Shown: positions 1-64,000 of the stretch, one piece after another
Layout of the letters: each line of letters begins with the position of its first letter
How positions within the stretch are numbered: position 1 is the stretch's first letter
From: Amoebophrya sp. A120
Taxonomy: Eukaryota; Protista; Dinoflagellata
Assembly: GCA_905178155.1 (NCBI GenBank)
Contig: CAJINV010000007.1
Coordinates: 3,614,265 to 3,678,264, forward strand
Direction: 5' to 3'
DNA: 64,000 bases
Program-made: the position numbers and the translations under genes
Notes under the pieces: model-generated
Databases searched by the model: none
What the model saw: the letters and a program-made list of their open reading frames with translations, nothing else
Told to the model about the DNA's origin: nothing

Positions 1-3000
1 AGCCGACCGAGGTGGAGTCGGAAGAGACGAAAAAGCTAAGGGAGATCAGCAACAAACTTTTGCCGGTGCTGCAGAAGTGCATAAAATGGGGCGCGGACGA
101 AAAGACAGCAAACGCATCCAAGAGCAAAACCATGGAACGCGAAACGGTCGAGTGCTACGGGTACAGCCCAGTTTTAATGGCTAGCGAGGACTAATTCATC
201 ATGTTCGCTGACGCAGTCAACATCGCTTTTTTATACAGAACTTTTTTATAACACTTTGGATATGATCGCAGTAGGAGCTTGTTGCACAGCACTACTTTGA
301 AGTTGTTTATGAAACACTGCATCGATAATTCCGACGACGAAATGCACCGTTGTACTACACCTACTTCAAAACAGCGTCGTCCCACTGAAGGCCATGGTCG
401 CTTACCTGGAGCTGCTGACCATCAAGTACATCCCGACAACCCTTCCCGTCGAGGAAATCCACGTGGATTTGATCACTTCGCTCAAGCAGATTTTCCGCGA
501 GCTGGTCCAGTCCTGTTTTGACTACCTGAACAACACACAGGCGAATATCACCTGAAAATTAACCATCCCCATCCAATTTGTCGTGCAAAACACGTAGCAA
601 GTTCTGTGTTTGTCATGCAAAAAGTGGATGGGGATGGTTAATTTTCAGGGAATAGGGAAGTGGGGCATCGAATTCGACCCGATCGTAAAGGAGGAACTGC
701 ACAACTTCGGCTGCGAAGTGTTGATCAAACTCCACGAGTACGTGGAGAGGAGGATGAACGCCATCCCCGGCCATTTGTTGGATCAGTTGATCGTGCTTTC
801 CGTGGGCGTTTTCTACTACAACGCGACCACAAACCGGCTCTGCGACGCCGCCGAGAAGTTAGCGATCAGTTTCTACGCGAAACCGGCGACAGCGGAGAAC
901 ACGTCGAACGTGCGGAAGTCGATTTTCCAGGAGATTTTTGTCAACTTGAACAAAATCCCGCACAAGAAGATGAAAAGGAAGGAATTTTTGTCGCAGTCGG
1001 AGAATTTAACCGTTTGGACCAGGTTCTTTCTCCGGTTGCTCCAATCCGGCTGCAACCCCTACGATTTCCAGATGGATTTGGCGTCCACCGATGATATTGA
1101 CCAGATGGTCAAGACGAACAGCACTATGGTGACGGACGAATATCTGAAGAAAATGTACGAAGAGACGAACGCCCGCGTCGTCACGTTCGCGTGGCAGTTT
1201 GTCCGCACGGTGCTGAAGCCGTCCACGAAGTCAAGGGCCTTGCCCGACGAGGCGAAGGAATTGCTGGAGAATAGTTTGACGGAACTGATGTACGCCACGT
1301 ACGAGCTGCCGCAGTACCCGGTCGCGGTGCTACTGTTGGAAAAATTCACCAGGATTTTCCAAAACTTCGCCGTCTCCTCTGGGGAAAAAGTGGACGCGTC
1401 AACGAGGGATGTCAGTTGCAAGATGCTCGCCTTAATCCAGGCCCGGTGGCACAAGGAAGTGCAGCTCGGCGCCGCGGACGACTGGGAGGACCCGTACACC
1501 ATGAATATGAAGTCCCGGCAGGTGGCGCCCGATCGGGACGAGGCGTTGGACGAGTTGTTCAATGATGATATCGCAGTAGGAGATGACGGGAAGAAAACCG
1601 ACCCAGAGGACGCAATTATGTTGAATAACGAGCAAGATTTAGCCGCACTAGGTGCGGCGTTGGCGGGGAGTAAATTGCCGGCTGTAGAGCAAGCAGCTCC
1701 AGCCGCTGATGCAGCTATGGACATCGACTTTGATAATGGAGCGGCCCCCGCGAATCCGAACGAAGCCGGAGAACAGATAAAAGACGAGCCGAAGCTATGG
1801 ATGCGTCAGGTTTGAAATCGTCAAAGTTGAAATAGTTTGTCATGCATAAAACGGATACCAGTTTGTTAGACCTACAGTCTGTAGTCGGTGCGTGACAAAT
1901 TTTCCCGGTCCTGGAAGCGAGTCTGTCATGCGGTTTAGGGCAAAAGGGCTGCCTTCTGTCATGCTAGTTAGCAGTCCAACTTTTGACCCTTACCAGGACT
2001 AGAATCTGCCTCCCGTGGGTCCTCTGCAATAGAGTCACGTTTTGTATCGCATTTTATGCATTACAAATTATCACGTTTTGTATCGCATTTTATGCATTGT
2101 TGGCGAAGTGAGGACTGTGTGCGAAAGTAAGGAAAAGGCGGCGTAAAGTTGGATGTGCCCGGGGATGATGGTGATGGCTTCGGTCCGCCTGACTCCGCGA
2201 CCTGGTGGCCGAACCACGTGCGGTTCGGTGCCCTTACAGGTTGTGTAGTGGTTTCGGTCGGTTTAGCATTACAAATTATCTCAACTTTGACGATTTCAAA
2301 CCTGACGCTTCCATAGAAGCAGTCTTCTGACGAGAACGAGCAGGCGATCAAAGTGGACCAGGATTTACTGAAGGAGGAAAATGAGCAGAACAAAATCAAG
2401 GCCAGCTTTCCCGGCAATTCCAGGCCGGACAACTTTTTCGAACTCGAGGAAATGTTGAACAAGAAGGGGGGGACTAATAACCCCGGAGACAAAAACAAGA
2501 TGAACAAAAAGAAGAAATCATCAGACGAGAAGTCCGAATACGACCATATGAACGAAAGGTGTTGGATGCTGTTTGACGCGTTGTTTAAAGAGAAGCCAGC
2601 ACTTTATGGAAAATCCGAGGAGCAGATGTTCAAGGACCTGCAAAATGGCGGGGCGAACAGCAGTGAGGAGGAGCGCATTCTGCAGCAACTCGCTTCTGGG
2701 AACACGGGCTCCTCCACGCCATTAGGGCTGACGGAGAAGGAATTTGAGTCCAGCTGTTTGTGGCAACACCAGCTTCTGCTGCTCCGGCACTTGGAGACCT
2801 GCGCAGGGGGCGGGGAGATGGTGTTCGTGCCACCCAGGGACACCGTGATAGACGAAGAAAAGAGTGCGGAGGAAGAGGAAAATGCTGCGGAGGCGGCAGA
2901 AGTAGACGTAGAGCCAGCAGAGGAGGAGCCAGCGACCTCGAGTAAGCAGAAGAAAAAGGGTATGAAGTCCGCGCCTGAGCCGAAGAAAAAGTCGAAGAAA

Positions 3001-6000
3001 GAGGAGCAAGCGTCCGCGTCGAACAAAAGAGCGAAAGAAGAAGCAGTAGCTTCTCCAAAACAAAAAAAAGCTTCCTCAGCCGACGCGGCGGGTGGCGCAC
3101 CAGCGGGCAAGGAAACCGCAAAAAAAGAGACGAAAACCACCACGAAAAATTCTTTGGTGAGCTTTCGCGACTGCGTGGTCCCGCCTGATCACACGATTTT
3201 TGCGAGAAGTTTTTTGATATGCTACTGGTACCAGAAGGAAGAGGGCAAGAACAGACTTTTGCTGAGGATGTTCACGGACGGTGTGCCACAGCCAGGAAAT
3301 GCGGACTCCTTCCTGCAGGAGGAAAGGAGAACAATTTCCAGACTAGGGCTGATTGGAGACACAGTACTATTCGAAAAAAATTTACGAGTTTTTTTGTGTA
3401 GTGGAGCAGCCTCTTACATGTGTAATTGAGGTTAGGTTTACTGGGTCGGAAAGATATGCACGATTTCTTCACAGTGGAGAATAGAAAAACTAAATGCTCT
3501 CTTCAGGTCACCTCCTTGTTCAAAAAAGCGGTCGTGTGCTGGAACCAGCGGCTTTTGATCCAGGAGAAAGCCTTTTCTGCGTTGCTGATCTGCGCGCAGA
3601 ATAACTCCGCGCAACTCCGCCGAGTGGCGATCAACGGGATGAACTTGATTTTTCAGGAGAACCTCCCGCTCATCACCGACCCACGGGTGGTGCGATGTTT
3701 GGACACGAGGCTGCAAGATCTTTCCTCCTGGGTCCGGGGCGCAGTTCTCGACCTAATCGGCAACTTCATCGAGCAAGACCCGGGCGAGAAGGAGGACGAG
3801 GACGAACAGAACGCCAACCCAGGACCCGGAATGAGGAATCAAAAAGTCGTCGACTTGGCGAACTCCCACCGCGAGGACGTCCGGAAGGCGCCGGAATACG
3901 CGCAGATGCTCGAGACGTACTACAAAGCAGTGCGGGACAGGATTCAGGACACGACGATATCCGTGCGGAAGAAGGCGTGCACCATTCTAGCGGAGTTCAT
4001 CACCACAAACAGCGAGCACGACGACGTGGCGGATATCTGTGTGCAGTTGCTAAAACGCTCAACGTATGCAATGCAAAAGCATCGTACTTATTCTAGTATA
4101 AATTGCATTACAAATTTTTCCAAGAGGAAAAATGCAATTTGTCATGCTGGATAAGGTAGACAGTTACATTTGTCATGCATATACTGCAATTCATACGAGT
4201 ACGATACTTTTGCATAGGATACAACGGATAGTGACAACATGAAGGGCAAGATCATGGAGGCTTTTAACTCCTTGTGGTTCCACAAGGAAGTCGTGACGGC
4301 ACAAATGTGCACGCAACTAAGCGGAGTAGTCGGGGAATCGAGAAAGGCGGGGCAAGAGGAGTTCTTCAAGCAGTTGATCGACAACATGGATGTGCACGGG
4401 GACTCGAAGAGAAAGATTTTGAACACCTGGGCAACCAAGATTTTCGAGTGCTTCGTCGAGTCCGAAAGCAGTAGTAACGGTGGAAACAGCGAAAATATTA
4501 ACGTCAAAGAAGACGACGAGGACGACCTCATGGGCGGCGGTACTTCATCTGCCGCACTCGGCAGCACCCAACTCAACGAGAACAACAAGGAGGATGATGC
4601 GGCCTGGGGGAGGAAAGTCGCATTGTTGCACACCATGCGGGCGTTTTGCACGATCCAGCCGGAAAGTTACGCGAAACACCTGAAACAGCTGACGCTGTAC
4701 ATCAGGCTGGAAAATAACGCCAGTGCGAAGGACTTGACCATAGCATCGGAAATCTGTTTGCTCATGGCGGATTGTATCAAGAGCTTCTCCAGGCAGAATC
4801 GATCCAGTCGGGCGTCATTATCGCTAGACGCCGAGGATTTGACGCTGCATCTGAAAAGCATAATGGTACTGTCTGAGCAGAGTCTGTTTTGTCGTGTAGT
4901 TTTGTCTTCATTTAGATTAGTGCAGCCCGAGGAAAAACTATGGTTTTTTTTTGTGGTTGTAGAAGTACAACACTTTCGACAACCAGCAAAAGTCACAACG
5001 CTATCCGTATCCAAATCTACCTAATACACACTCTAGGTGGCCCAAGGCTATGTCAACGTGGTGTCCGCGGTGACCTGTCTCTGTGCCGTGGTGGAGCAAC
5101 TAACAGGGAATTGGAAGCGCGATGTGTACGACGACATACAGCGATACACCGGCGCCCTGTTCGCGTACTTGGATATGGTGAAACAAGCCCAACTGACGAA
5201 CGGCGAAGTTGCGGTCAAGCACAAGAGCAACATCAAACGCTGCCTCTCCATCGTGTCCACCATGTCCCACTGCGCAAAATTGGACCAGGTGTACAAAAAC
5301 CCCACGCTGTTTTCCCCCAACAGCGGTTCCCTTGGGAGTGCCGCCGACCAGCAGCCGCCAATAAAGGTAAGTCGAATGCTGCTGCAGAAAGAGGACCGAA
5401 TCGCAACCACGTTTTTGGATCTCTTACTCCAGTTCTACGCGTTTCAAGACGACGAGTATTCCCCCTTCGTATTGCCGTGTCTAGCCCGGTTCTTGATGAC
5501 CAACCGGGAATTCGTGCGGCAAAGGTCGGTCCAAGACGTTTTCCGGCACGCGTTGGAGAAGAGGAAAAACGCGTATGAGGATGACAGGATAGAGGTCGGG
5601 ATTATTTCGAACGAGGATGTAAACAGCGGCGCGGTGTCCAGCTCCGCGACAGAAGAGACGAACAACGTATCTTCAAATTTAGCATCTTCTTCCAACGGGG
5701 GAACAAACAATCTCGTTGAACTAAACCAACAAGCGAATAACATCATCGGCGAACAACAAGCGAAAGACGAAGCCGGGTCGTGGTATAAACCAACCGAGGG
5801 TGTTTTCGACGAGGAGACTAACTTCCGCAAGCCGGTCATTGTTCAAAAAGGCCTCAAAGCGCTCTGCGACTTGCTCGTGTACTTCGGGGAAGCCGCGGAG
5901 AAGGAAACAAATGAGAAGTACACCGACGCGGACAAATCCGACAGGAAAGGAGAGTTGTCCGCGGCGGAGTCCGCGAGTCCGTTAAACACCCATCTCGCCG

Positions 6001-8044
6001 CGGTGCTAGATCTGCTGTACCAACACCCGGACGTCGACGTCCGGTCGGATGCGATCGGGGTGGTCCGGCAGTTGGCGAACCAGGGGCTGTTGAACCCGAT
6101 GGCCGTTTTTCCACATATGGGATTCTCAATTGTTACATTCTCAACTGTTGCATGAATTTGTGATTGCAAGAATAGCAACACAACAGGGAAAGGCCGGATC
6201 TTGCAACCCTTGCATTACAAATTCGGCACAGATTCCCATGCTGTTTAGCCCTTCCAAGATTTGTCATGCGAGGCAGCTTCACTGTGTGGAGCCTCACCTC
6301 CAGGACTTCGGGGACCCCACTTTTCCAAGGTTCTTGGTTGTGGATGGTTCCTCGAGGTCTTTGTGGCGTTTTGGTAGTTTGGGTGCTCGCTTTGCATGAC
6401 AAATCATGTAACAGTTGAGAGTGTAACATTTGAGAACGCCATACCACAATTGGTCGGCTTGTGCTTCGAGACCGGCGACATTCCGCGACGGGCCACGGAC
6501 CTGGCGAAGCACATTTTGAACCAAAGAACGACCATGATCACCTCCCGCTTGCCGGAATGCATGGCGTACGGGTTCACGGCGTTGCTGCGGTGCGAAGCGT
6601 TGTTCGGGGGCCAGGAATCGATCAACTTTCTCCACTTTAACGCGATCTCGGAGATGTACCACGACGTTAGAAAAACAAAGAAAGTCCGGGAAACCATCCT
6701 CCAAACGCTGATCAATCAAGTGCAGAGTGTCGCGAGGGCGGACGACTTCGAGAAGCGGTTCCCACAGTTCGCCAACGAAGAGGATGTCTTGGTCGGAAAA
6801 TTGACGGACAACATGCCGGAATTCCAGGGCTTACCAGGGAAACACGTCTACAGAATACTGTATTCTTGTTTTGATCACGCAGCCCCCTTTAGGCTCTTGA
6901 CCTTCAGTGGGGACGAGTTTTGTTCTCTGCGTTATTTGACGTCCGATTTTTCGAGTTCCGCGTTGCACTTGCAGCTTTGCATTATTCGCGAGTTTATTTC
7001 AAGACCTCTGTAATCAAGTAAGTACTTAAATGAAAATGTAAAACCAAAAACGCGTTCTCAGGTACATCCAATTCCTCGCTTGCGTTCTGGGCGCTCTCCC
7101 TTACCAGTGCGAAGCCGAGCCGCTCTTTATCATACACCACATAACGAGATACACCATGCTTCAGGCCGACTCGCAAGTTTCGCAGTACGAGGGCGATCCG
7201 AACAGTGTGGATCCCATGGAAATCTTCTGCGTCACCGTTGGCAGTACGGCGCTGTCGGTTTTGAAAACGAAGCTGAAAGCGGAATACAACCTGTCAGGTA
7301 CCAGGAGGACAATTTTTACATACAGCTGCTTCTACTACCAAGCAGAGAACATCACAATTTCTGTTGCAAAGGAGCTGGAACGCTATTCAGAATGGTCCCT
7401 GTCAACATGCAAAACCTTGCTATAGGAGTAGGAGTACTACGAAGAGGAGTAGGAATAGCTGCATGTAACATTTTTATGCAAGCACCCAATACAAAATAAC
7501 AGATGAGCAGTGTCGCGACTACGAGCCCAACAACGCCAAAAACGATCGGCAATACAACAAACCGTTTTTCAACGCCGACAAGCAGGAGCGCGAGGGTGCC
7601 GACACCAACAACCAGGCAAACGGGGTTGGCAACCAGGCGAAAATTAAATTTCCCCTCGACCTCTGGCGGTCTGTCGCGGAAGAATTTTCCGTAGAGGCGG
7701 GCCGAAACATCGAGGTGTTGCGAAACCTGGCGTCGGAAGAGGGCGCTGCGGACGTGAACGTGAACAGAATACAGGGCTTGTTGAACAAAATGCAGGAGGC
7801 CGGGGTGAAAAAGAAAGGGAAGGGGCGCGGGAGAAAGGCAAAACTATCAGTCAATGTCAACAACGTCGCGGACGAGCTGGGGCTCGACCTGGGTGACGAG
7901 AAAAACGAGCTCAGCGCGTCTAAGTCCAAGAAAAGGAAAGCAAAAGAGGACGACGAAGGGGAATTCCTAGACGACATGGATGACGATAGCAAGGCGGGGA
8001 ACAAGAAAAATGGCGCGAAAAAGAAAAATGGCAAGAAGAAGTGA
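1..8044 (+). CDS. NIPBL: Nipped-B-like / Scc2 cohesin loader (multi-exon, starts before window)
   Basis: HEAT-region motifs typical of Scc2/NIPBL: RLQDLSSWVRGAVLDLIG, YYKAVRDRIQDTTISVRKKA, QGLLNPMAVFPQLVGL, and the Nipped-B_C-like ALPYQCEAEPLFIIHHI and YNLSDEQCRDYEP. Removed segments that restore frame: 161-374 (GT-AG), 546-659, 1796-2320, ~3319-3506 (GA-AG, uncertain), 4065-4226, 4866-5036 (GT-AG), 6116-6448, 6860-7061 (GT-AG), 7298-7502 (GT-AG). Stop at 8042-8044. Confidence 0.88.
546..654. mobile_element. Introner-like non-canonical intron (TAT...ATA, ~30-bp TIR)
   Basis: TATCACCTGAAAATTAACCATCCCCATCCA pairs with TGGATGGGGATGGTTAATTTTCAGGGAATA. Flanks are GCGAA/GGGAA. Removing 546-659 joins ...QAK-WGIE in frame. 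Confidence 0.85.
1796..2315. mobile_element. Introner-like non-canonical intron (~50-bp TIR, 5-bp DR GAAGC)
   Basis: TATGGATGCGTCAGGTTTGAAATCGTCAAAGTTGA... and ...TCAACTTTGACGATTTCAAACCTGACGCTTCCATA. GAAGC at 1791-1795 and 2316-2320. Removal restores EPK-QSSDE frame. Contains an internal ~28-bp direct duplication near 2035-2098. Confidence 0.9.
4065..4221. mobile_element. Introner family A copy (5-bp DR CAACG)
   Basis: TATGCAATGCAAAAGCATCGTACT...AGTACGATACTTTTGCATAGGATA. CAACG on both sides. Removal gives KRST-DSDNMKG. Homologous to 18868-19020 and, reversed, to 58172-58353. Confidence 0.88.
6116..6443. mobile_element. Introner family B copy (5-bp DR CCACA)
   Basis: TATGGGATTCTCAATTGTTACATTCTCAACTGTT...AACAGTTGAGAGTGTAACATTTGAGAACGCCATA. 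CCACA at 6111-6115 and 6444-6448. Removal gives VFPQLVGL. Reverse-complement homolog of 20635-20869. Confidence 0.92.
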
Positions 8045-9513
8045 GGAGATTGGGCGTGATCTTGTTCTGTAGCGCTCGTCCCAGCGGAGGTGAAGATTTT
8101 TCCCCTGTCACTTGTACTAGCCAAAAATTGACACGGTAGAAGCATGCTTGTAGTTCCGCGACGCTGTGGATGTAGTGTATCGTAGAGCTGATATTTTTTT
8201 TTTCGATTACCCCCATCAAAAAATGGGACCTACGCATTCCAATTTGATGAAGAAGATTCGAGAGTTTTTATATCGCATTATCACACCAACTTAGTTTCTA
8301 CGACATCTTCAGTCGCGCAGACGATGGAGATCGTGAGGAAGCACGTATTCCTCCTTCTGGATTTACGAAAAACGAAAACTAACTACGAAAATCGATGGAA
8401 TAACTCAACTACTATCTAGCCGTGATAAAATATCACGTGCGGCGTAGCGACAGAATGGTTGTATTGTCACCATGAAAGTATGACGAATGAAAGCGACACT
8501 GAAATAGAAGCCCTTTTGGCTTGGAAGTAGCTTGATATGAACTCTGAGGGAGAAAACCCAAAAGAAATCGAATCAAGCACTAAAAGAGCGCATTGCAGCT
8601 CAAGCCCAAGCATAGGGACACGCCAAAGACTGAATTCGCCCGTGTTCGTCCTCGTGCTACTACAATTTTTGCACATTCTTGAAAGAAAAATCCACACATG
8701 TCCTGTGGTCCTGGCTCCTCACAGCTGCGACTACATTTATCTCCTACTTCTTCAGCGCACTATTTATCAGTCTACGTACATCCTCGGTGCAGTTTATGGC
8801 GACAGTGTCAAGTCGGTTTGTGAATGATCTTTGTCCTTTTTGGAGCAGTAGAGTGATGTTGAAGAACGAAAGGCAAAAGAAATCATATAGTACTAGAAGC
8901 AGCCTGCACCTCCTGTACTCGGTTCATCAGAGTGGAAATCAACAACCCAAGCTCTTGGGGCAACAACAAGAACTAATCGAGTGTTTTTTGGCCCAGGTCA
9001 CCCATCGTCTTCCTCCACCTCAATACGAGATGATATTATCCAGCTCTTAGCAGTGAATGTATGATATCCAGCACTTCTCCTAGAAATGTACGATAAGAGA
9101 GATACAAGTGTACAATAGTCCTCTTCTCTTACTCTTTATCTTTTCTTTAAAAGTTGTGATTTACTACAGTGGTACTTTTTTTGGTTCGCCTTCGCACCAG
9201 GATAGCGCAAGGCTCAGTCATCCCACCTTGGTGGTGGTCCACGATATAATTATCCCTGCGATTGAAACAAAAGTAAGCCACTACCCACACAGCAACGAAC
9301 TCCACCGTACCCGCGCCGACATCGACGAGCAGATTCAATTCATCACCAAAAATCCGCCGCACGACTCTACGACCGCGTTGATGTGCAGATAGCCTCGTAG
9401 TTCCCCCTACTTCTTGGCTTTTGTTGAGACAAAACTTCCGGCATTGCCGTGTCGCATCGTTTATCCAGACTTTTCTCTTCCATGCTCCACCAAATTGAAC
9501 ACGACGCGGGAAG

Positions 9514-11361
9514 ATGTTTTTCTCCTCGTGCGGGTGCGAGGCGGCACGACAGTACTGCTACCCCGATAACAGACGAAGAAATCGAGCGATTATCTACACG
9601 GGCGGGGGAAGCACAGAGGAAACCGACTACGAGCTCAACGTCAACAGCAGAGGTAGTAGATCGTTATTTTGCTTGCGCTTCCTTTTTCTGTCATGCATGT
9701 AGTGCATACCTGCTTTTGCTTTTCGTTTATTTCCTTCGTACCTGTCATGCACGACGACCATCATATTCATAGCAAGTGCAAGTTAGTAGCACGACGAGCA
9801 GACGGGAACATCAGAATAACTTCCTCAGGTAACGACTTTGGTGAGCTTGCGTCCTTCGACGACGACCTCGACGATGACCAACCCGGTGGAGAAAAGAAGA
9901 GCGTCCCGCCCGACCTCGACCGCTTCATCAGTTTCGGCCCCGACGCGAATATCCTCGCGCCCCATGGACAGGGCAAGGTGGGCCGCCCGAGCGCAGCGGA
10001 AAGCAGTCCCGGGGACCGGAAAAGCTATTGTGAGGAAAAATCCCCCCTCCCCATACCAAAAAGGCGCACTACTGAAAATTTGCGATGCTGATTTGTGACC
10101 ACAAATCGCCCCTTATTGCAAGAGGGCAAAGCCAGAGAATCAGCCGCGTTTCGCAGGCACTTTGTAATGCTGTATCGCTTACAGAGGACGTGCCTGCCTT
10201 GCTAGGTGCCTACAACAGCAAAACGCCCCTACTCAGGCGCTGCGTCTGCCTGTAGTCCTCTAATGCTGGACAGATTGGATTTGTGTGCACAAATCCCGCA
10301 TCACAGATTTCGGCTTTGTTGGATATGGGAAGGGGGGATTTTTCACTTTGGTAAAAGCCGACAACTCGCCAGCACACTCACGATGGTTGCGGAATACGAG
10401 GAGGAGCTGTCCGAGCAGGAGAGGGAGCGAAGTAAGAAGAGCACTGAGAAAAGTACGAATGGATCTACTTCTTCGACAGGCGGCGGCGGCGGCGCAACTT
10501 CATCCTCAAACGCAACTGCAGCTGGAACATCAAGTTCATCTGGTGCGATGAACAAAAGCACAAGTGAAAACAGCAACACAACCCAAGCGCCGCGCAGCAC
10601 TCAGTCGCAATCGGATTCGTCGGTCATAGACATAGACGCCAGAATAGCAGTAATAGATTCGGAGAAAGAGAAGCAGAAAGAGAAAAAACCGCCAGACGAT
10701 ACGGATACCAGTACCAAGAACACAACAACTCCAGTGGTGAAGAAAGCAAGTAAGGTAGAGCCGAAAATTTCCGTAGTGCCCGAGTCGCGCTCGAGCCTCG
10801 GAGCCGCGACAAGTCGGCACAGCGAAACCATCATACAAAAACTAAATGGAGAGTGGTTGAACACTTCGCAGGAAAATTTTGAGGGTGTAATGGCAGCGTC
10901 CGGGGCGCCGTGGATGCTGAGGAAGGTATCTATTCTGGTTTCGATAAAAGTAGTACTTGAGATGAAGGTAGACCCTTCGACATCTGTTGCTACTGCTCCA
11001 TTAAGATTGATTGCACACGAAACAAATCGAAGGGATGTTGAAACTCGAAATTCATACTCAAATTAATTTTTCAGGCCGCAAAAGTGATGAACTTCGGCGT
11101 GAATAAGTCGCGACACCGGTTTCTTTTTGAGGACATCGAAGAGCTGGATTTGAAAACGAACACCACCATCCCGAAGACGAAGGCCACCATAACGCACGTT
11201 GGCGGCGTCGCCGGCGGGATGGAATTCCAGTTGCTGATCGACGGTCAGCCGCGGGAGGTGAAGGGGCCGATGGGGAAAGCGGTCACCCGCGCCTATATGA
11301 CAGACGACGTGTTTGTCATTGAAATTCAACCGGCGAAGGGGAAACGGGACGTGGTCAAAAG
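9514..11361 (+). CDS. Protein with low-complexity N-terminus and C-terminal FABP/calycin-like lipid-binding domain (3' end uncertain)
   Basis: Exons ~9514-9652, 9829-10025, 10359-10925 and 11075-11361 join in frame. KLNGEWLNTSQENFEGVMAASGAPWMLRKAA resembles the GxW...SENF..M.A.G....RK signature of fatty-acid-binding proteins. Confidence 0.6.
10026..10353. mobile_element. Introner-like non-canonical intron (TA...TA, 5-bp DR AAAGC)
   Basis: Imperfect TIR (GAAAAATCCCCCCTCCCCATA / TATGGGAAGGGGGGATTTTTC). AAAGC at 10021-10025 and 10354-10358. Removal joins GDRKS-RQLAST in frame. Confidence 0.8.
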
Positions 11362-11899
11362 GTATAGAATTGGTGTTGGCTCTGTTGTCGAACAACTGAA
11401 ACATATGACGATGCTAGCCGTAAAGCAAATAGAAATAGCACACTGCGCAGATAATAAGGCAGGCGCAAAGCAATCGGCTGAAACGTCAAAAACAGGCGAA
11501 TCGTCGACGAGGACACAATGGAAATGCAATGGATTGTCAGGAAAAAGGATCAGCCCGATGTTGTGTGTACTCGGATGTGGAAAAGGCAGCCAACGTCTGT
11601 GCCAAACTGAATCGCGACGACACGCCATGTGCTATAAATGCCTTTTCATCGACAACATCGACATCAGGATCATCAGAATAGAAACGAGAAGGATGAATGA
11701 AAGATCAAGAACTGAAGCTGCGCCCATTGAAGTTTCTGAAGCAGCAGTGCTTCCGAGTACGAGCACCACCCATCAATATGGAGCGGTGCGTTTAGCAAAT
11801 CCAAATGGTGTTCCCAACGGATATTCTTCGTCTTGTTGGACTGTGTTTTTTTTTGCTTTGCGTTGCTGTACAAATGAAAAAAAGCAAAAGCTCGATCCG

Positions 11900-13560
11900 G
11901 TAGATGAAAGTCCGGCACTTTGGTGCAATTTTGAGAAGGCGGGCGATGAGAAGCGAAAGCCCGGCGCCGTAAGAAGCCGAAAACCGGCCAGGGCTGAGGA
12001 CGGCACTCGGGCGATTCGTTGCGATTCCTCACCTGCGCCGCAACGGGACGGCAAGCGGGCCGGGCGGGGGAAGATAACGCGGGCCAAGGAATCCGGAACG
12101 CCCAACCCCTACGAGGCGCGGCCAAGGGCAGACGGGCGCGGTTCGCTGGGGGGGGGCGGGTCTGTATTGGCGCCGGGTATGGCGCTTCCCCGTCGAGCGC
12201 CCGCCCGCGCGGCGCCCGCTGCGTCTCGGCCCGCGTTTTCGTGCGCCGGCGCCTTCGTGAGCCGGCCCCTTCCGTTTAGATAGGAACGAGGCCCCTGGCC
12301 CGCCGGGGTCGGCAGACTCGGAGGGCCGGCCTTGGCCGGGTGGGCGGCCCGAAGGGGGCCGCGAACCGGGCGCCGCACTCGCGGCCAATATATGTTGCGC
12401 CGGGCTCCGCAAAGTACAAGCGAAGGCCGCGACGGCTGGCAGGCCGGTGGGGGGGGGGGGGCGGCAGAGGATCCCAGCGCGCACGATTGGCGTTGTTGGC
12501 AGTCCACTTCGGAAAGTGGGCAGATGGGCGCGCGGCTCCGCAGCCTGCAGAAGACCGCGCCGCCTCTGGCCGGCGTGCCGGAAAAGCGTGGGGTTGTCTG
12601 CCCGCAATCCCGGGCCCCGCAGTCCCGGATCATCTCGCCGACCTTGACGCGCTGACTTCTTGGGACTTGGCATACTCTCCGGGAGGACCTGGCCCCTTGC
12701 CGTGCCGTGCCCCGATGAATTGCGAGGCTAGGAGGCCGCCTCCCCCCGGGCAGGCAGTCTATCAATTCCCCGCGCTGAGCCGGCGCGCGCCTTCTTCCAT
12801 CAGCAGCCGGCTGAGCGCCGCTGCCATCTGTCTCCGTACGCCCTAGGGGGTTCGAAGCAACACGCGCGCGGTGCTGGACACCGCTTGCATTGGGCTACAT
12901 TTTCTCTGCGGGCGAGGCACTGCTTTCCTCTGCGAAATTTTTAGAGCAAAAGGGGCACGAGGCCGAGGAAGGAGCGGCGAACGAAGCAGGTACGGCAAAG
13001 CGCTGCCGTGTGTGTGCCCGGTGGGTGCATGCCGTGCCTGTGGGTCGTCCTCCTGATACATAGAAAGCGCGGCGCCGGCCCCGGTCGGGCCGGGAGCCTG
13101 GCGAGTGGCCTCCCAGGAGCGGACCAGACTTCCTCGCGCTCTTCATGTTTTTCGGCGAGCGGTGGCCTGTGGCCCCGCCCCCTTTCTGTGTGCCCCCCCC
13201 CCGCGGGGGCCATGCGCCGCGGGCAGCCAGCCAGCCAGCCAGCGCGCCCGCCCCTGCGTGGAGGTGGCGCGCGTTCTTTTTCTTGAGTGTTGGCGAAGCC
13301 CAAGGGCTTGCCCTTTTCTTTGTTGTGGGTCGGTGCGTCGGATGGCACCCATGTGACCTTTCTGCGGTGCGCGACCTGGCATATGTTCTTCTGTTGGTCG
13401 CCTGCTTGTACTTGTAGCACCGGTTGCCGCCGGCCGCGCCCGGCAGGCTCGCTGTCTCTCTTTGTTGGCTATCAGGCCGCGCCAATAGAGAAAGGCGGGG
13501 CGGGGGTGGGCGCCTCGTTTTCTTGGCCTGCCTGGCTTGGCCTACATCATTGTCGTATCG
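11900..13560. other. Very GC-rich, apparently non-coding block (probable repeat or TE remnant; ends approximate)
   Basis: Abrupt rise in GC and CCGG/GCGC content with poly-G/poly-C runs. ORFs in all frames are Arg/Gly/Pro/Ala-rich with no motif. No TIR or TSD found. Confidence 0.4.
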
Positions 13561-13907
13561 CAGCTACAAGATGAACGACCTCTGTTGGTGTTGCCGACCC
13601 CATTTGAATGGCGGAATTGAGTTGGGTCGTGTAGCTGATCAACCAGCGAAATTGTTCGCCACAACTACGACGAATTGCACCCATGGATGCGCTTGCCATT
13701 TATGCAGCCTCGCCCATGGTCGTGGGAGCGCAGTGTATGTAATTGCCACCGGTATCGTATGTTTGTAATACGAAACCAAAAGCGACGGACGACTGTCATC
13801 AAGGTCAAGCTGAAGCTAGGAGGGACCACAGAGAGAGCAAGGCACGAGCGGCGCAAACCTACTCACATCAGGCAATCTGTGTTTACCGAGTTCTTTTCCA
13901 TTCTTAA

Positions 13908-15405
13908 GAGCGGGGTCACAAACTCATTCGTTAACTCCCCACCGGAGTTACGGACCAACCGGCCGGGTGGTCCTTAACTCCGGTGCCCCAAATGTTGCCT
14001 TAGAGAGAGGCAACAACGAAATTAATCCTTATCCGCCCCCCCGGCGAATAAGCCGGGGGTGGGCCCCATCTTGTCCGCGCGCCGACGGGCCGCGCTGGTG
14101 TAGCCTAGGCAAAGTGACCCGGCGCCCTCATTGCCTGGAGGACCCGGATATGCCCACAGCATGCCGTCGGTCTTTGTGGTGTTGAAAAAGTAACAGGCCC
14201 AACATTTGAAAGCGCCACACTGCCGGGGTTGCTTCAGACTAAAGGACGACTGGGCAACATTTGGGGCGCGCTTGGGAAATTCGCCACGCAAGAAACTGCC
14301 GCGCAAGTAGCAACGGACACGCAATTGCAAGATCAGAGCCAGAATCTGCCCTGCAGAAACTGCTGCCATATTTAGCGCGAGGGCCAAGGAGCTTCCTCGC
14401 TTCGCGCCTTCAGGCTATTGGGTTACTTGCTAGACCATGTCGATGCCGCCTTGCTCTTGGGCAGTGGCCTAGGGTCCGAAGCGAGAGGCGCCGCGGGCTA
14501 AGGCTTTGCTTTAGCCTGCGCGCGCGGCTCCCTGAAGGAGGTTCGCCTGTGCAAACCGATGGCCATGGCCGCCCCTGCTTTTGCAATGGGTTCACTCAAA
14601 AAGACAGCAGGGCAGCAATGCCCAGGGTTGCGCACCCAGAGTCCTACCCACTCTATTAAATGTGGAGCGCCGTCGTTGGTAAAATTCCCTCCGGTGGTGT
14701 GCTCAATGTATATCATCGCACGGCAAACACGGCCACGAGGGGGGGGTAGCCATTTTCTGGGCCCCGGGCCGTGTTGTCCAATGTTTGTGGAAGCGCAAAC
14801 ATTGGGAGCGAGCGCAGCCTCCGCCGCGGCCGTAGTATTTATTTGGGCCGTGTAACTGACAGCCCCGCGCGGTCCACCTTTGTTTTCCGCCTTTTTCATG
14901 CCACCGCCGACCGACGTGCTTTAACTCTTCGCACCTTCGGCGCGGCGCAAGTGTTCCTTCGCCCGAAGTGCAGGAAGGCAGGCCATGGGGCCCAGTGAGG
15001 TTTTCTCGCCTCACCCGGTGTCGCAGCCTACTTTTGGGAAACCCGCGCGCCCCCGTTTTGTGCGACGGGTTGTGACTCGCAGCCAGCAGTCGTCGCAAAC
15101 CCCACACGCAGCGGAGCATCGCAGCCACGTAGTACGTAGCAGCGATGAGCGGGCTGTTCCCGGTTTTGGTGTAGCAGCGATGACAGTATCGCAGCCACAT
15201 GACCGGGCTGTTTCCGGTGCTGGTAGCAGTGATGACCGGGCTGTTCCCGGTTCTGGCGATAGCACTTTATTCCGGATTGTTCCCGGTTCTGGGGCTCACC
15301 AGATAGTACGTAAAGCAACATTTTGGGCACCGGAGTTAAGGACCACCCGGCCGGTTGGTCCGTAACTCCGGTGGGGAGTTAACGAATGAGTTTGTGACCC
15401 CGCTC
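13908..15405. mobile_element. Non-autonomous TIR DNA transposon (MITE-like), ~95-bp TIR, TAA TSD
   Basis: GAGCGGGGTCACAAACTCATTCGTTAACTCCCCACCGGAGTTACGG... at 13908, with its near-perfect inverse ending at 15405. TAA at 13905-13907 and 15406-15408. No transposase ORF. A 3-bp TWA TSD is consistent with PIF/Harbinger (inference). Confidence 0.9.
15135..15292 (+). repeat. Degenerate subterminal tandem repeat inside the TIR element
   Basis: Repeated units GTAGCAGCGATGA and (CC)GGGCTGTTCCCGGTT, about 3-4 copies each. Confidence 0.7.
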
Positions 15406-15445
15406 TAAGAGGACGAAAAAATATTAGCTCTATCATCTCAAAAAA

Positions 15446-15883
15446 ATGGGCGACATCTCCGTGCACGTGATTTCCAAACTGGGCAAACCCTCTGTCGCCG
15501 ACGCCACAGTGGAGGTTTTCTACTCGGCCGACAAGTCCACCAAGCTTCTCGGCACCAGCAGCTCTTCCTCCTCGTCGTGGCAACTTCTGTCCACGACCAA
15601 CCTATCCGAGCACGGGGGGAACGACGAACTCGTGAAGCCGGGGGACTTAAAACAGGGCTTGTACGCGATACAGTTCGACTTCGCAAAACTTGACACCGCA
15701 GCCAAGCAACTGTACCGGAAAAACGAGGACGGGTCGTTTGATCCGTTGAACCCCGGCGGCTGGTTTTTGGCGAATTCCTGCGTTTTCGTGTTAGACATAG
15801 CGGACGAGAAGTCGTTCAACCACTTGGTGTTGAGCATCGGGGACAAGGAAATCACTGCTAGACCGGGCGTGAGACAGCACTGA
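15446..15883 (+). CDS. Divergent transthyretin-like protein / 5-hydroxyisourate hydrolase homolog
   Basis: Single 145-aa ORF. ISVHVI..LGKP, WQLL.TTN, LKQGLYAIQFD and NHLVLSI follow the TTR/HIUase pattern. First gene of the purine cluster. The DGR and C-terminal YRGS motifs are altered. Confidence 0.72.
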   Translation: MGDISVHVISKLGKPSVADATVEVFYSADKSTKLLGTSSSSSSSWQLLSTTNLSEHGGNDELVKPGDLKQGLYAIQFDFAKLDTAAKQLYRKNEDGSFDPLNPGGWFLANSCVFVLDIADEKSFNHLVLSIGDKEITARPGVRQH

Positions 15884-16394
15884 TTGTAGTCTTTGTTTTG
15901 AGGAAAAATGGATCCCGAGTACGGTGGCAAGGAATTCCAAGAACCAACTCTAGACGGAGAATAATAAATAAACATCAGGAGCCGCAAGAAAACACGAGTT
16001 GAAGACTCATGCGTCGCGTTGTTTCGCATTGGCATTTGAAACCACTCGTAGTGTTGTTGTTTCTGCTGGACTAGAAGAGTGCGCACTATCTACGATCTAG
16101 AAAAATCACACCTTCCCGCATAGATCATCACAAACCAGAACTACATTGCATGAGAGCGAGAGCGGAGGCAAGTACAATCGAGAGGGAGAGCACGGGCCCT
16201 CAAAAGGGAGTTGTAGGAGCAAGTGAGTAAACGATGATCAGCTTCCATGACCATCTCCGATGAAGTAGGATCCAGCTTATCTATGGATGATCATGATTCA
16301 AGGAAGATCAAAAAAAGAACATCAAGACGAAGGCCATTGGGTGGGCTAAAAATGTGAAGACGGCCGTACTTGCGGTCGTAAGTGTCGTGCCAAC

Positions 16395-19300
16395 ATGATG
16401 TCGGACGACGACTACTGCTCGGAAGTGCCGCACTTCCGCCGGTACTTGCCGTACCCAAGTCTACTCCTAAACAGCACCGAGGACACTTCCATCAATGAGC
16501 TCGAGCGCCAGCTTTTACCAACAGAGGCCGCGAGGAAGGTGTTTCGAAGGCTCCTCCAAGCCCTGTATAAGCCCCAGAAGCTCTCCGCGCTGTTTGCGAA
16601 GCGGGCCGAGGACCGACACTTCGTCGACACCATGACGAAGCACTGTTTCGAAAAGAACCAGGCGAACTTGTTGCGAAAAAATAAATCAACCAGGATTTTT
16701 TCAGACACCAGAGAAGCGGGAGTTGTAAATGACGACTCTTCTTCATACGGGAGGTTCCACGACTGGGTTGATAAGGAGTACCCCACGGTTTTGGGGAAAC
16801 AAGATTTGAGCGGAAGGGTGGTCGTTGGGACAACGAGGGAAAGTTCCTCCAGTACGAGCAAAGCAACCACGTCGTCGCCAACAACTCAGATTGCATCCAA
16901 AGGCAAAAAAGCCGTCGTAACCTACTTCGCTCCTTCGACCACTGCAAAAATCTCTGCCGACGCGATGAACTGCCTGCAGCTTTCCGCATTGGCCGGCTCG
17001 GGTGAACAAATTCCGGAGTCGATCAAAGCCAAGCTGGATTCCAAACAGTACGAGGTAATGTGGGGCGCGGACTGTGAGGATAGTTGCTCCCCCGAGCCAG
17101 TGGAATTCGTCAAATCGTGTAAAAACTTTTTAGAAGCGGCGTACGGGGATGGAATTGGATTCGGAACTACAACTACTGGCATGAAGAAAACATCTCAAAT
17201 TAAACCGGTGCAGCGTCTCCCGGGGCTGGAAGTCCCTTCCGCCGGCCACACAATGACGGAGGACAAGCAAAACCCAGCGCCGCTGCACCTGGTCGCGTTC
17301 TGCTACCATTTGGTCTACTTGTACGAAAAAAATGTTTCATCTTCAAGCGGGAAAGGAAACGCGGAAGACGAAGAGGATGTCGTAGAGGCAGCTCCACTAA
17401 ATTTGCTCTTCTACATTCCCAAAATGGAAACCGCTGCTGAAGCGGAGTACTGGCGGGACCTAGCGGATAGCGCGGAGGAGTTTTTTGCAGCGGAACTGAA
17501 GGCGAAGTTCTTTTTCAAAATCCAATACCTTGTCGTTTTCGAGAACCCCCGCGCGTTTTTGCAGATGGAGGACATCAAAGACGTGCTTTGTCGTGCGGAT
17601 GGGGACCGAAATGTTGACAACCGCAGTGAAAAAAATCCGTCGAACAAGATGAAAACTAAATCGCGTTTCGCTGGCGGGTCACTGGGTTGGCACGACTTCC
17701 TCGCGGCGACCGCAAGGCTTTTCAAGAACGACGGGAACTACGAAATACCGAGAAAATCCAGGCAAGATTTGGTGATCACGAGCATGAAGAAGAGTCACGA
17801 GAAAGTCGCCCGGGTCTGTGCGGGTAGAAGCGGGATCGACAGCACGGACGATGCGGACGGTGTGTCCTCGAGTGCTGATGGATTTGCACCCACGTTCGCT
17901 ATCGGCGGCATGTATGGGGTGATACCGCTACACCTTGCCAATAAAGACAACGATATGGATAAAAATTCCCAGCCAGCTGCAGGAATACAGCCGATGAAAC
18001 CTCCCCCTGCTAGGCAGCTTCCCTCCCTCGACAACTGGATTTACAGCGAACTCGCCGCCTTCACGGGTTTGGTCAAGGATGTCTTCACGCAGCGCGCCCG
18101 CGGCCTGCACGGCTTCTGGATTGCGCAGATAGAGTACGTGCTGCCTGCGCTTCAATTGGTCGAGATGTGGGATAACGCTAGTTCTTGCACGGAAAATGAG
18201 ACAAAGATTGACGATTCCACTGCAGCAACCACAAAAAAGGGGGACATCATCAACCTCACTCAACTGGAAAATGACCTCTCAACCCTGTTCCAACAGCGCG
18301 TTAACACCGTCTTCGACCGTCACTGCGATTTGAAGGAAGGTCTCGCGGCTCTGTCGAAGGCGGGGAAGACGCCGACGAACAGTAAGAGAACGACGAACAT
18401 TCACGCGAGGGAGTCCGTGCAGCCTTGCGTGAAACACGTATTGAAGTTTGTCAAAGAGAGTCTGCTTGTGGTGAATCAGAAAACTGCAGAAATGGCTGAC
18501 CACGCAAGTGCAGCGGCTCCTGGTGCTCTGCATCTTGATTCAGCGATCAAAACTACTGCCCAACAAGAAGCCGCTCTCATCTCAACAACCTCCTACGACG
18601 ACCGCGTGGCCCTCGCTGCGCACGTGACGGAGGACAAAAGATCCTTCGACCACGCGCAAGAAATCCGGTACAACGTACGGCAAAGTCTGCTTTACATGAT
18701 CGCGTGGCTGCAGCGGGACTGCTGCTCCCCGCTGCCGGCGGAACAAATGCTCCCGTCCGCGTCGGTCGGGGACAGCACAAAAGTTCCGGTTTTCGTCCTG
18801 GACGACTTGGCAACCTTGGAAAGGAGTCGCTGGCAGCTGTGGCACGATTTGGTCTACGGGGTTTTTGTATGCATTGCAAAAGTATCGTACTAGTATAAAT
18901 CGCAATACAAATAATTTTTCCAGAAGGAAAAATGGAATTTGTAATGCTGATTTCGCTAAGAAACAAGATTTGTAATGCATGACTGCAATTACTACGAGTG
19001 CGATACTTTTGCACAGGATATTTTGGCGAGGACAAGTTCTTGAAGATTGTCATGGAGGAAAGGGGAAAGATTGAAGAAGATGCTGGGGGGAAAGAAAAAA
19101 CCGATGAAATGACTACGAAGAAGAAAACAACTGGAATATCAACTGCTGTGGCTTGTAAAAATATTGCGGACCTGGCCGTGCGGATTCTGTTGCAACTCGT
19201 GCTGGATCGCTCCAACCCCGTGGAATTCGTGACGGAGCTGCTTGTGCCAGCGACTTTGCTGGTAACGGAACTTTATTTTGGAGAGGGATCTACTTCTACT

Positions 19301-22300
19301 TCATCGTCATCCTCCCTTTCGGCCGACGCGACTGCTTTTTCCGGCACCGTCGACGCGAAGAGCAAGAAAGCGCGTTCTGCTCCATCGTCAAAACGCCAGC
19401 TTGCTGATGAAATTGAAAAACGTCAAGAACTAAATCCACTCCTCAGCCTTCTCTACAAACACGAACGACAACTCCGGGCCACGACGAGCAAGAAGCATTT
19501 CTGGCTTCCGGACGAAAACAAATTTACGGAATTCTGCACCTATTTTGAAAAAATATGTCCAAAAGATGCGGACCTAGCGATCGCGATGGCGCAGAAGCAA
19601 GCGGAAAACGGGGATATCACTTGCGACACTGATTGCCTCACGGCGGTGACGCTCCACTATTCTTTTGGAATAAGCAGCAGTGCAGTTCCTGGAGGAGGTC
19701 CAGCATCTGGAGCAGTTTCAGGTAAAAGCTTCGAAAAAATGCAGGAGCCGTTGTACAATTTGCGGAAACTGTTTTTGGAGGAGGATCACAAGGCTGCTGC
19801 AATTGAAGCAGGAGAACCGGAAGCAGAAGAAGAGGACTCAGCCGCGATCTGGATCTCCGATACCTACCAGTTCCGTTGGCGCAAGTTGAAGAAGACCGCG
19901 GAAAGGATTTTGAAAAGGCACCCGAAAGTCCCCGGGGTGAGCTTTAGCTTGCTCAGGCCGGAAGATCATTATCATGCGACAGGTCCTCGAGGAGCTCCAC
20001 TACGGTGCAAGATCGCGCAAAATATCACCGCCGGTTTTGCGCACGGCGATTTCGAAACGATTTCGGAGCAAAGAGTTGCAGTGGGCGCGAAAGCAAACGG
20101 CGCGTCAAGAACTTCTTCTACTACAGGGACGACGAGTCAGGTGAGCAGTGGCAGAAGGCAACTGAATCTGTGTTACAACGCGAAGGAAAACAAGACTAGC
20201 TCTCCTGACTCCGCATCATACAGAAAGAAATCCTTCTCATGTGTCAGATCATCTTCCGCGACCACCAGCGGATCCAACAGTCAGCTTCCACTCTTAGAAG
20301 AGGAAGAGGACGAGTTGGAGCACAAACCCAATCTCCTCCGACCCGGTCACAAACTCCAAATCGCTTCCCTATCGAAGACGATTGCAGCGGCAATGGCTTT
20401 GGAGCATTTCAAGAAGGAAAAGATCAACGTCTTTACCACGTCCGTGAATGAAGAGTTCAGGAGAATTGCGAGGAAAAGGAAAATGAAGTTGGAAGACACT
20501 TTTCAACTGCAAAATGACCCGTCTTTGATGACGAAAACAAGCGAAGTAGAGGGGGAGACAAAAACGGAGGGCTCGTTCGCCGAATCCGTGAAGATCTGCC
20601 ATTTGATGAACCACTGCGGGTTAGGAATGCACTATATGGCGTTCTCGAGCGTTACATTCTCAACTGTTACATGATTTGTCATGCAAAATGAGCATCAACG
20701 TCCACACGGTGAAGCTACTTCGCATGACAAATTTTTGAAGGGCTAAACAGCATGGGAATCTGTGCCAAAATTGTAATGCAAGAGTTGCAAGATCCGCCCT
20801 TTCCCTGTTGCCATTCTTGCATGACAAATCCATGTAACAGTTGAGAATGTAACAATTGAGAATCCCATACACTACGTGTTTGGCTTGGAGAAAAGACCGA
20901 GGATAAAGTACCTTCTGGACAACCTGGAGAAGCACAAGTACGATCCGGAGGGGTTGATCGTCACTAGGAAACCTGGCTCGAAATTCCAGTACAGCGGCGG
21001 AGGGTTTCTGGTCCTGCAATTGTTGCTCGAGTTTTCCTACGACGATAAGCCGATCGGGGAAATATTGAGGACGGAGTTTCTGGCGAAAGCGGGAGGAAAT
21101 TCTGCTTTGAGGAAGTGGAACGTGTTCTCGACACATGAGGAGCTGTTGGAAGCGAGCACTGGTAGTTTTGGCGTGTTAAATGTTGAAAAACCGAATAAAG
21201 CTAGTGCCGGGACGTCTCCACTTATTCCCGCTGGCATTCCCGAAGGGCAACCACCGAAAATCCCCCCCGGAAGCGAATTTGCCAACGGTTACAAGGACGA
21301 CGGGTCTGTAGTCAGCCGGCTTTTCTTCCCCGAGCTCGCGGCTGGTGGGGAGTGTAGCTGCTTTGAAATGGCGGGATTTCTAGCCGATCTGTGCAATGCG
21401 TACAACGCAACATCAGAGACAGAAAACGATGATGTGCATCAAAGAACTGCAGCTGCTGGTGCAGAAGAACGTTCACCTTCGAACCACTACACCTTCCCGA
21501 TCTCCCACGACACGGCTGTGCAAATGCTGTACACCGACGGCAGGTTGGACAACGGATGTCAAGATTTTATGAAATCGGACCAGGGGCTCGGCACTTTCGT
21601 CACCTCGGTCGGACCCAACAAGGTCGCCTGCCACCAGGCGGCGAACGACGGATTTCGGGGCTTGTACTTAGTCTGTCTCAAAGGCCCCGACTGCGGGAAG
21701 GGAATTGTTTTGGTTTCCAATGGAGACAACGCCGCGGTCCCGTTTAATTGCGAGCTGGTTGCAGAAGTGTTGAGAATCGAGGGCTGGACCGGGTTGAAGA
21801 AGAGGCAAGAGAATGCAAAGCAGAGCACAAGCACTACTATTGCAGCATCTTCTGCCGCAGCTTCTTTCGATGTTGTCAGCCAAAATCTAAAACAAGCGGA
21901 AATTGTGAACCAGGGTCTGAAGCAATTGCTATTCGAGAAGCACTTCCAAGAAGACTTGCCAGCGGACAACCCTACCTGGGTGAAAAAACGGAGGAAGAAG
22001 GACGTTATTTCTGAAGCGAATGTAATATCCCCGTCAACTGTGAAAATCTTGAAGTGCAGCGACCAGCGGTTTTCGAGGGTGTCGAACTTGTTCAACAGTC
22101 AGTTCCTTCCGGTGTTTGAGCTGACCGCCTTCGGCCCCGACGGGAAGATTATGGACAGTTGGGAGACAAAGCGGCATTGCACGATAGAAGAAGGCGACTT
22201 TGTCCGCTTTTCGATTTCTGGTAACCCGCAACAGCGGAACAATTGCTTCAACTTGGTCTACATCAGCACTATTTATCACGACGGGAACCACGCGCCGGGG

Positions 22301-23488
22301 TGTGATTTGCGAATGGTGGATGGAAAAACAGGCGGCGCAATAAAATCTCTCTTCAACGGCAAAATCGAGCTACAGGGCCACTCCGCACATTGGATCTACC
22401 TACCAGAAAAGATCGACCCTTGTTCCGCGGACGATGAAGGAAATAGAACCGTTTTCGAGTTCCGCAACATTCCGGACGGTGGGATCTCCCGCCTTGGCTT
22501 CTTCAATAAGGATTACTTGTTGAGCCGCATTGCGCAGTTGGCAAAGGAGGCGGAAATTGGAGCGGAGGATCCTGAGCAATGGGCGGATTACATGGGATTT
22601 ATGAACTGGTATTACGATCTACCGAAGAAGCCAGCGGAGCCTGAAATTTTCCGAGCCCGCTACAAATTCGAAATCGGTAATCAGCAGAAGGAGCACGACG
22701 ACGCAACTCTTGACAAAGAGAACAGCGAAACTTCTGATGTAAGGGTTTCTGCTGCGGGTAACGTTGCTGCAGATCTTACAGACTCTTTTGCCGAGAATGT
22801 CCGCCTAAGCGCTGCGTCAGATGGCGCATCAAAACCATCGCTATCAAAGTTCGAACTCGTCAAGGTCACCAACCAGCACTATGGGAAGGCAGAGAGACTG
22901 TTTTCCTCAGACCCGCCTCTAGGTATGCATGACGGGTTTGAGACGAAACGAACCCGTGAAGTGGACGGGTTTCAAGAGGCAGTGTTTCGGGTTCCGGTAC
23001 TGATAGATAATTTCTAGATGAATCTAGGTACTTCTACTTTCTACAATACATGTTTGCGTTTGTGATTCCTGTATTCTTTGAACATACTGCTTCAGTTTTA
23101 CCTACGTCAACGAAAAAGAACCAAAACTTTTGTACAAAACAAACACCAGCATTCCCTGCTCCACGGCACGAGAACGAGCAGGCAGAAGCTTTCCGGCGCG
23201 GAGTTCGACTTTACCTATTTCGTCAACAACAATCCATCCTATGTCGAACTGCTATTGGGTGATTCGGAAACCGACCTGACCACCCAGCTGGTGCCAAAAA
23301 CGTTTTCCAAGCCGTACCGGGGAGACAAGATGGTGGTACCGATTACGGTGCAGCACGAGTTTGAAGAGGACAGTAGCGACGAGGAAGAGGAAATATTAGC
23401 ACAGCAGTTTGTCTTCATTGCAGTGAGGCTGTTCCCCTGTGGAGGGGTGAACAGGTTGAAATTTTTGTACAACGCTGGAGGTTCTTGA
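16395..23488 (+). CDS. Triple fusion: malate synthase-like + beta-lactamase-family (SxxK) serine hydrolase + allantoicase (~2,170 aa, 4 exons)
   Basis: Exons 16395-18867, 19026-20634, 20875-22996 and ~23186-23488 (last acceptor uncertain). Malate synthase motifs: GADCEDSCSP, FYIPKMETAAEAEYW, VVFEN, AIGGMYGVIP, GLHGFWIA, LDDLATLERSRWQLW. Serine hydrolase motifs: KVPGVS, QIASLSK, HLMNHCG, PGSKFQYSGGGF, FPELAAGG, HQAANDGF. Allantoicase repeats: MDSWETKRH...DGNHAP...PDGGISRL and HDGFETKR...FVNNNP...PCGGVNRL. Both domain junctions lie inside uninterrupted ORFs. Confidence 0.87.
18868..19020. mobile_element. Introner family A copy (5-bp DR TTTTG)
   Basis: TATGCATTGCAAAAGTATCGTACT...AGTGCGATACTTTTGCACAGGATA. 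TTTTG at 18863-18867 and 19021-19025. Removal gives YGVFG-EDKF in frame, whereas the nearby GT(18861)-AG(19016) pair does not restore frame. Confidence 0.9.
20635..20869. mobile_element. Introner family B copy, opposite orientation (5-bp DR CACTA)
   Basis: TATGGCGTTCTC...GAGAATCCCATA. CACTA at 20630-20634 and 20870-20874. Removal gives GMHY-VFGL. The interior is the reverse complement of the 6116-6443 interior. Confidence 0.92.
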
Positions 23489-24076
23489 TCAAGATCGACG
23501 TCCTATCGATGATTCTGTGCGATACTACCGTGGACTTTTTCAAGGAAATTTTTGCAAGAGACCTATATCATGTACATCTTTGGACCGCAGATCGGTTTTG
23601 CGCATGCAGTTTCAATTTGAGTTTTTCCACGCAAGCAATAGCAAACAATAACAATCCATTTCTTGCTGGTATCTATCTGCTCGGAGGTGCAGGCGCTTCT
23701 ACAACCAAATACCTTGGCCGGCGTCGCCCTAGTGGTAGTGCTTCGTAGCGGAGGTGATCAGCTCATGCACAGCATTACCATCACCATCACGAACACGAGC
23801 GCACCATTGAGACCATTAAGATAAGCGAGAGTCTCAGTGAAGAATGCTTTGGGTTCGGACCACAACCTGGAGCGGCTAGAAGCAGAAAGTGTTGAGAATG
23901 AGAGCACCTGCGGCCAGCTAGGAGGGAGAGCGAGCGCGAGTGTCACGGATCTAATTCCGATTGTTTTTCTACGAGGTTCGTATGAGCTTCAAATGCCAAC
24001 GCGCGAGTAAAGATTCACTTTATTCACCAGGAGAAGATTCAAAGCAAAGCTGCAACCCGTTTCTCCAGCAGCGACC

Positions 24077-27000
24077 ATGCCGGTCCGTTTTTCTCTGAAC
24101 GGTCTGACGCACGAGGTGCCTGACGAAAATTTCGACATCGAACTGACAGTCCTGCAATACCTCCGAAAGTTCACCACCCTCCACGGCACGAAACTGGCCT
24201 GCGGCGAAGGCGGCTGCGGCGCGTGCACCGTGCTACTCTCCGAGCTGCCAGACACGAATAAAGATGGGAAAAGTAAACGTGGTGTGAAGCACAAAGTTGT
24301 CAACGCGTGCATTTTTCTTCTCGCGGACGCGCACGGGAAGCATGTGACGACAATCGAGGCCGTGTCGGAGATCACGAGGAACGAGAATGGGAAAGAGCAG
24401 CTTCATCCGCTACAACAGTCCTTGGTTGATCACCATGGCTCCCAATGCGGGTACTGCACGCCCGGGTTTGTCGTCAGCATGCTGCCGACGTTTCACGATG
24501 GTGTCTCCACAAAGAGCGGGACATCATCAAACCGGCATGTTGAAAACGAAAAAACCATTCACGACACCGATATCGAGGAGGTTTTGGACGGGAATCTCTG
24601 CCGCTGCACGGGATACCGGTCGATTTTGCAGTCCTTCAAGACTGCTTTCAAAGATGAATACGGGAAAAACGACAAGTGTACGGGGAAGAAGTTTGGGGAG
24701 TTTGTGGACAAAGTCGTTTTTCCACAGTTGAAGAAGCTGCAAACGACGACGGCCGTTTCGACCACGGCACCCGGCGCTAGTCCTGCTGCCGCGTTGAAAA
24801 CCGTGATAAAGCACGAAGGTGTACAAGGCGCGGTCGTCTATCCCGGTACCTACCACCAACCGACCACAGTGCAGGAAGCGATCCAGATCGCAAAGTCTAG
24901 CGGGAATTTCCGCTACCAAGCGGGCGCGACGGAACGGAAGATCGAGCAGTTGAAGATTTCTGGGCGGTTTAAGTACCCGCTGGACCTGATCTCCCTGAAC
25001 AACATAGAGGAAATTTGTTCGGAGAAACACATGGAACTCGTGGATGTTGATCAGGACCTAGTTCCATCGAAAAACAAAAAATTCGAAGACCTCGTTCCGG
25101 AAGTGCAGTTTACCATTCCTGCCAATCTGCCCCTCGCGGACATTGAAAATCGGTTTCGGAAGTTTCTGGACTTTTCGAAACATGCAAAAGACCAGCAGAG
25201 CAGCTACATCGCGCAGGTGATACGAGCCTATTTGGAAATGTTCAAATGGTTTGCGGGACACCAGATCCGGAACGTTGCCACTTTTTCCGGAAATTTAATC
25301 ACCGCAAGTCCGATCGCGGACTTGGCGCCGGTGCACATGGCCGTGGGGTGTAAGGTTGAGGTCGCAACTGATGAGGGGGACGGTGGAGCGGCACCTTCAC
25401 AGGCGGCTTCTGGTGCTGGTGGAACTACGGCAGCCGCAAAGAAGACAAAGCCGCGTAAGTCCTTCCCGATTGACAACTCGTTTTTCACGGGGTACAGGAA
25501 AACGGTTTTATCCGACAGTCCAACCGACATTTTACACTCTTTCCACATCCCTTTGGGGACAAGAGACGGGTCGGACGAGAGAAATGTGCTGAAGAAGGAT
25601 CATGTCGGGGAACATCAAGGCCGCGAAGTGAGTGTCACATACAAGAAGTTCATCCGGGCCTACAAAGCGTCGAGACGGAAAGAGGACGACTTGAGCATTG
25701 TCAACGGTTGCTTCTTCGTCGAAATGGCAGTGGAAAACACGACCATCAGCAGTCAAAAAGAAGAGTTGTACGAAGAAGAAACCACAATCCCCACAGTGCA
25801 GTCCTGCCGGTTCGCGTTCGGCGGGTTAGCGCCCTTCACCCGCAGGTGCACACCCTTGGAAAAGTTCTGGGAAGGAAAAAAGTGGACGAGCGAGAATTTC
25901 CAGACGTCCATCCCGCTGATCACCGACTTTTTCCAGCTGCCCCCCGACGTCCCAGGCGGCATGCCCATGTTCCGGAAGTTGTTGGCGCGAAGTTTGTTTT
26001 TCAAGTTTTTCAAGGAAGTGGAAGAGGAAATCTTCGGGCCGGAATCGCCGGTGAGGTTGTTGAAGACCACAACCGCAGCTACTGTGCAGCGGCCAAAGAG
26101 AGCAAAGACGCAAGAAAAATCTTCTTCATCTGTTGATCAGCACAACAAGCTTAAGCTTGCCCTGTCACAGCACTCTCCGAAATCTCTGCTTTCAATGCAA
26201 GACGCTCCGATGGCACACCAGCACTTCCCGATCGACAAAATCGGGGATATGAACAAGACCGCGAACACCCGTCACCTTGCGGCGCATCTGCACGTCAGCG
26301 GAAAGGCGGCCTACAGCTACGACCAAGTTCTCCCGGCGACAGCCTGTAACGCGGGTGGTGCGGGGAGCGGTGATACAGATTATGCTGGACGATCTGGAAA
26401 AAACAGACATTATCCGAAAACCAACCCGACCGACACGATGTTCGTTGATTTCGTTCTCTCCAACAAACCGCACGCCAAAATCAAGTCCTTCGATTTCTCT
26501 GAAGCGGAAAAAGTAACCGGCTACATCGGCAATCTGACTCTCGAAGATCTCAACTTCTGCAAGACGGTCGGACCGATCATGCACGACGACGAGATTTTTC
26601 CAGCGGACAACGTCGTCAACCACTTGGGCCAAGTGGTCTGCTGCGTAGTCGCGGATTCTCGGGAGGCGGCGAGAGAGTGCGCGATGGTGACGAGCATTGT
26701 GTGGGACGAAGAAACCAAATTCGATTTCACCATCTCCATTGAAGAAGCGATTGCGAAAAAAAGCTTCCACCATGTGCTTTTTGTGCCGGAGGAGAAGAAA
26801 CACAAACCGCACCAGGTGTGGACGCAGCGGGAACCAATAGGGACGAAGTCGTTTGAAGAAGTTGAGCGGTTTTTTAAAAGAGGAGGGGATGTGTTACAGA
26901 CACGGAAGCAAGGTGAAGGCGAAGCACTTCCCCCGCCCGTTGTGGACGATAATGATACCCCGACTGGGAGTAAAGATCCCCGTTTGTCTGACGGCGAAGA

Positions 27001-30000
27001 GGAGGAACCTGAAGCAAAACAAAAACCACCACAAGCCACGAAATTTCACTCCAGGTTGAAGGCCACTTCCAATTTTTTCCACACGGGAAAACTCCAACCC
27101 CGCGTCGCCCCCCAATCCGGCAAAGACACCCCGCTCGCCTTCACCCGGAGATTACAAACCAGTCTCCCCCCGCCAGCGACGTTCATCCCCCCGCTGCGAC
27201 TCCTTTCGGAGCAAATGGACAAAGAGAAGGCGGCGAAAAAGGCGGTGGACGACGCGATCGCGAAACAGAAGGAAAAACCGCAAGTGGATGTTCTTGAACC
27301 AAAAGCACATAATTCAGATTTCGAAGAAATCCAGTCTGAGATTTACATGGGCGGGCAGGAGCATTTTTACTTCGAAACGCACTCGACCGCGGTGGAAATG
27401 TTGTCAAACAACGAGGAAGTCATAGTCTACAGCTCAACGCAGAACGTCGCGGAATCGCAGGCGTTCATATCCGAGGTGTGCGGCATCCCGAATCACAAAG
27501 TCCACGTAAAGGTGACGCGACTAGGTGGCGGCTTCGGCGGAAAGGAGACGAGAAGTTGTCTCCTCGGGGTCTACCCGGTGTTAGCGTGTCAGAAATACGG
27601 GAGAAATCAGCCTGGCGGGGTTGGAGCGAACAAGTGCAAGTTTCTACTCGAAAGAGACACGGACTTCAAATGGAGCGGGCAGAGACACAGCTTTGTCGCG
27701 CAGTACCGAATGTTGTTGAACAAAAAGGAGAAAAAGATCCAGGCGATTGACTGCAAGTTGTTCGCGAACGCGGGGTGCTCGTACGACTTGTCTAATCCGG
27801 TGTTGAACCGCGCGATGCTGCATGTGGAGAACTGCTTGAACATCGAGAATTTGCGCGTGCAGGGCTTTCTGTGCAAAACCAACATCCCGTCGAATACCGC
27901 GTTTCGGGGATTCGGCGGCCCGCAGGGGTTGTTCGTCGCGGAAACGATGTACCAGAAGGCGGCGGACTATCTGGGAGTGAGTAGGGAAGACTTGTACGAA
28001 AAACAGATGTACAGATCTTTAGTAGCATTAAGGTCGCCGAAAGGGAGTCAGAGGAAGGAGCTGGCGCTTTGTTCAGGTGGTTCAGGAGCATCTCCAGAAA
28101 AGGCCGCTGCAACATCACCAACAAAAGGGGGTACGGGAAGGGCGCACCAAAATGATCGCAAGTCCGAGTTCACCCAAGCCGCTGCTGCGAGCAAGGGAAG
28201 TCTGGAGGACACGCCGGCTTTGGCAACAGGCTCGAACCATTCGTCTCCGAGTAGCAAAAGGATAGTCCTTCCACCGCAGCAGCAGGTAGTACAGACCCCG
28301 CTTTTCAACCTCCAACCCGCGGGACCACATCAACTCGGCTTGCAGCAAACGTCGGGCGACTTGCTGAAACAAAAGCCGAAATTGAAGCTGCTGAGTAGCA
28401 CCGGATTATTACAGTTGAAGACGGCCGCGATTCAACTACCAAAGCCCATCGATTTGAAAAGAAAGCAGGAAAAAAACAAAAACCTCCATACAACTACACA
28501 GGGAAACGGCTTTTGGCGGCCGACAGTCAACGAAAACGCAGCGGAAGAGGACAAAGAAGATCTGACCTTCTACAACCATCCCATCGGTACCCATGTGCCG
28601 ATTCGGGAAATGGTGAAACAGATCACTGAAAAGTCGCAGTTCAAAAGCCGGCAAAAAGAAATCGAGGACTTCAACAAGAAGAACAAGTTCGTGAAACGCG
28701 GAATCGCTTTGATCCCTACGAAATACGGGATTTCCTTCACGGCGAAGCACTTAAACCAGTCCGCCGCACAGGTGAACCTGTACAAAGACGGCACTATTCT
28801 CCTCCACCACGGCGGACACGAGATGGGCCAGGGGGTGCATACGAAAGTCGCTTCTATCGCTGCGCTGATGTTCGGGGTGCCGATAAAGTTAGTGCACGTC
28901 ATGGAGACCGACACCAGTAACATTCCGAACACCAGCCCGACGGCGGCGAGCACGGGGTCGGACTTGAACGGGTTTGCGTGTCAGATGGCGTGTGCGGAAC
29001 TGCTAGAGAGGTTGGAAAAGATTTTGAAAAAGCACGGGCTGAAAGTCGTTGCGGATAATGAGGAAATGTTAATGAACGTGAACAAATCGTACAGTAGAAG
29101 AAGAACCAGCACGGCCGGGGAGGAGATCGTAGACCGGATCCCGACGAAAAGCACGGTGAAAGGAGGGAAAGAAGTAGATGAGGGAGTGGACGAAGAGAGC
29201 TCTGCTGACGATGGCGCTGATGTTATTTCCACCGGCGGCGGACAGGGACACAATCCCAGCAAAATCCCGTTCAGGAGGATCGATTGGACTTTGTTTGAGC
29301 AATCTTTGTCACCTAAAGCAACTGCTGCAACCGAGACAAATCGCGACGAACTCCTATTGCTGGAGAAGCAGAAGCTGCTCTCCAAAATCGCTACCGAGGC
29401 CTGGTTCAACCGGATCAACCTGTGCGGCCGCGGGTTTTATGCGACGCCGATTTCCGGTGTGGACTGGGGAAAGTTATCGAATGAAAAAATGTCTGGGTCT
29501 CGAAGAATGCGCGATTTGTCATGCAGCTTTTCCATGACGCATGAGGTCTGGAATGCAGGACCTAGCATGACAGATTCTGTGCGATCTCTCTCATGCCTAT
29601 CCTGCGTGAGAAACTCCCTCCCGACTTGGTCAAAACTGGAGGACTTTTGGCAATCATGCAACGCAGATAATTTATTTTGCATGCTTCAGATTTAGCATGA
29701 CAAGCTGCATTCTTCCAGACCCAGACACTTTTACATTTGATAAAAGTCGGGGAAGAATGAATTCACGGGGGAGCCGTTCTACTACTACTCCTGGGGCGTT
29801 GGGGTGAGCGAAGTGGAGGTAGACACGTTGACCGGCGATTTTCAGACGCTGAGAACGGATTTGATCCACGATGTGGGGCGATCCTTAACGCCGTTGATCG
29901 ACATCGGGCAAATCGAGGGCGCGTTTACGCAGGGTTTGGGATTGTTCACGAGTGAAGAAGTGATCTACTTGCAGAACAAGGACAGAAATTCCGCGAGCCA

Positions 30001-30511
30001 CTTCTCCGTCGGCCCCGGGTTCTACAAAATCCCTGCGGTGGGGAACTGCCCGAGGCGGTTTGAAACACATTTGCTAGAAAATTCCCGCGGCCCGAGCGTG
30101 CTGGGGAGTAAGGCGATCGGCGAGCCGCCGTTGTTTCTCGCGTGTTCGGTCTTCTTCGCGATAAGGGAGGCGTGCCTAGCTTTGGTTTCGGACAAGAAAA
30201 TCAGGAACAAAATCGCGAAGGACATCCGGTTCGACTCCCCGTTAACGGCGGAAAGAATACGGGTGAAATGCGCCCAGATTCTGTTTTTGGCAGGAGAGCA
30301 AGGGAAGAAAAATTCTGCCGCAGTAGAAAAGGAAGTTGGCGAAGAAAGAGCTGAGGTTGCAGTTGCTGCAGGAGAGCGGGAACGGAATGAGGACTTCCCT
30401 GTGGTTGACCCGGAACTCGCTGCCCTCCATCAGGATCTCTTTGAGGATTTCTCCGAGCCCTGTGTTGCCACCGCGTTTGAAAAAGTTCAACACTGGCATG
30501 CCAGGGTTTAG
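24077..30511 (+). CDS. XDH: Xanthine dehydrogenase/oxidase (2Fe-2S, FAD, Moco domains) with long low-complexity insertions
   Basis: Motifs GTKLACGEGGCGACTV, SQCGYCTPGF, GNLCRCTGYR, FAGHQIRNVA, GGQEHFYFE, RLGGGFGGKE, TAFRGFGGPQG, EMGQGVHTK and SKAIGEPPLFL. Removing 29475-29747 gives DWGKSGKNEFTGEPFYYYSWG...SEVEVDTLTGD. Confidence 0.95.
29475..29742. mobile_element. Introner family C copy (5-bp DR AAAGT)
   Basis: TATCGAATGAAAAAATGTCTGGGTCTCGAAGAATGC...GCATTCTTCCAGACCCAGACACTTTTACATTTGATA. AAAGT at 29470-29474 and 29743-29747. Reverse-orientation homolog of 63346-63611. Confidence 0.92.
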
Positions 30512-31278
30512 GGCTTGGCAACGAGAGTACAGTCCGGAACTCGGAAGTACAGTACTTTCATGGTGCAGCAGCTGGTAACGCGGACGCTGGTGCTGGTCAG
30601 TCTCGTGTTGGGGTCTCTTCTGTGTAGTGAGCACGACACTGAGATGCTATTTCAAGTTCCTAGAAACTTTTCAAAAGACCACAACATCCCGGCTGAACTC
30701 CGCATCGCCATCTACAGTATGTATGAGTCTGCTTCTCCACATCTGTCTCCTGTCTCTGCAATACCAGGAATTAATAGCACTTGATGTGTTGGCCTTATCC
30801 TTGTACTTTTGCAAAGACAGCAGGGGCACGAGCAGCTGCACAGCGATTATGTCGGTTTTTGCAAGTGCTTTTCCAAGAAACTGCGGTTGCGACTGTTACG
30901 ATAGAGGCATCGCAAATCTGTCTGTCTTCTCTTCTGTCGAAGAAGAAATTTCGGTCGACCTCCAAAAGTGGTCTCTAAGTACATGATTCGCATCTGATTT
31001 ATTTCCTGCTTCTTGCTGCAAGGATCTTTGTTACTCTGTCGGCTTAGTTGCAACCCAGATCACCTTTTGCACTTCCACCTGTGCAGGGTCATCATCGGAT
31101 ACCAGGAAAATTTTTCAAAAAGAATTTCCTCCTACACCTACAACTTTCCGTGTACTAAGAAACAAAGTTGCTCCACCTCGGCGACCCTGAAAAACTAAAT
31201 CACTCACGACGTCACACCAGAAGCAATCTCGACCAAGGGCAAGGTCGTGTCATCTCTTGCTCGCGCTATTCCAGCAAG

Positions 31279-33404
31279 ATGAGCGCCACGATCGTCGCGC
31301 ACAGCCACGGCAAGGCTTCGGTGAAGCTCCTGCGCCTCGCCCGGTCCGGCGAGGATGGGACCGGGCGGCACGAGATGAAAAAGTTCAACGTGCAGATCAA
31401 GCTCCACGGGACGGAGAAGCCGAAAAAAGCCTTCACGAGCCCCGACAACTCCGGTTGTGTTGCGACGGATTCCATGAAAAACACGATTTACGTATTGGCG
31501 CAAAAAAACCCGCTCTGTTCCAAGGAAAAGTTCTCGATCATCGTGGCGAGCCATTTCATCGGGTTGTACCCCCATTTAGTGGACAAAGCGGAGTGCTTGG
31601 TCGAAGAGGAAGTCTGGGAGAGGGTAAGTGTGGATGACCAACCACACAACCACTGTTGGCGCTTGCGATCCGGGACGAATGACGTCCGCTGGTCGAAGTG
31701 TATCGCCGGCGGCGAGGCGTTTCAGAAGTACATCGCGAAAACATATGGGACGAGAGGGAGTACAACTTCTGAATGGAGATTTGTTTTCAAAAGTTTTGAT
31801 GATGTCTGATTCTGCCCACTGTTCTGGTCGTGTTGAGCCAATCTGATACACTTCGCAAATGAAGATTGATTGGTCTGCGTGCACTACTGCAGCAATTACA
31901 ATTTGATTTCGATCACACACGACACTCTCAGGCTGTCTCCTCACTAGCGGTGTGAAAGCGATGACACTTCTAAAATCCACCCAGTCCGCTTGGGAAAAAT
32001 TCGTCCGTGACGGCTACACCTTGTTACCTGACACGACCAACCGAATTCTCGCCTCCGCCATCGATGTCGAGTGGGCTTTTCGGGAGACGCCAAAGATGCC
32101 GGTCACCGCCAACGCGGCGGCAGCCGCTGCTGGTAGGCTTTTTTGTGATTCGGACACATCATCATGATGCGCAAGTGAGTTTCGTCAACGCATGTGACGC
32201 GGTAAAAGAGTCGACGAGGTTGAGCTTGTTAGTGTTAAAAGCCACAGTGCTGACATATGGAGAAATACATTTTCTATCAAAAAATCACACAGACTCGCCC
32301 AACTTCCCCGACTACGACGCTTTCTCAGAAAAAGTTGAAAAAATCCTGATCGACACACTTTGCGGCCCGCCAAACAAAGGCGTCTACAGTACCTCTGTCC
32401 AAGCAACCGTCCACGACATGGCACAGGCCGTGATGTCCAAACACGGGGACTTCATCGAAAAAATCAGCCTCTTCGGCCCGAACCTGCACCACATCCCGTT
32501 TGATTTCTCGAGACTCAACAAAGTCTTGCCGCAAGAAACTTTACCGGAAAAACCGGAAGTTTTCATCGCAACGTCCGAACCCCGGGGGATCATCGAGGTC
32601 ACCTGCAGCATTCCAGCCGGGGACAAGCAGATCGGCCACGTGTTTGACCCACTACCGCGCTCCCCGAAGGCATCAGGAGCTGCATCAAGCGGAACTGCAC
32701 CAGGAACAGAAGACCAAACCGCGACTGGAGATGCTGGTGCACCACCCCCGCCCCCTTTAACCGACATCGAGCTGACCGAGCAGAAAACGGGCGGCCGGAA
32801 CATGAACTTCTTGCAATTTTTGAAGATCACAACCAGACAGCAGTTTCTGGCGAAATTTGACGGCATTTACGAGAAATCGCCGTGGATTTTGGAGTCCGCC
32901 TGGCCCGTGTATGCCTGCGCGATGGATTTTCAGAACGCGTTTGACTTCTTCAAGCACATAAAATCCGTAGTTCAATTTGCAAACGAGGAGAAGAAGTACG
33001 CCTTGCTGCGCGCGCACCCGGATCTCGCCGGCAAGTTGGCCATCGCGACCTTCAAAGTCGTGGGAGACCCAACTCCAGGAGAGCAGGCGGCTGGTTCGCC
33101 GACGAGTGAAGGCGCTGCACCTCCAGTAGAGAAACTCACTACGGAGAGCCAGAAGGAGCAGAAATCCGCGGGGCTTGACCAGTGCAGTGAGGAGGAATTC
33201 AACAAATTTCAGGCCTTGAACGACAAATACAAGGAGAAATTCGCCTTCCCGTTCATTCTCGCGGTGTCGGGGAGGAGTCGGGCAGAAATTTTGGAAATTT
33301 TTGAAAAGCGGATGGAGAACACGGTGGAAGCAGAGTTCGCCGAAGCGATTTCGCAGGTACATAGGATCGCCGAAATCCGCGTGAAGAAATTGCTTGAGTG
33401 TTGA
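31279..33404 (+). CDS. Urate oxidase (uricase) fused to C-terminal OHCU decarboxylase
   Basis: GT-AG introns at 31760-31931 and 32133-32292. Uricase motifs: HGKASVKL, VATDSMKNTIY, LKSTQSAWEKFVRDGYTLLP..NRIL, STSVQAT, PNLHH, EPRGII. OHCU decarboxylase motifs: IYEKSPW, AHPDLA, SQKEQKSAGL, YKEKFAFPFILAV, QVHRIA.IR. The fusion junction is within one ORF. Confidence 0.92.
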
Positions 33405-33899
33405 GTGGTAGAAGTGGGACCGTGTCATACTTAAGTAGCTTTGAGCTACGTGCTGTAGCCACAGCGGGATTTGTGTTTCTGAGGAAGATTGCTATTGCAC
33501 TAGCACGACGCCAGGAAAATCAAAAATGAATACGATCGCTTCCGCGCCGGTGATTTTCGTTTCACGATCACACAACAAGAACGAGACTAACAATAACAAA
33601 CCTACTAGACTAACAAGACAGCCGCGTCTCCAAGTGCCCCACTTGGGCATACTCATAAGACAGCGTCTTCAAGCAAGAGACAAGGCGCACGTAAAGGATT
33701 GCGCCAGAAATATCTATTTTGAAACTACTGAAGATACGTACAAGGTCTACACGACAGCTCTGAGCACACAAGTACGGCGCTCGCAGTATTTGCAGATGTC
33801 GTACGGAGTGTCACATGTCAAGAAGAAAGAACGACGAGCAGCGACGTGCTAGTACTCGCGATTGGCTATTCGTTCGCGCAGGATGATGAAAGTCGTCAA

Positions 33900-35650
33900 C
33901 TCGTGTGTTCAAAGTTCTCATTTGTGATGTGCCTGATACTTTTATACCGCCGCGTTTGCGTCGTGACCGTGTGAATTTTTTAGGTCGCCGGCAGTGTGCT
34001 CACGCCGCTTCCAGTCGGAGAGTCAAAACCCGCCGCGGGAGCAAGTCCGCGCCCAGCGGGCGCGCGTGTTCATTGGGAGGCCGGCGGCCTGGCGCTCGCA
34101 GAAGAAAAACGGAAGGCGCCGGCCTCTGGCCAACACGTTAAAAATCCACGCGGGCCGCTGGAGGAAGGCCCTGCGCTACAGGCGCCCGCCGCAGCGCCTT
34201 GCTAGACGAAGGCAAGGCGAGACATTGGCGGGGTCCTGGCCTGCCCTGTGGCGCGCCTGTCCGTAATTCACGCCCCGGCGCCGCCGGGCCGCCTCGACCG
34301 CCGGCGGAGGTAGAGCGGGCCAACGCCTTCCATCGCAGCCGGCCGGCGGCAATGCCAGGGCCCCGGCCCCGATTGATCGGCGGCGCCCTTCGGCCTCGGC
34401 AGCGGTGGCCCCCCCGCGGGCGGGCGTTGAGCCCCGTCTTTTCCGCATGATTTCCCCCCTTGTTTTTTAATCGGGGAGGGGGCCTGCAGAATGGCACAGC
34501 TAGCAAGCCGGGCCGCCGGTGGAGAAACATCATCGAGAGCCAGCCGGCGGATCAAACTGATGGCGCCGGTTCTAGCAGTGACATCGCCGCCCGCCAGGCT
34601 CCCGCCACTCTGGAGGCCGCCGGCGCCCCCGCGGTATCTATCTATTTGAGCAGTCGCTTGGCGCGGGAAAAACCCGGGAAGCGCTTCAGGCCGTGGGCCC
34701 CTCTTGCAGCCGCGCCGCGCTGGCCCCCCCTCGCTCCTGCCGGGCCAGCCTGTTGGGGCGCGCTTGGGGCCGTTGCGGCCGCAGTTTGACAGGCCCGCCG
34801 TGCCGCCCCATGCCGAGCGGTGTCTGGCGCCGCGCCAGCCGGTGCGTGACGCCCGCACGCCGCGCGCGCGATGCCATCGCCAAGCGCCTCCGTCCTCGCC
34901 CGCGCCTGATCGGACTACGGCGGTGGGAAGCGACCCGCCAGACGAGGCGGCCGGACGAAGATGCGAAGAGCGGGCCCAAATGTGGCGCCGCGCCCTTCCT
35001 TCCAATTTCTGCGCCCGCGCCCCCATGCCACGCCGGGGGCGCGCAGGAAGGTAGGCCGCTGCCCCCTTGCGGCCGACGCACCCACTGGCGCCCGGGTTTG
35101 TTTCCGGGGGAGAGTGCTCGCTGGTAGGCTTTTTTTTTTTGGGCCCCCCCCCCCTGGAGTTGGGCGCATTATGTTGCGCCAGTTTCTTCTTGGTGTTAGT
35201 TACCCTTATCGGCGCGGCCGTGCAGGCAGCACAGCAGGGCCCTGTCTGGCTAGTGGCAGCGCTAGCGCCAATCTGCCGCCCTTGGTTGGCCGTCTACACT
35301 CTGTCCGGTCCTCCGGCGCCCGGCAGATGTGTCGCAAGTTGTCTTCGGGCCGCCGTGGCCGCGCGTTGTTTGTTTGTAGTCTTTGTTGGGTTGTCGTTGC
35401 CGCGCCCGCCGGTTTGATTGTTCGTCGCCACCCACCCAGCAGCGTGGGCACTCTCTCAGTCATGGTTGTGAGTAGTATTCAGCGATTGTGGTGCTCGGAT
35501 CAGTGCGACAAGGCCCACGACTCGCGTAGTGGAAAATCCTGCCTGCCGTGGCCTGGTTGCCGGTGGTCGTCCTCGCACGCATGATTGGGCCGTCGGCCGG
35601 GCGCAGCCACGGCTCACTCTAACGGTAGTTGTTCTCATACCCGAGTGAAT
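33900..35650. other. Very GC-rich, apparently non-coding block (probable repeat or TE remnant; ends approximate)
   Basis: Sharp compositional shift with homopolymer runs and only low-complexity spurious ORFs. No convincing TIR or TSD. Confidence 0.4.
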
Positions 35651-35904
35651 ACAGCAGGGGAGCTTTTCTCATTTCAAGATGACGAGTGCGAGTGGCCAGT
35701 CGAAGTTTGATAAGTGGACATCGAAGAGAGGAACTGCAACGTCGCAACCGCCGTGAGTCGGTGGTAGCGCTCATCTTAATTTCTATCTTCATCAATTTTC
35801 TAGCTGTATTTCGTTCATCTTCATTATCATGTAGAAGTCACACCTACACGCAGTTTCGGTTTCTCCGTTCTTCTGAAAGCCGGACTTGTTTGCGACAAAG
35901 CACG

Positions 35905-37389
35905 ATGAACCAAGCTCCGCTCGCCCCTCTTTCTCTGGACGCCATCGCGGCGGCGTCCAGCCAGATTGACTCGGACAAGGACCTGGAAATCGTGGAAGCC
36001 GTGATTCGCAACGACTACTTGGAGGTAAAAACCATCCTCGCCAAGAAATGCGAGGACCGCCTCCGCCTCCCGAACCAGGTGGATTTCCAGGGCACGCCGT
36101 GTCTGATGCTGACGTCCGACGCCGATATCATCAAGCTCCTCCTGGAGGCCGAGGCCAACCCGAACGCCACGGACTTCCACGAGGTCACCCCGTTGCACAA
36201 GCAGGCGCTGCGCCCGGGCGCGAAGAGTTTGGACATCGCGAAGATGCTTCTGAAGTTCAACGCCAACATCCACTCGGTGGACGGGAACAACGACACACCA
36301 CTGATCTTCGCGGTGGAGTCCGGGCAGTTCAAAATGACCAGATTTTTGCTCAACAACGGCGCCAACGTCTTCCACGAAAATGCGCAGAAACAGACCGCAT
36401 TGCACTCCGCCGTCGGGAAGGGTAACAAAACGCTGTGCGGGTTGCTGCTTGCGACGGCGGGAATCAGCGCTGTTTCTAGGACGAGTGCGGAAGGAGGTAA
36501 TATACAGGAAGACAAACATGGAATTGGACAGGAGACCGCGGTGCCTACTGGTAACAAGCCAGAGCCCGACTCCCCGACCGGAATGCTCGACGTTTCTTCA
36601 GACGAAGAAGAGGATCCGCTAGAGAACGAGGGTGGACACGGCTACGTACCGGCGGCTTCCTCCGCTGAAGAAGAAGCGTCATCTTCCCCAACGTCCACGG
36701 AAAACACAACCACGACAAGGAGTACAACGATGAACAAAGTTCCTCCACCCAGGCTGCAAGACGCAGACTCCGCTTCCCAGTGGCGAGAAAAGCTGGGGGA
36801 GCACGCGTTTGCGAAGCAACAGTTTAGCATCGCGAAGCAGTTGTTAGATAGTGAGAAATTCGAGGCACTCTGGAGCGATTTGAAGGAGAACAGACGGAAA
36901 ATTCAGCAAGTAAAAGACGCGGTATTGGAGTGTTGCGAAACGGGCGATCTGAACGAATTGAAATCGTTGGTCTTTGGCGAAACAGGTCAAAAGTCCTCAT
37001 CTTCCTCTTCCGCAGTAGATCCTTTGACAATCCAGCAACTCCTCGGCACGGCAACCGACGATGGGGACGTGCCGTTGGTGTCTGCCATGGAGAACAGCCA
37101 AGACCACATCGTTTTCTTCCTCTTGAACGAACTGCAAGCGGCGGTTCAGAAAACTGGTGACAAGGAATTTCTGCGAACGGCGGTGAATGCAGTGGAAGTC
37201 TCAACCGCAGAGTCCTGTTTGATGAAAGCAGCGAGATATGGAAACGCGGAGGTCCTGAAGAAACTTCTGCTTCTCGGGGCGGATGCCAGTGCAAAAAACG
37301 AGATGAATCAAACGGCTCTGATGTTGGCGCAAACATGGGGACCGTTTGAGGAAATTGAGAAGATGCTAGAGGAGAGGACGCCGCTGTAA
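35905..37389 (+). CDS. Ankyrin-repeat protein
   Basis: Repeats LLLEAEANPNATDFHEVTPLH, LLKFNANIHSVDGNNDTPLIFA, LLNNGANVFHENAQKQTALHSA and LLLLGADASAKNEMNQTALMLA. First ATG at 35905. Confidence 0.88.
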   Translation: MNQAPLAPLSLDAIAAASSQIDSDKDLEIVEAVIRNDYLEVKTILAKKCEDRLRLPNQVDFQGTPCLMLTSDADIIKLLLEAEANPNATDFHEVTPLHKQALRPGAKSLDIAKMLLKFNANIHSVDGNNDTPLIFAVESGQFKMTRFLLNNGANVFHENAQKQTALHSAVGKGNKTLCGLLLATAGISAVSRTSAEGGNIQEDKHGIGQETAVPTGNKPEPDSPTGMLDVSSDEEEDPLENEGGHGYVPAASSAEEEASSSPTSTENTTTTRSTTMNKVPPPRLQDADSASQWREKLGEHAFAKQQFSIAKQLLDSEKFEALWSDLKENRRKIQQVKDAVLECCETGDLNELKSLVFGETGQKSSSSSSAVDPLTIQQLLGTATDDGDVPLVSAMENSQDHIVFFLLNELQAAVQKTGDKEFLRTAVNAVEVSTAESCLMKAARYGNAEVLKKLLLLGADASAKNEMNQTALMLAQTWGPFEEIEKMLEERTPL

Positions 37390-38572
37390 AATACATGCTC
37401 GTGTTGGATATACAAAATATACAGCGAACTGTGGACAAGCAAAGGCACACACAGACAAGAAATATGCTGCTATCGCAGTCGATTGTTTGAAAATCTTTTC
37501 TGGCGCCCCCGCCCTGGCAGTTTTTTTACTGCTCGTGGTTGACCGTCTTACTTTTACAAAGCAATTTTTGCCATGGTCGCAGCAAGCGCTTCCAAGACCC
37601 ACGCTGGACGTGATGTGCCTTGCGTCATGTGAGTGTTCAACAACAAGGACGACAGGAACACGACTAGTTCACATAGATTGCCAGAACTTCTTGCAGCGTG
37701 CCGCCTTCCTGTGGTAGCTTTATCAGAATGGTACAAGATGACAGACCGATATCGTCTACTCCTTCGTGCTGGTGCTCTAGGTTATTTCATGTCCGGTGTG
37801 CTCGAAGGATTTGAGTTTGTGGAAGATCAAGTATAGATAGACTTCAGCCAGTAGTTGCTGATGCTCGGGCAGATAAGATCACGAGGATCTTCTACTTTTG
37901 CAAGTAAAGGATTTCTATTTCCTCGGTCTTTCCGAAATGAAGGACCTGCATGCAGACCAAGCTAAAACAAGACGTAGGAGCTTCAAAATGTAGCATTTAG
38001 ACGTGCTTTCACGTATCGTGATCTAGAAGTGTTCTGAGAAGTCCTCGCGAGCCCATTATGTTGTGAAGTATGAGAAGCGCCTTGCCGTCTTGATAATGAC
38101 GCTGCAATGTCCACCACCGTCCAGCGGCGCCCGGACCCAGCAGACGCAAAAACTATCCACCTTTCCTGTGCACCGCGCCGTCGCAAGAAGGTAGAAAGCT
38201 GCCCAAGCCCTCGTTTGCAGGTACTAGGAAGATATAATCCGGTAATTGACCTCGTCGCTTCTTCCCTCGCTCTAGCTTCTAGTACCGGACCAAAAACGGC
38301 TACAAAATTCCGTCCGTAACGGAGCTTCCGCCGAAGGATCCGACGGCGACCGGATCTTCTATGGAGTGCAAGAGTATCGTGCCTGTTCCAGCAACAAAAT
38401 GTAGTAACACGACAATCTTACAGAAGTTCAATACCGAATTTCTCATGCTGATTTTGGAGAGGGAAAGATATTGTCATGCGATATAGATATTGCAGTTTCG
38501 ACGACGACATTCGCGAACTACACGATACAACTTCATTTACCTTGTATACCTTCGGCGTCGGGTTCGACGAAC

Positions 38573-41500
38573 ATGAGCGGCGGGGATGACACCTACGCGC
38601 CCGGCACGCTCATCTGGATCCGGTCCGATGAGGAGGTGTGGCAGGCGGCGGAGGTCCTCTCCGCCGGCAAGGGCGAGATCGTCGTCAAGCTCGACAGCAG
38701 CAACGAGCAGGTCGTCGTGAACCCCCAGAAGGACCCGATCTACCTGCGATCACGGGATTTGTACACGGCGGAGGGGTTGGTCGCGCTGGATGATCTGACG
38801 CAATTAACGCATCTCCACGAGCCGGCAGTTCTCCACTCGCTTCAAATGCGGTTCGACATCGACAAGATCTACACCTTCACCGGGCCGATCTTGATCGCCG
38901 TGAATCCGTTTAAGACGATAGCCGATTTGTACTCGTTGAAAAGCTTAAAGTCCTACATCCAGAACGCCGCAACATCTGGGCAAGTGCCGGAGAAGGACCA
39001 ACAGCAGAACAAACCGCACGTCTACGCCACGGCGGCGGCCTCGTTCAAGGGGTTGTGTGAGGGAAACAAGTCGCAAACGATCTTGATCTCCGGGGAGTCC
39101 GGGGCGGGGAAGACGGAAACGACAAAGTTCGTTATGAAGTTCCTGGCTTTGGCTGGCGCCGGGGAAAGCGGGGTCAGCGACGTGGAGAGGCAGGTTTTGG
39201 AGTCAAATCCCCTGCTGGAGGCGTTCGGAAATGCGAGGACGTTGAGGTAAAAAGTACAAACCGTAAGGCTTTCCGTTTGATGTGCTGCACGATCTCAGAT
39301 CATGCATAGGGGCTCCGTACACGTTTTACTTGCATTTTTCCTGCACAAAATCCTCAATCTCATACAGAAACGACAACTCTTCTCGTTTTGGGAAATTCAT
39401 CGAGTTGCAGTTCAAGCCCGAGCAGAGCGCCAACAAGAACTACCGACTCTGCGGCGCACGGATCCACACTTATCTTTTGGAGAAGGTCCGCGTTACGGAG
39501 CAGCAGGAAGGCGAAAGAGATTTCCATTTGTTCTACCAGGCCTGCGCCGCCGCCGCCGCGAGTGTGAGCGGCAGTGGCTCACCGGGCGCGGGAGAGTTGG
39601 TTTACAAGGTACAGAACCTGGTGTCCTCGATGAGGGTGTGGCGTTTCTTATGCTCAATAAAACAGCGCATGAAGACGTAGATGAATGTGTTGTTTCGTTT
39701 CTTGCTATACGTAAAAACAAAATTGACAGTTTCCCCAACTCCGAAACGACGCCCGCCCAGCAACGCTGGACTTAACCGGTTTCGCCGAGTTTTCCCACTT
39801 TCGCTACCTGACAAGGTCGAGCTGCTGGCAGTTGAAGGATGTGTCGGACGTACTGCAATTCGAGCACACAATAAACGCCATGCTAACAATAGGGATAACA
39901 GAAGCACAGGTATTAGTTCTTCTCCTTGTCATCTTGATCTTCTGAGGCGTGGTCAGGACGAAGTGTGCAATTTGTATTGCGAAAACGGAATTTTTTAAGT
40001 GAGAATCTGTAAAGTAGATTGCCATGCAAAATATCCAAAAGGATTCGTCCAGGTCAACGCCATTTTCGGGTGCGTCTGTGCCGTTCTGCACCTCGGTTCC
40101 TGTACTTTCGAACAAGACCCAAAAGACAGCGACGCATCGGTCTTGGCGGAGAAGACCAAGGACCGCATGGCCCACGCTGCGAGGTGTCTCGGCGTCTCTC
40201 CCGAGAAGTTCGCGCACGCCTGCAGTCACAAAACGATCAAAACCGCCACGGAGGGATCGGTCATTGCCGATCTGAACAAAAATCAAGCAGAAGCCTGTCG
40301 CGATTCCGCCGCGCGGTACCTCTACGGCCGGGTTTTCTTAGACGTGGTCCAGAGAACGAACGAATCCATTGGGTACCGAACGGACGTCGAGCTGTTTTGC
40401 GGCGTGTTGGACATTTTCGGCTTCGAGTGCTTCAAGGTGAACAGCTTCGAACAGATCTGCATCAACTACACAAATGAAAGACTGCAGCAGTTTTTCAACG
40501 AGTTTGTTTTCAAACTGGAAGAGTCTCTGTACAACCGGGAAGGGATTCCGTGGGACCCATTAGATTTCCCCGATAATCAAGACTCGGTCGATTTGTTGGA
40601 AATCAAACCCTCCGGGATTTTTGCGATGTTGGATGAGGAGTGCATGGTGCCGAACGGCTCCGACCAGGGGTTCGTGAACAAACTGGTCAAGCAGCACAGC
40701 GCCCACAGGAGATTCGACGTGATCAAAACGCGGCCAAACTGGTTCGTCGTCAAGCACTTCGCCGGGCCGGTCGGATACGAGTCGGCGAATTTCTTGGATA
40801 AGAACAAAGATCAGCTCTCGATGGATGTGGTGGATTTGATGAAAAGCAGCGAAAACGAGTACGTGCGGAATTTGTTTTTGACCGACAAGAAATTCCAGGA
40901 GCAGCACAACGCGGGCGAAAGGAGAATGAGCAAGAAGCGGATTGTGACGATATCGAGTGAGTTCCGGGACCAGTTGCAACATTTGATGACAACGGTGAAG
41001 TCAACCGAACCACACTTCATCCGGTGTATCAAGCCGAATCCGGACAATCTGTGTGACGTGTACGATAGGCCAGGCGTCACGGAGCAGCTGCGGTAAGATC
41101 GTGCGGCCTTTGCTTTAGATGCAAGAGTATCCAAACAGATGATTGATACTCGATGATCAAATTGCTTGTTCTGATGTTCATGGTTTTATGCCACTACTAT
41201 CAGGTACGGTGGTGTCTTGCAAGTGGTCCAGGTTTCCCGCGCGGGATACCCGGTTCGCGTCAAGCCAGAGGACGCTTGGCTCGACTACCGAATTCTCCTT
41301 CCCACCCATCTCCGAAAGGATTACGAGGAGATGGCCGACCTTTCCGCTTCCGACAGGGTGAAGAAGATGCTCACCTACCTCGTGCGAGAACTGAACATCG
41401 TCATCGCTAACTCGGTCGGTCCGGTGTGGGCGGTCGGCAAAACTTTGGTGTTTTTCAAGCAGCACACGTACGAGCGAATTTCGCAGCGGAGGCTGATCAT

Positions 41501-44500
41501 CCGCGGGGCGGCGGCGGTCAAAATCCAGGCAAAATACAAGGCGGTGAAGGCCGCCCGGGAATTCGAGTTGTTGCAGTACTGCTGCAGCCATTTGCAGGCG
41601 TTGCTCCGGGCGAAGGAAGCAAGGGATTTGCTGGACGCGAAGCGACAGGAATTCGCAGTGGTGCAGATACAGAAGGTCGCAAGAGTGCAGTTGGCGAAGA
41701 AAGAGTACTATTGCTGCATGTGTTGTCGTGCATCGTCTTTGAAAGACTCTGATGTGATTTTGGATTTGTAATTTGGTAGATTATCGTGCCTGTGCTGCGC
41801 CTTGGTTCAGCTGACGCACCATGACACCAATAGCAACCTGAGCGATCAAGATCGTCCCCATCAACTACAACACCTGTACTAGGTACCGCAAAATCCGCAA
41901 GGCGATCATTCTGATGCAGGCCGCGTGGCGGGGGAAGAAGGGACGCTCTTTCGCCAAGGAATTCAAAAAGTTCAAAGCGATCACGAAAATCCAGGCCACC
42001 TACCGGTCCGTGCTCGAACGCCGGATTTTTGTCGCTATGCGGCTGGGTATCAACCAGCTGCAGACCAGGTGGCGCATGAAGCAGGCCAAGGTGCAACTGA
42101 AGAAATTGAAACAGGAGGCGAAGGAGGTGGGCAACCTGCTCGCGAAGCACCAGAAACAGCAGGAATTAGTCAAGGAACAGTCGCGGAAACTGCAAGAAAC
42201 GGAATCTCTCGGATTGCAGTTGAAGGCGGAGAACAAAGATCTCTCCAACCACGTCAGCAAACTGGAGCAGGAGCTGAAGAAGCAGGAGGAAAAAATGCAA
42301 GAATTGCAGCAGGATGAGGAGGTCCGCAGGAAAAAGGAGGAGGAGGAGGGGTCACTGGCGAAGATAAAAACGGAGGAATTGGAAAAGTTGGAATCCGAGT
42401 CGGATTCGCTGAAACAAGAGAATTCAAAATTGAAGGAGGAAATCGCGACTCTGAAGCAAGAAGTGGAGAAGTTGCGGGAACAGGTGGAGCAATCAAACAC
42501 GAGGTATACGCAGCTGCTGAAGAACACGGCGATGCAGTCCATGGGCCAGGGCGTGGCGGAAGCAGGGGGGCCGAGAGGGAACCGGGGCCACAAATCGGTG
42601 GATATTCAATTAGTGGGGATGCAGGGTGTGGGGAAGACGTGTCTGTTGGAGAGGCTGATCCAGGAGTCCGACCCGGCACAAATACCGAAATTCCAGCAAG
42701 ACAGAGCAAACTTCATGGGAAGATATCAGGTAAAAACATTTTTCCAGCTTTATGTTACCACCGCTACAATTTGGTTGGTTTTTGTCATGAATCAAAAGTG
42801 ACGTGAGTGCAAAGAGCTCGTTTGATCTGCAGGCGTCTTTTTGTGATGCGCTTGCGCGTCCAACATGTCCGCATTAGTACCATCACAACATTTCCAGGTT
42901 CGTGTCGGTGGCGAGGAGAGTCGCGCCTTGAACATTTTGGATTGCAGTGGCAACCCGCGCGCCGCCCAGCACATCAAGGAATACTTCGCCCGGTCCCTCT
43001 GGGTCATCGTCATCTACGATCTTTGTTCCACGGAATCCTTCAACCTGGCGAAGGACCTCATGCGCGCCGCGACGCAACAAGGCGCCGGCTGCGTGTTTTT
43101 CGGCAACAAGTGGCGTTTGGAAAACGAAAAGACCGCGGATAACAAACCACTGCAATCGTATCAGAGGAAAAAGTGTTAACGTTAACGGAATTTGTGATGC
43201 AGTCATGCATCACAAAACGGGCCCAAGTTTGTCATGCATAGCATGCATACTAGCCAAAATTTGTCACGCATATATGCAATATATGAAAAACGTTAACGTT
43301 AACACTTTTTTGGTTGATAAATCGGTCGTCGATGTGATGGTCGCGAAAGACGCGGCCGCCAGCTGCGGGGCTTTGGCGGTAGAGTCGAGCGACATCAGGG
43401 AAGCAGTGCGGATGATTCTCCGGGACATCGAATCCGAGCACCAAGCGAACACAGCGGGGGAAAAGCGCGGCGCAAACGCCATGAGCCAAGTGTTCGACCG
43501 AGTCTCGAACATGTTCGGTGCCGGGCCGAAACGGGGAAGCATGCAGGACAATGCGCAACTGAAATTGTCGCAGGTTTCAAAATCTATACGTGACTTACCC
43601 TGTTTGTGTTTTCAGAATGATGATACATTTTCACGAGCAGAGGAGCACAGCGTTTTCTTATGCGGGGCAATGCTATCAAAAGAGAAAGCTTTTTCAAAAA
43701 TTTGCTCAGATCGGCGTGCTGAAACCGTCCCTGAAGGGCACAAAACTGATGAAGCAAAACCGAAGAGAGGGCGACGTGGCAACGGAATTGAGACCAGTGC
43801 AAGAGCTGCAGGACTCAGAATCAGCGGTAAGGTTGTTGTCATGTCATTTCAGTATCGTACCATGGGACTGTGATGAAACAGTACTCATCTTCAGAGCAAA
43901 CGTTCTTGACGTTGTCCGCCGCATTGCAACACGAGAATAGCGAAACTAAAAACATCAAAAGAAAACTGAAACTCTCTCAGGTCACCTGCATCGTGTTCGG
44001 CCAGGAGCGATTACACCGGTCCTACATCCTGCTTGCCGCCGCGTCAAAGGATGGTACGGTTGTCATTTACCGATGCTACCGCACGGAAATGGAGCTGTCA
44101 ATCCTAGACATGGCCGAGTTCCCAGCAGGGCAGGAAGACGAACGACACGAGGGTGCGGACCATTCCAATATCGCGGTACACAGCAGACTCGTGGGGCACA
44201 GCAGGGCGATTACATCGGTACAAAACTGCTGCTCCAACTACACCTGTGACCGAGCTGTGTGTGCCGCCGGTGTCTCAGCCTCATTGTGGTGCGTTGTTCT
44301 CATGCACCGGAGATGGAACTGCAAGTGGGGTAGTTCCAAAGACTTTCCAAAACTATTCACATCTAAATTTTGAAATTCAATTCACTCTTCACAGATTTTC
44401 TTCAACCTCTTGGAGGACCAATTGGTCACCACGTCCATCGACAAGTCCGTCCGATTTTGGTCGGTGGAAACCGGTGAGATGTTGAAAGTCTTCACAGACT

Positions 44501-45544
44501 CGTCTCCCGTCCCCGTCGCAACATTTCTTCCCTTCAACCCCCAAGTCTTCGTCGCAGCCAACAGCAACGCCGTCTTGCGGCTGGTGAACGTGCAAAACGG
44601 AATGGTCATGCAAAAGCTCAAAGTGGAAACGGAAGTGCGAGCGCTCAAATTCGACGACAGCGGGCTGTTTTTGATTGCGTATCCTATTGTTACATGTTTT
44701 AGTTTTACTTTGCCCGTGCGTAAAATCCGTAACCGTATATGCATTTCTTTCCCAAATGCAAGGAAGTGAAGTTACTTACGTGCCATCTCTTATGCTGAAA
44801 GATGCCGAGAGAATGAAAAGCCATTGAGTTTGAGTTGACTTCGAAAATAAACAGCGGCACCAAAAACGGATCGATCCACGTGCTAGAAGCCTCGGATTCC
44901 TCAACCCTCAAATTCCGGTTCAAAGTCCAGCTCGCTCGTGGTGGTGTGACCTGCATCACCTTCGTGCCGGCCGCTCACGGCAACCCGCCCTGCCTCCTCG
45001 TGAACACGTCCGATAGTTCCGTTACCATCATAGACTGCACCTACGGACCTCCCGCCGGCGTGCTCACGAACCTAACCGTGAGGCATCGGGTGAAAGTGGC
45101 ACACTCGCTACTGCCCTTGAAGTGCTGCTACAGCCCGAGCGGGACAGGGTACTTTAGAGACTTTCTTCTTTCTTGCACCCGGTTCAATAGGAGTGTTTGT
45201 TTCTTTATCAGCTTTGTCCATCCAGCGTTCTTCCATGCGGCGGGCTCCTTCCCTGTTCGAAGTCGGGCTGTAAGGAGAAAAACCAAACAAAAAATCTAAA
45301 AACCAGTTACCTCGTGTCCGGAAGCGAAGACAAGGAGGTCTATATCTACTCGCTCGGCCGCGGCAACAACTACAAGATGCAGTACTTGAAGCACCACTTA
45401 GTTCCCGTCGTCGCTGTCGCAACCAACTACCAGGACACCCTCCTCGCGTCTGCGGACTCGCTCGGCCGCATCGTGCTCTGGCGCCGGATGGACTTTAGCC
45501 ACCTGGGGGGCGGTGCCGCCGGGGCTGGGGGACAGGCGATGTAG
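38573..45544 (+). CDS. Myosin (alveolate MyoF-like): motor, IQ, coiled coil, small-GTPase-like domain, WD40 tail; multi-exon
   Basis: Motor motifs: [67 protein letters not shown] motifs: [29 protein letters not shown]. Coiled coil at ~42080-42520. WD40: GHSRAITS...[35 protein letters not shown]. Mostly GT-AG introns (e.g. 39247-39367), plus an exon at 39731-39909 that is not in the ORF track. Confidence 0.9.
43159..43319. mobile_element. Introner-like non-canonical intron (5-bp DR AATCG)
   Basis: TATCAGAGGAAAAAGTGTTAACGTTAACG...CGTTAACGTTAACACTTTTTTGGTTGATA. AATCG at 43154-43158 and 43320-43324. Removal joins PLQS-VVDVMV in frame. Confidence 0.88.
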
Positions 45545-47213
45545 TACGCTGCTACGCTGAGACAATCCTACTCCTAGATGTGGAAGCAGCTGCGACGGGT
45601 AGCAGAATTACAGTAGTGCGACCACAGTTCGCCGATCGTGCTGTGCGAGCTACTCGTACGGGTTTGAAAACAGAGGAAACGTTGACGTCAGACATTCATT
45701 GCCTATCCTCACGAGATTTTTTTAAACAAAAACTAATTCGAAAATTTCAAAGACAATTTGCATCAACGTCCAGAAGGTATACTATATCATCTTTTTTGTT
45801 GTTCGCAGCAGGGGAAGTACTCAAGTTGTGGATATGGCCGGCATTTCCCTGCTGTGGCCGTAGAGAGGTATAGTTTCTGCTTCGTTCGCTTTACGATTAC
45901 GTTTATTTTCACTTTCAAATTCATACTCAATTGCAGTGCCACACGGATGAAACCGGCTATTAGATTGGTTTTACTAGTAGCCTCAGTCGATTCACCGTTG
46001 TAGCGGTCGGGTTTCTTGGTGGTCGGCGCTACAACAGGAACGATGTGCTTCGTATCCCGGCATACGGCTGCGTCAAAATCAATGATGGCATTCTCTGCAG
46101 CATCATGGACGCACTACTTTTGCGCTTTTATAGTTGGAAATTCTGTATCTGTATCATGTACTAAAGACGAGACATTTTTACACATGTACAAAAAGAACAG
46201 GCTTGGTGAATCAAAGTCATTCACGCGCACCGCACCGTTGACTGTAGCCGTCTTTCGTTCATTTTGCAGGCTTGGCTGGTAGGTTCGGGTTGCTGAAGGT
46301 CCTCCTTCTTACTTTCAGAAACTACTATTCCGAGTCGGGTCACCAACATGTTTTAAAACCGTATCACTGCTACACGTCAACGAAGGTTATTCCGACTCAC
46401 CCAGAAATTAATTGAATGTGCTTTTCGACATTGCTGACTTCTTTAGTTTCAAGCCGAATGAACGCGAATACGTCCGTGGTAAGTAGCATTAGCAACAACG
46501 CGTCTCCGCCAATTCAGTCACTTTGCTCAACCCCAGCTACCTGCGCCGGTTCAGGATGCAGGTGGCGAAGATGAGATCTTGCACAAAGCTCGTACGTTGG
46601 CAAGGGAGTAGCTCGGGACATCATTAATGAAAAATGTGTTCCCATTCACTACGTTCAGCATTTCTCATTCCCATTGTACTAGCAGCAACAAAAGACGGTG
46701 TTGAATGAAAAGAAAATCTGGAATTATTCACAGCCTTATTTACCAACACGCGATAACTGTTTCATTTTCTCTTGTTTCCAACTAGCACATGTAGTTTATG
46801 CACGGCGCAAGAGGGCAGGGTCGAGTTGCAACTTCCATTTACATTTTGACAATTTTGCACGAAATTAATCATGCTGCGCCTGCGTATTGGCAAATCAAAA
46901 TCTGAAACGCGGACAAGCACAAGATAGTACTGCTTACTCTGCGCCTCTTGTCATCTTCATCTACTGCTCTCTCGAAAAACCTAAACCATTTTTCTTTGTC
47001 CATCTTCGCGTCGGTCGTTTGGTTTGCACGATTTTTTCTTGCGACTACAACTTTTTCTTTCCCGGCGTCGTTGTGTACTTGGAGGCTCTCTACTTCGTTG
47101 TAGTTCTGTCAGAGAACAAGGTCGTGTTTCTGGTGCACCGCAATTAACGATTTAACTACAACGACCGATCGCGGCGACGTTAGCAACGAAGACCGACGGG
47201 GCTTAACACCAAC

Positions 47214-50200
47214 ATGCCTTCTTCCACGGGACCGCCAGGAGCGCCAACGACGCTGCTGCAGACCGGGGGCGGGAGTGGCTCCGGGAGCGGGGCGAGTAGA
47301 AGTGGTCTACATCACGACTATGATCCAATGCACCTGCAGATGATATCGATAGATCGACGCGAGTGTTTGGAGTTGGACCTAGAACGACTCCGGGAAGTAT
47401 GAAAAGAACTGCAGTAGGGTTTTCTTTTGTAGAAAGCGGTCGAGTCAATTTTGTCATGCGTGGTGGTACTGGTGTGGTATGGTAACTGTAAGCCAAGGCC
47501 AAGGAGAGCGACAGGGACAGTAAAGAGTAGTAGAACTCGCATGACAATTCATGACAATCTCCTTCCAGTTCCATGATCATTGATGCAAGAAAATTCTGAA
47601 GCTTTTCTTTCCACGAAGGCAAGCTGATCGCATCCACCAAGCTGTCTTGAGGCGTGCTTGTAAGTTTCTGATCCCATGTTAAAATCCTTTACTTTGTTTT
47701 GCCACGAATTTTGCGGATCCTGCAATAAAAATGTCTTTTGTGATGCGAGTAACTGCATGATAACCTACTTCTCAGGTGCTCCGTCGAATGCCACCAACTC
47801 GACCAGTTCGAACACGCCGAACAGCACTTCGAACTCAAAACTTATCCAACAGGGTACACGTGTTGGTGCTTCCCCGCTCTTCCAGGTGGAGTTTGTCATG
47901 CTTGTTGCAACATTGTACTCCACCACATCTTCAAGGGTCCTGCGTAGTTGCAGCGGAGATTTGAAAGGTTGCTGAAGATCGTCGACGGTTGTGGCTCCTG
48001 TACGAGTGTAATGATGCTTTCCTTGCATGAGCGGGGTAAGAAACCCAAACGAGAACTTCGCGGTTGAGTTCTCATCCGGCCGGCCGGCCGGATGAGAACT
48101 CAACCACATCTGTGGCGGATTGAAATCTGCCGGCCGGTCGTCCGGGTCCTCTTCTTCCCTCCTGGTCGACGGCCTCACTCTTCTTCTTGTCACCCCACAG
48201 CTGCGCTGTTTCACTACGCAGAAAGCCCGAGCTTTGTCATGCAAAAACTGCGGCAAGTGCCTAAACCCAAGAAGCAGAAGCTGCGTTGTTTGCTACTTCT
48301 CCTGCGAGTCGCCGGAAAAGCAAAAGGCGAACAGCCTGGGGACCCAGAGGATGGGGGCACAGCCCAAAGCGGGCGCGCAGCGCTGAGTGACTGACCATGC
48401 CGGCTGCGGCCGGGCGCCGACGAACCCCACAAGGAAGCAACGCAACAGCGTACAACTTGCGCGCGCGGGCGGTCCTGATGTGCCGCCTTCGTGTGTAGGA
48501 AAAGATAAAGACTGCTAGGGCGCCAGTAGCCCGCCGGAGGTACACAGTCACAGGGGGGCGGCCCAGGCCATTTGCATTGTCCCTGCTACCGGTTGGGGGT
48601 AGCTTTGGAGCCCGACGCGCCGCAGGATTCGGGCGCCGGCAGAAAGGGCAGCGCGCGCGGCGCGTCGGAGATTGGTTGCCCGGCGCGCCGAGCGAGGCCC
48701 CGCCTCCCATCGCGCAAGTCGGTGGACGCGCGAAGCGCGTCCGACCCGGGTCCGGCGCATCTACCAACTGCTGCGCCGAAGGAAGCATTAGCCAGCGGAG
48801 AGGCGCGCGGACGCGCTTTCTGGGCCGGCGATTGCAGCGCACAACTACAACGGGCGCGCATTGCGCGCCCCGCGAAATGTTGCCTATTGCGTGTGCGAGC
48901 CCCGCGAATGTTTTTGCATTCAATTCTTTCGAATTCCACCCAGAAGCCAAAAGGCATAGCGCAGTCCAAGTATGAAAGCGCGTCCGCGGCGGGCGCGCAC
49001 AATGTGCCACCTTTAAAATTTTTCAACTTCTGCCCCGCTGCATAGCGTACCTTCCCTGTATTCGCAGCGGGCGCGCGCAGCGTGCCCAAAGAATTTTTGT
49101 GTTGCACACGGCCCCCGGCGAAAGGGGAGTGAGGAGGGCGTCGGTCTCCAGCAGGCCGCTCCCCCCCCCCCCTTCGCCCGAGCGAAAGGCGGGCCAATTT
49201 TTGCCAGAAGATGACCAGGACGACCGGCCGGTCGATTTCCGCCGCCGATGTGGTTGAGTTCTCATCCGGCCGGCCGGCCGGATGAGAACTCAACCGCGAA
49301 GTTCTCGTTTGGGTTTGTTACCCCGCTCCATGAAAAACTGGATTTTTGACATTGGGAATGCACCATCAAAATCCCCCATGCATACCTTAGCAGTTAAACA
49401 CCGTTCTGATACATTACGAACGCGTCCGAGCCAGTTTGGAAGAGGAAATCGCAAACCTGGAGCGGCAGCTGGAACAGGAATATGCACAGGGTGGATCATC
49501 CGGTCAACATAGCCAATATGCGGCTTATAGTCAGCAACATCATCACGGAAGCAAGGATCTGTACCCGAACACTAATGCTACAGCTCACCAACAGAAATTT
49601 CCAACAGGCTCATCGTCCAAGACCAACTCTTCTACGACTGCGCCGCCCACTTCGCAGAATCCAGTTCACCACAGCCACGATGTTGTGATGGAACAAGCTG
49701 CGCATCAACCGGTCAGCACGTCGAGCAACTACTTGGCCCAGCCTTCCACTCTGCTCACGTCGATGGCAACCGGGAGTGGTGCAGCGACGGTGGGTAAGTC
49801 TTCGTCTTCTGGAGGTACTTCCTCTAGTAGTCTTGGCAACGTGGCGGGTGCATCATCGACGACAGGTGCCGGGGGGAGCAAGTTTTCCATGCATGGGACG
49901 TCAAGTAATTCATCTTCTTCAACGCTTGGAAGCCGCCGGATTGGAGCTGGAAACAGTGGCCACGGCTCCTACGCGAACTCGCATCTTTTACAGCCGTCGT
50001 CGACCTCGTTACATCACACCAGTTCCCATAGCTCCAATAATTCCGGGACGGCATCGAGGGTATTCATAATTAATAAGACGCTAATAAACTAACATGTTGC
50101 AGTTGGTTGATCAGAAGATATTTGTCTTTCCGTTTATTAGCAATCTTCGTCTTTTTTCAGGCTGTGCAAAGGAGCGCCTATCGATAACGATATGAAGCTG

Positions 50201-51800
50201 ATCTGAAAACAACTCTATCAGGAACAAAGCAGCGGGCTGTCCCATCCAAACACTTCTACGACGTTGCACCGTCTTGGTTCGGAGCGCCGCACCGGTTACA
50301 GTCCCCACAAGCACTACAGTAACTACTCCACTGGAAGCAGAAACACGCCGGCGCATAACTCGCCGCTGCGCCACGGGTACTCCACGTCGACGTCCGGTTC
50401 AAACTACAAATCTTCGTCTACGTCTCGGGGACATCAGTACTTCTACAGGAGGTTTTTTCATGCCTGATAATTCATTTCAAATTTATAGTACTCGTAGCTT
50501 TTCGCAAGAGAGCATGATCAGAAATGAGTTACATGCACTAGTAAAACTGCTACAGGTATAGCAAGTCCTCGAATTCCGGAACTGCTTCTTCGGGGCTGCA
50601 TACCACGTCGAGCTTACGCGTTGAAAATCTTCATAACTCCTCACACAACAGCTGATGCTCGCATAATTTTCATCTCATGCATGCCATGATCCAACAAGTC
50701 CAACACCAACTGGCTCTCTTTTTGCGGTGCTAAATGCTGCACCTCTTAACAAATAAGCGAAAGCTGATCTACTGTCTGCTGAGGAGCCTCTAAGATTTTC
50801 CTCTTGATCCACCACGAATTCCACCAGTCCCCACTTCGAGAGCGGGGGCACGGGCGTGCTGAAGACGCGAAGCAGTAACAGCACCACCTCCAGCAGCGCA
50901 GCCTCGACCAGCGGTGGCGGTGCAAGCGGGGGCAGGTACGGCGCGACAACTTCCAATTTCTCTTCTAGTTCGAGCCACACAGGAGCTGGGGCTTACACGT
51001 CCTCGACCGGTGCAACTGGCACGACAAATCCCCGGGCGGGGGTCGTGCCGAACCTGCGCCAGCATCAGTCGTCAACACGTAGCATGTCGCCACTGCTGCA
51101 CGATAAGATCGCGCACCAGCATGGGATCAGCGTGTCCAGCAGTATCAACTTCGGGTCGAGCAGCCGGATTTTGGGCGGATCTTCAGCAGGGTCGGGAAGT
51201 AGTGGAATAGGAAGCAGCTCTTCGGGCAGCGGCTCTTCGTTGGCGGGCGAGGCGAAGTACAACTTGGACTGATATCTTGTTTTGTCACAATGCCGACTGA
51301 AGATCTACTTTGGTACAGCACATGCCCTCCCTCGTCAATACAGAATGATGACTCTGCCGGTAATTCTAATTGCAGTCTTTTTCCCTGCCCATTCTTGATC
51401 CCAAACTCCAGATCGCGTCGCCTTCCCGGACTGACGCCACGCACGGACCAGCCGGGCTCCTACTCGGCTTTTCAGCACCAGTCTGGGAGCCACGGTCTCT
51501 GGGAAAGCAGTCACCGGGCCACTGGGTACAACAGCAACCACTACTATGAAAGGGAAAGAAGAAGAAGCAGACACTCCAGTCGAAGTCCCTATCGTGGTCG
51601 CGGCCACGGGCGGTGGCATGATCGTGGTGATCATGGCCGCGCGTCTCTCAATGCGTCACGCGATTTGCGATGGCGCGGCCCCGTCCGTGGCACCTTCCCT
51701 CGGATGGATACTAGCGATCGTCGTGTCAGAGAAAGGTCGAGGGAGCGCGTTTGTCATAGAGTACGCAAGGGAAAAAATGGTCACGATCTTTACATGTGAG
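47214..51800 (+). CDS. Hypothetical Ser/Gly/Thr/His-rich low-complexity protein (multi-exon, model uncertain)
   Basis: Compositionally similar + strand ORF segments (47214-47397, 47776-47885, 49394-50058, ~50220-50430, ~50800-51255, ~51410-51700) are separated by AT-richer intron-like sequence. No domain recognised. Confidence 0.45.
48029..49328. mobile_element. Non-autonomous TIR element copy 1 (~80-bp TIR, CAT TSD), intronic
   Basis: GAGCGGGGTAAGAAACCCAAACGAGAACTTCGCGG... with its inverse ending CCCCGCTC at 49328. CAT at 48026-48028 and 49329-49331. Highly similar to 52842-54126. Confidence 0.93.
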
Positions 51801-52841
51801 AAAAATGGTGCGCTGCACAACGGTGAAGGTGAGCACGATGCATTTTGTGCTGCATGGCAAATGTAGTGGGGGCCAGTATCCTACTATTGATATTTTGTTG
51901 TAATACATCAAGATCAAGCAGCGAATTTTCTCCGTGCAGAAGAGACGTCGACTTTTTTCATTTGCATAGCAGAACCATCGCCCCCTACATCGACATCACC
52001 CATACTCGTCGAGCTCGAGCAAGTATCCCATTGTGTTGAAAAGTCTGCCGAGGTCGGGTGCGTTCTTTTGCCATGATCTTGGTGTAGCATTTGCATAGAC
52101 AATGACACCGTCGAGACGCAAGAACACTGGTGCAGCTTTCGTAACCCTAAGCGCTGATGCACTAAACTTTCTCTTTTGCACCACAGAGAAGGTGAAGGAC
52201 GCTTCTAATCGGTGAATTTTTCACGCAATACCACTTGCAACAACTCACGCCACTACCGTACGAGGGAGCGACCAGGACAGCGCTACTAGTAAACAAAGCA
52301 AAACACGAACCCAATTTCTCCTCCCTGAGTTTTAAGAACGACGAATATCGAATAAATGCTCGTAGACATCATACCCAAAGCGGAGCCGTGAAGATCCGTA
52401 GCACGTGATCATCGAAGGAGGAGCGAATTATCGTTGGAGTGACCCGATGGAGTCTACTGAGCAGAGGAGAAGGAGGAGGCAAGCAACAAGAAGCACGAAA
52501 ACTGCAAAAAATCTATTTTATGATTGAAAGAATGAAGACTAAATGTAAACTTCGACCACGAGAAAATCCAAACCTATTATTACGTTACAGTTAAAGACCT
52601 CTCAAACTCAATTTTCTAGAACTACTAAGTCTAATGTTGTGATGTTGTCTCCGCAGTGGCAGAGGAGACCAGAGAACAGGACTACAAGGACACCAAACAG
52701 CACATTGCGATTAATGAATTCAAATACTAAATCTAATGAGAGTTGTAGCAACGGGTAGGGGTACATCCGATCAGGCTAACACAAGAAAATGCACATGTTC
52801 CAAGAAGACCAAATTTTTGTTTCGTAGTTTTCTCTTTCTAA

Positions 52842-54126
52842 GAGCGGGGTAACAAACCCAAACGAGAACTTCGCGGTTGAGTTCTCATCCGGCCGGCCGG
52901 CCGGATGTAAACTCAACCACATCTGTGGCGGATTGAAATCGGCCGGCCGGTCGTCCGGGTCCTCTTCTTCCCTCCTGGTCGACGGCCTCACTCTTCTTCT
53001 TGTCACCCCCCAGCTGCGCAGTTTCACTACGCAGAAAGCCCGAGCTTTGTCATGCAAAAGCTGCGGCAAGTGCCTGAACCCAAGAAGCAGAAGCTGCGTT
53101 GTTTGCTACTTCTCCTGCGAGTCGCCGGAAAAGGCGAAGAGCCTGGGGACCCAGAGGATGGGGGCACAGCCCAAAGCGGGCGCGCAGCGCTGAGTGACCA
53201 TGCCGGCTGCGGCCGGGCGCCGACGAACCCCACAAGGAAGCAACGCAACAGCGTACAACTTGCGCGCGCGGGCCGTCCTGATGTGCCACCTTCGCGTGTA
53301 GGAAAAGATAAAGATTGCTAGGGCGCCAGTAGCCCGGCGGAGGTACACAGGGGGGCGGCCCAGGCCATTTGCATTGTCCCTGCTACCGGGTGGGGGTAGC
53401 TTTGGAGCCCGACGGACGCGCCGCAGGATTCGGGCGCCGGCAGAAAGGGCAGCGCGCGCGGCGCGTCGGAGATTGGTTGCCCGGCGCGCCGAGCGAGGCC
53501 CCGCCTCCCATCGCGCAAGTCGGTGGACGCGCGAAGCGCGTCCGACCCGGGTCCGGCGCAAATGCCAACTGCTGCGCCGAAGCAAGCATTAGCCAGCGGA
53601 GAGGCGCGCGGACGCGCTTTCTGGGCCGGCGATTGCAGCGTACAACCACAACGGGCGCGCGTTGCGCGCCCCGCGAAATTTTGCCTATTGCGTGTGCGAG
53701 CCCCGCGAATGTTTTTGCATTCAATTCTTTCGAATTCCACCCAGAAGCCAAAAGGCATAGCGCAGTCCAACTATGAAAGCGCGTCCGCGGCGGGCACGCA
53801 CAATGCGCCACCTTTAAAATTTAACTTCTGCGCCGCTGCATAGCGTAGCTTCCCTGTATTCGCAGCGGGCGCGCGCAGCGTGCCCAGAGAATTTTTGTGT
53901 TGGTTGCACACGGCCCCCGGCGAAAGGGGAGTGAGGGGGGCGTCGGTCTCTAGCAGGCCGCTCCCCCCCTTTCGCCCGAGCGAAAGGCGGGCCAATTTTT
54001 GCCAGAAGATGACCAGGACGACCGGCCGGTCGATTTCCGCCGCTGATGTGGTTGAGTTCTCATCCGGCCGGCCGGCCGGATGAGAACTCAACCGCGAAGT
54101 TCTCGTTTGGGTTTGTTACCCCGCTC
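52842..54126. mobile_element. Non-autonomous TIR element copy 2 (TAA TSD), intergenic
   Basis: Same TIR and interior as 48029-49328, in the same orientation, with scattered substitutions and indels. TAA at 52839-52841 and 54127-54129. Confidence 0.93.
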
Positions 54127-55404
54127 TAATTAGTTTCACTGATTTTACCAACATCTTCACACACCCCAGTTTGCACCCTTTCGCTTTCCGAACAATCCCA
54201 ATCGTAGTTTACGTAAAGTATTATTTCTGTCAAATGAAAAGGCACAAGAACCTCAAAGCTAGTTTTCCTATCCGAGGGAAGTTGCCCCAGTTTCATACTG
54301 TCGGAAGTCCGCCGAGACGCGGAATAACGGAGCACCACCATCTGGGCGGCGCTGGAGTCAATTTGTCAACGGGTGGAGGCAGTAGTCATAAATCTACCAG
54401 CACAACTGCCAGAGGAGGACTACAAATCATCGGAACGAACAATAGCTACAGCAACAGTAGATGATGAGTTGCTTGCTTTTTGTCGTGTCACTCCATGGCT
54501 GAAGAGTTTTTGATAAAAATTTCGATCCATCGTAGAGAGAGTATATATCTGCACTTGCATATGTGATTGTCAGCCTTTTGCTGCATTTCGAGTTTGTATG
54601 GCACGGGACTGAACCTTTTTCGCTTGACGTGGTTGGTCCACGAGTTTTTTTGCACACGTGCTAAGGAGAGCCCGAGGATGCTACAGAGCCTAAGCTTGGC
54701 TGGATTCCGTCTTGACGGAACAAAATAAACAATTGTGGAGCTTGAGCTTGCGTATGTTTTTTAAATTTAGCACATACCGCGTCAGCTGGTGCAGGGTGGT
54801 CACCGTTCTTTGAACAGAGGAATAGGAAAAGTCATTCGAAATGTTAAAATCTCGACAGCTGAGCAACAAAAAAAAAAGAACGAGTGCTAGAACACACTAG
54901 CTGCTTGCTCTCTCATGCAATTTTCTGCTACTTTGCTGCGGTTGATTCAAAACCAACGTGAACGTACGAAGCTTCTCCCTTTTGCAGTTCCCACTTTCGA
55001 GAGCGATATCGTACTTATTTTTCCACCAGCTTTGCTTTCGCCTTTTGTCATGACCGGTTCGCTGTTCACTACATGTACATTCACGACGAGAACTGAAAAC
55101 ATTGGTCCGGTCGTAGTTTCATGCTGCTACTTGGTGGTCGCCGACATTTTGATCGTAATCGGTATCAAGACGAAGACTGGGAGAGATAGATGAGATGAAA
55201 TCTTTGGTAGTCCGAGGTGCGGAGAGACCCTTGCGCAAGATGTTAGCACTTTTAAGCGAGCTGCAACAAATGTTCCGACGTATGAAGACATCTTCAACAT
55301 TGTCACCAGGTCCAATCATTTCTACGATTTTCGACAGCTGCTTCTTACCCCTCGCCATAGCAAGCTAAACACATCTGCAGTGTAAGAACCCGACCAAAAG
55401 AACG

Positions 55405-56706
55405 ATGAAGGTCCTCCGTGTTTTCAACGAGAGCAGTGAGCAGCCCTTTCCCTGGGAACAGGATCAGGTACAAGACGATTTGTCCGGAGGACCAGAGCAC
55501 TCGTCTGTGAGACAACCACAAATCAAAAACTTAACCTCTGCCGTGCCGCAAGATCGACGAGATCAATACGAATCCGACCCCATGTTTCCAACCGAAGTTT
55601 GGAACAAAACAGCCTTACGAAGCCAGCAGCGCTATTTGGAATTGCAAGAGCTGCCCGGATCCGGAACTACAGCCACCGGTCGCATTTTCCGCATCGTTTG
55701 CGTCTCGGATACTCACGGCAGAACCGCGAAAATGCCCGGTACTCCACTTCTTCCAGAGGGAGACCTGCTGATCCACGCGGGGGACATTTCGAACAAGGGG
55801 AAGCGAGAGGAGGTTTTCGAATTCCTGGATTGGTTTCGAAGTCAGCCACACCGCCACAAAGTCTGGATCGCGGGCAACCACGACTTGACGCTGGACCGGG
55901 AAGCGTATCGGAACGCGAGTAAGAGGAAGAGGTTTGGGCTGAAGGAGGAAGAGGCCGTTGCTCTTGGAGGAAATGATGTCGGTGTTGCTGGTGTAGTTGA
56001 ACCGACGAAACAAGCAACTTCGTCTTCACAAGCTGATGGTCCATCGGTGAGTGCAAGTGGTGGAGGTCTGTTCGAGTCCATTTCCAACTTTTTCAGCCCA
56101 AAAGCGGAAGCCAGGAAGGCCGAAGCAGAGGAGGCAGCTCATGACGCGGGTGCAGCTACTTCCTCTGAAGACAAACTTTCTGCCACTCTCCTCGCGACTA
56201 CCCATGTCCGTCCGGAGGCGAGCAAGCTGGAAGCGGAGATTCGAGGAATTCTTGAGCACGATCCTTCAACGTTTTACCTCCACGACGAGCTTCTGCAGTT
56301 GGAAATACCAATAGACACACAAAATCCGCAACAGAAATCACAAAAATCCCTGAATATCTACGGCTCCCCCTACCAGCCGGAGTTCGGCGACTGGGCCTTC
56401 AACTTAAAACGGGGCCCTGATTCCCGCACAGAGTGGGACAAGATCCCAACAGAAACCGATATCCTAATCACCCACGGCCCGCCCCTCGGCCGCGGCGATT
56501 TCTGCTCCAGCGGGCTGCGTGCGGGCTGTTTGGACCTGCTGGAAACGGTGCAGAACCGGGTGAAACCGACGGGGCATGTGTTTGGGCACATTCACGAGGG
56601 GTACGGGGGGAGCTTCGACGGAGAGACGCTGTTTGTCAACGCGGCGACGTGCAATTTGGCGTACGCGCCGAACAACCCGCCTGTGGTTGTTGAGGTGATG
56701 ATATGA
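55405..56706 (+). CDS. Calcineurin-like metallophosphoesterase (MPPED/239FB-like)
   Basis: All five metal-binding motifs are present in one ORF: CVSDTHG, LIHAGD, IAGNHD, ILITHGPP, HVFGHIHEGYG. Confidence 0.92.
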   Translation: MKVLRVFNESSEQPFPWEQDQVQDDLSGGPEHSSVRQPQIKNLTSAVPQDRRDQYESDPMFPTEVWNKTALRSQQRYLELQELPGSGTTATGRIFRIVCVSDTHGRTAKMPGTPLLPEGDLLIHAGDISNKGKREEVFEFLDWFRSQPHRHKVWIAGNHDLTLDREAYRNASKRKRFGLKEEEAVALGGNDVGVAGVVEPTKQATSSSQADGPSVSASGGGLFESISNFFSPKAEARKAEAEEAAHDAGAATSSEDKLSATLLATTHVRPEASKLEAEIRGILEHDPSTFYLHDELLQLEIPIDTQNPQQKSQKSLNIYGSPYQPEFGDWAFNLKRGPDSRTEWDKIPTETDILITHGPPLGRGDFCSSGLRAGCLDLLETVQNRVKPTGHVFGHIHEGYGGSFDGETLFVNAATCNLAYAPNNPPVVVEVMI

Positions 56707-57332
56707 AGAATTTCCGATGATCATGTCGTGGCATTTCAGCAACAGCATGTTGCGCGAAGACAATACATACCCGAGAACTCACACGCATTTCTTTCTTGTC
56801 AGACAGGTCAAAACTACAAACACATAACTTCACACTCTTGTGAGCAGCAGCTCAAGCCGTTCGTGGGAATTCAACTTGTTCCCGTGTGCGTGACAAGCTG
56901 GCTGCAGTGCGGAATCGATCGCGCCTCGGACTCCGTTAGTCCACCGTGAGTGTGGTTCGATGCTCGGTAGCATGTGGATGAGTACCGACTTCGTGCTTGC
57001 ATCTCGCGGATTTTAGTTGGATATCCAACCAGAATAATCGCAAGTGGGGTTTTCCTATCGCTCATTCGTGGCATATGAATACCGTTCGTAAACCAGTTTT
57101 GTAAGGTCATTTTCTTCGTCGAAAAGTTCTCCGTTGAGTGTTGTCGTGAGTGATCGACTGAGAGGAGAGAATCCAAGCGGCCTCGAAGTATACGCTTAGC
57201 CCAGCATAACATTGGCAAAGACCGTCAATTGTGTTCGTTCTTGTTTCCGAATTTATGTTCAGAAATCCTTTATTTGTGCGTTCTCGCGACCCGTATCAAT
57301 TTGTTGTGAAGGAAGTAACTCAGAAAGGCAAG

Positions 57333-58478
57333 ATGTCCTTCTTCATCGCAAAGCCGACCGCAGCGCGGAAGCGCTCGGGATTGCAGCGCCCGGCGAAGAT
57401 GCTTTTGCCGGCGGCAGTTTTGCCGACCTTGGATCAGGAGGGTACTACTATTTTTGATCACGCGAGTACCGAGATTATTTGATTTTTGTTATGACACAAT
57501 TGCCTTAGATCCCTCCATGCTCTATGTCTATGTTGCAGAGGAACGAGAGTACATGAGACGAGTGATCGAGTAACACACGTCGAATTTTGTCACAAACATA
57601 ATCCAACAAAACACCAGGGGTGTTCCACGTCTCCGCATACCAAAAGAAGGAGAAGCGCGGCAATCTGCGCGGGTCGAACAAGAATGCGTTCAGTGCTTTG
57701 GAGGACCATGTGGACGGGACGAGCACGCCACCGGGATCGCCGGTACATCTTCATTGAAATTCTTTTGGGTGAAAATGTTGAAATCTGAATTATTCCCTGA
57801 AGTGTCTGAAATTTTGCGTCGAAACAACATGGCCTGGAGCTGGACATGTGAAAACCATACCAAATCAGATGTCCGCGTTGGAGAAGCAGCTTGTCTTAAA
57901 CAAGTTTAAGCCAGCTGCGGATGGCGATGGGGCTGCACCAGCTGCGGATGGCGATGGGGCTGCACCAGCTGCGGGGGATGGCGATGGGGATGCATTGGTC
58001 GAGCAACTGATGGGAGAAAAGGGCTACGCACACTGCATCAATAACCCAAGCGGGCCCGGCTGTAACGTGGGACTTCTCGCGGTGAAACAACACTTCGAGC
58101 AGTTGTACCAATCGGATCTTGGAAATCCTAGCAAGGTCGCGGATCTGAACAAATTTATTGATGATGACAAATATCCTGTGCAAAACCATCGCACTAGTAT
58201 AAATCGCATGACAAATGATTTTCTCAGCATGGGAAATAAAAAAAAAATTCTTGTTGTGCTGTGGGTTTATTTAAAGAAAAGAAAAACTGTAACGCATGAC
58301 TGCGATTCGGATTTCAATTGCATACTGCTAGTGCGATACTTTTGCAATCCATAGCATGATGTTGACAAGTGCGGTGGATGCTTGGGTAAAGAAAAAAAAA
58401 GCGAAGCAAGAGCGTTTTGCGGAAAAATCGAAAGAAGCGCAAGCGGTCGAGGACGCGGCCGCGAAGGGGCAGTCCTGA
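57333..58478 (+). CDS. Hypothetical protein (multi-exon, model uncertain)
   Basis: Candidate exons ~57333-57441, ~57618-57742, 57868-58171 and 58359-58478. The last two join in frame after removing the family A element plus 5 nt. No domain recognised. Confidence 0.45.
57911..57995 (+). repeat. 27-bp coding tandem repeat (~3 copies; PAADGDGAA)
   Basis: CCAGCTGCGGATGGCGATGGGGCTGCA occurs twice exactly, plus a degenerate third copy. Confidence 0.85.
58172..58353. mobile_element. Introner family A copy, opposite orientation, degenerate DR
   Basis: TATCCTGTGCAAAACCATCGCACTAG...CTAGTGCGATACTTTTGCAATCCATA. The start is the reverse complement of the GCACAGGATA end of 18868-19020. Flanks are ACAAA/GCATG. 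Confidence 0.78.
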
Positions 58479-59727
58479 GACGAGAAAGCGTCAGGCAGCA
58501 AATGAGACTGTGCTGAAAAATGGTCGAAGACAAAATGCTTGCTTTGCGTAGGGATCAATATCAAACCTGTCGCTTTGACAAGCAGTACGTAAGTATCCAA
58601 CCAGGAGTCGTAGTTCGTAAGGTTTGAAAGTTCTTGGTCTCGCGTAGCTAGCTCTCGAAGTCGAGAAGTTGTACCACTCGTTTTATAAGTCCAGAATGTG
58701 AATCTATAATATTAAATCAAAAACAATCGCGTAAATTTTGTACTTGTATTTTCAAAATTCTACTCACTCTTAATGTTAATACCTCTTCTAAGGCAGCATG
58801 TATAAAATGACAACTCACTACTCTGTGCATCTTACAGCTGTTGATGTGTATTTAAGCGAAATTATATCCCTCCCTGAAACAGTTGAGTTGTAATAAAAAA
58901 CGATCCCTAAGTAGTCGAGGCCCCCGCGAACCTCCGCTTGTAGCGCGTACCGCGACGTTTGGTCATTGCAGCAGCAGGTTTTGGCTATTTAGTCATCTAC
59001 GAGATCGATGGAGCAGCGGACCTTGGTCGTTGCTCAAAAGTGTTCAATGAAAGTATGAATGTCAAAATACGAATGTCATCTATCTTCTCTGACTTTAATT
59101 ATGTTTATGCAGAACTGAAGAAATTTCTGACGAGCGCAAACGGGATGATGAGGAAGAGCATCATTTTCAATGCCTCTGAGCATGCGTCGATGGCTATTGC
59201 TTTTGAGGTGCGAGCTTATTTACGTTTGTAATTATTGAAAGAATACCATCACTATTACACGCAGCATACTCGTATCTGAATGTCAAAGTAGATGTTTGAC
59301 GTCGATCTCATTCTGCATAATTTCGCTTTGTTGCAATAGCAGCCCGCTCTCTCAATGTCGAACATTTGAGCAGAAGAAGATCCGACAGGTAAACAGATGA
59401 AAAAATAAGTTACAGATACGAGGAAAACTCGTCGAGCCAGGATGGCCATATACGCGGAGCGCTACCCGAAATTCGGGTATATCTGGCTGCACTTCTATCC
59501 CAGTCAAATGTCATGTTCGAGGCACAGGCTCGTCAATCTGTCATGCATGTTCTTTATTCAGTGTGAGCTTAGCATTCTGTTTCTGGTGTTATCTGTTATG
59601 TAACTGGATGAAGTTGCGACCACTGCTTGTTTGCAGCGTCAAACGCAACCTCAATGGAAATCGTTTGCATCACCGCAAGAAAAAATGCATTTCCATATAG
59701 TCTGTAGCAATGTGTAGAAGTAGTTAA

Positions 59728-62700
59728 GTGGCCTCAAGAACATTTCCTATCCATACCCCCGTCTCCTGGTTCGCGAGCAAAACTTCCGTCGAGGATGTGG
59801 TCAGCTCGATTTGCGCGACCATCTGCTTCATCTTCTGTCTCTGCGCGATCTCCTCCGGCGACGTGCACTTCTTCTGGCCGGCGGCGATTTTCGTTGCGTT
59901 ACTGCTGTACGCAAGAGTCTCTATGAGCAACCGCACAACCGACCAAGCGGCTTTCGGGGAATTTTATTGCACCAAGGAGCACCTCGGCTGTCCCGGCGGG
60001 ATCACTAGAAATGCGCTGGACATCTCCTGGGAGCCGGGGGTTAAGACAGGGGCGAATGGGGAGCGGCCATATCGACACGTTTTTGTGGAGAGGAATACGA
60101 ACAGGCAGGTATACATTGGTTAAATGAAGGAATTGTGTTGCACAACACCAACACGAGAAGTGACTTGCAACCTACAAACATGAGTAAGTCAAAAATTATT
60201 CGGTTTCATTCTGGCCATAAGATGTGCGAAATCGATCAGGTTTTCCTCCGCGGCATCAATGTCGGGGGCGGCAGCAAGCAGCCCTATGGTGTGTCCAGTG
60301 ACCAGCCTTTGGAAAACGTGGAGACGGCAGAAGAAACCGCGCCGGAGGTGACAAAAATAGGCAAACCGGCCGGCAGTGCGACGAGCAGCACCACGGTATT
60401 ACATCGAAATAACGACAAAAAAGTTCTTGATAGTCCAACTTCTTCTACTTCTGCAACTTCTAAGAACAAATCGAATACGAATGTATCAAAATCAAATACC
60501 AGTACTACTACTACATCTCCACCTGCATCTCCTAAGGCTCAAGCTGCATCAGATACGAACCTTCGAAGAAGGAAAAATAAGAAAGGAAAAAACAACAAAC
60601 AAAATGCTGTCGAACTGACCACAAAGGATATCAACACTTCCAAACAGCCCACAATCGGAACGGCCGGCACCGCAGCTGCCTTGGCTTCCCCCTCCTCCCC
60701 TGCTCGCCCACAAGGAGCCCAAAATCCAAACAAAATCTCCTTCGTGAACCGCCCGTTCCCGTTATCCGAAGCGGACGACCACTTCCGCCGACTCCTCGCC
60801 CTGGGCTTCACCTTCTTCCGGCTCTGCATCACCTGGGAGGCGGTGGAGCCGAACGAGTCGGGGGTTTATGACGAAGAGTATTTGGAATATTTGGAGAAAC
60901 TTGTGTCCCGCGCCCGGGATTTCGGCATCTCTGTCTTCATTGACTTCCACCAGGACGTGTGGTCCCGCTACTGCGGCGGCAGCGGCGCGCCGAAGTGGAC
61001 GCTGGAAGCAGTCGGGCTGGCCCCCGGGAAGTTCAAGGAGTGTCTAGCGGCGGTGCGACACAGCGACTTCGCAAGTAGCAGCTCATCTTCCTCGTCTTAC
61101 GATAAATTCAGCTCGGGCAGTTGTTCTTCTGCGGACGACTACCCGAAGATGTGGTGGGCGAATAACCACATGCACTTGGCGTGCGCGACGATGTTCTCAT
61201 TATTTTTCGCCGGGGACGACTTCGCGCCGAATTTTCGGATTAACAAAAAATGCTCCAAATTGTACGCAAACCGCGGGGATTTTGACACTTTACAAGTACA
61301 TGACGCCGGGTTGGTGGTTGATGGAGGTCCAGGTCAACTTCCTGCCGGGTCGAAGCAAGAAGGCAGCAAAGCGCCGAGCAAGACGAATTGCAGCACGGCA
61401 ACCGGAAACACGGCGAAGACGCCGGAAAGCGCAAGCTCATCGAATGCCGGAGGGGGAAGGGCGAATAACTTGCTGGCAGCCAAACCCACAGACACCGATG
61501 GCAACGACAATTCCCTCGACCTAATCGCTATCGACCTGAACGACGATGATGAGGAAGAAGAAGAACAAATGAGCTCCAAACTGCAACTTGCAGACGCCAC
61601 GCAGCAGGAATTATCCCAACCGCAAATTCCCCCGACAACCGGTTCTCTCATGAACACTCAGCAGCCGTTTGAGTACGGGATTTCTTCCGAGGACATGCCG
61701 TACTACCTCCTGAAGAACGCGAATGATGTGGCCTGTTCCCCCCTCTTCAGCTCGCCGGAATTCGAGAAGCAGAACTTCATCAGCATCCAGCAGTTTCTCC
61801 AGGACCACTATCTCGCTTGCGTGGAACTCGTCGCGAAACAGTTGAAGCACTTGGACAACGTGCTGGGGTTCGACACGCTGAATGAGCCGGATTACGGGTT
61901 TATCGGGAACAAATCGCTAGAGTCCTGGCGTGGCCTCGGTGGAAGCCAGGACCCGACGGGGTATTTACTGTCCCCGGTAGAGGCGATGGGCCTGGGGTCG
62001 GGGTGCTGTTTGGCTGTGGATTATTTTGAAGGGTTGTACAAGTGGCGAAAGACAGAGGAATTCGCGAATCCGTTTAGGAAGAGTTGCTGGAAGGCGGGAT
62101 ACGAGTGTATTTGTTTGTTCGTTTTTTCTTTTCATTTTGCATGCACCTACATGATCAGCTTATACTAGGACCTGAATTTGTGAGAGAGTTTGTTGCTTTG
62201 AAACACATCAAGAAACCCAACCAGGTATCTGGAAGCAGCACGGGGTGTACGACATTTGTCCGAGTTCTGGCAAGCCCATTCTGCACAAGCCCGACTATTT
62301 CGCCCTCAACCCGCGGACCGGTCAGCCGGTTAAAGTGCACGAGGATTACTTGCTGCCCTTCTGGGAAAAAGTGTCCTCGGTCATCAAGGACCAGCTGGGC
62401 CCGGAAGTGTTCACCTTCTGCTCCCCCTACGCGGGCGCAACGGATATGCAGAACCACGCCATGGCGATCGATTTGAACAGCAGTAGTAGTTCTGGTCTTG
62501 CCGCTAGCTCCAGTTCGGCCTCCACTCTCCGCAGTTCGAAATGTGTGTACGCGGCGCACTACTACGAGGGCTGGCAATTGCTGTTCCACCGGTACCACTC
62601 CTGGTTCACAACGCACTTCCAGAACGTGATGCGCGGCAAGGGAACGAAGTTGTTTTTTGGCACGCCGGAGATGTGCGCGCGCCGGGTAGGAAAAGACATC

Positions 62701-63828
62701 GCCTACGTCGCGGCGAATGGCCAACATTTAGGGCCAGCAGTGGTCGGGGAGATCGGTATAGGAATGTCCCTGGGGATTCTTGTCGCATGAAACTAAAAAA
62801 CTGCTTTTTCCAAGGCCTTTGCAAATCTGGTTGATGTGATGTTATGCAGGAAGAAACCTGTACCGTTTTCTCTCGTGTTAATAAATAATATCCAGGTATT
62901 TCCATGGAGATCGAGGGAGAGGCAAACCGCTCTCGGTGCTACGACCGCATGATGCGCGGCCTGGAATACTCCGGTGTGGCAGGCTACACGCTGTGGCACT
63001 ACTGCCCCGAGGCAAGTCAGCAGAAAAACGACGGCTGGAACAGAGAGCATCTTTCTATCTTCTCGCAAGATGAGGTATAGATCTTGATTGCATGATATTT
63101 GATGTGCCCCCACGCTTCCGCGGCTAGCAAAAAGCGATACAGTAACCGAAGATCCTGTGTATGTGTTGCAGAGTCAGCACGAATTGAACCGTCAATCTAG
63201 GTCCTGGCCAACGAGACCGCGTTTGCCGGCGGCCGCGCGCTCCCCGCCATTATCCGACCCTCGCCGTTCCTGGTTGCCGGGAGGATAAGGTACTTCAAGT
63301 TCAACGCGTTGTCGAAACGGAGGCAATTCGAATTGGAATACGAAGTATCAAATGTCAAAGTGTCTGGGTCTGGAAGAATGCAATTTGTCATGCTAAATGT
63401 GAAGCATGCAAAAATCTGTGTTGCATGATTACCAAAAGTCGTCCAGTTTTGACCAAGTCGGGAAGCAGTTTCTCATGCAGGATAGGCATGGGAAAGATCG
63501 CACAGAATCTGTCATGCTATGTCCTGCATTCCAGACGGACCTCATGGGTGATGGAATTTCTGCATGACAAATCGCGCACTCTTCCAGACCCAGACACTTT
63601 TACATTTGATACGAAGAGGTGGACTCGTGCACGACTTCGCAGACCATTCTGTTCGTGCCTCACTACCAGTACAGCAAGGAATCGGTCCGGACCCGCTGCA
63701 GTGACGGCCAGTTCATCGAGCGAGACCTGGTGGCGCAGAAGTTCATCTATGTACACGATAGCGGGATCCCCTGCGACAAAAATGGGAAGAAGATCCACAG
63801 AATACAAATCTGGCACGAACCGGCGTGA
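59728..63828 (+). CDS. GH5 endoglycoceramidase-related / sterylglucosidase-like glycosidase with N-terminal hydrophobic anchor (start uncertain, multi-exon)
   Basis: RQ|VFLRGINVGGGSKQP (intron 60109-60239), FVNRPFPLSEADDHFRRL..LGF..FRL.ITWEAVEP, IDFHQDVWSRYCGGSGAP.W, acid/base GFDTLNEP, nucleophile VVGEIG, and C-terminal GGRALPAIIRP and TILFVPHYQY. Confidence 0.87.
63346..63611. mobile_element. Introner family C copy, opposite orientation (5-bp DR CGAAG)
   Basis: TATCAAATGTCAAAGTGTCTGGGTCTGGAAGAATGC...CTTCCAGACCCAGACACTTTTACATTTGATA. CGAAG at 63341-63345 and 63612-63616. Removal gives ELEYE-EVDSC. Confidence 0.92.
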
Positions 63829-64000
63829 GGCGGGAGGGGGTCGCGGATAGCCGGAAAAGATAAAAAATTCAGCCGCAATCGTCCCAATCGAAGATGATGT
63901 ATCGTTTCCTATTAAAAGGATCTTTTTTTGAAGTTTAAACTAAATCGCAATTGTAGCAAACGCAACAATTCATTGCATGACGCTTCTCACACGCACGCGG

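What the first reader, a model, noticed from the sequence alone, without database searches (positions are those of the whole stretch)
16395..23488. Malate synthase - beta-lactamase-fold serine hydrolase - allantoicase fusion: candidate new enzyme for a missing ureide step
Seen: one spliced ORF of ~2,170 aa. The malate synthase C-terminus and the SxxK motif (IASLSK, ~20360) are in the same exon. The Y-x-x (QYSGGG) and H-x-x (HQAANDGF) motifs run in frame into two allantoicase repeats. Established: the route allantoin -> allantoate -> ureidoglycolate -> glyoxylate -> malate needs allantoinase, allantoicase, ureidoglycolate lyase and malate synthase. Known allantoinases are amidohydrolase-fold (DAL1/AllB) or polysaccharide-deacetylase-fold (PuuE), and SxxK enzymes hydrolyse cyclic and linear amides. 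Inference: the cluster has homologs for every step from xanthine to malate except allantoinase and ureidoglycolate lyase, so the SxxK domain may be a third, serine-dependent class of allantoinase (hydantoin ring opening, like a lactamase) or may release glyoxylate from ureidoglycolate. The fusion could channel reactive glyoxylate into malate.
Basis: partly seen in the sequence, partly recalled or inferred. Interest (0 to 1): 0.93.

Follow-up and report, generated by a model that had tools for sequence, protein, structure and literature searches.

The report
Beta-lactamase-fold allantoinase in purine-breakdown fusion
A marine parasitic protist carries a gene modelled as one 2,180-residue protein that joins three purine-breakdown modules, and its beta-lactamase-fold module, which is also found in predatory bacteria and algae, is likely a previously undescribed, serine-based kind of allantoinase.

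Summary
The gene is real: four exons give a stop-free 2,180-aa frame (Amoebophrya sp. A120). Assembled RNA-type contigs join the SxxK and allantoicase exons; the first intron's junction was not seen in RNA. The fusion is conserved: 118 of 120 listed homologs carry all three modules, 114 with an extra OHCU decarboxylase that this protein has lost. This scan already found the bacterial four-module form four times on other DNA. Three tests here assign the roles. (1) Of 62 Bdellovibrionota genomes with OHCU decarboxylase, 37 have only the SxxK module, 24 only AllB allantoinase, 1 both, none neither. (2) One protein fuses the SxxK module with a canonical ureidoglycolate lyase and allantoicase, so it is unlikely to be the lyase. 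(3) The 'malate synthase' module keeps the glyoxylate/Mg residues but has lost acetyl-CoA pocket residues, like the known animal ureidoglycolate lyase. Best reading: SxxK = third class of allantoinase (0.78); malate-synthase-like module = ureidoglycolate lyase, so channelling into malate is doubtful here. No activity has been measured; I found no paper describing it.

The parts
16395..18862 (+). Exon 1: malate-synthase-like TIM barrel and start of its C-terminal domain (R274, E383, D434, D804 = E. coli MSA R166, E250, D278, D447)
   Evidence: RNA-type contigs cover parts at low depth
18863..19020 (+). Intron 1, non-canonical, a highly repeated introner-type element with a 5-nt direct repeat; splice inferred
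   Evidence: same junction in public model P0001; junction not seen in RNA
19021..20629 (+). Exon 2: last helices of the MS-like domain (to ~19258), a linker where bacterial homologs have OHCU decarboxylase (undetectable here, ~19259-19927), and the first part of the SxxK domain (Ser1272 codon 20366, Lys1275 codon 20375)
20630..20869 (+). Intron 2, non-canonical introner-type element, interrupts the invariant H-Y-V motif
   Evidence: skipped in contigs of runs X1 and X2
20870..22995 (+). Exon 3: rest of the SxxK domain (Tyr1400 at 20990, His1614 at 21632, to ~21961), allantoicase repeat 1 (~21995-22510), start of repeat 2 (from ~22853)
22996..23148 (+). Intron 3
   Evidence: skipped in contigs of runs X1 and X2
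23149..23488 (+). Exon 4: end of allantoicase repeat 2 and stop
15446..15883 (+). Upstream cluster gene: divergent HIU hydrolase/transthyretin-like protein (lead only)
   Evidence: ESM Atlas 30 of 30 hits PF00576, score 0.91; no hit
24077..30511 (+). Downstream cluster gene: xanthine dehydrogenase (two open frames, 24011-29695 and 29744-30508)
   Evidence: Pfam
31282..33404 (+). Downstream cluster gene: uricase with OHCU decarboxylase in the same frame as the second uricase repeat (supplies the step lost from the fusion)
   Evidence: Pfam; splicing not checked

Best explanation
The gene encodes a three-module protein that likely takes allantoin to glyoxylate plus two ureas: the beta-lactamase-fold SxxK module is predicted to be an allantoinase, the two jelly-roll repeats are allantoicase homologs, and the malate-synthase-like module likely acts as ureidoglycolate lyase rather than malate synthase. 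Shown: frame, domains, conserved motifs, gene context, distribution. Inferred chemistry: Ser1272, activated by Lys1275/Tyr1400, attacks the ring carbonyl of (S)-allantoin, opens the hydantoin as an acyl-enzyme, and water releases allantoate; allantoicase gives ureidoglycolate + urea; the MS-like barrel splits ureidoglycolate at its glyoxylate site. Upstream steps come from the neighbouring XDH, uricase-OHCU decarboxylase and HIUase-like genes. Confidence given is for the allantoinase role; about 0.65 for the lyase role.
For: Module order in bacteria is MS-like / OHCU decarboxylase / SxxK / allantoicase, so SxxK sits between the enzyme that makes allantoin and the one that uses allantoate. Of 80 loci fetched (of 396 found), 70 have UraH and 64 the PuuD-type urate oxidase nearby. 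In 50 of those genomes: PuuE 0/50, AllB 0/50 over cut-off, AllA 0/50; the six best sub-cut-off AllB loci were dihydroorotase (5) or dihydropyrimidinase (1). In 301 genomes of the phylum: 62 have OHCU decarboxylase, of which 37 SxxK only, 24 AllB only, 1 both, 0 neither; PuuE 0/301. In the 26 AllB genomes the remaining slot is held by DUF6986 (22), AllA (3) or stand-alone MS-like genes (1); none of the 37 SxxK-only genomes has DUF6986 or AllA. P0274 fuses SxxK + PF04115 ureidoglycolate lyase + canonical allantoicase and ends in SKL. Ser, Lys, Tyr, His are 99-100% conserved in 120 aligned proteins and this protein keeps 55 of 57 conserved SxxK columns. A homolog's domain folds (pLDDT 93.7) like R61 DD-peptidase, TM 0.72 at 19% identity. 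8 of 50 stand-alone homologs end in a PTS1 tripeptide, 0.14 expected. MS-like module: R166/E250/D278/D447 kept; G96, M102, N105, H368, P369 changed (pocket residues I94, T95, G96, M102, M330, P369 from PMC3112382), whereas 114 of 119 homologs keep His-Pro. Ser-Lys ring opening of a cyclic ureide has precedent in another fold (PMC4051656).
Against: No activity measured. G291 holds both AllB and an SxxK-allantoicase; it also has two allantoicases and two MS-like genes, which fits a doubled pathway but is still an exception. The exclusion is between whole operons inherited by kin, so p = 2.6e-16 within the 62 genomes overstates independence, and over all 301 genomes the test is not significant (p = 0.22). 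Most genomes are incomplete MAGs with no completeness shown. P0274 is one sequence from one transcriptome and could come from prey or be chimeric. The Amoebophrya genome itself could not be searched for DAL1/PuuE/DAL3. The MS-like module lacks the W365M change of zebrafish UGL, and the protein has no PTS1. RNA-type contig depth is about 4 over exon 1 and 16 from 19511 on, so a shorter SxxK-allantoicase transcript is possible.
Confidence: 0.78

Rival explanations
1. The SxxK module cleaves ureidoglycolate (lyase or amidohydrolase), the MS-like module is a true malate synthase taking the glyoxylate, and allantoin is opened by an unlinked cyclic amidohydrolase such as dihydroorotase.
For: AllA is also missing from all 50 fusion genomes; bacterial MS-like modules keep the CoA-pocket motifs; 48 of 50 genomes have some amidohydrolase homolog; G291 has AllB and SxxK together.
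Against: P0274 has SxxK and a canonical ureidoglycolate lyase in one chain with no MS-like module; the amidohydrolases checked are pyrimidine enzymes; MS-like proteins are known lyases (PMC10120013); this protein's CoA pocket is eroded.
Confidence: 0.08
2. The SxxK module is an allantoinase, but the MS-like module is still a malate synthase or a bifunctional lyase/synthase that turns ureidoglycolate and acetyl-CoA into malate and urea. Plausible for the bacterial proteins, less so here.
For: All four catalytic residues and M330, W365 are kept; 27 of 50 fusion genomes show no separate full-length malate synthase A; a bifunctional ancestor was proposed in PMC10120013.
Against: In A120, AT5.2 and P0004 the His-Pro that caps the adenine pocket is lost; A120 keeps only 124 of 184 conserved MS columns against 55/57 and 50/55 in the other modules; R276W and W277H are family-wide (119 of 119); 23 of 50 fusion genomes have a separate malate synthase A-type gene.
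Confidence: 0.2
3. The SxxK module acts on another ureide-pathway compound (a side product such as oxalurate, hydantoin or an allantoin enantiomer/racemase-like step) or is a non-catalytic scaffold.
For: SxxK proteins are often promiscuous amidases/esterases (general knowledge); closest solved structures are peptidases, amidases and esterases at about 20% identity; the Asn of Y-x-N is replaced by Gly.
Against: It would leave 37 genomes with a complete urate pathway but no allantoinase; invariant catalytic residues argue against a scaffold.
Confidence: 0.1
4. In Amoebophrya the locus is two genes (MS-like; SxxK-allantoicase) or a decaying MS part, not one protein.
For: Intron 1 junction not seen in RNA; depth step near 19511; public model starts at Met768; split forms exist in bacteria (G148, G291).
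Against: The MS C-terminal domain continues across intron 1 into the exon holding SxxK; overlapping RNA-type contigs cover 19152-23666; the AT5.2 ortholog is one 2,310-aa model and P0004 one 2,001-aa protein.
Confidence: 0.12

Closest known systems
Allantoinases AllB/DAL1 (metal-dependent amidohydrolase TIM barrel) and PuuE/HpxB (metal-independent, polysaccharide-deacetylase fold)
   Same: Predicted same reaction and same slot in urate operons; AllB and the SxxK module alternate in Bdellovibrionota.
   Different: Unrelated fold; predicted covalent serine mechanism, no metal ligands needed.
Serine beta-lactamase/DD-peptidase superfamily (R61 DD-peptidase, D-amino acid amidase, class C beta-lactamase, esterase IS11)
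   Same: Fold (TM ~0.7), S-x-x-K, catalytic Tyr, His-led third motif.
   Different: ~20% identity; Y-S-G instead of Y-x-N; family-specific H-Y-V, F-P-x-x-A-A-G and H-Q-x-A-N-x-G-F-R motifs; fused into purine catabolism; some stand-alone forms end in PTS1.
Malate-synthase-like ureidoglycolate lyase of animals, Amoebozoa and SAR (zebrafish DrMSL/UGL, PMC10120013)
   Same: MS-A fold with glyoxylate site kept, R276 replaced, acetyl-CoA site eroded; linked to allantoicase.
   Different: R276W/W277H rather than R276I; W365 kept; part of a fusion; bacterial relatives keep the CoA motifs; phylogenetic membership untested.
Malate synthase A (E. coli AceB, 3CUZ; yeast DAL7 in the DAL cluster)
   Same: R166, E250, D278, D447, M330, W365 conserved; best PDB hit.
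   Different: Far below the family cut-off; adenine-pocket residues changed in Amoebophrya.
Cyanuric acid hydrolase/barbiturase (PMC4051656)
   Same: Ser-Lys dyad opening a cyclic ureide ring: works-like precedent.
   Different: Different fold and substrate; no homology claimed.
Yeast allantoicase DAL2 (1SG3)
   Same: Two jelly-roll repeats with D-x-W/F-E-T-x-R and P-D-G-G-x-x-R motifs.
   Different: Divergent subfamily, below TIGR02961 cut-off.

Membership tests
Serine beta-lactamase/PBP-like superfamily (PF00144) | alpha/beta penicilloyl-serine transferase fold | tested here: met
   AF2 model of a bacterial homolog's domain, pLDDT 93.7; TM 0.72 to 3PTE; window's own domain matches that family at E 3e-90
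Serine beta-lactamase/PBP-like superfamily (PF00144) | S-x-x-K catalytic motif | tested here: met
   S1272/K1275, aligned to class C motif
Serine beta-lactamase/PBP-like superfamily (PF00144) | Pfam gathering score 27 | tested here: inconclusive
   P0001 22.5 bits (below); 8 of 8 homologs scanned score 32-99
Class C beta-lactamase (NF033085) | family score cut-off 415 | tested here: not met
   50.7 bits for homolog P0034; no hit for P0001
Class C beta-lactamase (NF033085) | Y-x-N motif | tested here: not met
   Y-S-G, invariant in the alignment
Class C beta-lactamase (NF033085) | beta-lactam hydrolysis | not testable with these tools
   needs assay
Allantoinase AllB/DAL1 (TIGR03178) | amidohydrolase TIM barrel homology | tested here: not met
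   no such domain in the protein; AllB query finds nothing in the window
Allantoinase PuuE (TIGR03212) | polysaccharide-deacetylase fold homology | tested here: not met
   no such domain
Allantoinase (EC 3.5.2.5, by function) | hydrolyses (S)-allantoin to allantoate | not testable with these tools
   only context and distribution evidence
Malate synthase A (TIGR01344) | family score cut-off 594.5 | tested here: not met
   21.6 bits for exon 1; 124 for P0034
Malate synthase A (TIGR01344) | catalytic Arg166, Glu250, Asp278, Asp447 | tested here: met
   R274, E383, D434, D804
Malate synthase A (TIGR01344) | acetyl-CoA adenine pocket (I94, T95, G96, M102, M330, P369) | tested here: not met
   Y, F, A, I, M, I in A120; only M330 kept (residue list PMC3112382)
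MS-like ureidoglycolate lyase (DrMSL group) | Arg276 replaced | tested here: met
   Trp here (Ile in zebrafish)
MS-like ureidoglycolate lyase (DrMSL group) | Trp365 replaced by Met | tested here: not met
   W575 kept
MS-like ureidoglycolate lyase (DrMSL group) | loss of acetyl-CoA site | tested here: met
   in A120, AT5.2, P0004; not in bacterial homologs
MS-like ureidoglycolate lyase (DrMSL group) | 2-aa insertion and position in the UGL clade | not tested
   supplement unreadable; no UGL sequences held
MS-like ureidoglycolate lyase (DrMSL group) | PTS1 signal | tested here: not met
   protein ends without PTS1
Allantoicase (PF03561) | two allantoicase repeats over Pfam cut-off | tested here: met
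   71.3 bits, 2 stretches, P0001
Allantoicase (TIGR02961 equivalog) | score cut-off 277.9 | tested here: not met
   68.7 bits
Bacterial four-module urate fusion (MS-like/UraD/SxxK/Alc) | OHCU decarboxylase module between MS-like and SxxK | tested here: not met
   no hit with Pfam or family-specific profile; 9 of 23 conserved columns kept

The most novel reading that the evidence does not exclude
A beta-lactamase-fold serine enzyme is a third, unrelated class of allantoinase, spread across predatory bacteria, planctomycetes and many marine protists (fused, or stand-alone and peroxisomal); in Amoebophrya it sits in one chain with allantoicase and a malate-synthase-derived ureidoglycolate lyase that lost its CoA site independently of the animal enzyme, while the bacterial module may be the missing bifunctional lyase/malate synthase; DUF6986 is a further unrecognised ureidoglycolate lyase.
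Probability: 0.55. Interest if true: 0.86.

Novelty: new variant of a known kind. Interest (0 to 1): 0.76.

Why it matters
Only two allantoinase folds are described. A serine acyl-enzyme allantoinase would add a natural cyclic-ureide substrate to the penicillin-binding/beta-lactamase superfamily, fill a pathway hole in Bdellovibrionota, haptophyte-type algae and Syndiniales, and correct annotations now reading 'serine hydrolase' or 'malate synthase'. It bears on how marine plankton and parasites recover nitrogen from purines, and on the open question of how malate synthase and ureidoglycolate lyase diverged (PMC10120013). Small stand-alone homologs (~400 aa) make the test cheap.

Tried and rejected
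No own genome held, so canonical allantoinase/DAL3 elsewhere in Amoebophrya is untested. Sequencing-run search: no listed holder is on record as RNA; the 2026 raw-read run X7 laid 1 read of 3.3 million and gave nothing. A second read lay on the 5' part gave no result, so the intron-1 junction stays unseen. A first splice guess for intron 1 (18868-19020) was out of frame; 25 in-frame GT/GC-AG alternatives exist but all add or delete residues relative to the ortholog and were set aside. Five weak SxxK hits in the 301 genomes (E 1e-17 to 1e-20, N-terminal half only) were dropped as generic family members before counting. Sub-cut-off PuuE hits (10 of 50 genomes, at most 34 bits) and AllB hits were rejected as paralogs. 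The IQ-tree run did not finish; the FastTree tree (119 of 196 near-complete rows) groups A120, AT5.2 and P0004 (97) on a long branch and does not resolve origin, so no gene-transfer claim is made. UraH profile, Pfam and NCBIfam do not detect the upstream HIUase-like ORF. ESM Atlas gave only generic beta-lactamase clusters for a stand-alone homolog. A regex motif census mis-picked some first matches; the alignment census is used. My notes first called P0002 'A25'; one search shows it is Amoebophrya sp. AT5.2. No complex prediction was run.
Full report
Observation. The region holds four open frames on the + strand. Joined as 16395-18862, 19021-20629, 20870-22995 and 23149-23488 they give 2,180 aa without internal stop. 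A public model from Amoebophrya sp. A120 (P0001, 1,413 aa) is 100% identical and equals residues 768-2180, including all three junctions. Contigs of two RNA-type runs from one sample skip introns 2 and 3; one 3,763-nt contig covers 19511-23666, another 19152-19537 (only 24 of about 7,460 pieces and 15 of 130 joints were shown). The intron-1 junction was not among them. Introns 1 and 2 are highly repeated elements (summed contig depth 40,000-127,000 against 43) with 5-nt direct repeats and TAT-starting ends, matching the introner elements described for A120 (PMC7789003, passages seen).

Domains. Pfam gives allantoicase clearly and malate synthase and beta-lactamase only weakly in the window's frames. 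Homologs settle it: 220 long relatives were found, and 118 of the 120 listed carry MS, beta-lactamase and allantoicase domains, 114 also OHCU decarboxylase, in the order MS-like / UraD / SxxK / Alc / Alc. Named sources include Bdellovibrionaceae, Oligoflexus, Planctomycetes, Deltaproteobacteria, Percolomonas and Amoebophrya AT5.2. Profiles from 52 of these match the window's protein at E 2e-97 (MS), 3e-90 (SxxK), 2e-58 (Alc) and not at all for UraD. It keeps 55/57 conserved SxxK columns, 50/55 Alc, 124/184 MS and 9/23 UraD. The lost UraD is supplied next door: xanthine dehydrogenase (24011-30508) and uricase with OHCU decarboxylase (31159-33404) follow, and a divergent HIUase-like ORF precedes.

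The SxxK module. S-L-S-K, Y-S-G and H-Q-G/A-A-N-x-G-F-R are 99-100% conserved and the first two align with the class C catalytic motifs. A model of a bacterial homolog's domain (pLDDT 93.7) matches DD-peptidase, D-amino acid amidase, esterase and class C structures at TM ~0.7 and ~20% identity: same fold, no close characterised relative. The module also occurs as SxxK-Alc and as ~400-470-aa stand-alone proteins, including Prymnesium and Emiliania records; 8 of 50 stand-alone forms end in a PTS1 tripeptide, 0.14 expected from shuffled tails. An unfiltered HMMER search found 307 representatives at E 0.001.

Which step? In 80 of 396 genome loci, UraH lies nearby in 70, PuuD-type urate oxidase in 64, xdh genes in 15-17. 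In 50 of these genomes, chosen for long contigs, PuuE, AllB and AllA are each 0/50 over cut-off. So two steps lack a known gene, and the fusion has two odd modules. In an even sample of 301 genomes of the phylum, 38 have the SxxK subfamily, 26 AllB, 0 PuuE and 62 UraD; among the 62, 37 have SxxK only, 24 AllB only, 1 both, 0 neither. AllB operons read puuD-allB-alc-uraD-uraH plus DUF6986 or AllA (12 regions read); over the 26 AllB genomes DUF6986 is in 22, AllA in 3 others, and neither is in the 37 SxxK-only genomes. Slot for slot, SxxK stands where AllB stands and the MS-like module where AllA or DUF6986 stands. The direction of this pairing is fixed by P0274, a 1,004-aa protein from a Polykrikos kofoidii transcriptome set: SxxK + ureidoglycolate lyase PF04115 (114 bits) + canonical allantoicase (348 bits, over cut-off), ending SKL; it was 1 of 30 proteins scanned. 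Against: G291 has AllB-UraD and SxxK-Alc together, though with two allantoicases and two MS-like genes; kin share operons, so Fisher p = 2.6e-16 within the 62 overstates the case, and over all 301 p = 0.22; the genomes are mostly MAGs.

The 'malate synthase' module. Mapped on E. coli MSA through, R166, E250, D278, D447, M330 and W365 are kept; R276W and W277H are family-wide (119/119). Bacterial modules keep G96, M102/L, N105 and H368-P369 (His-Pro in 114 of 119), but A120 has A, I, D, Q and I, and AT5.2 and P0004 have also lost His-Pro. These positions line the acetyl-CoA adenine pocket (PMC3112382, passages). Dembech et al. showed that MS-like proteins with a kept glyoxylate site, replaced R276 and a lost CoA site are ureidoglycolate lyases (PMC10120013; abstract, sections 10 and 12 and passages read; supplement with Fig. 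S14 not readable, and it bears on the residue comparison). That paper does not mention a fusion or a lactamase (0 occurrences). Separate malate synthase A-type genes are present in 23 of 50 fusion genomes (7 over cut-off, 16 full-length below it). A120 is reported to have a complete glyoxylate cycle and purine catabolism, with no mention of allantoin enzymes in the main text.

Mechanism. Shown: anatomy, conservation, context, distribution. Inferred: Ser attacks the hydantoin carbonyl of (S)-allantoin as class C enzymes attack the lactam (established chemistry of the fold, own knowledge), giving allantoate; allantoicase and the MS-like module then release two ureas and glyoxylate. A Ser-Lys dyad opening a cyclic ureide is proposed for cyanuric acid hydrolase (PMC4051656, passages). 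Probability about 0.78 for the allantoinase role, 0.65 for the lyase role in this protein.

Novelty. Ten library searches (listings seen) returned no paper on this fusion, on a beta-lactamase-fold allantoinase or on DUF6986; a 2026 review of urate catabolism has no occurrence of 'lactamase' or 'serine hydrolase' and names only the two known allantoinase types (PMC13751858, passages). PMC6320678 (passages) shows another alveolate with ordinary allantoinase. The library lacks most subscription papers. This scan noted the bacterial four-module protein four times before; those notes gave me the lyase wording and the paper as a lead, which I also reached by my own search and tested. New here: the eukaryotic three-module form with eroded CoA site, the 62-genome complementarity with AllB, the SxxK-AllA-Alc fusion, peroxisomal stand-alone forms and DUF6986. 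The origin of the eukaryotic copies is unresolved. Verdict: real feature, new variant of a known kind (new enzyme class for a known reaction), untested but cheap to test; interest 0.76.

Noticed in passing
L220:10761-12113, L221:10605-11972, L223-L227; genomes G054-G326: DUF6986 (PF22484, weak MS TIM-barrel match) ends the AllB-type urate operon in 22 of 26 AllB genomes and never co-occurs with AllA (3 genomes): candidate unrecognised ureidoglycolate lyase; 0 papers hold the term.
   Followed up: partly
P0274 (EukProt, Polykrikos kofoidii set): SxxK + ureidoglycolate lyase + canonical allantoicase in one 1,004-aa chain ending SKL: a separate fusion covering allantoin to glyoxylate.
   Followed up: partly
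window 31159-33404: Uricase followed in frame by OHCU decarboxylase (second uricase repeat and UraD share one open frame); apparent Uox-UraD fusion, splicing unchecked.
   Followed up: partly
window 15446-15883: Very divergent HIUase/transthyretin-like ORF lacking the usual C-terminal motif (recalled); higher RNA-type contig depth (84-158) than the fusion.
   Followed up: partly
window 15446-33404: Four purine-catabolism genes lie in tandem on one strand: an operon-like metabolic cluster in a syndinian genome.
   Followed up: partly
L217, L218, L234, L239 (G291): Genome with a doubled pathway: AllB-UraD fusion, canonical allantoicase, SxxK-Alc, a single-repeat allantoicase ORF, two stand-alone MS-like genes and a class V aminotransferase beside them; could be a mixed MAG.
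   Followed up: partly
L098-L110: A second, sub-cut-off malate synthase A type (479-527 bits) in 16 of 50 genomes; some in ~970-aa frames, apparently fused to the neighbouring ~430-aa gene that looks like isocitrate lyase (recalled, not scanned).
   Followed up: no
window 16395-18695: The public model P0001 starts at Met768 and omits the whole MS-like barrel.
   Followed up: yes
P0004, P0249, P0372: Closest relatives of the Amoebophrya protein come from marine assemblies and a copepod (Oithona nana) protein set, possibly from a parasite in the sample (inference).
   Followed up: no
window 48264-49317 and 53109-53840: Two similar GC-rich stretches with near-identical spurious frames: a duplicated repeat. 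Further GC-rich islands at 12001-14000 and 34001-36000.
   Followed up: no
window 598-8041, 35683-37386, 38408-42798, 43831-45296, 55369-56703, 60045-62165: Other genes: Nipped-B/HEAT-like, ankyrin repeat, myosin, WD40, metallophosphoesterase, glycosyl hydrolase family 5.
   Followed up: no
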